Origin: Thermoplasmata archaeon
Lineage (GTDB): Archaea; Thermoplasmatota; Thermoplasmata; Lutacidiplasmatales; UBA184
Length of the DNA: 64,000 nt
Reading direction: 5' to 3'
Assembly: GCA_022750455.1 (NCBI GenBank)
Contig: JAKIVR010000001.1
Coordinates: 26,270-90,269, forward strand
Shown: positions 1-64,000 of the stretch, in pieces
Layout: every line of letters starts with the position of its first letter
Position numbering within the stretch: the first letter of the stretch is position 1
Program-made: the position numbers and the translations under genes
The notes under the pieces: model-generated
Seen by the model: the letters and a program-made list of their open reading frames with translations, nothing else
The model's database searches: none
Told to the model about the DNA's origin: nothing

Positions 1-207
1 CACGCGCACGACGTCGGGTCGGGCGTCGATCTCCAGGGTGATTGCGATCGGATCCCCGGAGTCCTTCCCCACTTGGTCCCGCAACGCTTGGGGGACGACG
101 ACGAAGAGGCTTCCCCCGCCGCGGGGGATCAACGCGGAACGGAACGGGATCCCATCGAGGGTGCCGTGGACGCGCATCCGGGGCCGGAGCTCCTGCGCCC
201 GGATCAC
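1..207 (-). CDS. DUF1905-like small protein, partial; runs off the window start. Start codon uncertain.
   Basis: The minus-strand translation reads ...MRVHGTLDGIPFRSALIPRGGGSLFVVVPQALRDQVGKDSGDPIAITLEIDARPDVVRV. This matches the DUF1905 pattern (G-T-x-DG-x-FRS-L-P-GGG ... GD-x-I-x-LE-D). It is in the same frame as the upstream ORF, separated only by a TAG. The only in-frame starts are GTG near 207 and ATG near 177. Confidence 0.35.
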   Translation of the reverse strand, partial: MIRAQELRPRMRVHGTLDGIPFRSALIPRGGGSLFVVVPQALRDQVGKDSGDPIAITLEIDARPDVVRV

Positions 208-286
208 CGCCGTCGGGATCTCCGCGAACGTCCATGCCCCCGGCACGTTCGGCCGGGTGAGACGCGAGCGGAACGAGGGCGCCACG

Positions 287-595
287 CTACCGGAAGTAGC
301 CGGCGGCGGCGTTCGAGGAGTCCGGGCGCTTCTCCTCTTCGGCCTTCGCCGCGACGAGGATGTCGATCGCCATCACCGCGTTGAGCGGAACGAGCCGGAC
401 CTTGCCCTTGTCGTCCTTGTCCCCGGACTCCATCTCGAGGGCGATGGAGTTGTCGCCCCCGACGGAGACGAGACCGCGGAACAGTCCGTCGGTCACCATC
501 GGTTGGTCGCGAGAGCCGGCGGAGTGCACGCGCACCTTCGAGCCGGGCGTGAGGGAGATCGCCGTCTTCTTGGCCGGGGGTTCGTTCGGGCTCAT
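287..595 (-). CDS. Small hypothetical protein with a possible Sm-like beta-barrel fold, about 102 aa
   Basis: The 204-aa track ORF has an Arg/Pro-rich N-terminus that is probably spurious. The protein-like part begins MSPNEPPAKKTAISLTPGSKVRVHSAGSRDQPMVTDGLFRGLVSVGGDNSIALEMESGDKDDKGKVRLVPLNAVMAIDIL. Its start overlaps the stop of the upstream regulator gene, suggesting coupling. Confidence 0.45.
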   Translation of the reverse strand: MSPNEPPAKKTAISLTPGSKVRVHSAGSRDQPMVTDGLFRGLVSVGGDNSIALEMESGDKDDKGKVRLVPLNAVMAIDILVAAKAEEEKRPDSSNAAAGYFR

Positions 596-1098
596 CGTTT
601 GGATCCTCGTTCCTTGCCGGCCGCGCGCGGAGCTTTGCGCTCGGGCAGGCCCTTGTCGAGGAGATGCTGGAGGTGGTTTACCGTTTCCCGGTACCGCCGG
701 AGGGCGTTCTGGGCGTTCGCCTCGGTGAAGTCCCAGGCCTGCGCGAGGTTGCCGTAGCGGATCCGGTACCCCTTCCGGCCCTTGCCGTCCGCCGACTCCC
801 CGACCTGTTCGAGGAGGTCGAGCGCCTTCAGCCGATTGAGATGGCGGTAGATCGTCGGCTTGGAGGTGTCCAAGAGGGCGACGAGCTCCTCCGGGTACCA
901 CAGCCGGGCCGGCTCCTTCACCAGACAGTCCCGAACGAGCCGGTACGCGAGGCTCTCGGTCACCGGGCCGTCGCCCGCGCGGCCGTCATCGACCTCGGGG
1001 AGGTATCCGATCAGCCGCAGGAACTCGGTGAGCACCTCGTCGACATCATCGATGGGGGTGAGCGGTGTGCTGTAATGGAGGGCGAGTTCAAAGGGCAT
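592..1098 (-). CDS. ArsR/TrmB-family winged-helix transcriptional regulator
   Basis: HTH segment KPTIYRHLNRLKALDLLEQVGES is typical of the ArsR-type recognition helix and wing. It is 168 aa and sits just downstream of a SAM methyltransferase on the same strand. Confidence 0.65.
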   Translation of the reverse strand: MPFELALHYSTPLTPIDDVDEVLTEFLRLIGYLPEVDDGRAGDGPVTESLAYRLVRDCLVKEPARLWYPEELVALLDTSKPTIYRHLNRLKALDLLEQVGESADGKGRKGYRIRYGNLAQAWDFTEANAQNALRRYRETVNHLQHLLDKGLPERKAPRAAGKERGSKR

Positions 1099-1161
1099 CG
1101 GGAGGCGGGGGAGCGAGCTGTGGGATAAAGCTCCCCCTCGCGCCGGAGGCGCCGCCGCTCG

Positions 1162-2052
1162 CTACGCCCGGCGACGGGAGGCGGGACGCCCCGGCTCCCG
1201 GGACGGGCCTCCGACGCGCAGGCGTACGACCAGGATGTAGGGGATCTCGGGCACCGAGAACCACGACATCCGCTTCGGTCCCCGGACGTTCGGAGGGAAC
1301 TGGGGCTCTTCGAGCCCGTCGAGGGCCAATCCGTTCTCGAGGAATGGGCGAAGGAGGGCGCTCAGCGGGCGCTCGAAATAGTACTGCGGCCTCGGCTGCC
1401 CGATCATCGCGAGCCCCTTCGAGGTCGTGGGCGTCAGGTACCGGTAGACGTAGACTCCGGCCCGATCCACCATCGTGCCGCCCGCATCCTCGTCCTCGAC
1501 GATCCGCCGCATGCCTCCGGTGTTGAAGCACGGGTGGGCCACCGAGAAGACGAAGCGGCCGCCCTCCGCAAGAAGGGTGGGGAGGGCCGAGGCGAGCGGG
1601 GCGATCTCCGCCATGTCCATCAGAGCCATGTTGCAGACGACCGCCGCGAACCGGTTCGTTCCCAGGCTTCGGAGCGCCTGGCCGTCCGCGGCATCGAGGC
1701 GCCGATACTCGATCGTCCCCCGAGCCGTTCGACTTCGGGCGCGGGCGTGGCGGAGCATCCCTTCGCTGAAGTCGACGGCGAGGACCTTCGCGCCGAGCTG
1801 GGCCAAGCGGCGGGTGAACTGACCGTTCCCGCAGGCGATCTCGAGCACCTCCTCTCCGGGCTGGAGGGCAAGGAGTCGCTCGGTCGGGGGCGCCACCAGG
1901 TAGCGGTGGGTGAGGTTCCCGTCCGCCATCCTCTCGTCCCAGAAGTCGGCGTTGGCGTCCCAGACATCCCGGACCGCGCGGCCCACCGGGGAGGTGCGGC
2001 CGGGGGTGGTGCGGCTCCGGGCCGAGCGTCCGGCCAGCTTCGAGGGGGCCAT
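1162..2052 (-). CDS. Class I SAM-dependent methyltransferase
   Basis: Motif I VLEIACGNGQFTRRLAQLGAKVLAVDFSEGML (GxGxG followed by an acidic residue) plus downstream motifs. The Arg-rich first ~25 aa may be a spurious N-terminal extension. Confidence 0.7.
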   Translation of the reverse strand: MAPSKLAGRSARSRTTPGRTSPVGRAVRDVWDANADFWDERMADGNLTHRYLVAPPTERLLALQPGEEVLEIACGNGQFTRRLAQLGAKVLAVDFSEGMLRHARARSRTARGTIEYRRLDAADGQALRSLGTNRFAAVVCNMALMDMAEIAPLASALPTLLAEGGRFVFSVAHPCFNTGGMRRIVEDEDAGGTMVDRAGVYVYRYLTPTTSKGLAMIGQPRPQYYFERPLSALLRPFLENGLALDGLEEPQFPPNVRGPKRMSWFSVPEIPYILVVRLRVGGPSREPGRPASRRRA

Positions 2053-2180
2053 GGTCGAGCTCGATGGACCGTGGCGTTCATTAGAACACCTGGGCGGCCG
2101 ACGCCCGGCGGAGGGAGATCCCCGTCATGACCGAGCGCGTGGGCCGAGGTCTTAAGCTCCCATGGGGCTCGGCGGCTTCC

Positions 2181-3338
2181 ATGCCGATCGAGAGGGCCGC
2201 GATGCAGCGCATCGCGACCGGGTACGAACGGCCGCCCGTGATCGGCGCCCTGGGTTCCCATTCGGCGATCGACATCGCGGACGGGGCCGCGCACGAGGGG
2301 TTCCACACCCTCATCCTCGCCCAGCAGGGGCGGGAGCGGACGTACGCGAACTACTTCCGGGCCCAGCGCGATTCGTCGGGAAAGCTGGTCCGCGGGTGCA
2401 TCGACGAGACGTGGACGTTCCCGACGTTCGCGGAGTCCGTCGCGCCGTCCGTCCAGGAGAGGCTTCGCCAGGAGAGCGTCCTGTTGGTCCCCCACCGCGC
2501 GTTGAGCTCGTACGTTCCCCTCGAGTTCATCGAGAACGAGCTAGAGGTCCCGATCCTCGGCTCGAGGAACATGCTCCGCATCGAGGAGCGGACGGAGCGG
2601 GAGAACTACTACACGCTCCTGAAGGCCGGCGGGCTGCCGATCCCCGAGGCGATGCCCGGACCGGACGCCATCGACGGGCTGTGCATCGTGAAGCTCCCGC
2701 ACGCCGCCCGGCGCCTCGAGCGCGGGTTCTTCACGGCGGCGAGCCCCGAAGAGTTCCGGATCAAGAGCGAGCAGCTGATCCACGACGGCACCATCACCGC
2801 CCCGGACCTCGCCACCGCTCGCATCGAGAAGTACGTCCTAGGGCCCGTCTTCAACTTCAATTTCTTCTATTCGCCCCTCGTCCCTCGGGAGGATGCGCTC
2901 GAGCTCCTGGGGGTCGACGAACGTCGGGAGAGTTCGCTGGACGGCCTGGTCCGTTTGCCCGCGGCCCAGCAGCTCGAGATGAGCGCGCGGCACCGCATCC
3001 CTGAGTACACCGTCGTCGGGCACGGCACCCTGACGGTCCGAGAGTCGCTCTTGGAAGAAGTGTACCGTCTGGGCGAGCGGTTCGTGGAAGCGTCCCGCTC
3101 CCGCTACGCGCCGGGGATCATCGGGCCGTTCTGCCTGCAGACGTGCGTCGACTCCGCCGGTCAGCCGACGATCTTCGACGTGGCGGTCCGCATCGGCGGA
3201 GGAACGAACATTCACCTCTCCCTCGGGCATCCGTACGGAAATGCCCTCTGGCGGGAGCCGATGAGCTCGGGCCGGAGGCTCGCGGTGGAGGTCAAGCACG
3301 CCTTGAGCGAGGAGCGCTTGGGGGAGCTCGTCACATGA
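2181..3338 (+). CDS. purP: 5-formaminoimidazole-4-carboxamide ribonucleotide (FAICAR) synthetase PurP (archaeal ATP-grasp)
   Basis: N-terminal IGALGSHSAIDIADGAAHEGF matches the PurP signature IATLGSHS-x-L-x-I-x-x-GAK-x-EGF, about 20 aa after the start. Downstream ATP-grasp-like blocks are present. Start set at the M(19) of the track ORF. Confidence 0.7.
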   Translation: MPIERAAMQRIATGYERPPVIGALGSHSAIDIADGAAHEGFHTLILAQQGRERTYANYFRAQRDSSGKLVRGCIDETWTFPTFAESVAPSVQERLRQESVLLVPHRALSSYVPLEFIENELEVPILGSRNMLRIEERTERENYYTLLKAGGLPIPEAMPGPDAIDGLCIVKLPHAARRLERGFFTAASPEEFRIKSEQLIHDGTITAPDLATARIEKYVLGPVFNFNFFYSPLVPREDALELLGVDERRESSLDGLVRLPAAQQLEMSARHRIPEYTVVGHGTLTVRESLLEEVYRLGERFVEASRSRYAPGIIGPFCLQTCVDSAGQPTIFDVAVRIGGGTNIHLSLGHPYGNALWREPMSSGRRLAVEVKHALSEERLGELVT

Positions 3339-4540
3339 GCACCCCGACCGCCCCGACCGGGACGACGGCCGCCCTGCCCGCCCCGATCGCGGCGATGCAG
3401 TACTCGCCGCTCGCCGCGTTCCACGCGGCCCACGGCGGGCACATGGTGCCGTTCGCCCGGTGGGAGATGCCGCTCTACTTCTCCGGCATCCTCGAGGAGC
3501 ACGCGGCCGTCCGCCAGCACGTGGGGCTGTTCGACGTCTCCCACATGGGGATCCTCGCCGTCGAAGGAGAACGCGCCGGCGACCTGCTTGCCCGCCGCAC
3601 GACCATCGATCCGCGCACGCTGGCCCCGGGCGGCTGCCGGTACGGGTTCTGGCTCGCGATGGACGGGAAGATCCTGGACGACCTCTTGATCACGCGACTG
3701 GACCGGGAACCCGCGGCGCTCCGGTTCCTCATGGTCCCCAACGCCGCCCGGGCCGTCCGGGTCTACGACTTGCTCCGCCAACACCGCTCCCAGGACACCA
3801 CGATCCAGATGCTGAACGGAAAGGCCGCCATCCTGGCCGTGCAGGGACCGGACTCCCGCCGACTCCTCGAATCGACGTTCGGCTGGTCGCTCGGGGCGCT
3901 GAAGTACTACACCGCGCGCCTCTTTCCGAAGCCGCCCGAGCCCGGGAACGCGGACGGGGTCCCGCAGGCGAGCATTCCCGCAGACCTCGCCCGGAACGTG
4001 TGGGTCAGCCGGACCGGCTACACGGGCGAGCTGGGGTACGAGCTGTTTGTCGATGCGGCCTCGGCCCCGGAGATCGCCGAACGGATCGTGAACGCGGGGG
4101 CACTCCCGTGTGGTCTCGGGGCGCGCGACACGCTCCGCCTCGAAAAGGGGTACCTTCTCTCCGGGCAAGATTTCCATGAGGACCGGTCGCCCCTCGAGGC
4201 CGGCCAGGACCGGTTCGTCGAGTTCGACCACGAGTTTGTCGGCCGTCCGGCCTTGGAAGCTCAGCGGACCGCCGGCATCGCCGAACGGCTCGCGGGGCTG
4301 GAAGTCGATGGGAGTTCGACGATCCCCCGTCACGGAACGCTCGTCTTGAAGGATAGACAACCGGTCGGCGTGGTGACGAGCGGAGGGATCTCCCCGACGT
4401 TGCACCACGGCCTCGCTCTGGCGTATCTCCCGCTCGCCCTCACCGCCCCGGGGACCGCTCTGACGCTGCGGATCCGCGCGGACGACGTCCCGGCGAACGT
4501 CGTACCCCTACCGTTCCTGGCCCCCCCCAAGAAGCCGTGA
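3335..4540 (+). CDS. gcvT: Aminomethyltransferase (glycine cleavage system T protein)
   Basis: MPLYFSGILEEHAAVRQHVGLFDVSHMG is the classic GcvT N-terminal motif. The ATG at 3335 overlaps the purP stop as ATGA. Confidence 0.8.
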   Translation: MSTPTAPTGTTAALPAPIAAMQYSPLAAFHAAHGGHMVPFARWEMPLYFSGILEEHAAVRQHVGLFDVSHMGILAVEGERAGDLLARRTTIDPRTLAPGGCRYGFWLAMDGKILDDLLITRLDREPAALRFLMVPNAARAVRVYDLLRQHRSQDTTIQMLNGKAAILAVQGPDSRRLLESTFGWSLGALKYYTARLFPKPPEPGNADGVPQASIPADLARNVWVSRTGYTGELGYELFVDAASAPEIAERIVNAGALPCGLGARDTLRLEKGYLLSGQDFHEDRSPLEAGQDRFVEFDHEFVGRPALEAQRTAGIAERLAGLEVDGSSTIPRHGTLVLKDRQPVGVVTSGGISPTLHHGLALAYLPLALTAPGTALTLRIRADDVPANVVPLPFLAPPKKP

Positions 4541-5448
4541 CGCGCCGACCTCCTCGCCTCGCGCCCACGCCCGTTCTCACCCAGACCGAGCTCGACCGGA
4601 TCGTGCGCGTGGCGCTTCGGGAGGACCGCGCCGACCGCGATCTGACGACCCATCTCGTCCTGCCGACCCGGCTGCAAGCTCGGGGGGTCGTGATCGCCCA
4701 GGCCCGGGGCGTCCTCTCCGGGATCCGACCCGCTACGCGCACGGCGGAGCGTCTCGGTCTCCGGGTCGAACACTCCCTCCCCGATGGGTCCGCGATCCGG
4801 TCGGGGGACCGCGTGCTCGAGGTTCGAGGGGACGCGCGCGCGATCCTCGCGGCCGAGCGGACGATGCTCAACTTTCTCATGCACCTCTCCGGGGTGGCGA
4901 CGTCGACCGCCGAGGCGGTGCGGCGGGCGGGATCGGCGCGGCGCGGCGTCCAGGTCCGGGCGACCCGCAAGACGCTGCCCGGACTGCGGGTCCTCGAGAA
5001 GCTCGCGGTCATCGACGGAGGCGGGGACCCGCACCGTCAGGACCTGGCGAGCGCCGCCCTCGTGAAGAACACCCACCTCGACCTCCTGGGCTCGTCTCGT
5101 TGGCGCGTCCTCGAGCAGGCGATCCAACAGTCGCCGGAGATCTCGTGGACCGTCGAGGTCCGGTCGGCGGCCGAGGCGCGCCGCGCCGTGGCGGCCGGTG
5201 TCCGCTCGCTGCTGTTGGACAATGCGGGACCTTCCGGGGCGAAGGCGGTGCTGCGAACGCTCCGGGACGTTCCGGCCCGTCGTCGGATCACGGTCGAGCT
5301 CTCGGGCGGAATCACCCACGACAACGTCGCCGCCCATGCTCGTACGGGCGCGAACTCCGTGAGCCTAGGAGCGATCACCCACTCGGCGCCCGCCCTTCCG
5401 TTCCACCTGGAGATCCGACGGGTGGCGCCGCGGAGAGCATCCCGTTAA
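4537..5448 (+). CDS. nadC: Nicotinate-nucleotide pyrophosphorylase (quinolinate phosphoribosyltransferase)
   Basis: Motifs AERTMLNFLMHLSGVAT, LLDNAGP and ELSGGIT. The GTG start overlaps the gcvT stop as GTGA. Confidence 0.85.
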   Translation: MTRRPPRLAPTPVLTQTELDRIVRVALREDRADRDLTTHLVLPTRLQARGVVIAQARGVLSGIRPATRTAERLGLRVEHSLPDGSAIRSGDRVLEVRGDARAILAAERTMLNFLMHLSGVATSTAEAVRRAGSARRGVQVRATRKTLPGLRVLEKLAVIDGGGDPHRQDLASAALVKNTHLDLLGSSRWRVLEQAIQQSPEISWTVEVRSAAEARRAVAAGVRSLLLDNAGPSGAKAVLRTLRDVPARRRITVELSGGITHDNVAAHARTGANSVSLGAITHSAPALPFHLEIRRVAPRRASR

Positions 5449-5450
5449 GA
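5441..5450 (+). promoter_or_regulatory. CCGTTAAG TATA-like element about 30 nt upstream of nadA, overlapping the nadC stop codon
   Basis: The sequence CCCGTTAAGAGCG contains the TAA stop of nadC and resembles the AACCGTTAAG motif found upstream of Sm-L37e and rps15. Confidence 0.35.
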
Positions 5451-5484
5451 GCGCTACCGGGCTTCTCTCGAGCGAGGGGTGGCG

Positions 5485-6393
5485 ATGTCGCTCGAGGCCG
5501 AGATCGTGCGCTGGAAGGAGAAGCGCCACGCGCTCCTTCTCGCCCACAACTATCAGGTCCCCGAGGTGCAGGACGCCGCCGATTTCGTCGGCGATTCCCT
5601 CTACCTCTCCCGGCAGGCCGTCGCGTCGGAGGCGCCGGTGATCTGCTTCGCCGGGGTGCGATTCATGGCCGAGACCGCCAAGATCCTCAATCCAGAGAAG
5701 ACGATCCTCCTGCCCGACCTCGCCGCCGGCTGCACGCTCGCGGATTCGATCACGGCCGAGCAGCTCCGGACCTGGAAGTCCGAGCATCCCGGCGCCGTTG
5801 TGGTGTCGTACGTGAACACCTCGGCCGAGGTGAAGGCCGAGTCCGACTACTGCTGCACGAGCTCGAACGCGGTCCGCATCGTCGCGCAGATCCCGGCGGA
5901 CAAGGAGATCCTCTTCCTCCCGGATATGTTCTTGGGCGAGTGGGTGAAGAAGAGCACCGGGCGCTCCAACGTCCATCTCTGGGCGGGCGACTGCCCGGTC
6001 CATGCGAAGCTCCGACCCGAGACGCTCTCCCGGGCCCGGGCCGAGCACCCCGGGGCCCAGGTGATCGCGCACCCCGAATGCGGATGCGGCACGCAGGTCC
6101 TTCCGATGGTCGACAAGGTGCTCTCCACCGATGGGATGATGCGCTTCGCCCAGACGACGCACGATGCCGAGGTAATCGTGGCGACCGAGGTCGGGATCCT
6201 GCACCGGATGCGGCGCGACAACCCGACCACCAAGTTCCTCGCGCTGGACGAAGGCGCCATCTGCCCGTTCATGAAGCAGATCGATCTGACCGATGTGCGC
6301 GACTCCCTGGCCGAGATGCGCTTTCAGATCGACGTGCCGGCCGAGACGATCCGCCGGGCCCGACTCCCGCTCGAGCGGATGATCGCGTCGTGA
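5485..6393 (+). CDS. nadA: Quinolinate synthase A
   Basis: LLAHNYQ, VRFMAETAKIL and the conserved Cys residues are present. A GGGGTG SD-like element lies 4-9 nt upstream of the ATG. The track begins 6 nt earlier at a GTG. Confidence 0.85.
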   Translation: MSLEAEIVRWKEKRHALLLAHNYQVPEVQDAADFVGDSLYLSRQAVASEAPVICFAGVRFMAETAKILNPEKTILLPDLAAGCTLADSITAEQLRTWKSEHPGAVVVSYVNTSAEVKAESDYCCTSSNAVRIVAQIPADKEILFLPDMFLGEWVKKSTGRSNVHLWAGDCPVHAKLRPETLSRARAEHPGAQVIAHPECGCGTQVLPMVDKVLSTDGMMRFAQTTHDAEVIVATEVGILHRMRRDNPTTKFLALDEGAICPFMKQIDLTDVRDSLAEMRFQIDVPAETIRRARLPLERMIAS

Positions 6394-6406
6394 GCCCCCC
6401 GCCGGC

Positions 6407-6805
6407 CTACGGCATCGAGACCGGGAACAACGGCGCCAGTCCGGCCCTCCAGTAGTCGTACGCCATCGCCCACAGACCGACCCCGGCCAGGAAGACGAGG
6501 CCGATCGAGCTCCACGTCGGCTTGGTGGTCAGATAGAAGGTCGGGGTCAACGGGTTGAGCCGGGTCCCGAGCAGGGAGACACCCGCGCTGAGCAGGACGA
6601 AGCCGATGAGGACCGGGATCAGCAGCGTGTAGTGCACGAGAAAGACGGCCACCACTACGAGCACGATCGCCGTATAACCGGCCGCATTGGAGCGTGGGGG
6701 AACCGGGGCGGGCGCCGGTCGGCCGTTCGCCGGGGCGGGATCCTCTTCGTACGAATCCTCCGGTTCGTAGCCGCTCGGGGTCCGGGGGGCGTACTCGACG
6801 GGCAC
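6407..6805 (-). CDS. Small membrane protein with a Pro/Glu-rich N-terminus and 3 predicted TM helices
   Basis: Hydrophobic helices IVLVVVAVFLVHYTLLIPVLIGFVLLSAGVSLL and IGLVFLAGVGLWAMAYDYW. GTG start with a GATTATTGTA TATA-like element about 30 nt upstream. Confidence 0.5.
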   Translation of the reverse strand: MPVEYAPRTPSGYEPEDSYEEDPAPANGRPAPAPVPPRSNAAGYTAIVLVVVAVFLVHYTLLIPVLIGFVLLSAGVSLLGTRLNPLTPTFYLTTKPTWSSIGLVFLAGVGLWAMAYDYWRAGLAPLFPVSMP

Positions 6806-6940
6806 GAAGGGAGGCGGCGCGGCTCCCGTACAATAATCCCCGGTTCGACAGGTCCCAACCGATCGATCCCGCCGGCCGAACCCGAGGGGAGTGTTTCCGG
6901 TAGGACTGGCTCGCCCACGGATCCGGGTCGCGCCTTCGGA

Positions 6941-8605
6941 TCAATTTCGGGGACGGCGCGGCGCCCGGGGGGCCGGAGGAAGGGATCCCGAGAGGAGGTC
7001 GGAGGGCGTCGCCCACCCTCGACGAGCGATCCCGGTCGCCACGCCGAGGTGCCGGAGATCCTCGGGTCGCTCCGGTCGGGAGGTGATCGCGAGCCGGGCC
7101 CCGGCTGCGATCGCGGCGCGGACGGCCCCCGAATCGAGTCCGTCCCGCTCTGGAGATGGCGTGACCTCCAGGGCGGTCCCCGTCGCGACCGCCCATCGGA
7201 TCCACGCCTCGATCGGGTCCGCGGCCCCGGCCGTGGACGACGAAGTGCGCAGCCCGCTGACGGTCCACGGAGTGACGGACGGGGGCCCGACCATCGCCTT
7301 CGGGGGCGTCGCGACACCCCCCCGTCGGGTCGGTACCGAGATCCCAAAATCGAACGGGTCCGAGAGCGCCCCCGCGGCGCCCGCGACCCGCTCGATCCCC
7401 AACCGGAGGCGGATCGGCGCCCGCTCCATGCCGTTGTCGTCCCATTGGGTTCGCAGCGCCCGAGCTTCGGAGCCGCTCTTCCCTTCCGGCCAGATGATCC
7501 CCAGCTCCTTCAGGCCGGCCGCGACGGCACTCGCCTTCCACTCCCCTAGGTTTCCCCAGGACTCCACGGCCCGGAAATCCACATGGAGGTCCGAGAGGAC
7601 GGCCGCCGCCGGGACCAGGGGGGGAAGTTGGCCCGCCTCGGCCGCTTCGATCTCCCCGCGATTCTCCCGGATCTCCGGAGGAAAGAACGGGAGGTGGAGC
7701 GCGGCGTAAACGTCCTCTTCCGTCCGGCCCGCGATCAGCGCGTCCCCCCGGTAGACCCCGTACTCGTTCACCTTCAGCCCGAGGTCGCGGGCCAAGGAGC
7801 GGATCCGGACGTTGTGGTCCTTGGAGCCGGTGAAGTACTGCAGAGCGGCACCAAAGCTCTCCGGAGGCACCACGCGCAGGTCGACCTGGATGCCGGGGGC
7901 GATCACGACCGTCATCTTCGTCTCCCCCTGCCCCCGGACGGCCTCGATGTCCGGGAAGGCGGCGAAGACGCGGAACACCTGGGCGGGCGCCGCCGACGTG
8001 GCGAGGATGTCGAGGTCGCCGACCGATTCTCGTCGCCGCCGTAGGCTGCCGGCCACGACGATCTGATCGACCGGCGCTCCCGCGCGGATCCGGGCGACGA
8101 GGCGCTCGGCCAGCTCCCACGCCTCGAGCAGCGGACGGCGTTGCCCGTCGGAGGTCCCCAGCGCGGCCAAGCCTCCGCGGAGCAGTTCGATCTTCCGATC
8201 CTTGAAGCCGGCGAGTCCCTTCAACTTCCCGGCCTCGATCGCCGCCGCGAGCTCCTGGGGTCCCTCGATGCCGAGGGTCAGGTGGAGCATCCGTACGGTC
8301 TTCGGTCCGACCCCCGGGAGTTGAAGCAGCTCCCGCAGCCCCGGTGGCACGTCCCGCCGGAGTTTGTCGAGGTACTCGATCTGGCCCGTGGTGAGGAACT
8401 CCTCGATCTTCGCGGAGATCGCGGCGCCCACCCCCGGGATCTGGTCGAGCTCGTGGCGGGCGGAGACCGCGGCCACCTCCTCGCCCAGCGCCTCGAGGGA
8501 CCGCGCCGCCCGTCGGTAGGCGTTCGGCTTGAACCGTTCGCCCTGGAGATCGAGGAGATCGGCGATCTCGTCGAGCATCTTGATGAGTTCGGCGGTTCCG
8601 GGCAT
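6941..8605 (-). CDS. polX: DNA polymerase X family protein (PolX) with a degenerate C-terminal PHP-like region
   Basis: N-terminal MPGTAELIKMLDEIADLLDLQGERFKPNAYRRAARSL is the Pol X / Pol beta lyase-HhH region. The nucleotidyltransferase motif GSLRRRRESVGDLDIL (GS...GDxD) is present. Start moved to M86 of the track ORF. Confidence 0.75.
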   Translation of the reverse strand: MPGTAELIKMLDEIADLLDLQGERFKPNAYRRAARSLEALGEEVAAVSARHELDQIPGVGAAISAKIEEFLTTGQIEYLDKLRRDVPPGLRELLQLPGVGPKTVRMLHLTLGIEGPQELAAAIEAGKLKGLAGFKDRKIELLRGGLAALGTSDGQRRPLLEAWELAERLVARIRAGAPVDQIVVAGSLRRRRESVGDLDILATSAAPAQVFRVFAAFPDIEAVRGQGETKMTVVIAPGIQVDLRVVPPESFGAALQYFTGSKDHNVRIRSLARDLGLKVNEYGVYRGDALIAGRTEEDVYAALHLPFFPPEIRENRGEIEAAEAGQLPPLVPAAAVLSDLHVDFRAVESWGNLGEWKASAVAAGLKELGIIWPEGKSGSEARALRTQWDDNGMERAPIRLRLGIERVAGAAGALSDPFDFGISVPTRRGGVATPPKAMVGPPSVTPWTVSGLRTSSSTAGAADPIEAWIRWAVATGTALEVTPSPERDGLDSGAVRAAIAAGARLAITSRPERPEDLRHLGVATGIARRGWATPSDLLSGSLPPAPRAPRRPRN

Positions 8606-8687
8606 GTCCGGGGTCAACGGTCGGGGGCCGATAAGGGCCAAGGGGACCCGCGACAAGGGTAAGGGGGCCCGCGCGGGTTTCGCGGAG

Positions 8688-9632
8688 ATGGCGCGCGGGA
8701 GGTGGCCGACGCTCGAACTCCCCGCGCACCTGGCGGCCCTGTACGCCGGGTTCCCCTTCGACCGCAGCGTCCCGGACGATCCGGTCTCCCTCGTTCGACC
8801 TCTCGCCGTGGACCGTCGCTCCGCCGAGATCGCCGGGATCTTCGCGGCGACCCTCGCCATCGGCCGCGCCGCCTCGATCCGACGGGCGTTCTCGACCTGG
8901 CACGGACTGGCCGGCTGTGACTTCCGTCATTTTGTCGAGCGCTCTGCACGCCCGACTTCGGACCGCGCGGTGCGCGCGTTCCGCCACCGCTGGATCCGGG
9001 GAGATCAGCTGGCGTACCTCGGGTACCGGCTCCACGAGATCCAGCGAGAGCACGGCGGCCTCGAGGAGCTGTTTCGCGCCGGCTTTGAGGGACCGAACGG
9101 ATTCGCGGGCGGAGTCGACGCCTTGGCCCACGGGCTGCGCGGCGACGACGCCACGGCCGCGCGCGTCCGTCCACCGGTGGGGTACCGGATCCTGTTCCCG
9201 AGCCCGCTCGAGTCGGCGCGGAGTCCGTGCAAGCGGGAGACTCTGTTCGTCCGGTGGATGGTGCGGACGGAGGTCCCCGATCTCGGGGTCTGGACGCACA
9301 TCCCGACCGGCGAGCTCCGCATCCCGCTCGACCTGCACGTCTACTGGATCGCCCGGAACCTCGGGCTGACTCATCGCAAGACACCGAGTTGGGCGGCCGT
9401 CGAAGAGATCACCGCGGCGCTGCGGGCGATCGACCCGGTCGACCCCGTGCGCTTCGACTTCGTCCTCTGCCACACAGGCATCTCGGGCGATTGTCCGAAG
9501 CACCGGGAGGTGGCCCGGTGTGGCCCGTGCGCCGTGCGGCCCGACTGTCGGCTCTGGCACGGGCGGCCCTGGCCGGGCCCCCCGTCCGCTCAGGAGCAGC
9601 CGCTCGTGGCGCCACAGACGGTGCACGCGTAG
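8688..9632 (+). CDS. DUF2400/TIGR02757-like protein with an Endonuclease III-type [4Fe-4S] cluster loop; putative DNA glycosylase superfamily member
   Basis: C-terminal CHTGISGDC-x8-CGPCAVRPDC gives a C-x2-C-x5-C spacing characteristic of the EndoIII/MutY Fe-S cluster loop. It is divergent from polX across an 83-bp intergenic region. Start set at M54 (MARGRWPTLELPAHL). Confidence 0.5.
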   Translation: MARGRWPTLELPAHLAALYAGFPFDRSVPDDPVSLVRPLAVDRRSAEIAGIFAATLAIGRAASIRRAFSTWHGLAGCDFRHFVERSARPTSDRAVRAFRHRWIRGDQLAYLGYRLHEIQREHGGLEELFRAGFEGPNGFAGGVDALAHGLRGDDATAARVRPPVGYRILFPSPLESARSPCKRETLFVRWMVRTEVPDLGVWTHIPTGELRIPLDLHVYWIARNLGLTHRKTPSWAAVEEITAALRAIDPVDPVRFDFVLCHTGISGDCPKHREVARCGPCAVRPDCRLWHGRPWPGPPSAQEQPLVAPQTVHA

Positions 9633-12427
9633 CACGTGCCCGACCGGACCATGATGCCGCCGCAGATGTGGCACGACGGGGAGTCGTCCGTGTTCCCGCC
9701 TGACGGGCCGTGCGACGATTCCCCGGAGGGCTCGCGCTCCGGAACCCGCCGTCCGTCCCCGAACGAGTCGAGCGGCTTCGTCTCGAACTTCACCATCGTC
9801 GACAGTTTCGCGCTCGCCACGTTCCCGTGGCCATTGCCGTTCGCCTCCGCCGCGGGTCCTTCGAGGCCGATGGAGCGACGCTCCTCCTCGGTGAGGAACT
9901 CGACCGCGAGCCAGCGGGCGACGTAGTCGGGGATCGACTTCGCGAACCGGATCTTGGCGTTGTTCGTGGCGCCGGACGGCTCGAACCGCATGTGCGCGAG
10001 CTTGCGGACGAGGTCCTTCAACGGCACGCCGTGCTGGAGCGCCATCGACATGGAGATCCCGAGGGAGTCCATGAGGCCGTTGACGGTCGAGCCTTCCTTC
10101 GTGACCCGGAAGAACATCTCGCCCGGCCGGCCGTCGGGGTAGAGACCGACGGTGACGTAGCCGTCGTGTCCGCCGACCTGGAAGTGGTGGGTGATCGCCT
10201 TGCGCTCGTCCGGCAGCTTCTCCCGGACCGCGCCGCGCAGGGCGGGGCCGGTCGACTTGCCCTTCGCCGTCTCGTACGGCTGGGACGCCTTGCAGCCGTC
10301 CCGGTAGAGAGCGACGGACTTGACGCCGAGGCGCCACGCCTCCATGTAGATCTTCTCGATGTCCTCGACCGTCGCGTCGTTCGGGAGGTTGATCGTCTTG
10401 GACGCACCGCCCGAGAGGAACGGTTGGACCGCTCCGAGCATCTTGAGGTGCCCCATCGGCGCGATGGTGCGCGAGCCGGCGGTCGGCGCCAGCGCGCAGT
10501 CGAAGACCGGGAGATGCTCCGGAGCGAGCCCCGGGGCGCCTTCGATCGTCCCGGTCGTCTCGAGGTGATGGACGATCGCGGCCGCCGCCTCGGGCGCGTA
10601 GCCGAGCTCGGCGAGCGCCTCGGTGACGGTGCGGTTGACCATCCGCATCTGTCCGCCCCCGACGAGGTTCTTCACCTTCACCAGGGAGAGCTCGGGCTCG
10701 AGACCGAGCGTGTCGCATCCCATCAGGAGCCCGATGGTGCCCGTCGGGGCGATGACCGAGATCTGGGCGTTCCGGTAGCCCCAGAGCTCGCCGGCCTGGA
10801 CCGTCTCGTGCCACCGGTCCGCCGCCGCCGTGACGTACGCGTCGAACCGCCCGTCGGTCTTCGGGATGGCGTCGGCGGCCTTCGCGTGCTTGCCCATGAC
10901 CCGGATCATCGGGGCCCGGTTCTTGTCGAACCCGGGGAACGACCCGACCCGCCGGGAGATCTCGGCGGACATGTGGTACCCTTCCGCGGAGAGGTACGCC
11001 GAAAGCGCGGCGGCGAGGGTGCGACCCGCGTCGGAGTCGTACGGGACCCCGTAGTGCATCAGGAGCGCGCCCAGGTTCGCGTAGCCGAGCCCGAGGGGCC
11101 GGAAGTCGTGGGAGTTCTGCGCGATGGCGGCGGTCGGGTAGCTCGAGGCGTCGACGATGATCTCCATGGCGAGCGCCATCGTGCGGACGGCGTCGCGGTA
11201 GAGCGGCAGGTCGAAGTCGCCCCGCTCGTTGAGGAACTTCATCAGGTTGATCGACGAGAGGTTGCACGCCGTGTCATCGAGGAACAGGTACTCGCTGCAC
11301 GGGTTCGACGCGTTGATCCGCCCGCTCATCGGGGAGGTGTGCCAGTCGTTGGTGACGTCGTCGTACTGGACGCCCGGGTCCCCGCAGCGCCACGCCGCGT
11401 AGGCGAGCTTGCGCCAGAGGTCGCGCGCCTGGTAGCTGGCCGCCACCGCGTGGTCGGTCCGGTTGTACGTCTTCCACTCGCCGTCGCGTTTGACCGCCTC
11501 CATGAAGGCGTCGGGGATGCGGACGGAGTGGTTGGCGTTCTGGTACGAGATGGAGGCGTAGGCGGAGTCCGGGTCCGTTCCGTCGAAGTTCGATGAGAAC
11601 CCCTCGCGGATGAGGGCCATCGCCTTCTCCTCCTCGCGGACCTTGCACTCGATGAAGTCGACGATGTCCGGGTGGTCCATGTTCAGGATCACCATCTTCG
11701 CGGCGCGGCGCGTGGTGCCGCCGGATTTAATCACGCCGGCGAGCGCATCGAACGCCCGCATGAACGAGACCGGGCCCGAAGCGATCCCGCCGCCGGCGAG
11801 GCGCTCGCGGCTGCCGCGGAGCGGCGAGAGGTTCGATCCCGTCCCGCTGCCGCCCTTGAACAGACGCCCTTCGCTGCCGGCGAGCGCAAGGATCGAGTCC
11901 ATGTCGTCCGTGACGGACTGGATGAAGCACGCCGAGCACTGGGGAGGTTGGCGGACCCCGACGTTGAACCAGACGGGGCTGTTGAACGCCGCCATCTGCT
12001 GGACCATGAGGAAGGCGAGGCTCTCCTCGAGGATCGTCGTCTCCTCGACGGTGTCGAGGTAGCCGAGCTCGAGCCCTTTCTGGGCGATCCAGTGCGTCAC
12101 GCGCCGGATCATCCCTTCGATGCTCGTCTCGCGCTGCCCGGCGATGATGCGGAAGTACTTCGACGCCGCGATGTTGATCGCGGTGTCCGACCAGCTCGTC
12201 GGGGCTCGGATCCCCTTGAGCTCGAAGATGACCTTGCCGTCCGCGGCCTTGATCACGGAGTCGTGGAGCCTCCACGAAACCGTGTCGAACGCCGTCTTAC
12301 CCCGAGGTACGAGGCGAGGTACGGCGATCGGCTCCCGCCCGTTCCGGCCGGCGGGCCGGATCCCGGTGTCGTCGGTAGGGGTGTTCGGGTTGCTCGAGAC
12401 GGCGGCGCGCTTTCGGGCTACGGCCAT
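9590..12427 (-). CDS. nrdJ: Adenosylcobalamin-dependent (class II) ribonucleotide reductase with a C-terminal Cys-rich zinc ribbon
   Basis: 945 aa with conserved class II RNR blocks (NPCSEYLFLDDTACNLSSINL, VIAPTGTIGLLMG, SKTINLP). The C-terminus CHICGGIMVRSGTCYACTVCGATSGCS matches the zinc-finger domain described for many class II RNRs. No intein is visible. Confidence 0.9.
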   Translation of the reverse strand: MAVARKRAAVSSNPNTPTDDTGIRPAGRNGREPIAVPRLVPRGKTAFDTVSWRLHDSVIKAADGKVIFELKGIRAPTSWSDTAINIAASKYFRIIAGQRETSIEGMIRRVTHWIAQKGLELGYLDTVEETTILEESLAFLMVQQMAAFNSPVWFNVGVRQPPQCSACFIQSVTDDMDSILALAGSEGRLFKGGSGTGSNLSPLRGSRERLAGGGIASGPVSFMRAFDALAGVIKSGGTTRRAAKMVILNMDHPDIVDFIECKVREEEKAMALIREGFSSNFDGTDPDSAYASISYQNANHSVRIPDAFMEAVKRDGEWKTYNRTDHAVAASYQARDLWRKLAYAAWRCGDPGVQYDDVTNDWHTSPMSGRINASNPCSEYLFLDDTACNLSSINLMKFLNERGDFDLPLYRDAVRTMALAMEIIVDASSYPTAAIAQNSHDFRPLGLGYANLGALLMHYGVPYDSDAGRTLAAALSAYLSAEGYHMSAEISRRVGSFPGFDKNRAPMIRVMGKHAKAADAIPKTDGRFDAYVTAAADRWHETVQAGELWGYRNAQISVIAPTGTIGLLMGCDTLGLEPELSLVKVKNLVGGGQMRMVNRTVTEALAELGYAPEAAAAIVHHLETTGTIEGAPGLAPEHLPVFDCALAPTAGSRTIAPMGHLKMLGAVQPFLSGGASKTINLPNDATVEDIEKIYMEAWRLGVKSVALYRDGCKASQPYETAKGKSTGPALRGAVREKLPDERKAITHHFQVGGHDGYVTVGLYPDGRPGEMFFRVTKEGSTVNGLMDSLGISMSMALQHGVPLKDLVRKLAHMRFEPSGATNNAKIRFAKSIPDYVARWLAVEFLTEEERRSIGLEGPAAEANGNGHGNVASAKLSTMVKFETKPLDSFGDGRRVPEREPSGESSHGPSGGNTDDSPSCHICGGIMVRSGTCYACTVCGATSGCS

Positions 12428-12777
12428 GGATGTTCACTTCCTTAGAGATGGAGCGGAGATGCGTGCGGGGCGCGGTGTGGGATATGTCTTTCCTAGGCGC
12501 GGGCGACCATTTCCCCTTCCCGAACGGAAGGTGAAACGGCTCTCCCCTCCACCGTTGCGCCGGACGGTCCGTTCCTCGAGATAGGAAGAACGGACCGAAT
12601 CGGGCACCTCAGCTCACTCCGGGCGCGAGGAGAGCAGTTCCGGTATATCTGCAGTCGGACGGACCTGCCACTTCCCGGCCTCTCGGAGGAACGCGAACCG
12701 CGGCCCGGCGTCACGTTTTCCGCGGCCTGACGCCGCTCTGGCGGAGAGCTCAAAATGGCGAACGACTCCCGGGCGTC

Positions 12778-12948
12778 ATGCCGTGCCGCCACGAGATCTC
12801 GGATCCGCTGAAGTGCGAGATGTGCGGCGCGTACCTGTGGGTGAGCGAGGACATGATGTTCTGCGGCGACTGCGGGGTCGTGATGCCGTGCTCGATGGTG
12901 CGGCGGCCGGTCCCCGATACGCGCGGTGGGCCCCGAGTCTCCGCCTGA
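12778..12948 (+). CDS. Small Cys-rich zinc-ribbon protein, 56 aa
   Basis: MPCRHEISDPLKCEMCGAYLWVSEDMMFCGDCGVVMPCSMVRRPVPDTRGGPRVSA has CxxC...CxxC. It is absent from the ORF track because it is under 60 aa, and lies immediately upstream of a membrane protein gene. Confidence 0.5.
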   Translation: MPCRHEISDPLKCEMCGAYLWVSEDMMFCGDCGVVMPCSMVRRPVPDTRGGPRVSA

Positions 12949-12982
12949 CGCGGGCCGGTATCCCTCGGAGCGACGTCGAACG

Positions 12983-13558
12983 ATGATCGTGGTCTCCCCC
13001 GCCCTCGAGGAAGCGATCGGCCTCGAGCTGCTGATCCTCTTCCTCGTCGCGCGTCGGGCGTATCAGATGTACATGGGGGTGACGTACTCCGCCCCTCGCT
13101 TGTATCTCGTGATGGTCCTGTACGGGTTCCTCCTCGCCCTGACCCTGGGGGAGACGTACGCTCTGTTCCCGTGGTACGCGACCGCCGCGGATGTGGCGAT
13201 CGTCGTCGCGACGGCGTGGCTGTTCACGGCCCACGCCGCGTCGACAGTGGTCTTCGAGACCGGGCCGACGGGCGTGCGAAAGTACCGCCTGCCGATCTCT
13301 CTCGTCCTCGTCTACATCGTCCTGTTCGCGGTCCGGCTCGCGATCGAGGTCGTCTACTTCCCGAGCTTGATCACCGACGGGACGGCCCCAGCGGCCGGCA
13401 CGATCTCGACCGTCGCCTTCGTCGCCCTGGCGACCGTCGACGCCCTCTTCGCGTTCAGCACGGGGCTTCTGTTCGGCCGGGGCTTGGGCGTCGTCCGAGC
13501 CCACGACCGGCTTCCGGCGATCCCACCTCCGCCCACCGCTCCGAGTTGGAGCCAGTAG
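12983..13558 (+). CDS. Hypothetical integral membrane protein, about 4 TM helices
   Basis: Begins MIVVSPALEEAIGLELLILFLVARRAYQMY and contains several 20-residue hydrophobic segments. It is composition-distinct from the surrounding antisense ORFs. Confidence 0.55.
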   Translation: MIVVSPALEEAIGLELLILFLVARRAYQMYMGVTYSAPRLYLVMVLYGFLLALTLGETYALFPWYATAADVAIVVATAWLFTAHAASTVVFETGPTGVRKYRLPISLVLVYIVLFAVRLAIEVVYFPSLITDGTAPAAGTISTVAFVALATVDALFAFSTGLLFGRGLGVVRAHDRLPAIPPPPTAPSWSQ

Positions 13559-13614
13559 GCCCCGTCGATGGAGTGTGGACTCCGGGGTCCGTTCGCCACG
13601 ACCGACCGGGCGGA

Positions 13615-13908
13615 CTACGGAGTACCCGCGACCCCGAGTCCGGCGCCACCGACCCAGCCGATTCCCCGTTGAATGACCCCGGCGACACCCAGACCGGCGC
13701 CGCCCACCCACCGGAGCCCCCCGGTCACGGCGCGGAACCCGACCCCCACGAGGGAGGCCGATCCAATCGTTCCCGGTAGGGTGAGGAGCCGCGCGACGAG
13801 GACCCCAAACGCCACGGTTCCGAGGATGACGAGTCCCCTCCGCCGTGCGTTGGCCCGGATGGATCGTCGCGAACTCCCGCCGTCCCGGAGAGGCCGCTCG
13901 TAGCTCAT
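13615..13908 (-). CDS. Possible small glycine-zipper membrane protein
   Basis: MSYERPL..., then a TM segment, then duplicated GWVGGAGLGVAG blocks that map to a 36-nt direct DNA repeat. Weak support. Confidence 0.3.
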   Translation of the reverse strand: MSYERPLRDGGSSRRSIRANARRRGLVILGTVAFGVLVARLLTLPGTIGSASLVGVGFRAVTGGLRWVGGAGLGVAGVIQRGIGWVGGAGLGVAGTP

Positions 13909-14085
13909 GGTGACCTTCGGCGTAGGAGAGGCGCGGGAGGTTAATGCGACACACCGAACCTTCAACCCGCCCCGGCTCGGCGACGCCGGGGCGACGCGCG
14001 AGACGACGTACCGGCGCTTTGGGATGTTCCCCGGTGGGCCGGGAGGGGGAGAATGGGTTGGCTCCCGCGGAGTGAGATCGACCCT

Positions 14086-14949
14086 CTACCGGATGGTGAT
14101 CGACTCCAACTGCATCCCGCCGCCATTGACCTGGGTGGGGTTGCCGAGCACGAAGCTCGCGGTGGCGAGCGAGCCCGGCGTCGCCGGGTCCGCCGAGACC
14201 TCCGACATGAGCTCGACGACGATCTGCATTTCGTACGTCCCCTTGGGGAGGCGGAGCGTGCCGCTGACTCCCGGTGTGAGAACGACGATCTGGTGGTGGG
14301 CGCTCTCGTTCACCGTTCCGTTCTGGCTGGTGAACTCCTCGGCGATCGGATCGAGGAACCCAGGGAGGTTGAGGTGGGGGTTCGGCACGGTCGGTGCGAT
14401 GTCCCAGCTCACGGAGAGCTCGAACTCGGCCCAGGTGTTGGTGATGCCGGGCGCGCTGCTCCCTCCCGCGACCGAGAGCTTCCCGGTGTAGCTGAGCTCC
14501 CAGACCTGCTGGATCGAGTAGTTCGCCGTGTGGTCGACGGTGAAGTTCACGGTGGCGTACGAGAGCGTGACGCTCGAGCTTGCGGTGCTCGGCTGGGCGT
14601 ACGCCGCGCACCCGCGGGCCGAGTCGACCGCCGACCCGAGGAACAGGCCGGTCGCTTGGTCGAAGTACGCCGCTGCCGGTTCGCGGTAGTTCGAGCACCC
14701 CGAGAGCTGGGTGGCCCCGCCCAGGCTCGCGGTGCCGGGGAACGGCCCGGTCAAATGCAGGAGAGGGGTGGGTGCGGCGCTGACGAACGCCGCTGCGATC
14801 AGCAAGAGGCCAAAGCCGGTCGCGCCCAATGCTCCGAACCGTGTCGCGGTTCGGCGCCGACGGGCGGCGGGCTCGGGCGGGTCTTTGCACGTCGCTCGGG
14901 TCCGGGAGGTCGGGTCGGGCATCTCCAGCGGTCGCTTTTCGGTCTTCAT
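14086..14949 (-). CDS. Secreted or anchored hypothetical protein (N-terminal signal/anchor, Ser/Thr-rich, beta-rich)
   Basis: Begins MKTEKRPLEMPDPTSRTRATCKDPPEPAARRRRTATRFGALGATGFGLLLIAAAFVSAAPT (h-region), then a region rich in S/T/N with beta-strand character. A CTTGATATCC TATA-like element lies about 35 nt upstream. Confidence 0.5.
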   Translation of the reverse strand: MKTEKRPLEMPDPTSRTRATCKDPPEPAARRRRTATRFGALGATGFGLLLIAAAFVSAAPTPLLHLTGPFPGTASLGGATQLSGCSNYREPAAAYFDQATGLFLGSAVDSARGCAAYAQPSTASSSVTLSYATVNFTVDHTANYSIQQVWELSYTGKLSVAGGSSAPGITNTWAEFELSVSWDIAPTVPNPHLNLPGFLDPIAEEFTSQNGTVNESAHHQIVVLTPGVSGTLRLPKGTYEMQIVVELMSEVSADPATPGSLATASFVLGNPTQVNGGGMQLESITIR

Positions 14950-15056
14950 CGTCGCCTCGACCGAGGACCCGGCGGCCGGGATATCAAGACTCAGCGATGG
15001 CAGGAGTGACAGGGAAGGGTGAGACACGGGGAGGTTGGGGACCCCCGCGCCTCCGA

Positions 15057-16148
15057 TCAGGCCCGGGTCGCCATCTTCCGCTCGGCCGACGACGGTCCGC
15101 TCGGTTCGGAGGACGCCCGAAGCCGCAACCGCGCGAGCCACGTCCTGTACTCGTGGGCGCGAGGGAGCCCCCACTGGATCAGGTAGCGCCGGTCGAGGAG
15201 CGGGTGGGGCAGTTCCAGCGAGACCGACGGCCCGTGCCGGCGGAGCCCCTCTTGAGAGCCGACCGTCCGACTGAGCCGCCGGATCCGCACCGTCTCGGCG
15301 CGGTCAAGCCGCGGTCGGTCCAGGTCGTACGCCGCCGCGGCGGGAGCGCGGAATGGATACTCCGGTGGGAAGAGGATCTGGAACCGAAGGTGGGCCTCGG
15401 GGTGCATCCGGAACCTCCGACCATCTGGGCGGCCACTCGGTTGCTCGAGGGAGTCGTATTCGCACTCCCTCCGGGCGAGGGGCCCGCCCTTGTCCGACCG
15501 CGGGGGGGCCTCCCGATGCATCCGGACCGGGACCAGTCGCTCGTTCCCCGTCGCGAGCTGGTTCCACCGGTTGCCCGGCCGGCTCGGGCTCTCGAGCTGC
15601 AACCGCGCGGTCATCGGGCCAAAGTCCATCGAATCCGGCCACGTGGGCGGAGGGGTCGGAAGCCACCTCAGGTGCGCGGGTTGCGAGCTCCACCAGTCGA
15701 ACTCCGACCGGGCGGCGTCCCCGGGGCGGGCGATCCACCGCTGTTGCCCCTTCGTGACACGCGATTCGTACCGGCAGAGGAGTCGAGAACTACCTTCGGG
15801 TCGAACGACCACGGTCATCTCGACCCACCGGAACTCCACCTCGGGCGGAAGGGGATCCGCCCCGGCGGGTCGGAGGGAGTACGACCCGTCCGGCTCTCGT
15901 TCGAGGTCCCGGAGCTGGACGAGCTTCGCCAGGTGGCGCGCCGCCGTGGCGCGCGACGTGTGAAAGCGCCCCCGGACCGCTTCCACGATGTCCCCGAACC
16001 GAGGCGACGGATGCTCGAGCACGTAGCGCGTGACGTACGAATCGATCTCGCCCTCGGCACCGAGGGGGGCCGCCCGCCGGACGTCCGCGAACGGGTCGGT
16101 AGGACCCGACCGCCCCGGCCCGGCGCGGGAGGAGGGCCGCGCCGTCAC
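15057..16148 (-). CDS. Uncharacterised protein, paralog 2: N-terminal winged-helix domain plus an unknown C-terminal domain
   Basis: wHTH segment EIDSYVTRYVLEHPSPRFGDIVEAVRGRFHTSRATAARHLAKLVQLRDLERE. The C-terminal blocks FRMHPEAHLRFQILFPPEYPF and GLRRHGPSVSLELPHPLLDRRYLIQWGLP are shared with the adjacent gene. A GTG start sits 5 nt after the upstream stop. Confidence 0.5.
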   Translation of the reverse strand: MTARPSSRAGPGRSGPTDPFADVRRAAPLGAEGEIDSYVTRYVLEHPSPRFGDIVEAVRGRFHTSRATAARHLAKLVQLRDLEREPDGSYSLRPAGADPLPPEVEFRWVEMTVVVRPEGSSRLLCRYESRVTKGQQRWIARPGDAARSEFDWWSSQPAHLRWLPTPPPTWPDSMDFGPMTARLQLESPSRPGNRWNQLATGNERLVPVRMHREAPPRSDKGGPLARRECEYDSLEQPSGRPDGRRFRMHPEAHLRFQILFPPEYPFRAPAAAAYDLDRPRLDRAETVRIRRLSRTVGSQEGLRRHGPSVSLELPHPLLDRRYLIQWGLPRAHEYRTWLARLRLRASSEPSGPSSAERKMATRA

Positions 16149-16150
16149 GC

Positions 16151-17203
16151 TCAGCCGGCCTCCGGAGTCCGGCCCCCGGGAGCGTGGAGCGAGGACGAAA
16201 GCCAGCGAAGGTACGCGGCGCGCGAGGGGAGGCGCCAGCGCACGCGATAGCTCCGGTCGAGTCGAGGATGGGGGACGGAGAGCGACAGCGTGGAGCCGAT
16301 GCGGCGCAGTCCCTCCGGGCTCTGCGGATCGCGTCCGAGCGCCTCGATCCGGGCGACCTCGGCTGCATCGCTCCGGCTCCCGCTGCCTCCGACCTGGACC
16401 TGCAGGCTCGCCTCGCCGAACGGGTAGCCCGGGGGGAAGAGGAGGCGCATGCGGAAGTGGGCGTCCGGGCTGAACCGGTAGCTGACCCCCGGGCGCGGCT
16501 GCGACGGCTCCAAGAACCGAGCCGATTCGTACCGGGCATCGACCCCCCGCGTCTCGTCCGCCTCGTGCCCTGGCGCCCCGTCCCACATGCGCAGCACCGG
16601 GGGAAATCCGATCTCGAAGGTGTGCCGCACCCAATCCCGGTTGCGGGCGGTAAGCGGCTCTCGATACTCCATCACTTCCATGGGGAGGCCGGAGTCGGAT
16701 TCGTCCGGCGAGACCTGGCGGATCCGGTGAGGATGGGAGCTCCACCAGGTGTGGCAGAGCGCGCCCCCGGGAACGACGATCGGGGCGAACTCGAGCCGGC
16801 CCTGTACCACCCGGGAGGTCGAGGAGAGGTTCGACCAGTACGACCCGTCCGCTTGGACGCTGCCCCACAGCTCCAGCCATTGCCGCTCCAGCACCACGGG
16901 GAACGGGGCCTCCGAGCTGCCCGCCATCGCGTAGGATGCGTCGGCCAGCTGGACAACCTCTCCTAGCTCGACCAAACCGGCGAGGGCGCGGGCGGCCGTG
17001 CGCTCCGAGCCGCGGCGCGCGTCCACGGTCGCGCGCACGAGCTCGCGGTACCGCAGGCGCGGGTGGTCGCGCAGATGGTCGAGGAGGAAGCTCTCGATCT
17101 GACGGGGCGACGCGCTCCGGGGCATCTTCGCCGGGGGATGGGTGTCGCCCTTCAAAGAACCGTAGGTGGCGACGGGACGGCGCGTGGAGGGGGGAGGAAC
17201 CAA
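16151..17203 (-). CDS. Uncharacterised protein, paralog 1: N-terminal winged-helix domain plus an unknown C-terminal domain
   Basis: wHTH segment IESFLLDHLRDHPRLRYRELVRATVDARRGSERTAARALAGLVELGEVV. The C-terminal blocks FRMRLLFPPGYPFG and GLRRIGSTLSLSVPHPRLDRSYRVRWRLP are clearly homologous to the downstream gene. The start may instead be at M27 (17125). Confidence 0.55.
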   Translation of the reverse strand: MVPPPSTRRPVATYGSLKGDTHPPAKMPRSASPRQIESFLLDHLRDHPRLRYRELVRATVDARRGSERTAARALAGLVELGEVVQLADASYAMAGSSEAPFPVVLERQWLELWGSVQADGSYWSNLSSTSRVVQGRLEFAPIVVPGGALCHTWWSSHPHRIRQVSPDESDSGLPMEVMEYREPLTARNRDWVRHTFEIGFPPVLRMWDGAPGHEADETRGVDARYESARFLEPSQPRPGVSYRFSPDAHFRMRLLFPPGYPFGEASLQVQVGGSGSRSDAAEVARIEALGRDPQSPEGLRRIGSTLSLSVPHPRLDRSYRVRWRLPSRAAYLRWLSSSLHAPGGRTPEAG

Positions 17204-17246
17204 ACAAATGGGGAATTGGGATCCCTCCCGGTTTCCCGGGAGGGAT
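17190..17246 (-). terminator. Hairpin (11-bp perfect stem ATCCCTCCCGG-TTT-CCGGGAGGGAT) plus a downstream T-rich tract; terminator of the small Lys-rich gene
   Basis: A perfect palindrome at 17221-17246 is followed on the minus strand by AAUUCCCCAUUUGUUUGG. A second small hairpin, GGGTC-TCGGG-GACCC, lies just before it. Confidence 0.55.
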
Positions 17247-17268
17247 CGAAGGGTCTCGGGGACCCGGT

Positions 17269-17484
17269 TTAGGCGTTCTTCATCTTGGCGCGGGCGATGT
17301 ATCCCTTCTTGTCGAGGAAGTACATGTAGCCGTCAGCGCGAACGATCTTTTCGCTGCCGACCTTACTCTTCCGCCCAGACTTGTTCAGCTTGGTGGGAGT
17401 CTTCCAGAGATACCCGTCCTTCCCGAGGTAGTAGAGATATCCCTTCTCCCGTGTGACCTGCTCCTTCCCGATGCGCTCTGCCAT
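17269..17484 (-). CDS. Small Lys-rich basic protein (about 71 aa) with an internal tandem aromatic repeat, encoded in a low-GC island
   Basis: MAERIGKEQVTREKGYLYYLGKDGYLWKTPTKLNKSGRKSKVGSEKIVRADGYMYFLDKKGYIARAKMKNA contains two GY-x-Y-[YF]-L-x-K-x-GY repeats. The gene has about 55% GC against about 70% around it, with AAG/AAA-rich codons. It lies directly downstream of hutI. Confidence 0.6.
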   Translation of the reverse strand: MAERIGKEQVTREKGYLYYLGKDGYLWKTPTKLNKSGRKSKVGSEKIVRADGYMYFLDKKGYIARAKMKNA

Positions 17485-17528
17485 GTGTGGCGACCTCACC
17501 GACGAGACAGAAGCCCATGTATTTGAAT

Positions 17529-18797
17529 TTACTGACGGAGTTCCGACGTGAAAACGAACTTTCCCTGACGATAAACTTCGACCGGATCGACCCCAATGCG
17601 GCCGGCGATCTCCGCGGCGTGGTGGAGGTCGAACACCGCGAGATCGGCCGGTCCACCGACGGTAATCCGCCCCGATCCGTCGGCGAGGCGGAGGGCGTGG
17701 GCCGCGTTCACCGTCGAGGCGGTGAGCGCCTCCTCGGGCGTCAACCGGGCCGAGTGCACCGCGTGGGCGATCACGAGCGGCATCGACTCGACGTACGAGT
17801 TCGGGGAGAGGTCGGTCCCGAGGGCGACGGCGACCCCGGCCCGGACGAACTCCCGACCCGGGACGGGCCGGTCGACCAGCGTGGCGAACGGCGTCAAGGG
17901 CAGGAGGACGGCGACGACGCCCGCCTTCGCGAGGCGTTGCCGGTCGGCGGCCGGCGTCTGCAGGAGGTGTTCAGCGGAGACGGCCCCGATCTCGGCCGCG
18001 AGCCGTCCGCCGCCCGAGGCGACGAACTCGTCGGCGTGGATTTTCGTGCCGAGGCCGAGCTGCTGCGCGGCTCGCAGGATCCGCCGCGCCGCCGGGACGG
18101 AGAAGAACCCCGGCTCGCAGAAGACGTCGCAGAATCGGGCGAGATGGGCGGAGGCGATGGTGGGAAGGCTGTGGCGGACGATCTCATCGACATACGCCGT
18201 GGCCCGTCCCCGGGCTTCGCGGGGCACGGCGTGCGCCCCGAGGTACGTCGGCACGATGGTCATCGGCTCGGTGGCTTGGAGCTGACGCAACAGACGCAGC
18301 AGACGGAGCTCCCCGCGGGGTTCGAGGGCGTACCCGGTCTTGATCTCGACCGTCGTCGTCCCGTGGCGGCGCAATCGGGCGAGGCGTCCTCGGGCGTCCC
18401 GGAGGAGCTGCGCGCTCGACGCCTTCCGGGTCGCTCGGACGGTGGAGAAGATGCCGCCGCCCGAGGCGGCGATCGATCGGTACGACTCCCCGCGCAGCTT
18501 GCGGCCGATCTCCCGATGCCGGTCCCCGGCGAAGAGGAGGTGGGTGTGGGCGTCGACGAATCCCGGGACGACCAGCCGGCCCTCGAGGTCGTGAGTGCGA
18601 CCGCCGCGCCGCAGCCGGACGGCGGAGCGCGCCTTCCGGGTCGGTCCGATCCAGACGATGCGCCCTCCGTCGACGGCCACGGCGGCCTCCGTCTGCAGAC
18701 CGAGCTCCGACATCGCCGGGCCGCACCGGGGCACCGGACCGCGGTCCAGGGTGGCGAGCTCGCCGATGTGGGTGAGGAGCAGGTCGGCGCGGATCAC
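17529..18797 (-). CDS. hutI: Imidazolonepropionase
   Basis: The run VPGFVDAHTHLLFAGDRHREIGRKLRGESYRSIAASGGGIFSTVRATRKAS...GTTTVEIKTGYAL...YLGAHAVP closely matches HutI conserved blocks. GTG start at VIRADLLL preceded by GGTGA. The 60-aa Gly/Pro-rich N-terminus in the track ORF is spurious. Confidence 0.8.
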   Translation of the reverse strand: MIRADLLLTHIGELATLDRGPVPRCGPAMSELGLQTEAAVAVDGGRIVWIGPTRKARSAVRLRRGGRTHDLEGRLVVPGFVDAHTHLLFAGDRHREIGRKLRGESYRSIAASGGGIFSTVRATRKASSAQLLRDARGRLARLRRHGTTTVEIKTGYALEPRGELRLLRLLRQLQATEPMTIVPTYLGAHAVPREARGRATAYVDEIVRHSLPTIASAHLARFCDVFCEPGFFSVPAARRILRAAQQLGLGTKIHADEFVASGGGRLAAEIGAVSAEHLLQTPAADRQRLAKAGVVAVLLPLTPFATLVDRPVPGREFVRAGVAVALGTDLSPNSYVESMPLVIAHAVHSARLTPEEALTASTVNAAHALRLADGSGRITVGGPADLAVFDLHHAAEIAGRIGVDPVEVYRQGKFVFTSELRQ

Positions 18798-19696
18798 GAG
18801 GTTCTCACCAGGTGCTCCATCAGGTCCCGCGCGGCCCGGCTCGCCGGGAACACCGCTCGGGCCTCGGCCTCCAACGGCTCCGGGTCCTTGTACCGGGAGG
18901 AGAAGTGGGTCAGGAACAGCTCCCCGACCTCCGCGTCCCGGGCGAGGGTCGCGGCCTGGCGAGCGGAGGAGTGGCCCCACTTGTTCGCCTCCGCCTCGAT
19001 CTCCTGGGAGGTCGTCGCCTCGTGGATGAAGACGGTCGATTTCGTAGCGAGCTTACCGATCCTCTCCGAGGGCGCGCTGTCGCCGGAGTAGACGATGCTG
19101 CGCCCGGCCCGGGGGGGTCCCATGACGTCCTCGGGGTGGATCTTCTGACCGCCGATCGTCACCGGCTCCCCCGCTTCGAGGCGGCGGAAATCCGGCCCTC
19201 GCACCCCGAGCCCGTGCGCCTTCCCGGCGTCGAATCGCCCGCGCTTGGCCCCTTCCTCGAGGCGGTACGCCAACGAGGGCACCGGGTGGTCCGCGACTTC
19301 GGTGCGCACGGTGTACCCCTCGAACCCCAGGTTCTCCCCCGGGTTCAGGGCGTGGACCGTCACCGGGAAGCGGAGCGTGAAGTACCCGAGGTGGAGCACC
19401 CGGTCCACGATATCCTTCGCATCCGCCGGGCCGTAGATGTCGAGGGGGCCTTCCCGGTTGTTGAGGCACATCGACTGGATCAGTCCGGGCAGGCCGAGGA
19501 AATGGTCCCCGTGGAAATGGGTGAGGAAGATGCGCCGGACCCGCATGAACGACTCCGAGGAGGAGAACAGCTGGCGCTGGGTCCCCTCCCCGCAGTCGAG
19601 GAGGACGAGCTCGCTCTCCAGATCGGCGGCGATGGCGCTCGCGTTCCGATCCTTCGTCGGCCATGAGCCAGCGGTGCCGAGGAAGGTGACCCGCAT
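18794..19696 (-). CDS. rnz: Ribonuclease Z (tRNA 3' endonuclease), short form
   Basis: MRVTFLGTAGSWPT..., HFHGDH metallo-beta-lactamase motif, and about 300 aa. The ATG sits 196 codons inside the track ORF, and the 3' end overlaps the hutI start by 4 nt. Confidence 0.8.
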   Translation of the reverse strand: MRVTFLGTAGSWPTKDRNASAIAADLESELVLLDCGEGTQRQLFSSSESFMRVRRIFLTHFHGDHFLGLPGLIQSMCLNNREGPLDIYGPADAKDIVDRVLHLGYFTLRFPVTVHALNPGENLGFEGYTVRTEVADHPVPSLAYRLEEGAKRGRFDAGKAHGLGVRGPDFRRLEAGEPVTIGGQKIHPEDVMGPPRAGRSIVYSGDSAPSERIGKLATKSTVFIHEATTSQEIEAEANKWGHSSARQAATLARDAEVGELFLTHFSSRYKDPEPLEAEARAVFPASRAARDLMEHLVRTS

Positions 19697-19764
19697 GGAA
19701 ACTCCACCAGATGGTCGGGTTATTAGATGGGGCCGGCCGCCACGGACCGGCCCCGTTCGCGGCC

Positions 19765-20478
19765 CTACTTCTTCGGCTTTGAGTACGGCTGCTTCGACGC
19801 GGCGCGGCGGCGGGTCATCTCGGTCCCCACGAGGTCGTTCGCTCGCTTGATCTTGTGCAGCTCCTGGACGAACGTCTCCAGGTGGTCGCCCCGGATCCCG
19901 ACGAGGAACCGGTCGTCGCCCATCTGGCTGTAGACCCGGGAGCCGATGCAGCCGACCGAGTACGCGACCGGGGCCCCGGCATTGAGGATCGGCATGATCG
20001 CGCACATCGGGCGCCCGTTCACTGGGGCCTTGAAGTGAGCCGCCTCCAACGCGAGCATCGCCGACTTCGGCTTCGCAAAGATTAGCACATTGGTCGGGGC
20101 CATCGGGAGAGAGCCGAGCGGCCCATACGCGACGAACTTGGGGGCCTTCGCATTGTGCGGGACCCGCGCCTCCTCCCCGGCTTCCAGGTAGCCTTCCTTC
20201 TGCATCATCCCGATCGTGCCCATCAGCCGCTCGCCGAGCGGGCCTTCGGGAGGGATCCCCATCACGAACGCCCCGATCTCGCACTCCTCGTGCGCCTTCG
20301 ATCCGGCGAAGAACGGGTGGTCCTGCCCTTCGGCGAAGAACGAGCAGACGGAGGGCACCCCGGGGGCGTGCTCCGGGACCCCGGCGGGAGGGGCCTCCAA
20401 GTACGACACCTGCACGGGGGGTTGGTCCAGTTCCAGCGCTTGGGTCAGCTCGTGAGATACCTTCGTCCAGTCGGTCAT
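19765..20478 (-). CDS. DUF169 family protein
   Basis: 237 aa with conserved Cys/His pattern (SVCSFFAEG...HEECEIGAFVMG...PMCAIMPILNAGAPVAYSVGCIGSR), consistent with the DUF169 (COG2043) family. Confidence 0.5.
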   Translation of the reverse strand: MTDWTKVSHELTQALELDQPPVQVSYLEAPPAGVPEHAPGVPSVCSFFAEGQDHPFFAGSKAHEECEIGAFVMGIPPEGPLGERLMGTIGMMQKEGYLEAGEEARVPHNAKAPKFVAYGPLGSLPMAPTNVLIFAKPKSAMLALEAAHFKAPVNGRPMCAIMPILNAGAPVAYSVGCIGSRVYSQMGDDRFLVGIRGDHLETFVQELHKIKRANDLVGTEMTRRRAASKQPYSKPKK

Positions 20479-20559
20479 GATGCTCTGAGCCCCGACGCCC
20501 CCGGACTAGTCAACCTTTCCGAGCGGTTCTCTCGGCGGCAGGGAGCGCGCCAAAACGTC

Positions 20560-20580
20560 ACCCCCGCCTTATATACCGGA
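20560..20580 (+). promoter_or_regulatory. Archaeal TATA box (TTATATA) for the atpKEC transcript
   Basis: CCCCCGCCTTATATACCGG lies about 38 nt upstream of the atpK ATG, in the only AT-rich patch of a 130-bp intergenic region. Confidence 0.55.
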
Positions 20581-20612
20581 CCATTCTGCGCACCGCTCGG
20601 AAGGGTCTGAGG

Positions 20613-20843
20613 ATGGCAGTAGACATCGGGTCGGCCATACTGGCAGTTGCCGCGGGGATCGCCATCGCCGGGGGTCTCATCGGGACGGGGGTCGCCCAGT
20701 CCGGGATCGGCGCCGCCGGGATGGGGATCATCGCGGAGAAGCGGGAGAAGTTCGGGCAAGTGCTCGTCTTCTTCGTCATTCCCGAAACCTTGTGGATCAT
20801 CGGATTCGTGCTCGGGATCCTCCTGCTCAAGCAGATCCTCTAG
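20613..20843 (+). CDS. atpK: A-type ATP synthase subunit K (proteolipid, c subunit)
   Basis: 76 aa with two TM helices, MAVDIGSAILAVAAGIAIAGGLIGTGVAQSGIGAAGMGIIAEKREKFGQVLVFFVIPETLWIIGFVLGILL; typical proteolipid. Confidence 0.85.
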   Translation: MAVDIGSAILAVAAGIAIAGGLIGTGVAQSGIGAAGMGIIAEKREKFGQVLVFFVIPETLWIIGFVLGILLLKQIL

Positions 20844-20870
20844 GCCGTCTGGGGCGAGTCAGGAGACGCG

Positions 20871-21425
20871 ATGCCGCTGGACCGTCTCGCCGAACAGATC
20901 CAGAGCCAGTCCCGCAAGCAGCTCGCCGACGAGCAGGCCAGGCTCGAGGCGGAGACGCAGCGGATCGCGACGGATCGGGATGCCCGGGTCACCAAGGTCC
21001 GGGACGACATCCTGCGGCAGGCCGACATCGACGCGGCCCGGGAGCGCGGCCAGCGGATTGCCGGTGCCAAGATGCAGGCCAAGAAGCTCGAGTACGAGGC
21101 GGAGGAGAGGGCGCTGGCGCTCTCCCTCGAGAGCGTCCGCCAGCACCTCGCCCAGTTCACCGGGTCGGACGACTACGCGCTCCTGCTCAAGCGGATGTAC
21201 CAGGTCGCCGTCGACCGATTCGGCAAGGACCTCAAGATCACCGGCCGGGCCGAGGACGCCGCCCGGCTGAAGTCGATCGCGGGCAAAGGGTTCCAGGCGA
21301 CGCCGGCCCCGATCCTCGGGGGCCTCATCGCCGAGACCAGCGACGGGTCCCGCCGGCTCGTCCTCTCCTTCGACGAGCTCCTTCGCTACCGAGAGGCCGC
21401 CGTCCGCGACCTGCTCTCGCGCTGA
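20871..21425 (+). CDS. atpE: A-type ATP synthase subunit E
   Basis: 184 aa with a coiled-coil N-terminal half and a globular C-terminus; its position between K and C matches the conserved order. Confidence 0.75.
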   Translation: MPLDRLAEQIQSQSRKQLADEQARLEAETQRIATDRDARVTKVRDDILRQADIDAARERGQRIAGAKMQAKKLEYEAEERALALSLESVRQHLAQFTGSDDYALLLKRMYQVAVDRFGKDLKITGRAEDAARLKSIAGKGFQATPAPILGGLIAETSDGSRRLVLSFDELLRYREAAVRDLLSR

Positions 21426-21435
21426 CGGAGCTTCG

Positions 21436-22512
21436 ATGGCGGGTTCCCCCTATGCGGCCGCCCTCGGCCGGTTCAAGTCGGTCGCCTCCGCGTTCCTGAC
21501 CAAGGAGCAGTTCGCCGGCCTCGTCAACGCCGACGACCTCACGGAGGTCGCCAAGCTCCTGGAGCCGACCCTCTACGGGCCGGAGCTCGCCGCCGCGGCG
21601 GCGACGTACGAGGGGACCGCGCGGTTCGAAGTGGCGATCAACCGGCTCTTCGTACGTCGCAACCGCGAAGTGCTCGAGGCGGCCCCGTTCGCGGGGAAGC
21701 CACTGGTCACCGCGTACCTGCGGCGGTGGGACGTGGAGAACCTGGGAGCCCTGCTCTCCGCGAAGGCCCAGGGGCGCTCGGTCGCCGAGACCGAGTCGTT
21801 CCTCGTCTCCGACCGCTCGATCCCCGCCGGCCTCCTGGCGGGGACGCTGACCCTCGACGACTACCGGCTCCTCCTGCAGCAGCCGACGATCGAGGCGATC
21901 GCCTCCCAGCTCGTCCGCTTCGGGTACGGGGCGCCGTTGCTCCCGCTCCTCGAGGCGTACGAGCGGACACACGATGTCTTCCCGCTCGTGCAGGCGTTGA
22001 CGATCCAGTACTACGCGACCCTCCTCGATTCCGACCGGTTCTTCCAGGGGGACGAGTGGGTCGTCCGGGAGTACCTCCAGGAGGAGATCGACATCCGGAA
22101 CGTCCTCCTCCTCCTGAAGGGAAAGGACGCGGCTCTCCCGCTCGAGACGATCCTCCCCCGGTTCATCCCGGGAGGCACGCTCGGGGCCGCGCTGTTGCCG
22201 GACCTCTATGGGGCCCGGGGGGTGGAGGAGCTCGTGCAGGCCCTCGCCGGGCGGTTCCCCTCGTTGGTGGACGGAGTCGCCCCGTACAAGGCGGAGCGCA
22301 GCCTGGTGCCGTTCGACCTCGCCCTGACCCGGGAGCGCTCCATCCGGGAGCTGCGGCGGCTGCGCAGCTACCCGATGTCGATCTCCGTCCTCTTCTCCCA
22401 GATGCTGCAGTCCGACCTCGAGCGGGCGGACCTGCGGAAGATCGTCTACGGCAAGCAGTACGGGATCGGGGCGGAGACGCTCGGCCCGACGTTGATCGTG
22501 CCCAGCCTCTGA
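21436..22512 (+). CDS. atpC: A-type ATP synthase subunit C
   Basis: 358 aa, alpha-helical, immediately after atpE. Confidence 0.75.
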   Translation: MAGSPYAAALGRFKSVASAFLTKEQFAGLVNADDLTEVAKLLEPTLYGPELAAAAATYEGTARFEVAINRLFVRRNREVLEAAPFAGKPLVTAYLRRWDVENLGALLSAKAQGRSVAETESFLVSDRSIPAGLLAGTLTLDDYRLLLQQPTIEAIASQLVRFGYGAPLLPLLEAYERTHDVFPLVQALTIQYYATLLDSDRFFQGDEWVVREYLQEEIDIRNVLLLLKGKDAALPLETILPRFIPGGTLGAALLPDLYGARGVEELVQALAGRFPSLVDGVAPYKAERSLVPFDLALTRERSIRELRRLRSYPMSISVLFSQMLQSDLERADLRKIVYGKQYGIGAETLGPTLIVPSL

Positions 22513-22534
22513 GCTGTCGCGGTCGGGCGTCCGT

Positions 22535-24511
22535 TCAGGCCGGGACGCCACCGGGTGGGATCGCATCGATCCACGGCCGGGTGTACCGGCGGCCCGAGGC
22601 GAACGGCTGGAACGACTTGCCGCCCCCCTCGTAGTACTTCGAGAAGTGCTCCACGAACAACAGCCGCGCCCCTTGGATCCCCGGCTCGAAGACGCCGACG
22701 ATGAGGTTGAACGTCTGGCCCGCGATCAGGATGAGGAGCCCGAGCACGATCCCGATCGCCTGGATCCCGAGGATGTTGGAACTCGCCGTCTGCTGCGCGA
22801 TGGTGTTGATGACGATCGCCAGGAAGGCGCTGGAGAGGAGGATCCCGACGAGCCGGGTGTACGAGATGATGTGGCTCATCACCTCCAGGATTCCCATGAA
22901 ACCGAACAATCCCTCCCCCACGACGAGCAAGACGATGCCGCCCAGCAGGAGGGCAAGCGGTACTTGGGTGCCCAGCGCCCCGAAGGCGAACGTCCCCCGG
23001 ATGACCGCGAGACCGACGAAGGCGAGCCCCCAGGAGACCCCGATGCCGCCGATGCGCGCGATCATCATGCCCCGGTGGTGGGTGTAGTACGACCGGACGA
23101 TCCCGAGCCCGAAGCCGAGGGTCACCATCGCGAGGCCGATGTAGCCCGAGAGCACCAGGAGCTTCCCGAGGTTCGTGACCGGATCGAAGAACGGAGTGGC
23201 GAACGGAAAGAGCGCGCCGAAGAACCGGTCGTAGTTGAGCCCCACGCCGATCGCGACGATGCAGCCCGGCACGAGCGTCCTCGCCAGCATCTGCATCCCG
23301 CTCGGACCCATGATGCCCGTGACCATGGAGCGGATCCCCTTCGGGAGGTGCCGCCCGCCGGGGAACCCGGCGATCATCCACAGGCAGATCGCAAGGATCG
23401 CGCTGCCGTACCCCCAGTCGCCGAGCATGAACCCGAAGAACACCGGGAAGGCGATCGCGAAGATGAACGTCGGATCCCACTCGGTCCCGACCGGGAGCCC
23501 GAAGAACCGGATGAAGAACTCGTAGGTCCGCACACCGGGCGGGTTGTCGAGCAGCGTCGGAGGCTCCTCGGAGGTCGGGATCGGGTAGATCTCGACGCGG
23601 CCTTGGGCCGCGTTCTGCACGGCCGCCTCGACCCGGGCCCGCGCGCGGACCGGGACCCATCCTTCGAGTGCGAACGTCGAGGCGCCGGAGCCCATCCGTC
23701 CCCACGCCTCGAACTTCCGGTTCTCGATCGTCAACCCCTCCTCGAGGGCGGTGATCCGGGCGTACCAGTACTGGGAGATCCCCCCGAGCCGCCCGTAGAT
23801 CTCGGTCAATCGGGCGTCGATCGCCGACTGCCGGGCGATCAGCCCGGGGCGGGACTCGGCGATGGTGCCGGGGAGGTTGGGGGTCGCCACGAGGCGGACG
23901 CCCGCGGTCTGGGCCGCCCGGGCGACGAACTCCGCGTCCGCGGTCGGAACGGCGACGAGGAAGCGGGACGTCGGACCGGCCGGCCCCGGCACGACCGTGA
24001 GGTTCGGGACCTGGGCGGTGGTGGCCCGGAACCGGGCGACCGACGCCTCGACCCCTTCCCCGAAGAACGCGAGGAGGTGTCGTCCCTGCAAGTACTCGAG
24101 ACGGTCGGTATAGTACGCATGTCGGTCGAGGAGCTCCAGGGTGTCGCGCACCCCTTTGCGTTCCGTAAGAAGCTGGTCCTCCTCCCGCTTCAGCGCCGCG
24201 ACCTCGGCATCGATCGGGACCGCCGCCGCGTCCGCGAGGAGAGCGCCGCGGTTCGGCCAGCTCGCGGGCGGCGCCGCCACGGGGACGGGAGGCAGGGCGG
24301 CACGCAATCCCCGGATGCGGAGCAACGCGGTGGCGGTCGCCCGCTGCGACTCATCGGCGTGCTCGGCCTCCAGCAGCTCGAGCACCTCTTTGCGGATCGG
24401 CTCCAGCTGGACGACGCCGAGATCGTGCAGGGCGGCGACGATTCGCTCCCGGTCCTCCTTGAGGCCAAGAACGCCGATCTTGGTCATCTTGACCGGTCGC
24501 AGGAAGCCCAT
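22535..24511 (-). CDS. atpI: A-type ATP synthase subunit I (a subunit, membrane stator)
   Basis: 658 aa with a hydrophilic coiled N-terminal half and a C-terminal half holding multiple TM helices (FIFAIAFPVFFGFMLGDWGYG..., ILEVMSHIISYTRLVGILLSSAFLA). It converges on atpC with a 22-nt gap. Confidence 0.85.
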   Translation of the reverse strand: MGFLRPVKMTKIGVLGLKEDRERIVAALHDLGVVQLEPIRKEVLELLEAEHADESQRATATALLRIRGLRAALPPVPVAAPPASWPNRGALLADAAAVPIDAEVAALKREEDQLLTERKGVRDTLELLDRHAYYTDRLEYLQGRHLLAFFGEGVEASVARFRATTAQVPNLTVVPGPAGPTSRFLVAVPTADAEFVARAAQTAGVRLVATPNLPGTIAESRPGLIARQSAIDARLTEIYGRLGGISQYWYARITALEEGLTIENRKFEAWGRMGSGASTFALEGWVPVRARARVEAAVQNAAQGRVEIYPIPTSEEPPTLLDNPPGVRTYEFFIRFFGLPVGTEWDPTFIFAIAFPVFFGFMLGDWGYGSAILAICLWMIAGFPGGRHLPKGIRSMVTGIMGPSGMQMLARTLVPGCIVAIGVGLNYDRFFGALFPFATPFFDPVTNLGKLLVLSGYIGLAMVTLGFGLGIVRSYYTHHRGMMIARIGGIGVSWGLAFVGLAVIRGTFAFGALGTQVPLALLLGGIVLLVVGEGLFGFMGILEVMSHIISYTRLVGILLSSAFLAIVINTIAQQTASSNILGIQAIGIVLGLLILIAGQTFNLIVGVFEPGIQGARLLFVEHFSKYYEGGGKSFQPFASGRRYTRPWIDAIPPGGVPA

Positions 24512-24513
24512 CG

Positions 24514-24885
24514 TTACGCACCGGAGAGACCTTCGCCTAGTCCGCCGAAGATGGAGTCGTAGAGAGCGCCCTCGATCTTTTGGATCTCGGCTTCCGTGGA
24601 GGCCCGGACGGCCGCCGCGCGGGCCGTCCCCTCGTCGAGGATGCGGGCGACCTCGGCATCGATCGCCCGGCGAGCGGCGGCGAGCTTCCGGGCCCGCTCC
24701 TCCTCGGCCTCGTGGCGGGCGGCGGCGACCGCCGCTTCGGTCTCCTCCTTCAGGCGTTGGATCCGGGCGGCGACGTCCGCCTGGAGCGAGGCAAGGCGGC
24801 GGGCCGCCTCCTGCTCGACGGCGTGGATGCGCTTGATCGCCTCGAGAGACTCCGGAGCCGGCGTTTGTACGTTCGTTTCGGTCAT
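24514..24885 (-). CDS. atpH: A-type ATP synthase subunit H
   Basis: About 123 aa, Ala/Glu/Arg-rich helical protein (MTETNVQTPAPESLEAIKRIHAVEQEAARR...), immediately upstream of atpI. Confidence 0.65.
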   Translation of the reverse strand: MTETNVQTPAPESLEAIKRIHAVEQEAARRLASLQADVAARIQRLKEETEAAVAAARHEAEEERARKLAAARRAIDAEVARILDEGTARAAAVRASTEAEIQKIEGALYDSIFGGLGEGLSGA

Positions 24886-24996
24886 CGCTAGATCACTCCC
24901 CACCACCACAGGGCCACGAGAAGCACGAGGACGACGGAGACTCGGATCCCCCACAGGACCGCGTAGACGCGGAGCGGGCCCTTCCGCTTCTCCCGG

Positions 24997-25641
24997 TCAA
25001 ATACCCACACCCTGGGCCGCCTCCGCTTCCAGCTTGCGCTTGACCGTCTTCAGCATGGAGAAGGCGTCCCGCTCCAGTTCGTCGAACCGGAACTTGATCA
25101 TCCGCACGATCCCCTCGAGGCGCGGGATCAGAACGTTCTCGATGGCGCTGGCGCGGCGCTTGGTCTTCTCGATCTCCTTGAGGAGCCGGCGCAGCGCGTT
25201 CTCCTTCTCGGCGATGTCGAGGACGATCTGGTAGATCCCTTGGAACTGTCGGATCGACTCGTCGATCGAGGTCGGCAGGTCCAGGAGCTGCGGCGCCGAG
25301 GCGGGAACGTAGGTGCTGACGTCGACGCGCGGCGTCCGCACCCCCATCACATTCCGAGTAGTGACGGTCAGGGGGGCGACCGTCGGCAGCAGCATCGCGA
25401 CGCTCTCGAGCCGGGTCGGCCCTTCCAGCATCTCGGCTTGGCGGATGGACGCGTACCCGCGGACGATCTTCTTCTGCAGGTCGCCCCGGAGTTCCAGCGC
25501 CTGGCGCGAGATCTGGAAGAACTCCGCGATCAGGGCGGAGCGCTTGAGTTTCAGGAGCTTCAGCCCCTTCTTCGCCAGAACAATGCGGCGGCGCGTGCGC
25601 AAGAGCTCGAGGCGGGTCGGTCGGACGTTCTCCTGCGCCAT
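24997..25641 (-). CDS. atpD: A-type ATP synthase subunit D
   Basis: MAQENVRPTRLELLRTRRRIVLAKKGLKLLKLKRSALIAEF is typical of the subunit D N-terminus; 214 aa. Confidence 0.85.
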   Translation of the reverse strand: MAQENVRPTRLELLRTRRRIVLAKKGLKLLKLKRSALIAEFFQISRQALELRGDLQKKIVRGYASIRQAEMLEGPTRLESVAMLLPTVAPLTVTTRNVMGVRTPRVDVSTYVPASAPQLLDLPTSIDESIRQFQGIYQIVLDIAEKENALRRLLKEIEKTKRRASAIENVLIPRLEGIVRMIKFRFDELERDAFSMLKTVKRKLEAEAAQGVGI

Positions 25642-25662
25642 CCCCCCTCGCTCCGCGGGCGC

Positions 25663-27096
25663 CTAGGCCGCCTTTGTGCGCTGGTAGTACTGCTGGATGA
25701 ACTCGGGCTTGAGCCGCTTGAGCTCCGCCTCGGGAAGTTCCGACAGGATCGACCAGCCGATCGCCAAGCTCTCGTCGATGGTCCGGTCCTCGTCCGGACG
25801 CTGGCCCACGAACTCGGCCTCGAACCGGTCCGCGACCTTCAGGTAGATCCGGTCGACCTCGGAAAGGGACTCCTCGCCGACAATGGCGCTCAGCGCGCGC
25901 TGGTCCTTTCCCGTGGCGTACGCCGCGTACAGCTGATCGGCGACGCCCCGGTGGTCGTCGCGCGTCCGGCCCTTCCCGATCCCCTGGTTCATCAGACGCG
26001 AGAGCGAGGTGAGCACGTCGATCGGTGGGTAGATGCCGCGGCGTTGCAGGTCGCGGCTCGCAACGATCTGCCCTTCGGTGATGTACCCCGTCAGGTCCGG
26101 GATCGGGTGGGTGATATCGTCGGCGGGCATCGTCAGGATCGGCAACTGCGTGATCGATCCCTTGCGCCCGTGGATCTTTCCCGCGCGCTCGTACAGCGTC
26201 GCCAGGTCGGTGTACATGTACCCCGGATACCCCCGGCGTCCCGGCACCTCTTCCCGCGCGGCGGCGATCTCCCGGAGCGCCTCGCAGTAGTTCGTCATGT
26301 CCGTCAGCACCACGAGCACGTGCATGTCGCGCTCGTAGGCGAGGAACTCGGCCGTGGTCAGCGCCATCCTCGGCGTGATGATCCGCTCCATCGACGGGTC
26401 GGAGGAGAGGTTCAGGAACACGACGGTGCGCTCGAGCGCCCCGGTCGATTCGAACTCCTTGAGGAAGAAGTTCGCCTCCTCGCTCGTGATCCCCATCGCC
26501 GCGAAGATGACGGCGAAGCTCTCGGAGGAGTTTCGAAGCTTGGCCTGCCGGACGATCTGCGCCGCGATCTGGTTGTGGGGGAGTCCCGCGCCGGAGAAGA
26601 TCGGCAGCTTCTGGCCGCGCACGAGGGTGTTCATCATGTCGATGTTGGTGAGACCTGTCTGGATGAACTCCGAGGGCTCCTCGCGGGAGTACGGGTTCAT
26701 GGCGTTCCCGACGATCTCGAGCTCCTTGTCCGAGATGATCCGGGGACCGCCGTCGCGCGGTTCGCCCAGTCCGTTGAAGACGCGGCCGAGCATCGCGTCC
26801 GAGACGGCGAGGGTGGCGACCTTGCCCATGAACCGGACGGCGGTCGTCTCCACGTCCATGCCCATCGTGGGCCCGAACACCTGGACGATGGCGAGGCCTT
26901 TGCGTGAATCGAGAACCTGGCCTTGCCGTCGCTCTCCATTCGGGAGCGTGATCTCGACGATCTCCCCGTACGCCGCTCGTTCGATGTCGCGAACGAACAG
27001 GAGGGGGCCGGAGATGCGGTCGATGGTGCGGTAGTCGATCGGCATGTCCGACGAGCTGACCGCCCCGGCCGCGGCTTTCGGCTTCGTGCTCGCCAT
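25663..27096 (-). CDS. atpB: A-type ATP synthase subunit B
   Basis: [16 protein letters not shown]..., [33 protein letters not shown]. The MASTKPK start overlaps the atpA stop as ATGA. Confidence 0.9.
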
Positions 27097-27098
27097 GA

Positions 27099-28856
27099 CT
27101 ACACCCCTCCGGCCGTGACGGAGGCCACGGCCTCGGCCATCTCGGTCTCGAGCCGATCGAAGGAGGCCTGCAGTTCTCCTTCCGGGATCCACTTCATGCG
27201 CGACAGCTTCTGGCGGACAGGCAGCTTCTGCAGCTGCCCGACGGTTGCGCCCTTGCCGATCGCATCCTGCTCCTGATCGCCGAACGACAGGATCGCCCGG
27301 AGCATCCGGTACTGTTTGCCGATCGACGTGTAGGTGTCAACGTCGTCGTAGGCACTCTGTTGCAGGTAATCCTCCCGCAGCATCCGTGAGACGTCAAGGA
27401 TCGCCTTCTCTCGCTCGGGGAGAGCGTCGACGCCTACCAATTGCACGATTTCCTGGAGCTCGGATTCCTTCTGGAGCGTCTCGATGGCGCGTTGACGGAG
27501 TGGTCCGAAATCACGAGCGAGGTGATCTCGATACCATGGTTCGAGATCGCCAACGTAGAGCGAGTAGCTTTGCAGCCAATTGATCGAAGGGAAGTGCCGG
27601 CGCGATGCGAGGGCGGCGTCCAACGCCCAGAATACCCGCGTGACTCGAAGCGTGTTCTGGCTAACTGGCTCAGAGAAATCTCCGCCGGGAGGGGACACCG
27701 CTCCGACCACAGTGACCGAGCCGGCTCTTTGATCGGGAGAGAGAGCAATGACACGTCCGGATCTTTCGTAGAACTCTGCGACACGGCGTCCGAGGTACGC
27801 CGGGTACCCTTCCTCACCAGGCATCTCTTCGAGCCGCCCGGAGATTTCCCGCATCGCCTCCGCCCAGCGGGATGTCGAATCCGCCATGAGGGCAACATCG
27901 TACCCCATGTCCCGGTAATACTCTGCAATGGTGATGCCCGTGTACACGCTCGCCTCCCGAGCCGCGACGGGCATATTGGATGTGTTCGCGATGAGGATCG
28001 TCCGCTCCATCAGAGGGCGTTTGGTCTTCGGATCCTGGAGGTTCGGGAACGTCGCGAGCACCTCCGTCATTTCGTTGCCGCGCTCTCCGCATCCGACGTA
28101 AACTACAACGTCCGCATCGGACCACTTGGCAAGTTGTTGCTGACAAACGGTCTTGCCACTCCCGAAGGGTCCTGGAATGCACGCCGTGCCTCCCTTCGCG
28201 ACCGGGAAGAAGGTATCGATGACCCGCTGCCCTGTCAGGAGCGGGATTGCCGGAGCAAGTTTCTGTTGAACTGGCCGTGGGACACGCACGATCCACTTCT
28301 GGCTTAGCCCGAGCGGCACGGAGCCCGTCTTGGTGGTGACGCTACCGATCGGGTCCCGGATCGTGAAGTTGCCGCTCTTGAGCGCCGCGAGCGTTCCCGA
28401 AACGCCCGGCGGGACCATCACTTTGTGCAGGATGAGGGGCGTCTCCTGGACGGTCCCGAGGATCGTTCCGCCGCTGACCTCGGCGCCGATCTTGGCGGTC
28501 GCTGTGAACTCCCAGACCTTCTTCTCGTCCAGCGGCGCGGCGACGAAGCCGCGCGTGATGAAGTCGCCTAGGTTCTTCTTGAGCACGTCGAGGGGACGCT
28601 GGACTCCGTCGTAGATCGAGGTCAACAAGCCGGGGCCGAGCTCGACGCTCAGGGCCTGGCCCGTGTTCTCGACTTTGTCCCCGGGTCGGATCCCGGTCGT
28701 GTCTTCGTATACTTGGACCGTCGCGGTGTTCCCCACCAGACGGATGATCTCGCCCACGAGGCCGAGATCGCCGACGCGGACCACGTCGAACATCTTGCCG
28801 TTGTCGAGTCCTTCGGCGATGACGACCGGTCCTGATACTCGTGCAACAATTCCCAT
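27099..28856 (-). CDS. atpA: A-type ATP synthase catalytic subunit A, no intein
   Basis: Walker [10 protein letters not shown], then [24 protein letters not shown]...; 585 aa. Confidence 0.9.
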
Positions 28857-28871
28857 GGGACGTTCTACCTC

Positions 28872-29207
28872 CTACTTCGGTACGCTCAGCGATACGCCGA
28901 GCACGCGTTTGGCGAGCGCGGCGAGGCTCTCGCCCTCGTACTCCCCCGTCGGGGACGGGACGAAGACGACGAGGGGTTGGAGCGAGTTCTCCGCGTGCAG
29001 GCGCAGGTTCTCGGGCAGCGCCTTCCGGACCATCTCGCTTGCGATGACGAGCGAATGGGTCCCCTGGGCCACCGCCTTCTGGAACTCCGCCGCGGCCGTG
29101 GCGGGCGTCACCTCCACGACATCCGCGAGCCCGATCAGTCGAAAACCGATCGCCAGCTCCCGTTCGCCGAGAACGAGCGGATTTCCGGCCGTCGAAGGGA
29201 CCGCCAT
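28872..29207 (-). CDS. atpF: A-type ATP synthase subunit F
   Basis: 111 aa, MAVPSTAGNPLVLGERELAIGFRLIGLADVVEV..., first gene of the minus-strand atpFABDHI block. Confidence 0.75.
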   Translation of the reverse strand: MAVPSTAGNPLVLGERELAIGFRLIGLADVVEVTPATAAAEFQKAVAQGTHSLVIASEMVRKALPENLRLHAENSLQPLVVFVPSPTGEYEGESLAALAKRVLGVSLSVPK

Positions 29208-29233
29208 GAACTTGCTCGGCTCGGCGGGGTACC

Positions 29234-29245
29234 CAAGTATTTAGC
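29234..29245 (-). promoter_or_regulatory. TATA-like element (CTAAATACT) about 29 nt upstream of the atpF start codon
   Basis: The minus strand reads GCTAAATACTTGGGTACCCCGCCGAGCCGAGCAAGTTC-ATG. Confidence 0.4.
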
Positions 29246-29285
29246 GGCTGGGGGCAACGCCGCCACCGTCGGCCGGGCGTCGTCG

Positions 29286-29564
29286 CTACTTGTAGGTCGA
29301 ACGGTGGACGTGACCCTCATCGTCCGTGATGAGGATGCACTCGCCTTCGCACTCGAACAGGCAGGCTTCGCAGACGATGCACTCGGGTCCGTTGAGGGCG
29401 ATCGACTTCTCGCCCCGGAACTGGAACTTGGCCCCCACGTTCGCGTCGTCGACGAGATCCGGGAACTGGTCGCGCGGCTTCAGCTCGAAGACGTTCACCG
29501 GGCAGACATCGCGGCAGTGGGCGCAGCCGGTGCACTTGCCGAGGTCGATGTCGACTAGGACCAT
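29286..29564 (-). CDS. 2x[4Fe-4S] ferredoxin
   Basis: Contains CTGCAHCRDVCP and CIVCEACLFECEGEC motifs; 92 aa. Confidence 0.8.
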   Translation of the reverse strand: MVLVDIDLGKCTGCAHCRDVCPVNVFELKPRDQFPDLVDDANVGAKFQFRGEKSIALNGPECIVCEACLFECEGECILITDDEGHVHRSTYK

Positions 29565-29602
29565 GCGGGTAGCCTCGAGGAAAATCCACAGGCGTTTTGT
29601 AT

Positions 29603-32392
29603 TTAGGGTTTGGCCCGGTTGAGAGCAGAATCGGGTTCGGCGTCCCGACCGGACGGGGCCTCCGGAGCGTTCTTCGGCGCGGAGGGAGGGGTAGCGGAGC
29701 TCCGTCTATGAACCCAGATCCAGCCTCCCACGATCGCTCCGATCCCCACAACGGCTACGAACCCGAGGAGGACCCACTCCCACTCGACCAGTTGGCCGGG
29801 CGGAGTTGTCTCGGCCCTCGGCGCGCACGGCGGGGGCGCGACGTTCAAGGTCGTGGACTCGCGGACGGAGACGCCGGAGGAATCGGTCACGATCAGGAGC
29901 ACCGAGTTTGCCGAGTACGAGTACGCAACCGCCGTCACTTCCATCCCGGTCTCGGTCGTCCCGTTGGGGAGCGTCCATTGGTAGCGGTACGGCCCGATCC
30001 CGCCGGTCGCCGAACCGATCAGGTTCCACTCGGTGCTGAACGATCCGTTCGATCCGCACCCCCCGCAGTCGGAGGGCGCGCACGGTGAGGCGACGGTGAC
30101 ATAGGCGGAGAGGGGGGGCGGGGCGGCGGTGCGGAACTCTACGGAAAAGTTCTGGGCGAGGGCCGTTCCGTACTGGCTCGTCGCCTCGGTCGACAGCTCG
30201 ATCGTGTAATTGGTGGCTGGGGCGAGCGCGACGGAATGGGACCACGTCAGCTCGGGGCCCGACACAGTGGCGGCGCCCGCCACGGTCGGGGTGATCGAGA
30301 CGGCCGCGGAGGTCGAGGCGGCGTCCATCGCGAGACTGAACGTGAGGGTCACGTTCTGCCAGACCGAAACATCTTGACTCTGGTTCACCGGGTCGCTGGA
30401 GACGACGGTGGCGTTCGGAGCCGTCGTGAACTGAAATTCGAACGCGTACGGGAGAGGAATTCCGTTCGTCGTGGTTGCGGCGGTTCCGATCGAGACGGTG
30501 TAGACAGTAGCCGGCGAATAGCTGAGGTCGGACACGAGGAGGCTTGTGTTCCCCGAGGTGAAGCTAGCTCCCCAGTCACCAGGAGACGGCAAGATGTTGA
30601 GCGCCGTGAGGACACTGTCGGCGTTCATCGGCTGGCCGAATACCACGGAGATCGCCGCGTGGGTCTCCACGGGGACCAACCTCGTTCCGTTCACCGGAGC
30701 GGAGGAGAGCACCCACGGGTGCAGGAGTACGACGACCGTGACGGGCCCCGACCCCGTGACGGACGCATTCCCGAGATCCAGCTCGTCCTCTGCCACGACC
30801 GTGTAGTTCTCCAGCCAGGTAGTCGTCAGTGCGGTCACCTCGATCTGGGCCGCCACGAAGGTCACCCAGCCACTGGTGTTCGCCGTGGCGATTTGGGGAA
30901 CGCTGAGGTTGGAGGCCCCTCGGAGGGTGACGACCGCTCTGACGGCCGGCGCTCCACCCGGAACGAGGGTTTGCACACGCACCGGCTCGTCCACGTGGAT
31001 CACGCCGGAGTTCAGCGATTGATATCCCTCGCCGGGCGCGAGGGGGCTGTTGAGCAGGGTCACGGTGCCGTTGCTTGTCGCTTGGATGCCGATCGTCGCG
31101 CCCGGGAAGTTGACGTCGCGGTCCACGGAGCTGTTCTCGAGCTCGATCGAGCTCGAATCCGCCGCCGCGACCAAGTTGTAGACCGTGGTGTTCTCGACCA
31201 GGATCTTCGACGTCTCGTACGCGCCCAGGTATCCCGTGATCCCCGTGTAGTTGGAATCGTTGAGGATCACCGTGGACGACCCGTACGCCACGATCTGGGC
31301 GACGTCGCTGTCGGTCACGGCGATGTGGCTGCTGAACGGGAACCACCCCCAGCTGTAGATCGAGACGTTGTACAGGTGGAAGTCGAAGTCCGGGCTCACG
31401 AAGCTGAGGGCCGTATAGTACTGCGCCCGGAATCCTGAGAAGTTGTCGAGCGCGGTCGAGTCCTGCAGGTGGAACCCGACCTGCGCGAACGTCTGGTTGT
31501 GCAGGGTGACGTTCGCCCCGTTCCAGAGGTGCACCCCGTCCCGCCAGATCTGGTCGTTCCCGAGCTGGATGGAGTAGTTGATGCCCGTCACGTTCTGGGT
31601 CCCGGGGAAGATCCACGAGTTCACCTGGGTGAGGTGGTGATGCGCCGGCTCCACGCTCGGGAGCGTGAGGTTCGCCGTCATGCCGGCCTTGAAGTTCGGC
31701 CAGATGTTGAACGCCGAGGAGTTCACGATCCGCAGATGGGCGTTGTTCCACATGGTCGGATTGTCCCACAGCGCCACGTCGGAGAAGAGCACGGAATCGG
31801 AGACGTTCTGGGTCGCGTTGTACGCCACCAGGTCGATGAACCAGTTCCCCCGCACATTGCAAACGGTGCTGTTGGAGATCGCGCTGTTCGAGGAGCCGTA
31901 GAAGTTCCCGCTCCACTGCCACCCGTTCGACTCCACGTTCGATCGGTTGAGCGTGAACCAGCTGTGGTTCTGGAGCACGAGGCTGTACTCGTCGTCGTAC
32001 GCCTCGAGGACGTTCAGGTCCGATTGCTGGATGTCGAGCCGGGCGTTGTCGGTCAGGAGAATGTTTCCCATTACGTCCAACGTGACCGTTTGCGAGGCGT
32101 TGGAGACGAACAAGCTCGAATTCCCGGAGAGGGTGATGTCGCCGACCGTCGTGTTCGTGGAGATGTTCATCTGCGTGGAGCCCGACAGGTCAATGTCCGG
32201 GACCGCCGCGGTCGGCGCCAAGGCGTCGGGGGATGCCGCCCCGGGAAGCTCTCCGGGGCGCTCCGCCGGGGAGGCGGCCGACCCGAGAGGAACTCCGGAG
32301 CGGCTCGCCGATCCCGTGAGTCCCGGCGGGGCGATCACCAGCAGAATGAGGGCGAGCGTGATTGCGATCGGGAGGGGTGACCGGCCCATCAC
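29603..32392 (-). CDS. Large cell-surface protein: signal peptide, right-handed parallel beta-helix (PbH1-like) repeats, many N-glycosylation sequons, C-terminal TM anchor
   Basis: Begins MMGRSPLPIAITLALILLVIAPPGLTGSAS. More than 20 N-x-S/T sequons (NISTNTT, NSS, NAS, NHS, NRS, NST...). It ends in a hydrophobic anchor, VLLGFVAVVGIGAIVGGWIWVHRR. Confidence 0.7.
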   Translation of the reverse strand: MMGRSPLPIAITLALILLVIAPPGLTGSASRSGVPLGSAASPAERPGELPGAASPDALAPTAAVPDIDLSGSTQMNISTNTTVGDITLSGNSSLFVSNASQTVTLDVMGNILLTDNARLDIQQSDLNVLEAYDDEYSLVLQNHSWFTLNRSNVESNGWQWSGNFYGSSNSAISNSTVCNVRGNWFIDLVAYNATQNVSDSVLFSDVALWDNPTMWNNAHLRIVNSSAFNIWPNFKAGMTANLTLPSVEPAHHHLTQVNSWIFPGTQNVTGINYSIQLGNDQIWRDGVHLWNGANVTLHNQTFAQVGFHLQDSTALDNFSGFRAQYYTALSFVSPDFDFHLYNVSIYSWGWFPFSSHIAVTDSDVAQIVAYGSSTVILNDSNYTGITGYLGAYETSKILVENTTVYNLVAAADSSSIELENSSVDRDVNFPGATIGIQATSNGTVTLLNSPLAPGEGYQSLNSGVIHVDEPVRVQTLVPGGAPAVRAVVTLRGASNLSVPQIATANTSGWVTFVAAQIEVTALTTTWLENYTVVAEDELDLGNASVTGSGPVTVVVLLHPWVLSSAPVNGTRLVPVETHAAISVVFGQPMNADSVLTALNILPSPGDWGASFTSGNTSLLVSDLSYSPATVYTVSIGTAATTTNGIPLPYAFEFQFTTAPNATVVSSDPVNQSQDVSVWQNVTLTFSLAMDAASTSAAVSITPTVAGAATVSGPELTWSHSVALAPATNYTIELSTEATSQYGTALAQNFSVEFRTAAPPPLSAYVTVASPCAPSDCGGCGSNGSFSTEWNLIGSATGGIGPYRYQWTLPNGTTETGMEVTAVAYSYSANSVLLIVTDSSGVSVRESTTLNVAPPPCAPRAETTPPGQLVEWEWVLLGFVAVVGIGAIVGGWIWVHRRSSATPPSAPKNAPEAPSGRDAEPDSALNRAKP

Positions 32393-32535
32393 CCGCTGGT
32401 CTGATTCGTTCTAGTCTATCAAGGCTCGTCCAGCGTCGGGGGGCTTCGGGAGGTATCTCCGCTGACATTGGGACGATCTCTCCCCCCGGATCGGTCGGTG
32501 ACGTCATTCTTCCCGAGGCCTGGGGGGATCGTTCG

Positions 32536-33303
32536 ATGGGCGCCATCCTCCTCGGCACCAGCGGCTGGGATTACCCGGAATGGGTCGGCCCGGTCTATCC
32601 GGCCCACCGGAACATCGATCGGCTGCGCCACTACGCCGACCTGTTCCCGATCGTGGAGGTGAACTCCACCTTCTACCATCTGCCGACAGTCTCGGTCGTG
32701 GGCTCGTGGGTCCGCCGGACGCCCTCGGGGTTCCGATTCGCCGTCAAGTTCCCGCAGACGATCACGCATGAGCGCCGGCTCGTCGGGGCCGACGGGGAGC
32801 TCCGCGAGTTCCTCCGTGTCGTCCGGCCCTTGACCGAGGCCGGACGGCTCGTGGGCGCCCTCCTCCAGCTGCCGCCGTCCCTCGCGTTCGATGCCGCGAT
32901 CGTGCGCTCGTTCTACGAATCGATCCCGGCCGAGCTGCCCGTGGCCGTGGAGTTTCGGCAGGCGTCCTGGACCTCTCCGGAGTCGCTCGAACTTCTGAAG
33001 GAGTTCCGTCTGGCGTACAGCGTGGTCGATGAACCGCTCCTCCCGATCTCGCTGCACGTCACCGGTTCGTTCAGCTACGTCCGGTGGCATGGCCACGGAA
33101 CCCCCCTCTGGTACGACTACACCTACTCGCCGGCCGAGCTCGCCCGTTGGATCCCCCGGATCCGGCAACTCGCCGAGGACGGGCGACCCGTGTATGGCTT
33201 CTTCAACAATCACTTCCGGGGGGACGCCGCCGTCAACTGCCGGCAGTTCACCGAACTCCTCGAGCTTCCCCGGCCGTCCTGGATGTCACCCCGTCTCGAC
33301 TGA
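32536..33303 (+). CDS. DUF72 (YecE-like) family protein
   Basis: N-terminal MGAILLGTSGWDYPEWVGPVYP is the DUF72 GTSGW-x-Y signature. The start is an ATG at M59 of the track ORF. Confidence 0.75.
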   Translation: MGAILLGTSGWDYPEWVGPVYPAHRNIDRLRHYADLFPIVEVNSTFYHLPTVSVVGSWVRRTPSGFRFAVKFPQTITHERRLVGADGELREFLRVVRPLTEAGRLVGALLQLPPSLAFDAAIVRSFYESIPAELPVAVEFRQASWTSPESLELLKEFRLAYSVVDEPLLPISLHVTGSFSYVRWHGHGTPLWYDYTYSPAELARWIPRIRQLAEDGRPVYGFFNNHFRGDAAVNCRQFTELLELPRPSWMSPRLD

Positions 33304-33359
33304 ACGGACCCTCGAGAGCCGCCCGGCACCCCCATATTCTCCGACCCGCTAGCGGTACT

Positions 33360-34832
33360 GTGCTGCCCGTCGAGCCCCCTTCCCCCGCCCCGACCGCTCG
33401 CGTCCGGGACGAGAGGCCCTTGACCGTTCGTCTGCGGGAGATCCAGGACCGGGCCGAGAGCGCGGACTCGTCGGCCGTGGCCGGCTTCCTGCACGGTCTC
33501 AACGATCCGGAACCGCGGATCCGGGCGGCCTCGGCGTGGGCCCTCGGGTACAACCGGGTGCACGCGAGCGTCGGATCCCTCGAGGCGGCCCTCCTCGACC
33601 CCGAGGTCGGGGTCCGGATCGCCGCGGTGGAGGCGCTCGCGACGATGGGCCGGGTCGAGAGCCGCGGCCCGATCGAGTCGGTCGCGGGCGACTTGGACCC
33701 CGACGTTCGGATCCGCGTGGCGTGGTCCCTCGGCCTCTTGGCCGATCCCCGCTCCGCCGCCGTCCTGGTCGCCGCCGTCCGAGATGCGGACCCCCGGGTA
33801 CGACGCGCGGCCGCGGTCGCCCTCGGTCGGATCCCGGCCCCGGAGCTGATCCCGGTGCTGGAACCGCTGCTCGACGACCCGGCCGACACCGTACGTCGGG
33901 ACGCGATCCATTCGCTCGCCCGGATGGGCGGTCCTTCGATCGCGTCCCCGATCCGGCGCAAGCTCGCCGACCCGACCGAGCGGGTCCGGATCTCCGCGGC
34001 CATCGAGTTGGGTCGTCTGCGCGACACGGCCTCCCTCGAGGCCCTCACGAAGTCGCTGGCCGCCTCCGAGACCTGGGAGCGTCCGGCGGTCCTCCACGCC
34101 CTCGGCCTGATCGGCGATGCCCGCGCGATCCCCCTCGTCCGGGGATACCTCTCCGACCCGGGCAGCTGGAACCGGGTCTGCGCCCTCCGGTCGCTGGCGG
34201 ACCTGAACGATCCCGAGCTCCGCTCCGCGGTCGCCGTCGCCGTGAACGACCGGCAACCGGCGATCCGGGGCGCCGCCGCGGAGGCGCTCGGACGCCGGGG
34301 CGACGAGCGGGACCTGCCGCTCCTGCTCGGACTTCTCGAGGATTCCCATCCGTGGCCCCGGCGGAACGCGATCTATGCCCTGGGCCAGTTGCAACTCGCC
34401 GCGGCCGCCCCCCGGATCCGTGACGAGCTCGAACATCCGGAGGCGGAGGTGCGCCTCGCCGCGATCTGGGCGCTCGGGTACCTGCGCGACGACGGAGCCA
34501 AGGACGCCCTGTTGCAGGTGCTCCCGACCCTCCCGAAGAACCCGACCAAGCACGACGTCTTCTCCGCCGGCCGCGGTGCCTCGATCGTCAGCGATGCCGA
34601 GTTGCGCCTCGCGGACACCCTCGTCCAGGCGCTCTCCCGTCTGCCTCATGCCGACTCCGACCCCCTCCTCCTCCGTACACTCGCCGATCTGTGGGCGCAC
34701 TACTCGGACGAGGAGCTCGACCGGCCGGCCCGTCTACCGGTCCCCGAGGTGGGGCCGGGGCAGACCGCTCCGACCGTCCGCCACCTGTTCACCGATCTGC
34801 TGGCGGCCGGGGCGGACGACGACGAGATCTAG
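33360..34832 (+). CDS. HEAT-repeat (PBS-lyase-like) protein
   Basis: About ten repeats of D-x-D-x-x-VR-x-x-A-x-x-ALG-x-IG (e.g. DPDVRIRVAWSLGLL, DPRVRRAAAVALGRI). GTG start at VLPVEPP; TAG stop. Confidence 0.65.
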   Translation: MLPVEPPSPAPTARVRDERPLTVRLREIQDRAESADSSAVAGFLHGLNDPEPRIRAASAWALGYNRVHASVGSLEAALLDPEVGVRIAAVEALATMGRVESRGPIESVAGDLDPDVRIRVAWSLGLLADPRSAAVLVAAVRDADPRVRRAAAVALGRIPAPELIPVLEPLLDDPADTVRRDAIHSLARMGGPSIASPIRRKLADPTERVRISAAIELGRLRDTASLEALTKSLAASETWERPAVLHALGLIGDARAIPLVRGYLSDPGSWNRVCALRSLADLNDPELRSAVAVAVNDRQPAIRGAAAEALGRRGDERDLPLLLGLLEDSHPWPRRNAIYALGQLQLAAAAPRIRDELEHPEAEVRLAAIWALGYLRDDGAKDALLQVLPTLPKNPTKHDVFSAGRGASIVSDAELRLADTLVQALSRLPHADSDPLLLRTLADLWAHYSDEELDRPARLPVPEVGPGQTAPTVRHLFTDLLAAGADDDEI

Positions 34833-34833
34833 C

Positions 34834-36156
34834 GCGCCGAAGCTCCCCCTCGACGTCTACCTCCTCCCCCACCCGGTCGGTCGGGGGGTCGGAGACATCG
34901 AGGAGGTCCTCCTGGCGGGACGACGCTTGCACCGGGCCGGCTTCCCGATCGTTGTCCTGCCGTTCCCCGGACGGCGGACCCCGAGCTGGTGGGACGCCCC
35001 GTGGGACTGGCCGCCGGCCTGCCGGCCGAGCCGGCCTCGTCCGACGGCGTCCCGGGCCCTCACGCTCTGTACCAATTGGGGGGTCACGGCGACCCCCGCC
35101 CACCCCGGGCCGCTCGGTCACGCCGGCCCGTGGGCCCCCGCCGTCGATTCCATCGAGTCCGCGTACGGAACCGAGAATGTGGTCCACGTCAGCTTCGAGG
35201 AGTTCGGACGGACGTTCTCGAGCCGCCGCCAGGAGTTCGAGCGGTACCGGGAGGGAGGTTGGCCGGTCCGAAGGATCCAACAGAAGCTGCGCTCCGCCTC
35301 CGGCCAGCGCGGGATCCGAAACGCGCACGAGGCGTACGCTCGGTATCGCGGGTTCGCCCGTCCGAACGTGCTCCACCTCTACCCCTCGTTCCAGCCGGCG
35401 CCCGGATTCCGCCGAGAGTTTCCCGAGGCTCTGGAGTGCGGCCCATTCCGGCCGGATATCTCGCGAGAGCACGCCTATCGACCGCGCGGACGAGCCGGGC
35501 GGACCCCCGTCTGGTTCTGGCATGCCTCCCCGGGCAGCTCCGCCCGGTTAGCGCAGGCCCTGGACCCAGTCGTCGAAGCGCTCGGGACCCAGCTCATCCT
35601 CGAGTATCGAGGCGATCCATGGGAGCACGATCCCTCCTCGAACGCGATCGAATGGCGGCGACTCGAACATCTCCCCGCGCCGGAGTTCCGTCGACGATTT
35701 CGCGCCGCCGACTTGCGGATCGTGACGGGGAGCCGTACACTGCTCGAGGCGCTCTGGATCGGCGGGCCGTTCCTCTACTTCCACGGGGTCCTGAACTCGG
35801 GCGCGCATCTCCGGCGGCACCGGCCGGAGAAACTCGAGGCCCTTCTCCGTCTCTGGAAGTCGCAAGGCGTCTCTCCCGAGGTGGCGCACGACCTCGCCTC
35901 GTTCTCTCGCCTTCGCAACCTTCACCCGATCGTTCGCCGCGCCTTGGAGGATCGCCGGTGGGCCTCGGCCTTCCGACGCCGCCCGATTTCCCGGGGCTTT
36001 TCGGCGCCGTGGCACGAGGCCGGAGAACTCCTCGAAGCGATCGCCCACGGTTGGGTCGAAGGACGTCGCTCGGCCCCCGCCTGGGTCCAGGAGGTTCGCT
36101 CCGGACGTCTTCGAGCCGACGCCGTCGGCCCCAATCGTTCCCGACGACCCGCCTGA
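34834..36156 (+). CDS. Uncharacterised protein with no canonical start codon near its N-terminus; the C-terminal region weakly resembles a GT-B glycosyltransferase motif
   Basis: Protein-like from ...LDVYLLPHPVGRGVGDIEEVLLAGRRLHRAGFPIVVLPFPG through ...ADLRIVTGSRTLLEALWIGGPFLYFHGVLNSGAHL. The only in-frame start is a TTG at 34927. Its TGA overlaps the downstream ATG as TGATG. Confidence 0.4.
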   Translation, partial: APKLPLDVYLLPHPVGRGVGDIEEVLLAGRRLHRAGFPIVVLPFPGRRTPSWWDAPWDWPPACRPSRPRPTASRALTLCTNWGVTATPAHPGPLGHAGPWAPAVDSIESAYGTENVVHVSFEEFGRTFSSRRQEFERYREGGWPVRRIQQKLRSASGQRGIRNAHEAYARYRGFARPNVLHLYPSFQPAPGFRREFPEALECGPFRPDISREHAYRPRGRAGRTPVWFWHASPGSSARLAQALDPVVEALGTQLILEYRGDPWEHDPSSNAIEWRRLEHLPAPEFRRRFRAADLRIVTGSRTLLEALWIGGPFLYFHGVLNSGAHLRRHRPEKLEALLRLWKSQGVSPEVAHDLASFSRLRNLHPIVRRALEDRRWASAFRRRPISRGFSAPWHEAGELLEAIAHGWVEGRRSAPAWVQEVRSGRLRADAVGPNRSRRPA

Positions 36157-37295
36157 TGTATATCTCGGGAGGCGATAGGGGTGAGATGCCGGCGGACCCC
36201 AACGTTCCGGCCGCCCTGGCTTCCGTGCTTCTCGGGGGAGCGCTCTCGGTCCGGCCCCGCGAGAACGTCATCATCGAGACGTGGCCGCACACCTTGCCGT
36301 ACGCCACCGCGTGCGTCCTCGAAGCCCGGCGTCTCGGAGCCCGTCCGCTGTTGCTCCTCGAAGACGAGGGCACGTTCTGGCAAAGTCCCGAACCGTCGGC
36401 CGGTGCCTCCGCTTGGAGCCGGGCCGGCGCCCATGAGTGGGCGGCCCTCTCCCGGACCCACGCGTACGTCTTCTTCCCCGGCCCGGCCGACCGTCCACGG
36501 TTCGCCGCGCTCGCGGAGGGAACTCGCAAAGCGCTGTTCGTGTCCAACTCGGAGTGGTACGCTAGGGCCCGACGGGCCCGGGTCCGCGGTGTCCGCTCTC
36601 TTCTCGGGTACGCATCCGATTCCCAGGCGTCGTTCTTCCACGTGAACGGCGCCACATGGAGAGGCCAGCTGGTGAAGGGCGCGCTCGCGACGGACCTCCC
36701 CCAGATCGGCCGGGATGCCCGCAAGGTCTCCACCGCTCTGCGCAAAGGCACGGAGCTGCGGATCACCGGTTCCAACGGGTCGGATGTCCGGGCGCGCCTG
36801 AAACATCGTCAGCCGATCATCGATGACGGGCTCGTTGACGCCGAAGACCTCCGGCTCGGCTGGAACATGACCAACTCCCCGGCCGGCCTGGTCGTCGTCG
36901 CCCTCGACGAGCGGAGCGCCGAGGGGGTCCTGGTGGCGAATCGACCGAGCTTCCTCCGCACGGGGCGGCTCGATCAAGGCCAGTGGGAGTTTCAAAAGGG
37001 GCGCCTCGGCAACGCGTGGTTCGCGGAGGGGAAGGAGACGTTCGACACCGGGTACGCGAACGCCCCCCCGGGGAAGGACGTCGTCGGGCTTTTTTCCATC
37101 GGGCTGAACCCGGCGGTCGCCCCGGGCGTCCCCCGCGTCGAGGATCACGAGGCCGGATCGATCACGATCGGGATCGGCGGGAACTCGGACTCCGGGGGAT
37201 CGAACCGATGCCCGTACCTGTCGTGGATCGTCCTCGGCGAGGCGACCGTCGCCGTCGATGGCGTTCCGGTCGTGGACCGGGGCCACGTCCTCTGA
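36156..37295 (+). CDS. M29-family aminopeptidase (AmpS/PepS-like)
   Basis: The C-terminal half (GLFSIGLNPAV...GSITIGIGGNSDSGGSNRCPYLSWIVLGEATVAVDGVPVVDRGHVL) has the M29 block pattern. The MYISGG start overlaps the upstream stop; a second ATG at 36186 has a GGAGG SD. Confidence 0.55.
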   Translation: MYISGGDRGEMPADPNVPAALASVLLGGALSVRPRENVIIETWPHTLPYATACVLEARRLGARPLLLLEDEGTFWQSPEPSAGASAWSRAGAHEWAALSRTHAYVFFPGPADRPRFAALAEGTRKALFVSNSEWYARARRARVRGVRSLLGYASDSQASFFHVNGATWRGQLVKGALATDLPQIGRDARKVSTALRKGTELRITGSNGSDVRARLKHRQPIIDDGLVDAEDLRLGWNMTNSPAGLVVVALDERSAEGVLVANRPSFLRTGRLDQGQWEFQKGRLGNAWFAEGKETFDTGYANAPPGKDVVGLFSIGLNPAVAPGVPRVEDHEAGSITIGIGGNSDSGGSNRCPYLSWIVLGEATVAVDGVPVVDRGHVL

Positions 37296-37348
37296 TCCCT
37301 CGCCGAGCGAACGCCTCTGTCATCTGCGACGACCCGCTCGGGCGAATC

Positions 37349-37942
37349 GTGACCGATCCTCCCTCCCGCCGTGGGCTCCCCCCGACGGCCGGCGATCGGT
37401 GGCGACGCGGGGCGTTCGATCGACCGACGGTGCGGGTCGCGCGCGAGCTGCTCGGCGCTTGGCTCGTCGTCCGCCAGGGCCAGCGCAGGCTCTCGGCCCG
37501 GATCGTGGAGACGGAGGCGTACGTCGCGCGGGACGCGGCGAGCCACACGTTCCGAGGACCGACCCGTCGCAACCGGTCCATGTTCGGGCCGCCGGGAACG
37601 CTGTACGTGTACCGCATCCATCAGGTCGTCTGCGCGAACGTGGTCACCCAGCCCGGTCAGGCCGTGTTGCTCCGCGCCGCGGAACCCGGCCCGGGTCTCC
37701 GGGGGGATACCCGAGGCCCTGGACGGCTGTGCCGCACCCTCGGGATCACGCTCCTCGATGACGGCTCCGATGTGGTCCACGGACGGGTCGAGGTGAGGAG
37801 CGGAGCCCGCCGGACCGAGCGGATCGTGGTCGGGCCCCGGGTAGGGATCTCCCGTGGGGCGCGTCGGAGACTTCGCTACGCTCTCGACGGGAACCGGTGG
37901 GTCTCGTTGCCTCGACCGAGGCGGGTGCGCCCTACCGCTTGA
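37349..37942 (+). CDS. mpg: DNA-3-methyladenine glycosylase (Mpg/AAG family)
   Basis: [18 protein letters not shown]...[41 protein letters not shown]...LLRAAEP matches the Mpg family. GTG start. Confidence 0.8.
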
Positions 37943-38096
37943 GCTTCGCCCAGCTGTACGAGCGCCGCCGGGCCGTGTCACCGAACCCGCACGAGGAGCA
38001 GACCTCGTGTTGGCGGTGGAACGAATGGCTGCCACACCGGCGGCAGCGGATGTGCACGATCTTCCCGCCGCGGCGGGATGGAGTACCCTTTCCCAT
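37932..38096 (-). CDS. rpl37e: 50S ribosomal protein L37e
   Basis: [54 protein letters not shown] is 54 aa with CxxC...CxxC. It is under 60 aa and so absent from the track. A GGGAG lies 8 nt upstream of the ATG. Confidence 0.85.
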
Positions 38097-38114
38097 GAGC
38101 TTCTCCCGCGAAAC

Positions 38115-38327
38115 CTAGGGGGATATGAAGACAATGCTGTCGCCGCGGACCAGGAGAACCCCCGGGCGGGAGGTGACCTCCTCCTGCGCGACCTCTTCCG
38201 CGGCCGAGAGCACCAGGTTCAGGTGCTGGTCGAACGCATCGAGCACCCCTCGGATCGATCGACCGCCCCGAAGCTCGACCAGGACGCGCTTGTGGAGGCT
38301 CTGCTGGAGGAGATCGAGGGGCCGCAT
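38115..38327 (-). CDS. Sm-like archaeal protein (SmAP/LSm)
   Basis: MRPLDLLQQSLHKRVLVELRGGRSIRGVLDAFDQHLNLVLSAAEEV carries the Sm1 and Sm2 motifs. It is directly followed by rpl37e, the conserved archaeal Sm-L37e pair. Confidence 0.85.
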   Translation of the reverse strand: MRPLDLLQQSLHKRVLVELRGGRSIRGVLDAFDQHLNLVLSAAEEVAQEEVTSRPGVLLVRGDSIVFISP

Positions 38328-38356
38328 GGCAACGAAGGGTTCACCGGAATCCGTGG

Positions 38357-38366
38357 CTTAACGGTT
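38357..38366 (-). promoter_or_regulatory. AACCGTTAAG TATA-like element about 30 nt upstream of the Sm gene, overlapping the kinase stop codon
   Basis: The minus strand reads GAAACCGTTAAGCCACGG. The same 10-mer occurs upstream of rps15. Confidence 0.4.
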
Positions 38367-39113
38367 TCTCGGGGGGGATCCGAGCGCGCCCCTCCAGAGG
38401 AAGTCGAGCACGCGGCGCTCTTCGGAGGGACGTACCGGGGGGAGGGTGTCCGACGCGAGCCGTCGAAGAAGTCGGGTTGCCAGGACCTCCGGGGCGGGAC
38501 CCGCTCGCACGGTCCAGACGCGTCCCGGGGCGAGGCGGGGGACCGTCCGCAGCCAGAACGTCCGTTCGGTCCGTCCGATCTGGGCGTGCCGTTCCCTCCA
38601 CGCCTCGGGATGTGTCGTCGACGAGATCCGGGCGCGTTTCGTCGAGAGCGTCGGCGACGCCTTCAAGAAGACGTGGACGTCGGCGAGTCCGAGGGACCCG
38701 ACCCGACCGCGCGGCAACTGGCCCCGAACGTCCCACTCGGGTCCCCAGATCTCCCCGAGCCCCCGGACGTACGTGAGAGGTCCGAGTACCCCCGTATCCA
38801 GGATCACGGATCGTCCCGATCGCTGCCACCGTCGGGCCCGGGCGAACCGACGGGATTCCTCGCGGAGCAGATCCGCTTCCAGCCGGCGGAGCCGCGCCGG
38901 GGTCGGGATCGCCAAGGAGCGCCGGGGTCGCTGCCCCCACCACGCCTCTTCGAGCAACGGCCAACCGGTCCGCGTCGAAAGTTCCCGAGCGAGGGTGCTC
39001 TTCCCCGCGCCCGACACCCCTTCGATCGCCAGGAGCACCGGACGAGGGGGAACGGCGATCGAGGGATTCGCCCGACGGGAATCTTCGCGATCCACCGGCG
39101 TCCGCTTCTTCAA
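38358..39113 (-). CDS. P-loop nucleotide/nucleoside kinase-like protein
   Basis: Walker A LLAIEGVSGAGKSTLAREL, then DTGVLGP. 251 aa; the precise family is undetermined. Confidence 0.5.
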   Translation of the reverse strand: MKKRTPVDREDSRRANPSIAVPPRPVLLAIEGVSGAGKSTLARELSTRTGWPLLEEAWWGQRPRRSLAIPTPARLRRLEADLLREESRRFARARRWQRSGRSVILDTGVLGPLTYVRGLGEIWGPEWDVRGQLPRGRVGSLGLADVHVFLKASPTLSTKRARISSTTHPEAWRERHAQIGRTERTFWLRTVPRLAPGRVWTVRAGPAPEVLATRLLRRLASDTLPPVRPSEERRVLDFLWRGALGSPPRNR

Positions 39114-39181
39114 TCGGGAGCTCCTAGTTCGAGCCGAACACCGCCCGTCGCCTTATTCCTCTCGCTCCCTTCGACCCGAAC

Positions 39182-40513
39182 GTGACCCAGAACGAGTCGG
39201 CCCGCCTCGCCCGACTGGTCGCTCAATATCGACCGCGCGTCCTGGAGGCCACCACGGCGGGCGAGGTCGTCGTCGAGCTGGCGCGTACCCGTTCCGATCC
39301 GGAAGGCGTGGGACTCATGGCCCCGAAGGGTCGAACTCTTCTCGTTCGTCTCGACGACGTACCGCTGAAGGCCGCGCCGCTGCTCAAACAGGAGATGCTC
39401 AGCGTCGGGGCGGACGCCGCCCACGCCCGCGGCATCGCCGACCACTCCGTGGCGCACACCCCGGCGGTGCTGATCGGCACCCCCGGGCAGTATCGGCGGC
39501 TCGCGACGAAGCTCCGTCGACAGCCGTTCCGACTCTCGGAGATCGGCGAGGCGGTCGAAGCCGCGATCGACCGGTTCTCCGCCCGTCCTCCGGAATCGTT
39601 GCGAGGCGTGCATCGACCGATTCCGTTGGGGGACCGCACCCGCGTCATGGGCGTGGTGAACGTCACCCCCGACTCGTTCTTCGACGGCGGAGTCCACCTT
39701 GAACCGACGGAGGCCGTCGCCCACGCGCTCCGTCTGGTCGCGGAAGGCGCGGACCTCCTGGACGTCGGCGGGGAGTCTACGCGCCCGGGGGCGGCGAGCG
39801 TGTCGGCCCGGGCGGAGCTCCGCCGCATCGGGCCCGTCCTCGAGGCGTTGCGGGACGCCTCTCCCGTACCGGTCTCGGTCGACACCCGCAAGGCGGAGGT
39901 CGCGAAGGCGGCGCTCGACCTCGGGGCGGACCTCGTGAATGATGTCGAGGCCCTCCACCAACCGGCGATGCGTCGACTGATCGTCCGCACCGGAGCTCCG
40001 GCGATCCTGATGCACATGCGGGGAACGCCCCCGACGATGCAGCGGGACACGAAGTATGACGATCTGCGGGACGAGATCTACGGATCGCTCGCCGTCTCCG
40101 TGGCGACGGCGATCGAGGAGGGGGTCGGGCCCGAGCAGTTGCTCATCGATCCTGGGCTCGGGTTTGGGAAGTCCGGAGAACAGAACTTGGAGCTCCTGCA
40201 CCATCTGGGAGAGTTCCGCTCCTTGGGGTATCCGATCGTCGTGGGAGCGTCTCGCAAATCCTTTCTCGGCACGGCGCTGGGCCACGCCCCGCCGGAGGAC
40301 CGGTTGGAGGCTGGGATCGCGGCGGCCGTGCTGGCGGCCCGGGAAGGCGCCTCGATCGTTCGAGTCCACGACGTCCGACCGACGGTGCGCGCCATGCGGC
40401 TCGTCGACGCGGTCCGTCGTGGAGGCTGGGAGTCTGCCGACGGCACCCCACGAGCTCCGGCGCGTCGCGCCAGCACCCGTCGCGCGCGACCGGGTCGGTC
40501 GGGCGCGGCCTGA
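39182..40513 (+). CDS. folP: Dihydropteroate synthase (pterin-binding) with a 145-aa N-terminal extension domain
   Basis: VMGVVNVTPDSFFDGG (DHPS signature), DLLDVGGESTRPGA and LLIDPGLGFGK are present. The N-terminal domain is of unknown function. Confidence 0.75.
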   Translation: MTQNESARLARLVAQYRPRVLEATTAGEVVVELARTRSDPEGVGLMAPKGRTLLVRLDDVPLKAAPLLKQEMLSVGADAAHARGIADHSVAHTPAVLIGTPGQYRRLATKLRRQPFRLSEIGEAVEAAIDRFSARPPESLRGVHRPIPLGDRTRVMGVVNVTPDSFFDGGVHLEPTEAVAHALRLVAEGADLLDVGGESTRPGAASVSARAELRRIGPVLEALRDASPVPVSVDTRKAEVAKAALDLGADLVNDVEALHQPAMRRLIVRTGAPAILMHMRGTPPTMQRDTKYDDLRDEIYGSLAVSVATAIEEGVGPEQLLIDPGLGFGKSGEQNLELLHHLGEFRSLGYPIVVGASRKSFLGTALGHAPPEDRLEAGIAAAVLAAREGASIVRVHDVRPTVRAMRLVDAVRRGGWESADGTPRAPARRASTRRARPGRSGAA

Positions 40514-40957
40514 TCAGGCCGGCCCCTTCAACTTCGTGGAGATCTCCACGACGTTTCCGTCCGGGTCCCTCAGGATCGCATTGCGAACGCCCATCATCGG
40601 CCGGTCCGTCGGCGGCGAGAAGAACTTCCTCCCGGCGTCGGAGATCCGACGGTACGCCGCATCGACGTCCGGGACCTGGATGGCGAACACCACGGTCCCT
40701 CCCGGCCCGACGTCGAGCGGGGGCGCGTCGGCGCCGTGGACCTTCGCATAGAATCCCTTCTCGAGCAGTACCAGCCGAACCCCGCTCGACTGGAACTCGG
40801 CCCACGGGGGAGAGCCGTCCGTCTCCGTCGCCAGCCCGATCGTGTCGTGGTAGAATCCGAACGAGGCCGCGAAGTCCGCGCAGACGACCAGGGGTCCGTA
40901 GAGAATGCCAGCCGCCGGGCTCGCCATGCTGTTCACGATCGGGTCCGAGTATTTCAT
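40514..40957 (-). CDS. VOC/glyoxalase-family protein, about 147 aa
   Basis: The C-terminal 147 aa of the track ORF (MKYSDPIVNS...HDTIGLATETDG...GNVVEIS) has the beta-alpha-beta-beta-beta pattern of the VOC superfamily. The upstream 200 aa of the ORF are spurious. Confidence 0.5.
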   Translation of the reverse strand: MKYSDPIVNSMASPAAGILYGPLVVCADFAASFGFYHDTIGLATETDGSPPWAEFQSSGVRLVLLEKGFYAKVHGADAPPLDVGPGGTVVFAIQVPDVDAAYRRISDAGRKFFSPPTDRPMMGVRNAILRDPDGNVVEISTKLKGPA

Positions 40958-41075
40958 CCCAGTAGCCCCCGAATCGGAGCGGAGCGCCCGAGTTCCCCCG
41001 CCGTCCCGCCGCCCCGTCTCGGCCCGCCCACGTCCGGTGTCAAGTAGCTCGAAGGAATCGACCCTCGACTCCTCC

Positions 41076-42413
41076 ATGGCGCAGCGATCCAGGACGAGCT
41101 TGGAGCTCCCTCTCGCGACCGCGCGGCGGTTCGTCCTCGATGCGCAACGGTTCCCGAAGCGCGCGCCTCCGCGGCGTCCGACCAAGGGGGAGATCCTGCG
41201 CTTGGTCGAACATCTCGGGTACGTCCAGCTGGATCCCACCAGCATCGTCGCCCGGAGCCACCTTCTCGTCCTCTGGAGCCGCCTCGGGCCGTACGATCCC
41301 CGGTGGGTGGACGAGCTGCTGGAGAAGGACAAGCAGCTGTTCGAATACTGGGCCCACGAGGCGTCGATCGTCCCGACCTCGGACCTGCCGTACCACCGGT
41401 TCCTGATGCGGAGATATCCGTGGGAACGGGGCCCGTATGGCGTTCGGATCCGCCGGTGGATGAAGCGGAACGCGCCGCTCCGCCGGGAGGTGCTCGCCCG
41501 ATTGCGCTCGGACGGCGCCCTGCCCCTCCACGCGTTCGCCGGCCGATCCCCGTCGGGATGGACGTCGAGGGAGAGGGACACCGGACGGAACGTGCAGCAG
41601 ATGCTGTTCGTCCTCTGGCTCCAAGGTCGGGTCGCCGTGCCTCGCCGGGAGTCGGGCCGGCGGTGGTGGGACCTCGCCGAACGTCACTATCCACCGGAGC
41701 CGAAGGGAGGCGCCCTGAGCCACCGGGCGGGGGCCTTGGGGACCGTGGACCGGGCGTTGCAAGCCCTGGGCGTGGCGACGGAGCGTCAGATCGCGCACTA
41801 CTCGATGTCGAATCGATTTCCCCACGTGGGCCGGGTGATCGAGCGCCTCACGTCGGAGGGCGCCCTGACCCCGACGACCCTGACCGGCGGACGCCGGCCG
41901 GTGAAGGGGCGCTGGTTCGTCCGGACGAAGGATCTCCCCCGCCTCACGTCCGGCGAGTTCGATCGACCGTGGCGGCGCGCCACCCTGCTCTCCCCGTTCG
42001 ACAGCTTGATCACGAACCGGGAGCGCACCGAGACGCTCTTCGGGCTGCGGTACCGGATCGAGATCTACACGCCGGCGGCGAAGCGGGTGCACGGGTACTA
42101 CGCGATGCCCGTGCTCGTCGGCGACCGTCTGGTCGGGACCGTGGAACCGGTCTTCGATCGGCGTCGGAACGTTCTGCAGGTCCCTCAGGGACACGAGAGC
42201 TCCGAGGAGGCGGGGGAGCGCAGTTCGGGAGCGGGCGTCGATCGGGCCGTGCGGGGCCTCGCCGACTTCCTCGGGGCGGATCGGGTGGAGTACGGACGCC
42301 GGTTCCCGGCGGCCTGGCGGGGCCATCTCGTCAGCGGACCGCTCGGGCGCCGCCCGGCGCGCGCCTCGCCCGTCGTCACTCCACGTCGTCGGGGAGGTCT
42401 TGCTCCAGGATGA
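41076..42413 (+). CDS. AlkZ/YcaQ-like winged-helix DNA glycosylase (DUF1006, HTH_42)
   Basis: The block TLLSPFDSLITNRERTETLFGLRYRIEIYTPAAKRVHGYYAMPVLVGDRLVGTVEP matches the YcaQ/AlkZ C-terminal catalytic region. Start set at MAQRSRTSLELPL. Confidence 0.55.
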   Translation: MAQRSRTSLELPLATARRFVLDAQRFPKRAPPRRPTKGEILRLVEHLGYVQLDPTSIVARSHLLVLWSRLGPYDPRWVDELLEKDKQLFEYWAHEASIVPTSDLPYHRFLMRRYPWERGPYGVRIRRWMKRNAPLRREVLARLRSDGALPLHAFAGRSPSGWTSRERDTGRNVQQMLFVLWLQGRVAVPRRESGRRWWDLAERHYPPEPKGGALSHRAGALGTVDRALQALGVATERQIAHYSMSNRFPHVGRVIERLTSEGALTPTTLTGGRRPVKGRWFVRTKDLPRLTSGEFDRPWRRATLLSPFDSLITNRERTETLFGLRYRIEIYTPAAKRVHGYYAMPVLVGDRLVGTVEPVFDRRRNVLQVPQGHESSEEAGERSSGAGVDRAVRGLADFLGADRVEYGRRFPAAWRGHLVSGPLGRRPARASPVVTPRRRGGLAPG

Positions 42414-42546
42414 GCGCCCCCGAGTAGCCGCACGCCTCGCAGACGTAGCGCGGTCCGAGGATCCCCCCGAGGATCGGGGAGATCTGCGTCGACTGGCAGC
42501 TCGGGCAGATCTTGATCGTCTTATGTTTCGCCCGGCGGTGAACCAT
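42376..42546 (-). pseudogene. Small 4-Cys zinc-ribbon gene interrupted by a 1-nt frameshift in a G-run (possibly a sequencing error)
   Basis: The ATG-initiated frame reads [22 protein letters not shown] and then degenerates. The -1 frame continues SPILGGILGPRYVCEACGYSGALILEQDLPDDVE to a stop. Removing one G from cggggagg (about 42474-42480) gives a clean 56-aa CPSC...CEAC protein. It overlaps the 3' end of gyrA. Confidence 0.5.
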
Positions 42547-45085
42547 CGTCGTCCCCCTTCGGCTCGGGCTCGTCGTCCGTCGGTGCCTCCGCCTCGGGCT
42601 CCGTGGGGGCGGCCGGCGTCGCCAGGGCGGCCTCCGCCGGTGGGTCGAGCGCCGCGACGTCCTTCACCGCATCGTTCGGCTCCAACCGGATGATCCGAAC
42701 GCCCATGGTGTTCCGGCCCTGGGAGCGGATCCCATCGACCGGGACGCGGATCGTGATGCCGTCCTGGGTCGTCACGAGCGCCTCTTGGTCCGGGGTGACC
42801 GGCAGCACCGCCACCACGTCGCCGTTCCGCCCGCCGGTCCGGATCGTCCGGACGCCCCGGGCCCCGCGCCGGGTCCGGCGGTAGTCCGCGAACTTGCTCC
42901 GCTTGCCAAAGCCCGTGGTGGTGAGGGTCAACAGGTCGGGCAGCTCGGCGGTCGCCGGGGCCATCGTCACGACCCGGTCCGTCGCGGGGTCCTTCAGGCG
43001 GACGCCGATGACCCCGTATGTCGCGCGCCCGGTCGGACGCACTTCGCTGAGCGGGAACCGGACCAACAGGCCGGAGGCGGTGGCGAGGATGACCTCCACG
43101 TCGTCCTGCGGCAGCAGGGCGACGTTCACGAGCTCGTCCTTCTCCTCGAGGAGGATCGCCTGGATCCCGTTCGTCCGGATGTTCTGGAACTGGTCGAGGG
43201 TCGTTCGCTTGACGAACCCCTGGCGGGTCGCGAAGAGGAGGCTGCCGCCGGTCGCGAGGTCCCGGATCGGAAGCAACGTCTGGACCTTCTCGTTCTCGAG
43301 CAGCTTCGGGAGGAGGTTGACGACCGCCTTGCCCTTCGAGTGGCGGCTTCCCTCGGGGAGCTCGTACGCCTTCAGCCGGTAGACGCGGCCGAGCGTGGTG
43401 AAGAAGAGGATGTTGTCGTGCGTCCGGGTGACGAACGTGCCGGTCACGAAGTCCTCCTCCTTCGTCTCCATCTGGATGAGCCCCTTGCCGCCCCGCCGCT
43501 GGCGGCGGTACTGGTCGAGCGGGAGGCGCTTGACGTAGCCGGAGTTCGTGACGAGCACGACGACGTCGGTGTCGGGGATCAGGTCCTCGAGCGTCCTCTC
43601 GGTGAATCCCGGGACGACCTTCGTCCGCCGGGGGTCGTTGAACTTCTGCTTGATCTCCTGCAGCTCGACGACGATCAGCGCATCGAGCTCCTTCGGGGAG
43701 GCGAGGATCGCCGTGAGGCGCTTGATCAGCTCCTCCTTCTCCTTCGCCTCCTTCTCGATCGACTCGCGTTCGAGGCCGGTGAGGCGCGAAAGTCGCATGT
43801 CCAGGATCGCCTTCGCCTGCTCCGTCGAGAGCAGGAACTTGCCCATCAGCGCCGTCTCGGCCGTGGCGACGTCCTTGGACTTACGGATGATCCGGACGAC
43901 CTCATCGATGTGGTCGAGGGCGACGAGGAACCCTTCGAGGAGGTGCTTGCGCTCCTGGGCCCGGGCGAGATCGAACTTGGTCCGTCGCGTGATGACCGTC
44001 CGGCGCTCCGTGAGGTGGAGCTGGAGGAGCTCGGCGAACGGTAGCACCTTCGGGCGGCCGTCGACGAGGCAGAGGTTGATGACGCCGAACGCCGCCTCGA
44101 GCGGGGTGTGCTCGTACAGCCGGTTGAGGACGATCTCCGCGGGCGCGTCCCGCCGCAGCTCGAGAACGATGGAGATGCCGTGCCGGTCGGACTCGTCCCG
44201 AAGGTCGGTGATGCCGTCGATCCGCTTCGCCTTGACGAGCTCCGCGATGAGCTGGAGCAGGCTCGACTTGTTGACCTCGTACGGGATCTCGGTGATGACG
44301 ATCTCGTCGCGCCCGTCCCGCTCCCGCGTCTCCGCCTTCCCGCGGATGCGCAGCATGCCGCGGCCGGTCGCGTAGACCTCGTGGAGGCTGGTGTCGGCGG
44401 CGACCAGCCCTCCGGTCGGGAAATCCGGTCCGGGGACGAGCTGGAGCAGCTCCTCGACGGTCGCCTCGGGCTTCCGGAGGACGAGGAGGAGCGCGTCGAC
44501 GATCTCCCCGAGGTTGTGGGGCGGCATGTTCGTCGCCATGCCGACGGCAATTCCGGCCGAACCGTTCACGAGCAGGTTCGGGAGCTTCGTCGGGAGCGTC
44601 AGCGGCTCCTTCAGCGTCCCATCGAAATTGTCGGTCCAGTCGACGGTCTCCTTCTCGATGTCCGTGAGCATGTCGTCGGCGATGGCGGCGAGGCGCGCCT
44701 CGGTGTACCGCATGGCGGCCGGCGGGTCGCCATCGATGGAGCCGAAGTTCCCCTGCCCGTCGATGAGCGGATAGCGCATGGAGAACAGCTGGCCCATCCG
44801 GACCAGCGCGTCGTACACCGACTGGTCGCCGTGCGGGTGGTACTTGCCGAGCACCTCTCCGACGGCGCGGGCGGACTTGCGGTACGGCTTGTCGTGGGTG
44901 ACCCCGCTCTCCCACATCGCCCAGAGGATGCGCCGGTGGACCGGCTTCAGGCCGTCCCGGCCGTCGGGGAGCGCCCGTCCGATGATGACGCTCATGGCGT
45001 ACTCGAGGTACGAGGTGTGGATCTCGCGCTCCAGCGGCTGCTCCCGGAGGCGGGAGTCCTTCACGAGCTCGACCTCGGGGCTCAT
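42521..45085 (-). CDS. gyrA: DNA gyrase subunit A
   Basis: [57 protein letters not shown]..., the active-site Tyr region, and C-terminal beta-pinwheel repeats; 853 aa. The track ORF carries a spurious 321-aa Arg/Gly-rich N-terminal extension. No gyrB is adjacent. Confidence 0.9.
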
Positions 45086-46464
45086 GGGGCGGTCCCTCCG
45101 ATCTGGCCGGCGACGACCTTCTCGGCGGCCTCGAGGAAACTTTGCCGCGAGCCGGCCGGGATGGTCGCCCCAGCGGCGACGCGGTGACCGCCCCCCTCGC
45201 CCTTCACGGAACGCGCCGCCTCGCGGCACGCCACGGAGAGGTCGAGCCCCTGCTCCACGAGCCACGTCGTCGCCCGGGAGGAGACCTTCATCTGGGTCGA
45301 GGACTCCGCCGCGATCCCGAAGACCGGATGCCGAGGATTGAGCAGGTAGTTCGCCGCGAACCCGGCCTGCGCGCCGGCGAGCGTCGACTCGTGGCTCTCG
45401 AACCAGTAGATGGAACCGAGTCGCTGCGGGCCCTCCAGCTCGAGTCGTCGGAGCCCGCTCATCACCCCCGTCCGCCACTGAGCCTCGGCCGCCTTCGCCT
45501 GGTGGAGAGCCGTGGGGTCCCCGAGCGCCAGCGAGATCCCGAGACCCGGCTCCCCGATGCGTCCGACCGAGTTCTGCAGGTTCGAGAGGTCCTCGGCGTC
45601 GAACTTCGGGTGCTCGGTGGTCCACGCCTCCCGACGAACCATGTGCACGAACTCGGGTCTCGCCCCTTGTTCTTGTAGCCGTCGCTCCAGTTCGGCCGCC
45701 AGGCGCTCCGTCCCTTCTTTTGACAGCGCCTCCGGGGCGACGGCAGGGTCGATCTCGAGCGAACGAAGGAGCGCCGTACACGCCTCCAAGTTGCCCGAGA
45801 GCCCCCGGAAGTACGGGTCCACGCTCCGCTCGATCGCGTCGGCGATGGTCGGGCCCCGGACGGCGAGGGCGGCCCGGGGGTGCAGGAGACCACGCTCGGT
45901 CGCCTCCTTCACGAGTCGGCCGCTCAGCCCTTGGAACCCTCCGACGTTCTGGCGGTCGGCGATCCCCCCGGAGAGACCCCACGGCGCGTTGTCCCAATTC
46001 TTCGGATCGAGGAAGATCGTGAACAGCCACGTGAGCGTGGCGCCGCACAGCTCGCTCATCCCGTCGACCCCCCAGTTCAACGGGTTCACGTATGCGACGT
46101 GCGCCGGCAGCTCGCCGGGGAACGGAGGGGCCTTGTGGTGGTCGAGTACGATGACGGGGTGAGCGTGCTTCGCGAACGCATCGAGCCAGCTCGCCCCCGT
46201 ATCGATGACCCAGACGGGGCCGGGGGTCGCGTGGAGGAGCTCCTCGATCTTGCCGCGCTCCACGCCGAGGAGCGGCGTCGCCTGCGCCGGATAGCCGAGA
46301 CGTCCCAGGGCGCGCACCGCGGACGACGCGCCCGCGATCCCATCCCCGTCGTAATGGTAGATGATGCGCCAGCGACCGGGGTGGGTGAGAAGGAGCTCTC
46401 GCGCCCGGTCGAACTCCCGGGCGTACTGTGGGTGGCTGACGAAACTCTCGGGCCCCGAGGGCAT
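45082..46464 (-). CDS. Archaeal RecJ-like DHH/DHHA1 phosphoesterase (RecJ/Cdc45/GAN-like)
   Basis: [22 protein letters not shown] and GGGHRVAAG (DHHA1) are present. Start at MPSGPESF (M134 of the track ORF) overlaps the rps15 stop as TGATG. Confidence 0.75.
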
Positions 46465-46919
46465 CACTCCACCTGGAGTACCGCCCGGGTGGCCGAATAG
46501 CTCCACGTCTCGGGGAGCACCTTGTGTTGCCGGTAATAGATTGCGAGGCGACGGATGCGCGACTCCATCAGGTTCAGTCCCCGGCGGTTCGCGAGATCCT
46601 TCGGATTCTGGCTGAGATGGCGCTGGAGCTTGACGACGCGCTTTAGGAGCGCCTCGATGTCCTCGGGGATGTCGCCCTTGATCCCGTTGTCGTGGAGAAG
46701 GGTGCCCAGGCGCTTGCCCGTGACGAGGCGGACGGAGGGGATCGCATACCCATCCCGCAGCTGCGCCCCGACCTGGGCGCTGGAGAGGCCGCTCTTGGCG
46801 AGCCGGACCGCCTGCTCCGTCGCCTCGTCCGCATCGACGGTGACCCACTCGGGGCGGGTCCACGGATACGGGCGCTGGGAGCCGGCACGGCCCCGGCGAC
46901 GGGAGTGGATGCGAGACAC
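46464..46919 (-). CDS. rps15: 30S ribosomal protein S15 (uS15, archaeal S15P/S13e)
   Basis: [20 protein letters not shown]...[37 protein letters not shown] is a typical archaeal S15 with a GTG start. Confidence 0.85.
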
Positions 46920-46942
46920 AAAGATTCGACGACCGTTGCGTA

Positions 46943-46952
46943 CTTAACGGTT
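46943..46952 (-). promoter_or_regulatory. AACCGTTAAG TATA-like element 24 nt upstream of the rps15 GTG
   Basis: The minus strand reads GAACCGTTAAGTACGCAACGG, sharing the 10-mer with the Sm-L37e upstream region. Confidence 0.4.
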
Positions 46953-47324
46953 CGCGCGCAAGGAGTTCTGACCACGTAGCAGGGCCGGCCGCGCCGCCTC
47001 TCCGGATCGGGCCGGGGACGGAACTCCGACGGAGGGAACGCCCTCCCCGCCGCTCCCGCCCAACCTACGTCTTTAAGCAACATGGCTATACCGCCGCAGG
47101 GAGGCCGTCGAGGTCCGGTGCGCCACGGAGAGTCCGACCTTCGGAACCCCAGCGTGGAAATTTCGGGAGACCGCCCGTTCCTGCGGACGATCCGGTCGCG
47201 CGCTCTGCGACGTTCCCGCTTCGCCTCGGCCCTCCGGCGTTCGGGTGCCCCGGTCCCCGTTCGATATCGTTCCGATCCGTGCGGTCCCCCGGCGATCTCG
47301 TCGACCCTCGTATGGGGGCGGATC

Positions 47325-50300
47325 CATGCACCGAGGGGATCGCGTCACGGTACGACCTGGCTGGGGGCGATCGTACTCACGCTCCTGCTGATCCTCTCCG
47401 GCCTCGCGTTCCTCGAGACAGCACCTCGCGGGGGGAGCGAGGCGAGCCCACCGGCTCCGTTCGTCCCCGCCCGCTCGATGGTGGCGACCCCCCCGAGCTC
47501 CCCCTCCGTAGCACCCATCGTCGAGCGTGCCGGCCCGACGTTTCCCTCCGCCATCGCGTGCGCGTTGGCGCCCGTTCCCGGTTGCCCGGCGCTGACCGAT
47601 CGCGCCCCCCTCGTGCCCCACCCCCTCGCCTCCGGCCCCTCGTCGTGGCTGAATCTCACACCGAACCCGTACCCCGTCTCCTACCCTTCGGCCCGGCTCG
47701 GCGCCGAAATGACGTACGATCCGGGCGACTCCCGCACGCTCCTGTTCGGCGGGCTCGGGAACGACTACGAGTTCGCGAACGACCTCTGGTCGTTCTCGGC
47801 GGGGAACTGGACGAACCTCACCGCCGCCTCCCCATGCTCCGCCACGAGCTGCCCCTCCCCCCGGGCGTACGCCGGCTTCGCCTACGACCTTCGCAACAAG
47901 GAGGCGGTCGTGTTCGGCGGCCTCGGGATCGTCGCGGGCCATCTCGCCGCGCTGGGGGACACCTGGGTCGACGCCCGCGGGGCGTGGACGAACGTCACCG
48001 CCACCGCCGGCACGCCCCCGTCGCCCCGGTTCGACGCCAGCATGAGCTACACGAGCGCTGAGGGCTACGTGGTGCTCTTCGGAGGCTCGACGATCAACAG
48101 CACGTTCCTCTCCGACACCTGGACGTTCGAGAACGGCCGGTGGTCGAACATCACGGCGAACGAGACCGACGAACCGGGAGCTCGGGCCGGCGCCGCCTTC
48201 GGTGATTCCCCGACCGGCTACGCGCTGCTGTTCGGAGGGTACGGTCCGGTCGGCTTGATCCAGCCTTCGACCGGGACGTGTGGGGAGTTCGCGCAGTACT
48301 GGTTCTCGGGCGGACAGTGGACCCATGCATCGATCTCTTGCGTGGAGTCCCCCCGCGGCCTGACCAGCGCGAACACCACCGGGGAACCGTGCGGCCGGGA
48401 AGGGGCGGCGCTGGCGTGGAGCCCGAAGAACCAGCATTTCGTCCTGTTCGGAGGGGACGGGATCGCGGGATCGGGATGCAACCCGACCGGCACCCTCGTG
48501 GCGCTGAACGATACCTACCTCTACCTCGGATCCCCCGGAGGCGCCTACGACCTCTGGCAGTCCGACATCTCGCCGGGCTGGCCCGCCGACCGGGAGGAGA
48601 TGGCGTACGCGCCCGATTACGCGGACGGCTACGTGGTCATCTTCGGGGGCACGATCGGGGGCGGCGGCCTCACCAACGAGACGTGGCGGTACTATGCCGC
48701 GGTCTCCGCTCTCTTCACCGGTCCGTTGGTGATCGAGAACAGTGCGACCAATCTCGGCTTCCCGATCTTCACCCTCACCGCGTTCGGAGGTTCCGGCAAC
48801 CTGGACTTCATCTTCAATACCACCGGGCTCCAGACCGGGAACCCACTGACGGGTTCGGCCGGCTGTTCCTTGTTCACCGACCAGGCCGGTCATCCGGCCC
48901 CAACGCAAGGCGTCGACGTGATTCGGTGCGCCCCGGCCCCCGGCGCCTACAACATCTACCGGCTCAGCGTCACCGTCTGGGACACGGAGCAGACGACGGC
49001 CCGGGCGTACGCGAACTGGACGTTCACGGCCGACCCGCCGGAGGCGCTCGACCTGTACTCCCAGTTCGCGGGGGCGTTCTACAACGGGATCTCGTTCACC
49101 GACCGATTCTCGGTCTACGCCCAGATCAACAACCAGCCGGTCACCCAGATCACGGGGTCGATTGGTCTCGGCCCCAACCTCAGCTTCTCCCACACCAGCT
49201 CGTCGGACTTCTGGTGGAACGCCTCGTACAACATGGACGAGGCCCCGGCCGGTGCCACCCTGTACGTCGTCGTCGAGAGCGACAACTGGCAGGAGAATGC
49301 GAGCCTGGCGCTCAACGTCGTCAACACCCCGTCGTTCATCACGAACTTCGTCAACGATCCGGGCGTCGTCCAGCAGGAGAAGTCGGTCGGATCCGGGCCG
49401 TTCAACGAGAACTACAGCCTCACGCAGTCGATCGCGATCTCGCTCTCCGCGTTCAGCGTCACGGTCCCGAAGAGCGTCCCGCTCCTCAGTGGCCTCTTCT
49501 CCCTGCTCCCGTCGATGACGGTGACGTTCTACGAGTCGAGCGCCGGGACCGTGATGATCTCGGGCGTCCTCGGGGAATCGCTGCCGGCGATCGACCTCGT
49601 CGGCGGCAGTCTCACGATCTCGGCGTCGCTGAACCTAAGCGGGACGCTCTCCATCACCAACTCGAACGGCGTCGAGAGCATCGACTGGGTCACCGCCAGC
49701 CTGACCGTCCAGATCAAGGGGGACTTCCAGGCGAGCATTCCGATCTACGGGTACACGTTCGACCTCTTCGGCGTGCCAGTCACCATCGGCTTCAGCCTGA
49801 CGATCGACGTCGCGCCGACCATCGCGCTGCAGATGGTGATGGCCCCGGCGAACTCCTCCGCGACGGCGATCGCCGACGGGTTCAACTTCACGATCGTCCA
49901 ACTCCTCGGGGATTTCTCGCTTCCCATCACGGCCGCCATCAACTTCGGGGTCGGGGTCGCCTCGGTCGCCGTCGGCGGCACGTTGACGTTCGACGTGGCG
50001 TTCGGGATCGCGCCCGGCCCGTTCGGTCCGACCGGATTATGGATCAACGGCACGTTGTTCGCCATGGTCCAGGTGCTCTTCTGGAGCGCCACCTGGAACT
50101 TCCTCGGACCGGCCGTCATCTACCACTCGTCGCCGGGGCAAGGGGAGGCGCCACGGTCGGAGGGGGCGCAACCGGCCACCTACGACAACGGCTCGGACGC
50201 GAGCTGGCAGCTCGATCCCCGGAGCTACAACGGGACCGGCTACGACCGCCTCCTCTGGTCCTCCCTGAACTCCTCGGGGGTCGCGATCTCCGACATCTAT

Positions 50301-51584
50301 CCGCACACGTCCTTCGCAGCCGCGAGCGCGTACGGGGGCGCCACTCTGTTCTACTCCAATGACCAGGTCGACCAACCCGTCCGCTCGGGGCTGGCGATCT
50401 CCGGTCTCCAGATCAACGCGAGCAACAACGTCGCCACGGCCCTCCCGTCCCCGGTCGATCCGGGGTTCATCGTCACGGCCCCCCACAGTTCGGCGATGCC
50501 CGACGGAAGCGACTACGTCCTCTGGAGCGCACTTCCCACCTCCCAGGCCGGCGGCCCCTCTCCGGTGGGGATCACCACCCTCGCGCTCCACGGGGCGCGG
50601 TACGACCCGCGAAATGAGAGCTGGGGGCCGGTCCACCAGTTCACCGCCTCCGAGATCGTCCAATCGTCCGGGATCGACACCTCGGGTCCCTCCCCGACGG
50701 TGGTCGCGCTCGTCGCCCCCGGCCTCAGCCCGACGCCGTCGAGCCCGGAGTGGCTGCTCAGCTTCAACGTCACCACCGGCGCCGAGATCTCCAACGCCTC
50801 GGTCCACGGGTACGCGACAATCGTCTCCGTACGCGGGGCCTCCGGTAGCATCCCCGGACGCGCGGTGTTGCAGCTCGTCGCCGGCAACGACTCCCTCCTG
50901 AACCTCGCCGAAGGCTCCGTGCAGGGCGTCGGGTACACGCCGCCCGACAACTCGACCTTGGTCGAGGAGCAGAACGTCGAGGGCAGCGCGACGGCCCTCC
51001 TGCTCCGGTATCGGCAGACCCAGTTGGAGATCGCCGTCCTGTACGATCCGGCCACGAGCCGGACGGTGGCGGTCCTGCCGCTTTCGGGAAGCGTCACGGA
51101 TGCGGAGGCGCTCGCGTCCGGGGGCAGCTTCTACGTGTACGTCGCCAACGGGACCGGGTTCTCGGGCTGGGAGGTCGGCCCCACGGGCGCCGTGACCCCG
51201 CTCCTTCCGGTCGACGTCTCGGGCCTCAACGGATTCGGGATGACGCAGGTCGGGAGCTCCCTGTTGCTCTATGCGCTCGTGCCCGAGGCCGGGGGCGCCC
51301 CGGGGAGCCGCTCGTTGTTCCTCACCGAGGTCGGGGTCGGTCTGCCGGCGCTGACCGCCGGAGCGCCCGCCTCGAGCACGGGGACGAGCCTGCCGCCGGC
51401 CGCGTCCTCTCCGTCACCGTTCAACTGGGCGCTGTGGCTCGGCGTGCCGATCGTCGCCGCCGTGGTCGCGCTCACGACGATCGTCATCCTTCGGAGGCGT
51501 CCACCGACCGCGCCCGCGGCCGCACCACCGTCCGGAGCGACCGCGCCGGAAGCGCCGTTGGGACCGCCTCCGGGTCCGGGGTGA
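47325..51584 (+). CDS. Large secreted Kelch-repeat (galactose-oxidase-like beta-propeller) protein with a C-terminal TM anchor; an apparent 1-nt frameshift separates its signal peptide from its body
   Basis: The body has repeated LLFGG/VLFGG/VVFGG Kelch blocks and a Ser/Ala/Pro-rich stalk. It ends with a hydrophobic anchor (WALWLGVPIVAAVVALTTIVILRRRP) and a Pro/Ala tail. The ATG at 47325 (another frame) encodes MHRGDRVTVRPGWG and then hits a stop. Deleting one G from GGGGG (47363-47367) yields the signal peptide MHRGDRVTVRPGWGAIVLTLLLILSGLAFLETAP. The track start at 47082 is probably spurious read-through. Confidence 0.6.
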   Translation, partial: HAPRGSRHGTTWLGAIVLTLLLILSGLAFLETAPRGGSEASPPAPFVPARSMVATPPSSPSVAPIVERAGPTFPSAIACALAPVPGCPALTDRAPLVPHPLASGPSSWLNLTPNPYPVSYPSARLGAEMTYDPGDSRTLLFGGLGNDYEFANDLWSFSAGNWTNLTAASPCSATSCPSPRAYAGFAYDLRNKEAVVFGGLGIVAGHLAALGDTWVDARGAWTNVTATAGTPPSPRFDASMSYTSAEGYVVLFGGSTINSTFLSDTWTFENGRWSNITANETDEPGARAGAAFGDSPTGYALLFGGYGPVGLIQPSTGTCGEFAQYWFSGGQWTHASISCVESPRGLTSANTTGEPCGREGAALAWSPKNQHFVLFGGDGIAGSGCNPTGTLVALNDTYLYLGSPGGAYDLWQSDISPGWPADREEMAYAPDYADGYVVIFGGTIGGGGLTNETWRYYAAVSALFTGPLVIENSATNLGFPIFTLTAFGGSGNLDFIFNTTGLQTGNPLTGSAGCSLFTDQAGHPAPTQGVDVIRCAPAPGAYNIYRLSVTVWDTEQTTARAYANWTFTADPPEALDLYSQFAGAFYNGISFTDRFSVYAQINNQPVTQITGSIGLGPNLSFSHTSSSDFWWNASYNMDEAPAGATLYVVVESDNWQENASLALNVVNTPSFITNFVNDPGVVQQEKSVGSGPFNENYSLTQSIAISLSAFSVTVPKSVPLLSGLFSLLPSMTVTFYESSAGTVMISGVLGESLPAIDLVGGSLTISASLNLSGTLSITNSNGVESIDWVTASLTVQIKGDFQASIPIYGYTFDLFGVPVTIGFSLTIDVAPTIALQMVMAPANSSATAIADGFNFTIVQLLGDFSLPITAAINFGVGVASVAVGGTLTFDVAFGIAPGPFGPTGLWINGTLFAMVQVLFWSATWNFLGPAVIYHSSPGQGEAPRSEGAQPATYDNGSDASWQLDPRSYNGTGYDRLLWSSLNSSGVAISDIYPHTSFAAASAYGGATLFYSNDQVDQPVRSGLAISGLQINASNNVATALPSPVDPGFIVTAPHSSAMPDGSDYVLWSALPTSQAGGPSPVGITTLALHGARYDPRNESWGPVHQFTASEIVQSSGIDTSGPSPTVVALVAPGLSPTPSSPEWLLSFNVTTGAEISNASVHGYATIVSVRGASGSIPGRAVLQLVAGNDSLLNLAEGSVQGVGYTPPDNSTLVEEQNVEGSATALLLRYRQTQLEIAVLYDPATSRTVAVLPLSGSVTDAEALASGGSFYVYVANGTGFSGWEVGPTGAVTPLLPVDVSGLNGFGMTQVGSSLLLYALVPEAGGAPGSRSLFLTEVGVGLPALTAGAPASSTGTSLPPAASSPSPFNWALWLGVPIVAAVVALTTIVILRRRPPTAPAAAPPSGATAPEAPLGPPPGPG

Positions 51585-51588
51585 GACG

Positions 51589-53652
51589 ATGATCTCTCAC
51601 TGGTCCGGACATCTGCTCGTGGCCGTTGCGACCCTCGCCCTCTTGGTCGGGTCGGGCGTGCCGCTCCCGGGCGCACCGAACGCGACGTTCACAGCTCCTC
51701 TCCACGCCGCGGCACCGACGCAACTCGGGATTCCCCCACCGCCGCCACCGCCGCCGCCCGCTCCGGCGATCGTGCAGACCGAGGGTCTCGCCTGGATCGA
51801 TCTGACGCACTCCGGACCCGGCCACGCCCCGCCCGCCTCCGCGGGGTCGTCGCTCGCCTACGACGCCGCGGATGCCGAGTGGGTCGAGTTCGGGGGGTGC
51901 GGAGTTCCGCGGTGCCCCCTCAACGACACGTGGGTGTTCCGGGACGGCGGTTGGCAGAACGTCACGCGCGGGGGACCGTCCCCGCCGGCGCGCGCAGGGG
52001 CCTCCATGGATTACGACGCGAACGCGCAGGGCATCCTGCTGTTCGGGGGACTCGGGACCTCCGGCGCCCTGAACGACACGTGGCTGTTCCGCGACGGACT
52101 ATGGACGAACGAGACGTACCTCGGAAACGCGCCCTCGTCGCGCGAAGAGGCGGATCTCGTCTTCGACCCGGAACCCGAGACCAACGGTTCGCTCCTCTTC
52201 GGAGGATGCCAGGCCCAATTGTACCCCTTCCCCTGCTTCAACGACACGTGGGTCTGGAATCCCGGAGCCGGTTGGGTGGAGCTCTCCGCGGGGGCAGCGC
52301 CTCCGGCCCGCGGCGGCGGCATGATGGCCTATGATGCCGCGGACGGCTACGTCGTTCTCTTTGGCGGCTGGTACGGGTGCGGCTTGTCGATCTGCAACGA
52401 CAACGACACCTGGGAGTACTACTCCGGCCAGTGGTGGCCGGTCGACCCGGCCGGCCCGGTCCCGAGCGCGCGCGATTCGGGAGCGATGACGTTCGACGCC
52501 GCCTTGGGTGGCGTGCTGTTGTTCGGCGGCCTGAACGAATCGACGCTGACGGACACGAACGACAGCTGGGAGTTCTCGCAGGGAGGCTGGAGCGAGCTCT
52601 CGACGTCCCAATCCCCCCCGGGCCGGGATTCGGTCGGGCTGTCGGTCGACTCGTCCGACGTCCCGCCTCTGCTCTTCGGGGGGAATGAGTACCCCGCCGG
52701 GACCCCCCTCAACGATACCTGGGTGTTCGAACCGGCTCTCGGGGCCGGGATCTCCGGCGCCCCGGCCCACGCCGTGGAAGCCGGCTCGACCATCCTCCTT
52801 GAGGTCGCCGTGGTGGGCGGGAGCGCTCCGTACGCCGTCACGATCGACTTCGGCGACGGACACGACTCGGCGGCGGCGGGCCCCGGGCCGATGTTCGAGT
52901 TCCCTGCTACCTACGACAGCGTGCAGAACTGCACGGTCCGGGTGAACGTCACCGATTCGGTCGGCGTCAACATCTCCGCCACGGCGCCGGTGACGGTGAT
53001 GCGGGGCCCGAGCGTCCAGATCTCGACAGCCACCGTCTCGGGCGACGTCGGCGTCCCCGCCCATTTCACTGGCACCCCGGGAAACGGCTCGCCTTTGCTG
53101 TTGAACTACTCCTGGTCGTTCGGCGACGGAACCCCTCCCGAGACGGGCCCGATCGTGTCGCATATCTTCTCTCTCGCGGGCCCGTACGCCGTCGAGCTCG
53201 GCGCGAACGATGCGGCCGGAACTCCGGCTTCGACCGAGCTCCTCTTCGTCGTCGCGCCCAACCCCACGGTGACGATCAGTGCCACCCCGACGGGACCGGT
53301 CGTCGGGGTTCCGCTCTCGTTCATCGCGAACGTTTCGGGCGGAACGGCTCCGTTCCAGTATACGTGGTCGTTCGGCGACGGCGCCTCGGCGGGCTCCCCC
53401 GGGCCTTCCCACGTCTACGCCACTTCCGGCACCTTCCAAGTGCAGTTGTGGGTGAACGACTCCGCCGGCGGCTCGGCCCACTCCGTTTCGACCCTCTCTG
53501 TGGCGGGCAGCTCCTCGTCGGGCCCGGGACCCTCGCCCGGTTCGGGATCGACCCCGATTCCGTCGGACTATTGGATCGCCCTCGGAGCCGTGGTCGGCCT
53601 CACCCTCGTGGCGGCGGCGGTCCTCCTCTGGAAGCGTCCTCCCCGGCCCTAG
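51589..53652 (+). CDS. Secreted Kelch-repeat protein with PKD domains and a C-terminal TM anchor
   Basis: Signal peptide MISHWSGHLLVAVATLALLVGSGVPLPGAP, followed by a PPPPPPPPAPA linker. It has Kelch blocks (LLFGG, VLFGG, LLFGG) and PKD signatures (YSWSFGDGTP, YTWSFGDGAS), and ends YWIALGAVVGLTLVAAAVLLWKRPPRP. Confidence 0.75.
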   Translation: MISHWSGHLLVAVATLALLVGSGVPLPGAPNATFTAPLHAAAPTQLGIPPPPPPPPPAPAIVQTEGLAWIDLTHSGPGHAPPASAGSSLAYDAADAEWVEFGGCGVPRCPLNDTWVFRDGGWQNVTRGGPSPPARAGASMDYDANAQGILLFGGLGTSGALNDTWLFRDGLWTNETYLGNAPSSREEADLVFDPEPETNGSLLFGGCQAQLYPFPCFNDTWVWNPGAGWVELSAGAAPPARGGGMMAYDAADGYVVLFGGWYGCGLSICNDNDTWEYYSGQWWPVDPAGPVPSARDSGAMTFDAALGGVLLFGGLNESTLTDTNDSWEFSQGGWSELSTSQSPPGRDSVGLSVDSSDVPPLLFGGNEYPAGTPLNDTWVFEPALGAGISGAPAHAVEAGSTILLEVAVVGGSAPYAVTIDFGDGHDSAAAGPGPMFEFPATYDSVQNCTVRVNVTDSVGVNISATAPVTVMRGPSVQISTATVSGDVGVPAHFTGTPGNGSPLLLNYSWSFGDGTPPETGPIVSHIFSLAGPYAVELGANDAAGTPASTELLFVVAPNPTVTISATPTGPVVGVPLSFIANVSGGTAPFQYTWSFGDGASAGSPGPSHVYATSGTFQVQLWVNDSAGGSAHSVSTLSVAGSSSSGPGPSPGSGSTPIPSDYWIALGAVVGLTLVAAAVLLWKRPPRP

Positions 53653-53777
53653 CGCGGACGACGCGCCCTCGGTCCACGACGGGGATCACGCCCCGAAGCT
53701 CCCGCTCCGGACGATCCACGACCGACGCCACGAAGGTCGGGATCGCGAACGGCAGGCCCTGAACCATCCGCGCCGGA

Positions 53778-54143
53778 TCAGGCGATCCGACCGGAGTCTT
53801 CCATGAACTTCGTCAGGAAGACCTTGCCGGCCGCCGTGATCTGGTAGCGGGTCTCGACCGTCCGCTGCCGGCCCCACGAGTAGGCGGCGTTGGTGGCCGG
53901 TTGGACCATTCCGTTCGTGACGAGCAGTCCCAGGGCGCGGGCGATCGTCACCTTCCCCTCGCTCACCGCCCAGAACTTGGCCAACCGGGTCTCCAGCTCC
54001 TTCAGCTCCATCGCCTGCTCGGCGAGCTGGCCTTCGTTGTCGTTCTCCTGACGGTTCAGGTACCGGAGGATCTCCGCGAACGTGGCGCGCCACGGGTCCT
54101 CGTCGCCGCCGGCCGGCACCTGGGGGTACGGGGCGTTCGCCAT
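53778..54143 (-). CDS. Small winged-helix DNA-binding protein (hypothetical regulator)
   Basis: MANAPYPQVP...FAEILRYLNRQENDNEGQLAEQAMELKELETRLAKFWAVSEGKVTIARALGLLVTNGMVQPATNAAYSWGRQRTVETRYQITAAGKVFLTKF has a PadR/MarR-like wHTH character. About 121 aa. Confidence 0.5.
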   Translation of the reverse strand: MANAPYPQVPAGGDEDPWRATFAEILRYLNRQENDNEGQLAEQAMELKELETRLAKFWAVSEGKVTIARALGLLVTNGMVQPATNAAYSWGRQRTVETRYQITAAGKVFLTKFMEDSGRIA

Positions 54144-54211
54144 TCTACGGCAACGAGCGTCGAAGGCGTATATGTGCACCATGCCCGAGCGGGGCGGAAC
54201 CGGCAAAGGGG

Positions 54212-54547
54212 ATGTACCCCCTCTTCCGATACCTGAGCATGGCGTGCACGTGCCGGCTGCCGGCCCGATGCAGCGTGTGCAACACGCCCATCCGGGTCCC
54301 GCTCTCGAACCTGGAGAGCTCGAGCGGAGCGGCGCTCATGCTCGACAAGTTCGCCCGCCGCGACTCGACGGCGAGCCGGGAGGGCCTTCATCGTCTCATC
54401 GAGGGGAACACCCGTTGTCCGCACTGCGGCCACACGGTGACGCACTTGCACTCGCGCAGCTGCGTCGCGGCGTACCTCGCCCAGATCGGGGTGCCCCCGA
54501 ACGAGGCCGCCCAGCTCCTGCAGCGCACCACGTTCCCTGAGGGGTAG
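54212..54547 (+). CDS. Cys-rich small protein (putative zinc finger) immediately upstream of trpS
   Basis: Seven Cys arranged as ACTCRLPARCSVC...CPHCGHTVTHLHSRSC. The TAG stop lies 6 nt before the trpS GTG. The start may instead be at M10. Confidence 0.4.
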   Translation: MYPLFRYLSMACTCRLPARCSVCNTPIRVPLSNLESSSGAALMLDKFARRDSTASREGLHRLIEGNTRCPHCGHTVTHLHSRSCVAAYLAQIGVPPNEAAQLLQRTTFPEG

Positions 54548-54553
54548 TTCGCC

Positions 54554-55735
54554 GTGCCCAACCCGCCGGAGAAGTTCGTCGTCACGCCCTTCGAGGTGCG
54601 GGGGACGATCGACTACGACCGTCTGCGCACGCTGTTCGGGACCCAGGAGCTGACTTCGGAGCTCCTCGACCGCCTCCGCCGGATCTCGGGGGCTCCGCTG
54701 CCCCCGACCCTCGAGCGCGGCGTCTACTACTCCCACCGGGACCTGGCCGAGCTCCTGACCGGCTACGAGCAAGGGCGACGGTTCTTCCTCTACTCCGGCC
54801 GCGGCCCATCCGGGCCGATGCATCTCGCCCACCTGATCCCGTTCGAACTGTGCCAGTGGTTCCAGGAGAAGCTGCACGTACCGATGTACGTCCAGGTCAC
54901 CGACGACGAGAAGTTCTGGCTGCGGCCGGCGCTCGATCGCGCCACGACGTACCAGTGGGGGATGGAGAACCTCCTCGACATCCTCGCCGTCGGGTTCGAC
55001 CCGAAGCGAACCCGGGTCTTCTTCGATACCCGCTCGGTGGGTACGATGTACTCGCTCGCGGTCGACGTCGCGAAGAAGATCCCGTACTCGACGGTCAAGG
55101 CGGTGTTCGGATTTCCGCCGAGCACGAACATCGGCCTCGTCTTCTACACGGCGATGCAGACCGTCCCCTGCTTCTACCCGTCGTGGAGGACGGGGACCCA
55201 GGTCCCGTGCCTCATCCCGTGCGGGATCGATCAGGATCCGCACTTCCGGATCACCCGCGACCTCGCCGAGGCGCTCGGCTACCCGAAGCCGGCCCTTCTC
55301 CACAGCCAGATCATCCCGGGGCTCTCGGGCGGGAAGATGTCGAGCGGTTCCGGGGAGAAGGACAACGCGGTGTTCCTCAACGATCCACCCGAACAGGTCG
55401 AGCGGAAGCTCAAACGCGCCTTCACCGGGGGCCGGGCGAGCATCGAAGAGCAGCGGCGGCTCGGGGCGACGCCGGAGATCTGCTCTGTGTGGGCGCTGTG
55501 GCGCTCCAAGTTCGCCAAGGACGAGCCCGAGTTCCAGCAGATCACGAACGACTGTCGATCGGGGGCTCTGCTCTGCGGCGATTGCAAATCGAACCTCATT
55601 GCCAGGGTGAATCCGTTCCTCGAAGAGCACCAGAAGCGTCGCGAGATCGTCCGACCGATCGCGGAGTCGCTGATCCTCGAGCCGGCGCCCGGATCGACGG
55701 GTCCCCACGGGGGACCGCCGCTCCCCTCGCCCTGA
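54554..55735 (+). CDS. trpS: Tryptophanyl-tRNA synthetase, archaeal/eukaryotic type
   Basis: YSGRGPSGPMHLAHLIPF (HIGH-like motif), GKMSSGSGE (KMSKS-like) and CGDCK are present. GTG start, 393 aa. Confidence 0.85.
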   Translation: MPNPPEKFVVTPFEVRGTIDYDRLRTLFGTQELTSELLDRLRRISGAPLPPTLERGVYYSHRDLAELLTGYEQGRRFFLYSGRGPSGPMHLAHLIPFELCQWFQEKLHVPMYVQVTDDEKFWLRPALDRATTYQWGMENLLDILAVGFDPKRTRVFFDTRSVGTMYSLAVDVAKKIPYSTVKAVFGFPPSTNIGLVFYTAMQTVPCFYPSWRTGTQVPCLIPCGIDQDPHFRITRDLAEALGYPKPALLHSQIIPGLSGGKMSSGSGEKDNAVFLNDPPEQVERKLKRAFTGGRASIEEQRRLGATPEICSVWALWRSKFAKDEPEFQQITNDCRSGALLCGDCKSNLIARVNPFLEEHQKRREIVRPIAESLILEPAPGSTGPHGGPPLPSP

Positions 55736-55792
55736 GCGGACTCCGCGGCTCCCGGGAAACGGTCTTGAAGCGCCGGTGTCGTAGCTCCGCGG

Positions 55793-56146
55793 ATGTCCTG
55801 TATCGAATCCCAACTCACACAGATGGTCCCGGCCATCGAACGACAGCTGAAGCCGGTCCTCTTTCTCGCGGGAGGGTACCTCCCCCAGGCCTGGGTCTTC
55901 CAAACGGCCGAGGAGACGGCCTCGATCGTGGTCGAGAAGAGCGGCAAGGTCCGGGCGATGGCGGGGGCGGCGCCGCATCCGGACGTGACGATCGAAACGG
56001 ACCACGATCGCCTCGCCATCGCGTTGCGGACCCGGGACTCTCACCAGGTCCCCCCGGGGCCTCCCCCCAAGGTCACCTTCCATTCGGACAAGGGCAAGTT
56101 GGCGTTCGAGTTCCTCAAGGGCCGGTTCGGCCTGTCGGCGTCGTAG
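55793..56146 (+). CDS. Hypothetical protein, possibly SCP2-like
   Basis: 117 aa, protein-like composition (…PDVTIETDHDRLAIAL…KVTFHSDKGKLAFEFLKGRF). Family assignment is tentative. Confidence 0.4.
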   Translation: MSCIESQLTQMVPAIERQLKPVLFLAGGYLPQAWVFQTAEETASIVVEKSGKVRAMAGAAPHPDVTIETDHDRLAIALRTRDSHQVPPGPPPKVTFHSDKGKLAFEFLKGRFGLSAS

Positions 56147-56366
56147 GGGTCGGCTTCGTCGGGCGTGAGCTACCGGCTCACGGGTCGACGGCAAAATGGG
56201 GAACTATTATGTACCCCGGTTTCCGTGACCCGAACAAGGAATCCCAGACCCGCCCCCTTCGAGCTGCCCCCGCCAACAGTTGTTGACGAGTTTTGTTCGA
56301 TTCGTGCACAGGTCGAACGATTCCCCGCGAAACAACGCAAAACCGACCAACAGAGAGAAAACGACC

Positions 56367-56918
56367 ATGGTAGACAAACCCCTGACCAAACTGCGCGACC
56401 TAACGCCGAGCTCGAAACAAGTGAACGTCCACGCGAAGGTGGTGAACGTTGGAGAAGGTAAGGAAGTGATGGGAAAGTACGGTGACCCGCGAAAGGTCGC
56501 TGAGGCGATCATCGCCGACGACACCGCCCAGATCATCCTGTCGCTCTGGAACGAACAGATCGGACAGATCGCGAAGGACGATGTCATCCTGATCGACAAC
56601 GGATACGTCTCCCTCGTCCGCGGACACATGCGACTCAACGTGGGCCGGTACGGCTCCATGGCCAAGTCGCCTGACCCGATCGCCGAGGTCAACTCGACGC
56701 TGGACATGAGCCAGCAAGAGTTTGAGTCCGAGCGCCGCTCCTTCGGAGGCGGCGGTGGCGGCGGCGGCTACCGCGGCGGAGGCCGGGGTGGCGGCGGCGG
56801 CGGCTACGGCGGCGGTGGTGGCGGTGGCGGCTATGGTGGCGGCAACCGCGACGGTGGCGGCAGTGGTGGGGGCGGCGGCGGCGGAAGCCGCGAGCGCTCC
56901 GACTACAAGCGCTACTAA
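56367..56918 (+). CDS. ssb: Single-OB-fold ssDNA-binding protein (crenarchaeal-type SSB) with a Gly-rich RGG/YGG C-terminal tail
   Basis: The OB domain VNVHAKVVNVGEGKEVMGKYGDPRKVAEAIIADDTAQIILSLWNEQIGQIAKDDVILIDNGYVSLVRGHMRLNVGRYGSM follows the Sulfolobus SSB pattern. The tail is GGGGGGGYRGGGRGGGGGGYGGGGGGGGYGGGNRDGGGSGGGGGGGS. The start is an ATG 29 codons into the track ORF. Confidence 0.7.
   Translation: MVDKPLTKLRDLTPSSKQVNVHAKVVNVGEGKEVMGKYGDPRKVAEAIIADDTAQIILSLWNEQIGQIAKDDVILIDNGYVSLVRGHMRLNVGRYGSMAKSPDPIAEVNSTLDMSQQEFESERRSFGGGGGGGGYRGGGRGGGGGGYGGGGGGGGYGGGNRDGGGSGGGGGGGSRERSDYKRY
56751..56890 (+). repeat. Low-complexity GGC/GGT repeat tract encoding the Gly-rich SSB tail
   Basis: ggcggcggtggcggcggc... 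repeated. Confidence 0.7.
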
Positions 56919-56930
56919 GTGACAACCTTG

Positions 56931-56966
56931 GGCAGGGACTTCGGTCCCTGCCCTCCTTTCTTTTTT
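56931..56966 (+). terminator. Hairpin GGCAGGGAC-TTCG-GTCCCTGCC followed by a CTCCTTTCTTTTTTCGG T-run, downstream of ssb
   Basis: A perfect 9-bp stem with a tetraloop and an oligo-T tract lies in the 65-bp gap between the convergent ssb and carB. Confidence 0.6.
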
Positions 56967-56983
56967 CGGACGATCGGATCGGA

Positions 56984-59900
56984 CTAGCTTCGGCGCCGCC
57001 GTCCGCGCGCGCCGGACTTCGGCCGGGATCCCATCGGCACCGGCGTCGGGGTCCGGGCGGGCTTCGGTCCGGTCTCTGGCGTCCCGTACAGCGCGTCGAC
57101 CGTCACGGGATGCTGCTCCAGCCAATGGAGCCCCTCGACGTACGCGTCGAACGACTCGAGGCTCGTGAACAGGGGAACGCCGAGCTCCACGGCCCGTCGC
57201 CGGATGGTGTACTCATCCTCGAGCATCCGCTCGAACTTCTCCTGCGTGAGCGAGAGCGGCACGTTCAGGATGAGGTCGATCCGGCCACTGTCGAGCGCCT
57301 CCTGGACGTTCGGGTGGCGGTCGGGCTCGGAGATCTTGTGGAGCACCTCGACCCCCCGGAAACCCCGGGCCACGAGGTACGCGGCCGTGTCCTCGGTGGC
57401 GGCGAGCTTGAAGTCGAGGGCGACGAGCCGCTCCGCGGTCGGCACGAGTGCCGCCTTCAGCTCCTGACCGCCCACGGAGAGCATCGCGCGTCCGCCGCGG
57501 GGGACGAGACGCACGCCCGTCGCCACGAGCGCCTTCACCAGCGCGTCCGCAAAGGTCGGGCCGAAGCAGGCGACCTCGCCGGTCGACTGCATCTCGACGC
57601 CGAGGAGCGGGTCCGATCCGGAGACCTGTAGGAACGAGAACTGGGGGACCTTGACGCCCCACCGGCCAGGCGGCAGCGGCGCGACCCCCTTGCGCCCGAG
57701 AGGACGGCCGAGCATCGCCCTCGCCGCCTCACGGAGCAGCGGGAGTCCGGTCGCCTTCGTGAGGAACGGGAGGGAGCGGCTCGCCCGCAGATTCAGCTCG
57801 ATGATCTGGTACGCGCCGTCCTTGACGAGGAACTGAATGTTGAATGGACCGCGGATCTGCAGCTCCTTCGCGAGGCGCTCGGCGACGGAGATCAAAGCGC
57901 GCTGGACCGTGAACGGTGTGTGGCGCGGCGGCAGGCAGAAGATCGCGTCGCCGGAGTGGATCCCGGCGCGTTCGACGTGCTCGAGGATGCCCGCGATGAG
58001 CACGCTCTTGCCGTCGGAGATCCCATCGAGCTCGACCTCGTCGGCGCCCTCGACGAACTTGGAGATCACGACCGGGTACTCGGGGGATAGGCGTGCGGCC
58101 TCGGTCAGGAACCGTACGAGGTCGGAGCGGCCCCAGATGACCCGCATCGCCTGGCCGCTCAGCACGTACGACGGCCGCACGAGGACCGGGTAGCCCACGG
58201 TGTCGGCGAACGCCTCCGCCTCCTGCTCGCTGGTGAACGCCTGCCACGCCGGTTGCGGGATGTGCAGCTTCTCTAGCAAACGGGCGAACAGGGACCGGTT
58301 CTCGGCCGTGTCGATGGAACTGGAGGCGGTCCCGAGGATCGGGATGCCGCAGGCCGAGAGGAGCGGTGTCAGATTCTGGGCGAGCTGGCTCCCCACGCAG
58401 GTGACGACGCCGCCGAACTTCTCGAAGTCCATGATGTCGCGGACGCGCTCGAGCGTGATCTCCTCGAAGTAGAGGCGGTCCGAGCGGTCGTAGTCCGTCG
58501 AGACCGTCTCGGGGTTCGAATTGAGGAGCGCGACGCGGGGCACCCCTTCGGCGCGCAGCCCGTCCACGAGGTTCATCGTCGACCAGTCGAACTCGACGCT
58601 CGAGCCGATCCGGTACGGTCCCGCTCCGAGGACGAGCACGCTTCCCACCGGCGACGGGGTCACGTCGTCGGCGTCGGCGCGGTAGGTGAAGTAGAGGTAG
58701 TTCGTCTTCGCGGGCCATTCGCCGGCGAGCGTATCGATCATCCGGATGCGGGGCCGGATGCCGAGCTCGAGACGGTGCTGCCGTACCATCTCCTCGTCCT
58801 GACGGAGCGCCCGGGCGATCGCCCGGTCCGACAGTCCGTTCTCCTTCGCCGTGCGGAGGAGCTGAGGGGAGGCGACCTTTCCGGTCGAGGCGCAACGCAT
58901 CAGCTCCCTCTCGACCCGCTCGATGTCCGCGAGCCCGTCCAGGAACCATCGGTCGATCCAGGTGCGCTTCGCGAGATCGTCGAGGGTCGCTCCCGCGCGG
59001 ATCGCCTCGAGCAGCTGGATCAGGATCTCCGGCCGCATCGGGAGGAGACCGTCCAGGACTTCCGGTAGGGGGCGCGCCTCCGGGGGGGGGATCAGGTCCG
59101 ACCGGGGGTCGACCATCCGTACGGCCTTGCTCAGCGCCTCGGGGAACGACGCGCCGATCCCCATCACTTCGCCGACGCTCTTCATCGACGGACCGAGGTC
59201 GGTGTTCGCCCGGGCGAACTTGGCGAGGTCCCAGCGGGGGAGCTTGACGACCACGTAATCCAACGCCGGCTCGAAGCAGGCGGTGGTGACCCCGGTGATC
59301 CGATTCTTCAGTTCGGGCAACGTGTACCCGAGGGCCAATTTCGCTGCGACGTACGCGAGGGGGTACCCCGTCGCCTTGCTCGCCAGCGCGCTCGATCGCG
59401 AGAGACGGGCGTTGATCTCGATCGCGTAGTAATCGTCCGTCTTCGGATCGAGCGCGAACTGGATGTTGCACTCCCCGACGATGCCGACGACCTCGGCGGC
59501 GCGCAGCGCGGCCTGGCGAAGCATCTGGTACTCGTGGTCGTCGAGGGTCTGCGAGGGAGCGATGACGACGTTGTCACCGGTATGCACCCGCATCCCGAGG
59601 ACGTTCTCCATGTTGCAGACGGTGATCGTCGTCCCGAGCCGGTCCCGAACGATCTCGTACTCGATCTGTTTGTACTCCCCGACGTACCGTTCGAGGAGCA
59701 CCTGGCCCACGGGGGAGAGCCGGAGGCCCCGGCTCACGACCTCCTCCAGATGCGCCGGGTCGCCGACGTACCCTCCGCCCTTCCCGCCGAGGGTGTAGGC
59801 GACGCGGACCATCACCGGATATCCGAGCTCGGCGACGGCGCTGCGCGCCTCCTCCAGGGAGTAGACGGCGCGCGCTTGGAGGACCGGGACCTTCGCCTTG

Positions 59901-60307
59901 CGCATGAGGGAGATGAACTTCGCCCGGTCCTCGGTCCCACGGATCCCGGAGAGCGGGGTCCCGAGCACCTCCGTCTGGCAGCGCTTCAGGACGCCTTGAT
60001 CGGCGAGCGCGATGCCGCAGTTCAGCGCCGTCTGGCCGCCGAAGCTGAGCATGAGGCCGTCCGGGCGCTCCGCCTCCAGGATCGGGGTGACGAACTCGGG
60101 GACGAGCGGCTGCAGGTAGACCCGGCCGTGCCGCGGCGGGTCGGTCTGCAACGTCGCGATGTTCGGGTTGACCACGACGGCGTAGATCCCCTCCTCCTCG
60201 AGCGCCTTCAGGCATTGGCTGCCGGAGTAGTCGAACTCGCCCGCCTCCCCGATCTTCAGCGCGCCGCTGCCGAGCAGGAGCACCTTGTCGAACTTGCGCG
60301 GACTCAC
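56984..60307 (-). CDS. carB: Carbamoyl-phosphate synthase large subunit
   Basis: MSPRKFDKVLLLGSGALKIGEAGEFDYSGSQ..., duplicated ATP-grasp halves and an MGS-like C-terminus. 1107 aa. Confidence 0.9.
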   Translation of the reverse strand: MSPRKFDKVLLLGSGALKIGEAGEFDYSGSQCLKALEEEGIYAVVVNPNIATLQTDPPRHGRVYLQPLVPEFVTPILEAERPDGLMLSFGGQTALNCGIALADQGVLKRCQTEVLGTPLSGIRGTEDRAKFISLMRKAKVPVLQARAVYSLEEARSAVAELGYPVMVRVAYTLGGKGGGYVGDPAHLEEVVSRGLRLSPVGQVLLERYVGEYKQIEYEIVRDRLGTTITVCNMENVLGMRVHTGDNVVIAPSQTLDDHEYQMLRQAALRAAEVVGIVGECNIQFALDPKTDDYYAIEINARLSRSSALASKATGYPLAYVAAKLALGYTLPELKNRITGVTTACFEPALDYVVVKLPRWDLAKFARANTDLGPSMKSVGEVMGIGASFPEALSKAVRMVDPRSDLIPPPEARPLPEVLDGLLPMRPEILIQLLEAIRAGATLDDLAKRTWIDRWFLDGLADIERVERELMRCASTGKVASPQLLRTAKENGLSDRAIARALRQDEEMVRQHRLELGIRPRIRMIDTLAGEWPAKTNYLYFTYRADADDVTPSPVGSVLVLGAGPYRIGSSVEFDWSTMNLVDGLRAEGVPRVALLNSNPETVSTDYDRSDRLYFEEITLERVRDIMDFEKFGGVVTCVGSQLAQNLTPLLSACGIPILGTASSSIDTAENRSLFARLLEKLHIPQPAWQAFTSEQEAEAFADTVGYPVLVRPSYVLSGQAMRVIWGRSDLVRFLTEAARLSPEYPVVISKFVEGADEVELDGISDGKSVLIAGILEHVERAGIHSGDAIFCLPPRHTPFTVQRALISVAERLAKELQIRGPFNIQFLVKDGAYQIIELNLRASRSLPFLTKATGLPLLREAARAMLGRPLGRKGVAPLPPGRWGVKVPQFSFLQVSGSDPLLGVEMQSTGEVACFGPTFADALVKALVATGVRLVPRGGRAMLSVGGQELKAALVPTAERLVALDFKLAATEDTAAYLVARGFRGVEVLHKISEPDRHPNVQEALDSGRIDLILNVPLSLTQEKFERMLEDEYTIRRRAVELGVPLFTSLESFDAYVEGLHWLEQHPVTVDALYGTPETGPKPARTPTPVPMGSRPKSGARGRRRRS

Positions 60308-61527
60308 GCTGCCCTCCGTCGGAGCTTGGCGGCGAATTCGTCGAACACGAAACCGGCCTCTTGCGGACCGGGGTGGCCTTCCGGGTGTCCCTGCAGCGCG
60401 ATCGTGCGGCCTCCCGAATCGCGGAGCGCTTCCACCGTACCGTCATCCGGATTGACCGCCCACGGTTTCAGATCGGTCCGCTTGAGCGACTTCGGATCGA
60501 CCGCGTAGCCGTGATTCTCGCTCGCGATCAGCGCCGTGCGGTCGGTGAAGACGACGGTCTTGTTCTGCCCGCGGTGTCCGTACTTCATCTTGTACGTCTT
60601 CCCGCCGCGGGACAAGGCGAGGAGCTGCTGTCCGAGGCAGATCCCGAGCGTTGGCAGGGCCCGGCGCCGGGCGTCGCGCAGCGCTTCGATCGCCGCTCCG
60701 AGCTCCGCCGGATCGCCCGGTCCGTTCCCCACCAGGAGCCCCGCCACGCGGCGCCCCTCCCACTTCTCGGGGATCTCCGCGTCGAACGGTAACCGGAGGA
60801 CGGCGATCTTCCGGGTCAGCAGGGATCGAATGATGCTCGTCTTCACCCCGCAGTCGGGGAGCGCGACGAGCGGGTCCCGGCGCGCCCCGTACACGTGCGC
60901 GACCTTCGGGGAGACCTGCGCCATGTAGTCCTCATCGGCGTATTTCGGGGCCGTGCGCAGCAGGGCGCGGAGGGCGCCGGTCGTGGGACGCTCCTCGCCG
61001 GGCTCCGAGACGGCGAGTACCCCTCGAACGACCCCTTCGGCCCGGAGATGCTCGGTCAGGCGCCTCGTGTCGATCCCGACCACGCCCGGGACGTGACTCT
61101 CGGTCAGCCACGTGTCGAGGCTCTCGTGACTCTTCCAATGATTCGCCGAGGTCACCCCTCGGACCACGAGCCCCCGGACCTGGATCTCCTCCGATTCCAG
61201 GAACGTCGGGAGGCCGTACCGGTCGCGGGCGGCGGGGGACGGGACCCCGTAGTTCCCGAGCAACGGGTAGGTGAACGTCAGGATCTGGCCGCGGAACGAC
61301 GGGTCCGTTAGCGATTCCGGGTACCCGACCATGCCGGTGGTGAAGACCACCTCGCCGACCCGGGTCGTCCCGGCGCCGATCCCCCGACCTTCCCAACGGC
61401 TCCCGTCTTCAAGAAAAAGAGTCCCCCATCGGGCGGGAGATTTCGGGTCTTCGCGAGGCAACGTAGACGACCCGAAAGCGCGCACAATGCGACCTCGGCT
61501 TAACGCTTGCCTCGGGATTTCTGTCAA
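60304..61527 (-). CDS. carA: Carbamoyl-phosphate synthase small subunit (glutamine amidotransferase)
   Basis: LFLEDGSRWEGRGIGAG... and the GATase catalytic LGICLGQQLL. It overlaps the carB start by 4 nt; the first ~30 aa may be an extension. Confidence 0.85.
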   Translation of the reverse strand: MTEIPRQALSRGRIVRAFGSSTLPREDPKSPARWGTLFLEDGSRWEGRGIGAGTTRVGEVVFTTGMVGYPESLTDPSFRGQILTFTYPLLGNYGVPSPAARDRYGLPTFLESEEIQVRGLVVRGVTSANHWKSHESLDTWLTESHVPGVVGIDTRRLTEHLRAEGVVRGVLAVSEPGEERPTTGALRALLRTAPKYADEDYMAQVSPKVAHVYGARRDPLVALPDCGVKTSIIRSLLTRKIAVLRLPFDAEIPEKWEGRRVAGLLVGNGPGDPAELGAAIEALRDARRRALPTLGICLGQQLLALSRGGKTYKMKYGHRGQNKTVVFTDRTALIASENHGYAVDPKSLKRTDLKPWAVNPDDGTVEALRDSGGRTIALQGHPEGHPGPQEAGFVFDEFAAKLRRRAA

Positions 61528-61594
61528 ACTGCCCGCTCGGTCGTGGCGTCACGGAAGCCGGAGCGTAAAGTGCCCGGCGCCGCTAGGAGGATCC

Positions 61595-62614
61595 ATGGCC
61601 GGGTTCCCCCGATTGAGACCGCGGTACGACGTGACCGTCCTCGGGGGCGGGCACGCCGGGCTCCAGGCCGGATTGAAGGTCGCCCTCCTCCACCACACCG
61701 CCGCGATCGTCGACCGGGGGCCGAAGTTCGGCCGGTCGTTCTACGCGCCCCACATGGCGAACATTCCCGGGTTCCCCGAGGGGATCAGCGGCCACAAGCT
61801 CCTCGACACGCAGATCGCCGCGGTCAAGCGCCAGGCGGATCGGATCAGCTATCTGACGCCGGCCCGGGCGGTGAAGGCGACTCGGAACGACGCCGGCTTC
61901 GAGGTCACGTTCGAGTGGCTTGGGGCGACGCACACCGTCGGCAGCTCCGCGCTCATCCTCGCCCTCGGCGTCGTCGACCGCATCCCCGTGGTCGCCGGCG
62001 AGATCAAGTCGATCTTCCCCTGGGCGAACGCCGCCATCGTCGACTTCTGTCTCTTCTGCGACGGCCATGACCTCACCGGGCGGACGGTCGGCGTGATGGG
62101 CGACGACGCGTTCGCCGCCCGTCTCGCCCTCGATATCCTGGAGTTCGAGCCGACGTCGGTGGAGCTCCTCACCCACGGACATCCCCTGCTCGGCACGACG
62201 CCCGAACCCGAGCAGAGCTCGCTCCGCCGACAGCTCGAGAAGAATGGAGTGACCGTCTACGAGAGCGAGATGACCGGCTTCGATGGGATCCGGGAGAAGC
62301 GCTGGATCGTCCGGTTCGCCGACGGCACCCGCCGAGAGTACGAGCGGGGCTTTTCGGGGCTCGGGTGGTTCGAGATGAACTCCGCCCTTCCCCGTTCGCT
62401 CGGGGCCCGCTTCGATCCGGACGGGTACGTCGTGACGGACGAAGATTGCCGGGTCCTCGCCGAGGACGGCGGGGCCCCGATCCCCGGTCTGTACGCCGTG
62501 GGCGACCTCCGCAACGGGTGGAACCAGATCCCCGAGGCGTGGGCGACGGCCGAGCGCGCCGCCATCCATGCGTACGCCGAATATCTTCCCGGTCGGCCCC
62601 GGGCGCCCCTCTAA
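61595..62614 (+). CDS. Thioredoxin-reductase-like FAD/NAD(P)-dependent pyridine nucleotide-disulfide oxidoreductase
   Basis: YDVTVLGGGHAGLQAG (FAD GxGxxG), the redox-active CLFCDG, and YAVGD are present. A perfect AGGAGG lies 6 nt upstream of the ATG, which is M109 of the track ORF. Confidence 0.7.
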   Translation: MAGFPRLRPRYDVTVLGGGHAGLQAGLKVALLHHTAAIVDRGPKFGRSFYAPHMANIPGFPEGISGHKLLDTQIAAVKRQADRISYLTPARAVKATRNDAGFEVTFEWLGATHTVGSSALILALGVVDRIPVVAGEIKSIFPWANAAIVDFCLFCDGHDLTGRTVGVMGDDAFAARLALDILEFEPTSVELLTHGHPLLGTTPEPEQSSLRRQLEKNGVTVYESEMTGFDGIREKRWIVRFADGTRREYERGFSGLGWFEMNSALPRSLGARFDPDGYVVTDEDCRVLAEDGGAPIPGLYAVGDLRNGWNQIPEAWATAERAAIHAYAEYLPGRPRAPL

Positions 62615-63342
62615 CGCGAGCCGACCATCGGGGCGGCCACGCCGAGGTGGCGCGCGACCTCCGCGAGGTCCCGTGCGATCGCGTTGGCCCCCGCGGCCCG
62701 GAACCGTTCGACCTCGGTGCCGAGGACGCTCGGCGTCTCGGTGAGGACTCCGTAGAACCGGACGCCCGCGGCGCTCGCACACTGCGCGTCCATCGGATGA
62801 TCCCCCACGTACGCCGCCCGGTGCGGTTGGACCCCAAGGGCCCGGAGCACGCGCCGCATCGATTCGGGATCCGGCTTCACCGGCCCGACGTCGGTCCGAG
62901 TGCCCATCGCCTCGATGTACGGGAGGAGGTGCGCGTTCTGGAGCGCCTGGCGCGCGTACACGGCGGACGAGCGGGTCAAGAGGCCGATCCGGAAACCCCG
63001 TTCCTTCAGCGCCTGGAGGAGCTCCAAGGCGCCGGCGCGCGCTCGCGTCTGGGGCAGCGTCGCCAGCTCCATCTCGTCGAGGCGCTGGTTGACGGCCGCC
63101 TCGAACCGGTACCGGTCGGTCGCCGGCCGTCCCAGCCGATCCATCGATCCCCCGGCATCCTTGAGGAGACCGGCGATCGTGCGATGGAGATCGAGATCGC
63201 TCGGTGGCACCCCGTACGACATCGCGATCTTCGCGACCTCCCGGCGCATCTCTCCGTACGGGTGGGGGCTGAGGACGAGGGTCCCGTCCAGGTCGAAGAT
63301 CACCCCGAGGAGCGGGTCATGGTACTTCGGGTCCACAGGCAC
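62611..63342 (-). CDS. HAD-superfamily hydrolase
   Basis: VIFDLDGTLV (HAD motif I), then LLTRS, then ...YVGDHPMDAQCASAAGV (motif IV). GTG start with an AATCTTTAACGG TATA-like element about 30 nt upstream. Confidence 0.65.
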   Translation of the reverse strand: MPVDPKYHDPLLGVIFDLDGTLVLSPHPYGEMRREVAKIAMSYGVPPSDLDLHRTIAGLLKDAGGSMDRLGRPATDRYRFEAAVNQRLDEMELATLPQTRARAGALELLQALKERGFRIGLLTRSSAVYARQALQNAHLLPYIEAMGTRTDVGPVKPDPESMRRVLRALGVQPHRAAYVGDHPMDAQCASAAGVRFYGVLTETPSVLGTEVERFRAAGANAIARDLAEVARHLGVAAPMVGSR

Positions 63343-63429
63343 CCTACGGGCACCGGGCGACCTTCCGCCCGTTAAAGATTCGTGCGGAGTGGAATCCCGG
63401 TCGCCACCCCCGGTCCGGGCGAAGTTCTC

Positions 63430-64000
63430 ATGCCGGTCGACGCCTCCCGGCCGGTGATGCCGGACGGGTCGCTCCAGTCCCTGCCGATGGTCCGGCCCGA
63501 CAAGATGTGCCGGCCGGAGCTCCTGACCCATCCGTTGCGGCGCTGGCTCGCCCCGGCCCGACGCGAAGTGGATCTCCTCGATCCCCAGCCGGGCGAGCGC
63601 ATCGTCGACCTCGGAGCCTCCGTTGGGTACTTCGATGACGAGATCCTCGAGCGGATCGGCCCGACCGGCTCGCTCGACCTCGTGGACATCGACGGGGAGA
63701 ACTTGGCGTTGTACCGCTCCCGGCGGAGCCCCGATCTCCGGGTCCGATACTGGACGACCTCGGCCGCCCACCTCGACGCCATCCCGACCGGAGAGGTCGA
63801 CCAGGTCCTGGCCAGCCTGGTCCTCTGTTGTCTCGGGGACAAGGAGGGTACGTTGGAGCAGGCGTGGCGCCTCCTTCGACCGGGAGGGCGGATCCTGGTG
63901 ACGTACCCGCGTCTCGGAGCCGGTCCGCTTCGCATGCGCCGCTCCCGGTGGGCCTCGTTGATGGCGAGGCATCCGTGGCAGGCACGTCCGGTCGTCCGGG
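63430..64000 (+). CDS. Class I SAM-dependent methyltransferase, partial; runs off the window end
   Basis: MPVDASRPVMPDGS... VDLGASVGYF (motif I) ... LLRPGGRILV (post-II). Absent from the track because it is truncated by the window end. Confidence 0.55.
   Translation, partial: MPVDASRPVMPDGSLQSLPMVRPDKMCRPELLTHPLRRWLAPARREVDLLDPQPGERIVDLGASVGYFDDEILERIGPTGSLDLVDIDGENLALYRSRRSPDLRVRYWTTSAAHLDAIPTGEVDQVLASLVLCCLGDKEGTLEQAWRLLRPGGRILVTYPRLGAGPLRMRRSRWASLMARHPWQARPVVR

Follow-up and report, generated by a model that had tools for sequence, protein, structure and literature searches.

The Kelch surface-protein gene and its relatives

The window, by which we mean the whole 64-kb stretch of DNA analysed here, contains on its forward strand an open frame of 1,500 codons (47082..51584) with Kelch domains and a hydrophobic stretch, TTWLGAIVLTLLLILSGLAFL. 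The Kelch profiles matched residues about 199-394 of this 1,500-aa frame above their curated cut-offs (PF24681, 75.7 bits against a cut-off of 50; PF24981, 50.2 against 50; PF13418, 40.4 against 21.6; PF13415, 33.5 against 22), and the protein carries 30 N-X-S/T sequons. It is a membrane-anchored and probably glycosylated surface protein. It is encoded in a two-gene cassette with a 687-aa partner, and the same pair is found at the homologous loci L001, L002, L007, L009 and L011-L013. At least 60 homologues among the Kelch surface proteins of the Thermoplasmata (Lutacidiplasmatales and relatives) share its domain content, a length of ~1,280-1,500 aa, an anchor with an LLLSG.P-like motif in the h-region, the C-terminal transmembrane segment and an adjoining gene of ~680 aa with Kelch and PKD domains. 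Unlike these homologues, the copy in the window has no in-frame canonical start near its signal anchor. The N-terminal anchor is itself missing from 30 of the 64 full-length homologue gene models, which indicates that caution is needed when the starts of secreted proteins are called in archaeal MAGs of high GC. The features of the locus are collected in Table 1.

Table 1. Features of the Kelch locus, in window coordinates.
Feature	Position	Strand	Basis
SD-like GGGGGCGGA, 4-12 nt 5' of ATG 47326	47314..47322	+	GGNGG motif test
Short ORF as sequenced: ATG, 20 further codons and TGA (MHRGDRVTVRPGWGRSYSRSC, then stop)	47326..47391	+	
First 13-14 codons of the short ORF, presumed to have been the n-region of the Kelch protein	from 47326	+	
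G5 run; one G added here joins the ATG and Kelch frames (1,419 aa)	47363..47367	+	
G4 run, alternative repair site (MHRGGSRHGTTWLGAIVL...)	47335..47338	+	hand translation, hydropathy, charge
Hydrophobic h-region AIVLTLLLILSGLAFL (signal anchor), Kelch frame	47367..47414	+	
Rest of the Kelch surface-protein gene, intact, GC3 0.91	47364..51584	+	
Kelch beta-propeller	about 47676-48263	+	
C-terminal transmembrane segment, then RRR	51426-51491	+	
GTG, start in GenBank model L3K03_00360 (1,476 aa)	47154..47156	+	
Partner gene 3' of the Kelch gene: 687 aa, Kelch and PKD, own signal peptide, SD GGTGA	51589..53652	+	

Frame geometry and coding signal ahead of the signal anchor

In the Kelch frame, not one ATG, GTG or TTG occurs from 47157 to 47477; the nearest canonical codons on either side are the GenBank start, GTG 47154, and ATG 47478. 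The first-pass annotation had already remarked that the frame has no plausible start near the h-region, and it had correctly placed a GGGGG run at 47363-47367, which is preceded by T and followed by C. It had also seen an ATG in another frame just upstream; this ATG exists, at 47326-47328 rather than at 47325. The reading frame that it opens was said to stop after 14 codons at ...PGWG, but it reads 21 codons (MHRGDRVTVRPGWGRSYSRSC) before ending at the TGA at 47389-47391. The direction of the suggested repair has to be reversed, since the removal of one G yields no signal peptide but MHRGDRVTVRPGWGDRTHAPADPL..., and the peptide that had been quoted, MHRGDRVTVRPGWGAIVLTLLLILSGLAFLETAP, requires the addition of one G (G6). 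The frame of ATG 47326 is joined to the Kelch frame by one added G or by the removal of two, the latter giving ...PGWAIVL... at the run.

With one G added, the protein would begin with the n-region MHRGDRVTVRPGWG, of net charge +2, followed by the h-region AIVLTLLLILSGLAFL, with a mean Kyte-Doolittle hydropathy of 2.83 over 15 aa, then by ETAPRGGSEAS, and would be 1,419 aa long. This N-terminus has the short charged n-region and the h-region of 15-20 residues of a Sec-type signal peptide or signal anchor. The position of the presumed missing base is flexible, any site within 47329-47367 being suitable, and the G5 and G4 runs fit alike: one G added in the G4 run at 47335-47338 gives, when translated by hand, an equally good MHRGGSRHGTTWLGAIVL..., with the same n-region charge and h-region hydropathy.

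The position at which coding begins is consistent with a start at this ATG. The coding signal, as judged from GC3, sets in near 47352, with the nearest in-frame canonical starts lying 66 codons before and 42 codons after this onset; ATG 47326 lies 9 codons upstream of it, out of frame. Among the six candidate starts tested, ATG 47326 alone has an SD-like GGNGG at -16..-4, a motif that either random positions or the full set of ATGs show at that distance with a frequency of 9-10%, and other genes of the window bear similar motifs at the same distance (GGTGA, GGGGGA, GGAGGG, GGAGGT). On the opposite side, an out-of-frame ATG within about 20 upstream codons is no rarity: from base composition, the chance of meeting one is estimated at roughly 0.1-0.2 when no SD motif is required.

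The GenBank protein (P0001) begins MEISGDRPF..., a model that implies an arginine-rich tail of 68 codons. If no base were missing and this model were right, translation would start at GTG 47154, or else at GTG 47118 or ATG 47082, and an arginine-rich cytoplasmic tail of 68-92 aa would precede a type II signal anchor. This appears unlikely. The frame is indeed open from 46980, PGAP picked GTG 47154, a TATA-like TTTAAG lies upstream at 47071-47076, an arginine-rich tail fits the positive-inside rule and the n-regions called in homologues reach 71 aa. However, GC3 over the 69 codons that begin with GTG 47154 is 0.71, no higher than in the other two frames (0.65 and 0.71), and a value of 0.71 or less was found in none of 2,042 genuine windows of 69 codons each drawn from 20 confident genes (minimum 0.754, mean 0.913). 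These codons look non-coding. One observation weighs on the opposite side, against the loss of a base: the genuine N-terminus of the neighbouring gene has a GC3 of just 0.78 over its first 69 codons. No SD-like motif precedes 47154, 47118 or 47082, and the in-frame upstream region shows no protein similarity to that of L007 (z = -0.7). Richness in Arg, Pro, Ala and Gly is expected of any translated non-coding DNA at 69% GC, a stop-free stretch of 69-126 codons would arise by chance with an estimated probability of about 0.08-0.24 at this GC, and the long tails called in homologues are, we suppose, probably over-extended gene calls.

Orthologous starts and the nature of the break

The orthologues provide a view of what an unbroken start may look like. 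L003, the closest named orthologue (52% identical), has an intact ATG-initiated ORF of 1,416 aa that begins MTLRPGRAIGRFRIARGRNTAIAIVAILLLSSLAAIG, with a positively charged n-region of 18 codons ahead of the same signal anchor, and in L008, L009, L013, L001 and L002 the h-region is preceded, at a distance of 5-23 codons, by an in-frame start. The family is not uniform, as L007, L004/L005 and L006 also have no in-frame start close upstream that would provide a charged n-region, the sole nearby start in L004/L005/L006 being a TTG or GTG right where the h-region begins, and the called n-regions range from 0 to 71 aa. These sequences suggest that unusual starts may be tolerated in the Kelch family. 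In L007, the closest homologue, the aligned place reads GTC GGG GCG ATC (G4) and is in frame. DNA similarity to L007 starts exactly at GGGGCGATC, where the h-region starts; further upstream, the comparison of the nine frame pairs at the protein level returned only arginine-rich, low-complexity matches (z = -0.7 for the Kelch frame and 1.9 for the ATG frame, the best pair being off-frame and of low complexity). The n-region peptide has no significant homology because it is too short and too divergent. The 'MHR' N-termini of the homologues P0026 and P0053 were considered as support and set aside, since the M of P0026 is encoded by GTG and so small a sample carries no weight.

It could also be surmised from this diversity that no base is missing and that a near-cognate codon in the Kelch frame beside the h-region (CTG 47361, ACG 47352, ATC 47322 or ATC 47370) serves as the start, leaving the signal peptide almost or wholly devoid of a charged n-region. 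Such codons are present, CTG 47361 sits where L004/L005/L006 have TTG or GTG, and the gene at 34831-36156 likewise has only ACG codons where its homologues start. We nevertheless regard this proposition as quite improbable: inspection of the sequence revealed no SD-like motif before any of the four codons, about 13% of codons are estimated to be near-cognate in such a composition, so that nearby ones are to be expected, and the SD-preceded ATG 47326 would be left as a coincidence. We know of no demonstration that CTG or ACG initiates efficiently in archaea, and we count this against such a start.

Taken together, the onset of the coding signal, the SD-like motif, the apparently non-coding character of the in-frame extension and the starts of several orthologues agree with the core of the first-pass annotation, namely that a frame break of one base most likely separates the real start and n-region from the signal anchor. 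We propose that the gene, of ~1,419 aa, originally began at ATG 47326, behind the SD-like GGGGGCGGA, and that one base has gone between this ATG and the signal anchor. We infer both this ancestral start and the loss itself. In the simplest version, the loss would be a change from G6 to G5 at 47363-47367; it could equally be one from G5 to G4 at 47335-47338, or of any single base within 47329-47367. The loss of one base would leave the ATG and a charged n-region of 13-14 codons one frame off the other ~1,405 codons. As the remaining 4.2 kb are stop-free with a GC3 of 0.91, the lesion would be either recent or artefactual. An isolated loss of one base between 47329 and 47367, whether a real variant or a consensus error, is thus an explanation that we hold to be reasonably probable. 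If the consensus is in error, the gene would be intact; if the variant is real in the sampled population, a ribosome starting at ATG 47326 would meet a stop after 21 codons, so that the cells would have no protein, or only what a makeshift start provides.

The frame break is an ordinary annotation problem, not new biology. It has its counterpart in the frameshifted genes of draft genomes and MAGs with a single-base indel at the 5' end, where a good start with its ribosome-binding site likewise lies one base off an intact long ORF and automatic annotation compensates with a distant in-frame start; we see no essential difference. In the GenBank model, which starts at GTG 47154 and has 1,476 aa, the first 68 residues are probably a false tail that hides a normal signal peptide; once corrected, the gene would encode an anchored surface glycoprotein of the Kelch type, 1,419 aa long and resembling its orthologues. 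Were the base truly absent in the cells, the strain would have recently lost or crippled one surface protein, a minor observation at the strain level.

Searches for a second copy of the strain returned only more distant sequences: neither the GenBank protein nor the adjacent ribosomal protein S15 was found in an assembly index, two exact-pattern scans of JGI metagenomes, one on either side of the G run, gave no match, and a scan of a genome collection retrieved only relatives at 52% identity or less. Elsewhere in the family, the independent assemblies L009 and L010, which are 99.9% identical at an orthologous locus, differ by a single indel, a G6/G5 difference, and single-G events do therefore occur in such data.

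This G6/G5 difference between assemblies could also be taken, together with the fact that surface proteins are the usual targets of phase variation, as a sign that the break is functional, acting by phase-variable switching through changes in G-tract length, by the gain of a G in transcriptional slippage, or by tRNA-Gly slipping by -1 within the run. The product of such a -1 slip, taken on U GGG GGC, would be exactly MHRGDRVTVRPGWGAIVL..., and the two overlapping frames, joinable by such a slip, recall programmed -1 ribosomal frameshifting, of which the alpha-L-fucosidase gene of Sulfolobus solfataricus is reportedly an example. We find a functional break highly improbable. Unlike in programmed frameshifting, there is no canonical heptamer, stimulatory structure or conservation, and the upstream frame adds only 13-14 codons. 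The upstream-frame codons are GGC TGG GGG CGA, in which C TGG GGG does not fit the slippery pattern X XXY YYZ, and in the absence of such a heptamer only single-tRNA slippage on GGG is conceivable. For the region 47300-47440 the folding energy is -58.4 kcal/mol, no better than that of shuffled sequence (-60.8 +/- 4.4; z = +0.55), and an Rfam search around the break gave no match. The frame offset is not conserved, as shown by the in-frame starts ahead of the h-region in L003, L008, L009, L013, L001 and L002.

The resemblance to the poly-G and poly-C contingency loci of Neisseria, Haemophilus and Campylobacter, in which a G tract likewise lies in the 5' coding sequence of a surface-protein gene and a change in its length switches the frame, is also limited. 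In known contingency loci the tract is about 8 bases long or longer, compared with 5 G here, in a 69%-GC genome full of such runs. The 64 kb hold 243 G or C runs of at least 5, of which 188 have exactly 5 bases and 55 have more, a total below the 402 that shuffles predict, and a run of at least 5 is found in 19% of random 60-nt stretches and one of at least 4 in 53%. Because such runs are common in the window, the G5 at 47363-47367 is not remarkable. The earlier suggestion of phase-variable G-tracts consequently finds no footing in a tract so far short of the known ones, in a window depleted of such runs and with a break that is absent from the orthologues. In more general terms, it is very unlikely that the five-G state is both real and used, be it as on/off alleles in the soil population or through a full protein made by a -1 slip or near-cognate initiation. 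Were on/off alleles true, they would represent low-grade phase variation by single-G changes in an uncultured Thermoplasmata lineage; and if the five-G allele did make the full protein, the gene at 34831-36156 would be a hint that this lineage, with its 69% GC, is less strict about start codons.

Homopolymer runs and gene starts across the window

The first-pass annotation had extended the single case to the assembly as a whole, with systematic homopolymer errors as one suggested cause and many other gene starts as possible casualties. A G run is indeed one possible site of the break, and a second such case had been reported, in a zinc-ribbon gene. That errors in homopolymer length corrupt this gene start and many others is nonetheless extremely improbable: in 20 confident coding segments (34.6 kb), all 113 G or C runs of at least 5 keep the frame, including 26 of at least 6 and 8 of at least 7, from which a per-run error below about 2.6% at 95% was calculated. 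The runs within intact ORFs include G9 at 59082-59090, C8 at 4521-4528 and, in the Kelch gene itself, C7 at 47488-47494. A canonical in-frame start lies within 16 codons of the coding onset in 36 of 36 other genes. The sister MAGs (L3K locus tags, JAKIW accessions) derive from Illumina NovaSeq sequencing of PCR-free libraries and MEGAHIT assembly, not from a homopolymer-prone platform, and the data behind the window are probably Illumina as well, the L3K03 MAG being placed in the same project from its locus-tag prefix; the source metagenome probably belongs to BioProject PRJNA795910. Homopolymer errors are not widespread in the window, and its other ORFs are trustworthy.

A scan for frame switches at homopolymers, of the kind that had been recommended, returned ten candidates, all of which proved to be ordinary gene junctions, with their own start codons and SD motifs, or shadows of genes on the opposite strand, except for the HEAT/34831 junction. 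The possibility that the minus-strand ORFs 42548-45100, 45100-46467 and 46467-46886 form one frameshifted gene was rejected, as they have normal ATG or GTG starts, SD motifs and overlapping stops, and correspond to a GyrA-like gene, a DHH/DHHA1 protein and S15. The zinc-ribbon-like ORFs found at 12778-12948 and 42376-42546, L37e at 37932-38114 and the ORF at 54212-54547 all have a usable in-frame ATG. In place of the many affected start codons that had been foreseen, a single other gene, at 34831-36156, has no nearby canonical start, and no frameshift rescues it; it has only ACG codons where its homologues start. This gene counts against a lost base in the Kelch gene, as it is a hint of non-canonical starts, or of point errors, elsewhere in the window.

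Frame geometry and coding onset at the Kelch gene start

The large ORF, in a window of 69% GC, is 100% identical to GenBank L3K03_00360 (1,476 aa, 'Thermoplasmata archaeon' MAG). Its open frame of 1,500 codons contains both the Kelch domains, which score above the Pfam cut-offs, and the hydrophobic stretch ...TTWLGAIVLTLLLILSGLAFLETAP; the gene body extends over 4.2 kb without stops, with a third-codon-position GC (GC3) of 0.91. The protein carries 30 N-glycosylation sequons and a C-terminal TM followed by RRR. A two-gene cassette is kept in the window (47326-53652) and at the homologous loci L001, L002, L007, L009 and L011-L013, in which the gene for a 1,280-1,500-aa Kelch protein precedes, by no more than ~5 nt, that for a Kelch + PKD protein of ~675-687 aa. 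LLxSG.P-type signal anchors are present in both cassette proteins, as are C-terminal TM anchors in the window.

The absence of a start near the hydrophobic signal anchor (h-region), which the first-pass annotation had pointed out, is borne out by the Kelch frame, which is devoid of ATG, GTG and TTG over 47157-47477. The closest canonical starts of this frame lie at GTG 47154, the one used in the GenBank model (N-terminus MEISGDRPF...), and at ATG 47478, downstream of the membrane segment. Near-cognate initiation adjoining the h-region is an unlikely reading. The G run is as described, and the out-of-frame ATG exists, at 47326 rather than 47325; its frame, said to stop after WG, reads on as MHRGDRVTVRPGWGRSYSRSC. 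Explicit translation demonstrates that the suggested removal of one G gives MHRGDRVTVRPGWGDRTHAPADPL..., and that the quoted signal peptide is obtained solely by adding one G, with a product of 1,419 aa; removal of two G at GGGGG likewise restores the frame.

The third codon position is ~91% GC in this genome, which provides a sharp frame signal. ATG 47326 is located 9 codons upstream of the coding onset in the Kelch frame, in the wrong frame. A canonical in-frame start is found at most 16 codons from the onset in 36/36 other coding segments, the Kelch gene being an outlier with in-frame starts 66 codons upstream and 42 downstream. Among six candidate starts, ATG 47326 alone has a Shine-Dalgarno-like GGNGG at -16..-4 (background 9-10%), and similar motifs precede unambiguous starts elsewhere in the window. 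We propose that ATG 47326 is probably the original start of the Kelch gene, and that a single base between this ATG and the h-region would be missing from the consensus. The far-upstream GenBank start is unlikely to be correct: between GTG 47154 and the h-region (69 codons), GC3 is 0.71, at the level of the two alternative frames (0.65, 0.71) and below all 2,042 69-codon windows of 20 confident genes (minimum 0.754, mean 0.913), a comparison to be read with caution as the neighbouring Kelch-PKD gene has, at its genuine N-terminus, a GC3 of only 0.78. Repairs at G5 and at G4 both yield good predicted signal peptides (charge +2, hydropathy 2.83) and, these being equally good, the putative lost base cannot be assigned to one of them.

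Between the genes for ribosomal protein S15 and the Kelch protein, a divergent intergenic region of 460 nt contains two TATA-like AT-rich elements; of these, the second would put a transcript start ~35 nt before ATG 47326. The S15 gene (minus strand) starts at GTG 46919, with a TTAAGTA box centred ~25 nt upstream (region 46919-46960), suggesting that its mRNA may be leaderless or nearly so, unlike the SD-led internal operon genes.

Coordinates of start signals, homopolymer runs and related features in the window
Feature	Position	Strand	Remark
C8	4521-4528		in uninterrupted ORF
TATA-like TCTTTAAGCAAC	47068-47079
Kelch open frame	47082..51584	+
TATA-like TTCGATATCGTT	47260-47271
Shine-Dalgarno-like GGGGGCGGA	47314-47322	+	before ATG 47326
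G4	47335-47338		candidate repair site
Coding onset, Kelch frame	47352		maximal coding-signal segment
G5 (GGGGG)	47363-47367		candidate repair site
Stop of ATG 47326 frame	47389-47391
C7	47488-47494		within Kelch gene, ORF uninterrupted
G9	59082-59090		in uninterrupted ORF

Comparison with relatives

Relatives reach 54% identity at most, which rules out a base-by-base comparison of the site. The relatives from the genome collection are the MAGs AcS5-107, AcS5-34, SubAcS15-67 and SubAcS13-24 (JAKIW accessions, L3K locus tags) of the Lutacidiplasmatales study, in which PCR-free Illumina NovaSeq libraries were assembled with MEGAHIT and genomes were ~69% GC (PMC9287336); from the locus-tag prefix, we infer that the MAG of the window belongs to the same project. 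The best named ortholog, L003 (AcS5-107), is an intact ATG ORF of 1,416 aa with the N-terminus MTLRPGRAIGRFRIARGRNTAIAIVAILLLSSLAAIG. Starts lie 23 codons before the h-region in L008 (ATG, in frame), 5 in L009 (GTG), 8 in L013 (GTG), 19 in L001 (TTG) and 21 in L002 (GTG). L004, L005 and L006 have TTG or GTG at the first codon of the h-region, or else starts 35-90 codons upstream, and the closest homolog, L007, has its nearest start at least 32 codons away; L004-L007 show no convincing start near the h-region. The N-terminal membrane segment is missing from 30/64 full-length homolog gene models, and the n-regions (the stretches before the h-region) as called span 0-71 residues. In high-GC Thermoplasmata MAGs, start calling is unreliable in general for this family, whose starts are messy, and the comparison favours a short charged n-region without proving it. 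DNA similarity to L007 sets in precisely at GGGGCGATC, with which the h-region opens. Translations of the upstream region, compared with L007, scored z = -0.7 in the Kelch frame, which is not significant, and z = 1.9 in the ATG frame, and the top-scoring frame pair was an off-frame low-complexity match.

Homopolymer runs and the nature of the frame break

Systematic homopolymer errors, suspected in the first-pass annotation, find no echo in the 34.6 kb of confident coding segments, where 113 G/C runs of at least 5 (26 of at least 6, 8 of at least 7) contain 0 frame breaks, from which a per-run error below roughly 2.6% was calculated. With 113/113 runs keeping frame, an assembly that is error-ridden in general is highly improbable. 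The longest runs (G9, C8 and the C7 of the Kelch gene) are among those that leave their ORF uninterrupted. A scan for frame switches at homopolymers returned junctions between operon genes of the ordinary type, which bear start codons and SD motifs, or shadows of the opposite strand. The other supposed G-run frameshift, in a zinc-ribbon gene, is not recovered, as the zinc-ribbon-like ORFs located all start with an in-frame ATG. The ORF at 54170-54547, which may be the case intended, has ATG 54212 in frame and a TATA-like GTATATGTG ~40 nt upstream; the simplest reading of the sequence is a promoter followed by this ATG, making a frameshift unnecessary. An in-frame CAPC precedes this first in-frame ATG, and an out-of-frame ATG at 54172 falls within GTATATGTG (window 54160-54547).

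If tRNA-Gly slipped by -1 on U GGG GGC, the repaired protein would result, but functional recoding or phase variation is very improbable: the canonical slippery heptamer is absent at the frame break, the downstream RNA fold is no better than shuffles (z = +0.55), Rfam has no match around the break, orthologs are without the frame offset, and G/C runs of at least 5 are depleted rather than enriched in the window (243 observed vs 402 expected from composition). The tracts of known contingency loci are well longer than five G, whereas that of the Kelch gene has five, and the proposal of a phase-variable G-tract is not retained.

Since the rest of the Kelch gene is intact, the putative lost base would go back to an error in the consensus or to a variant of very recent origin. 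L009 (NCBI) and L010 (Logan), independent assemblies of the orthologous locus, are 99.9% identical over 7.5 kb, with seven substitutions and one indel, namely G6 vs G5 in an intergenic region upstream of their own Kelch gene (L009 nt 2319, L010 nt 40). This difference shows that single-G changes can occur in such data and are a non-exotic class of event, whether polymorphism or error. The frame break at the Kelch gene start is of an ordinary kind, and the first-pass annotation had caught a probable mis-annotated start, its wider claims failing.

A second start anomaly and window composition

The gene at 34831-36156 (+) overlaps the end of a HEAT-repeat gene (33084-34832). Its standalone homologs are 410-450 aa long and start 3-20 residues before the conserved LDVYLFPA, and the codons at the expected start are ACG ACG ACG AGA TCT. 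No frame over 34780-34920 (~140 nt) has an ATG, GTG or TTG, so no frameshift rescues this gene; the anomaly could reflect a lost start, near-cognate initiation or a point error. An ATG replacing an ACG would be synonymous in the overlapping HEAT frame (GAT for GAC). At 26000-32000, where large minus-strand genes lie, G+C dips to 0.64 vs ~0.69-0.70 elsewhere, and this segment may be acquired DNA or a mere compositional outlier.
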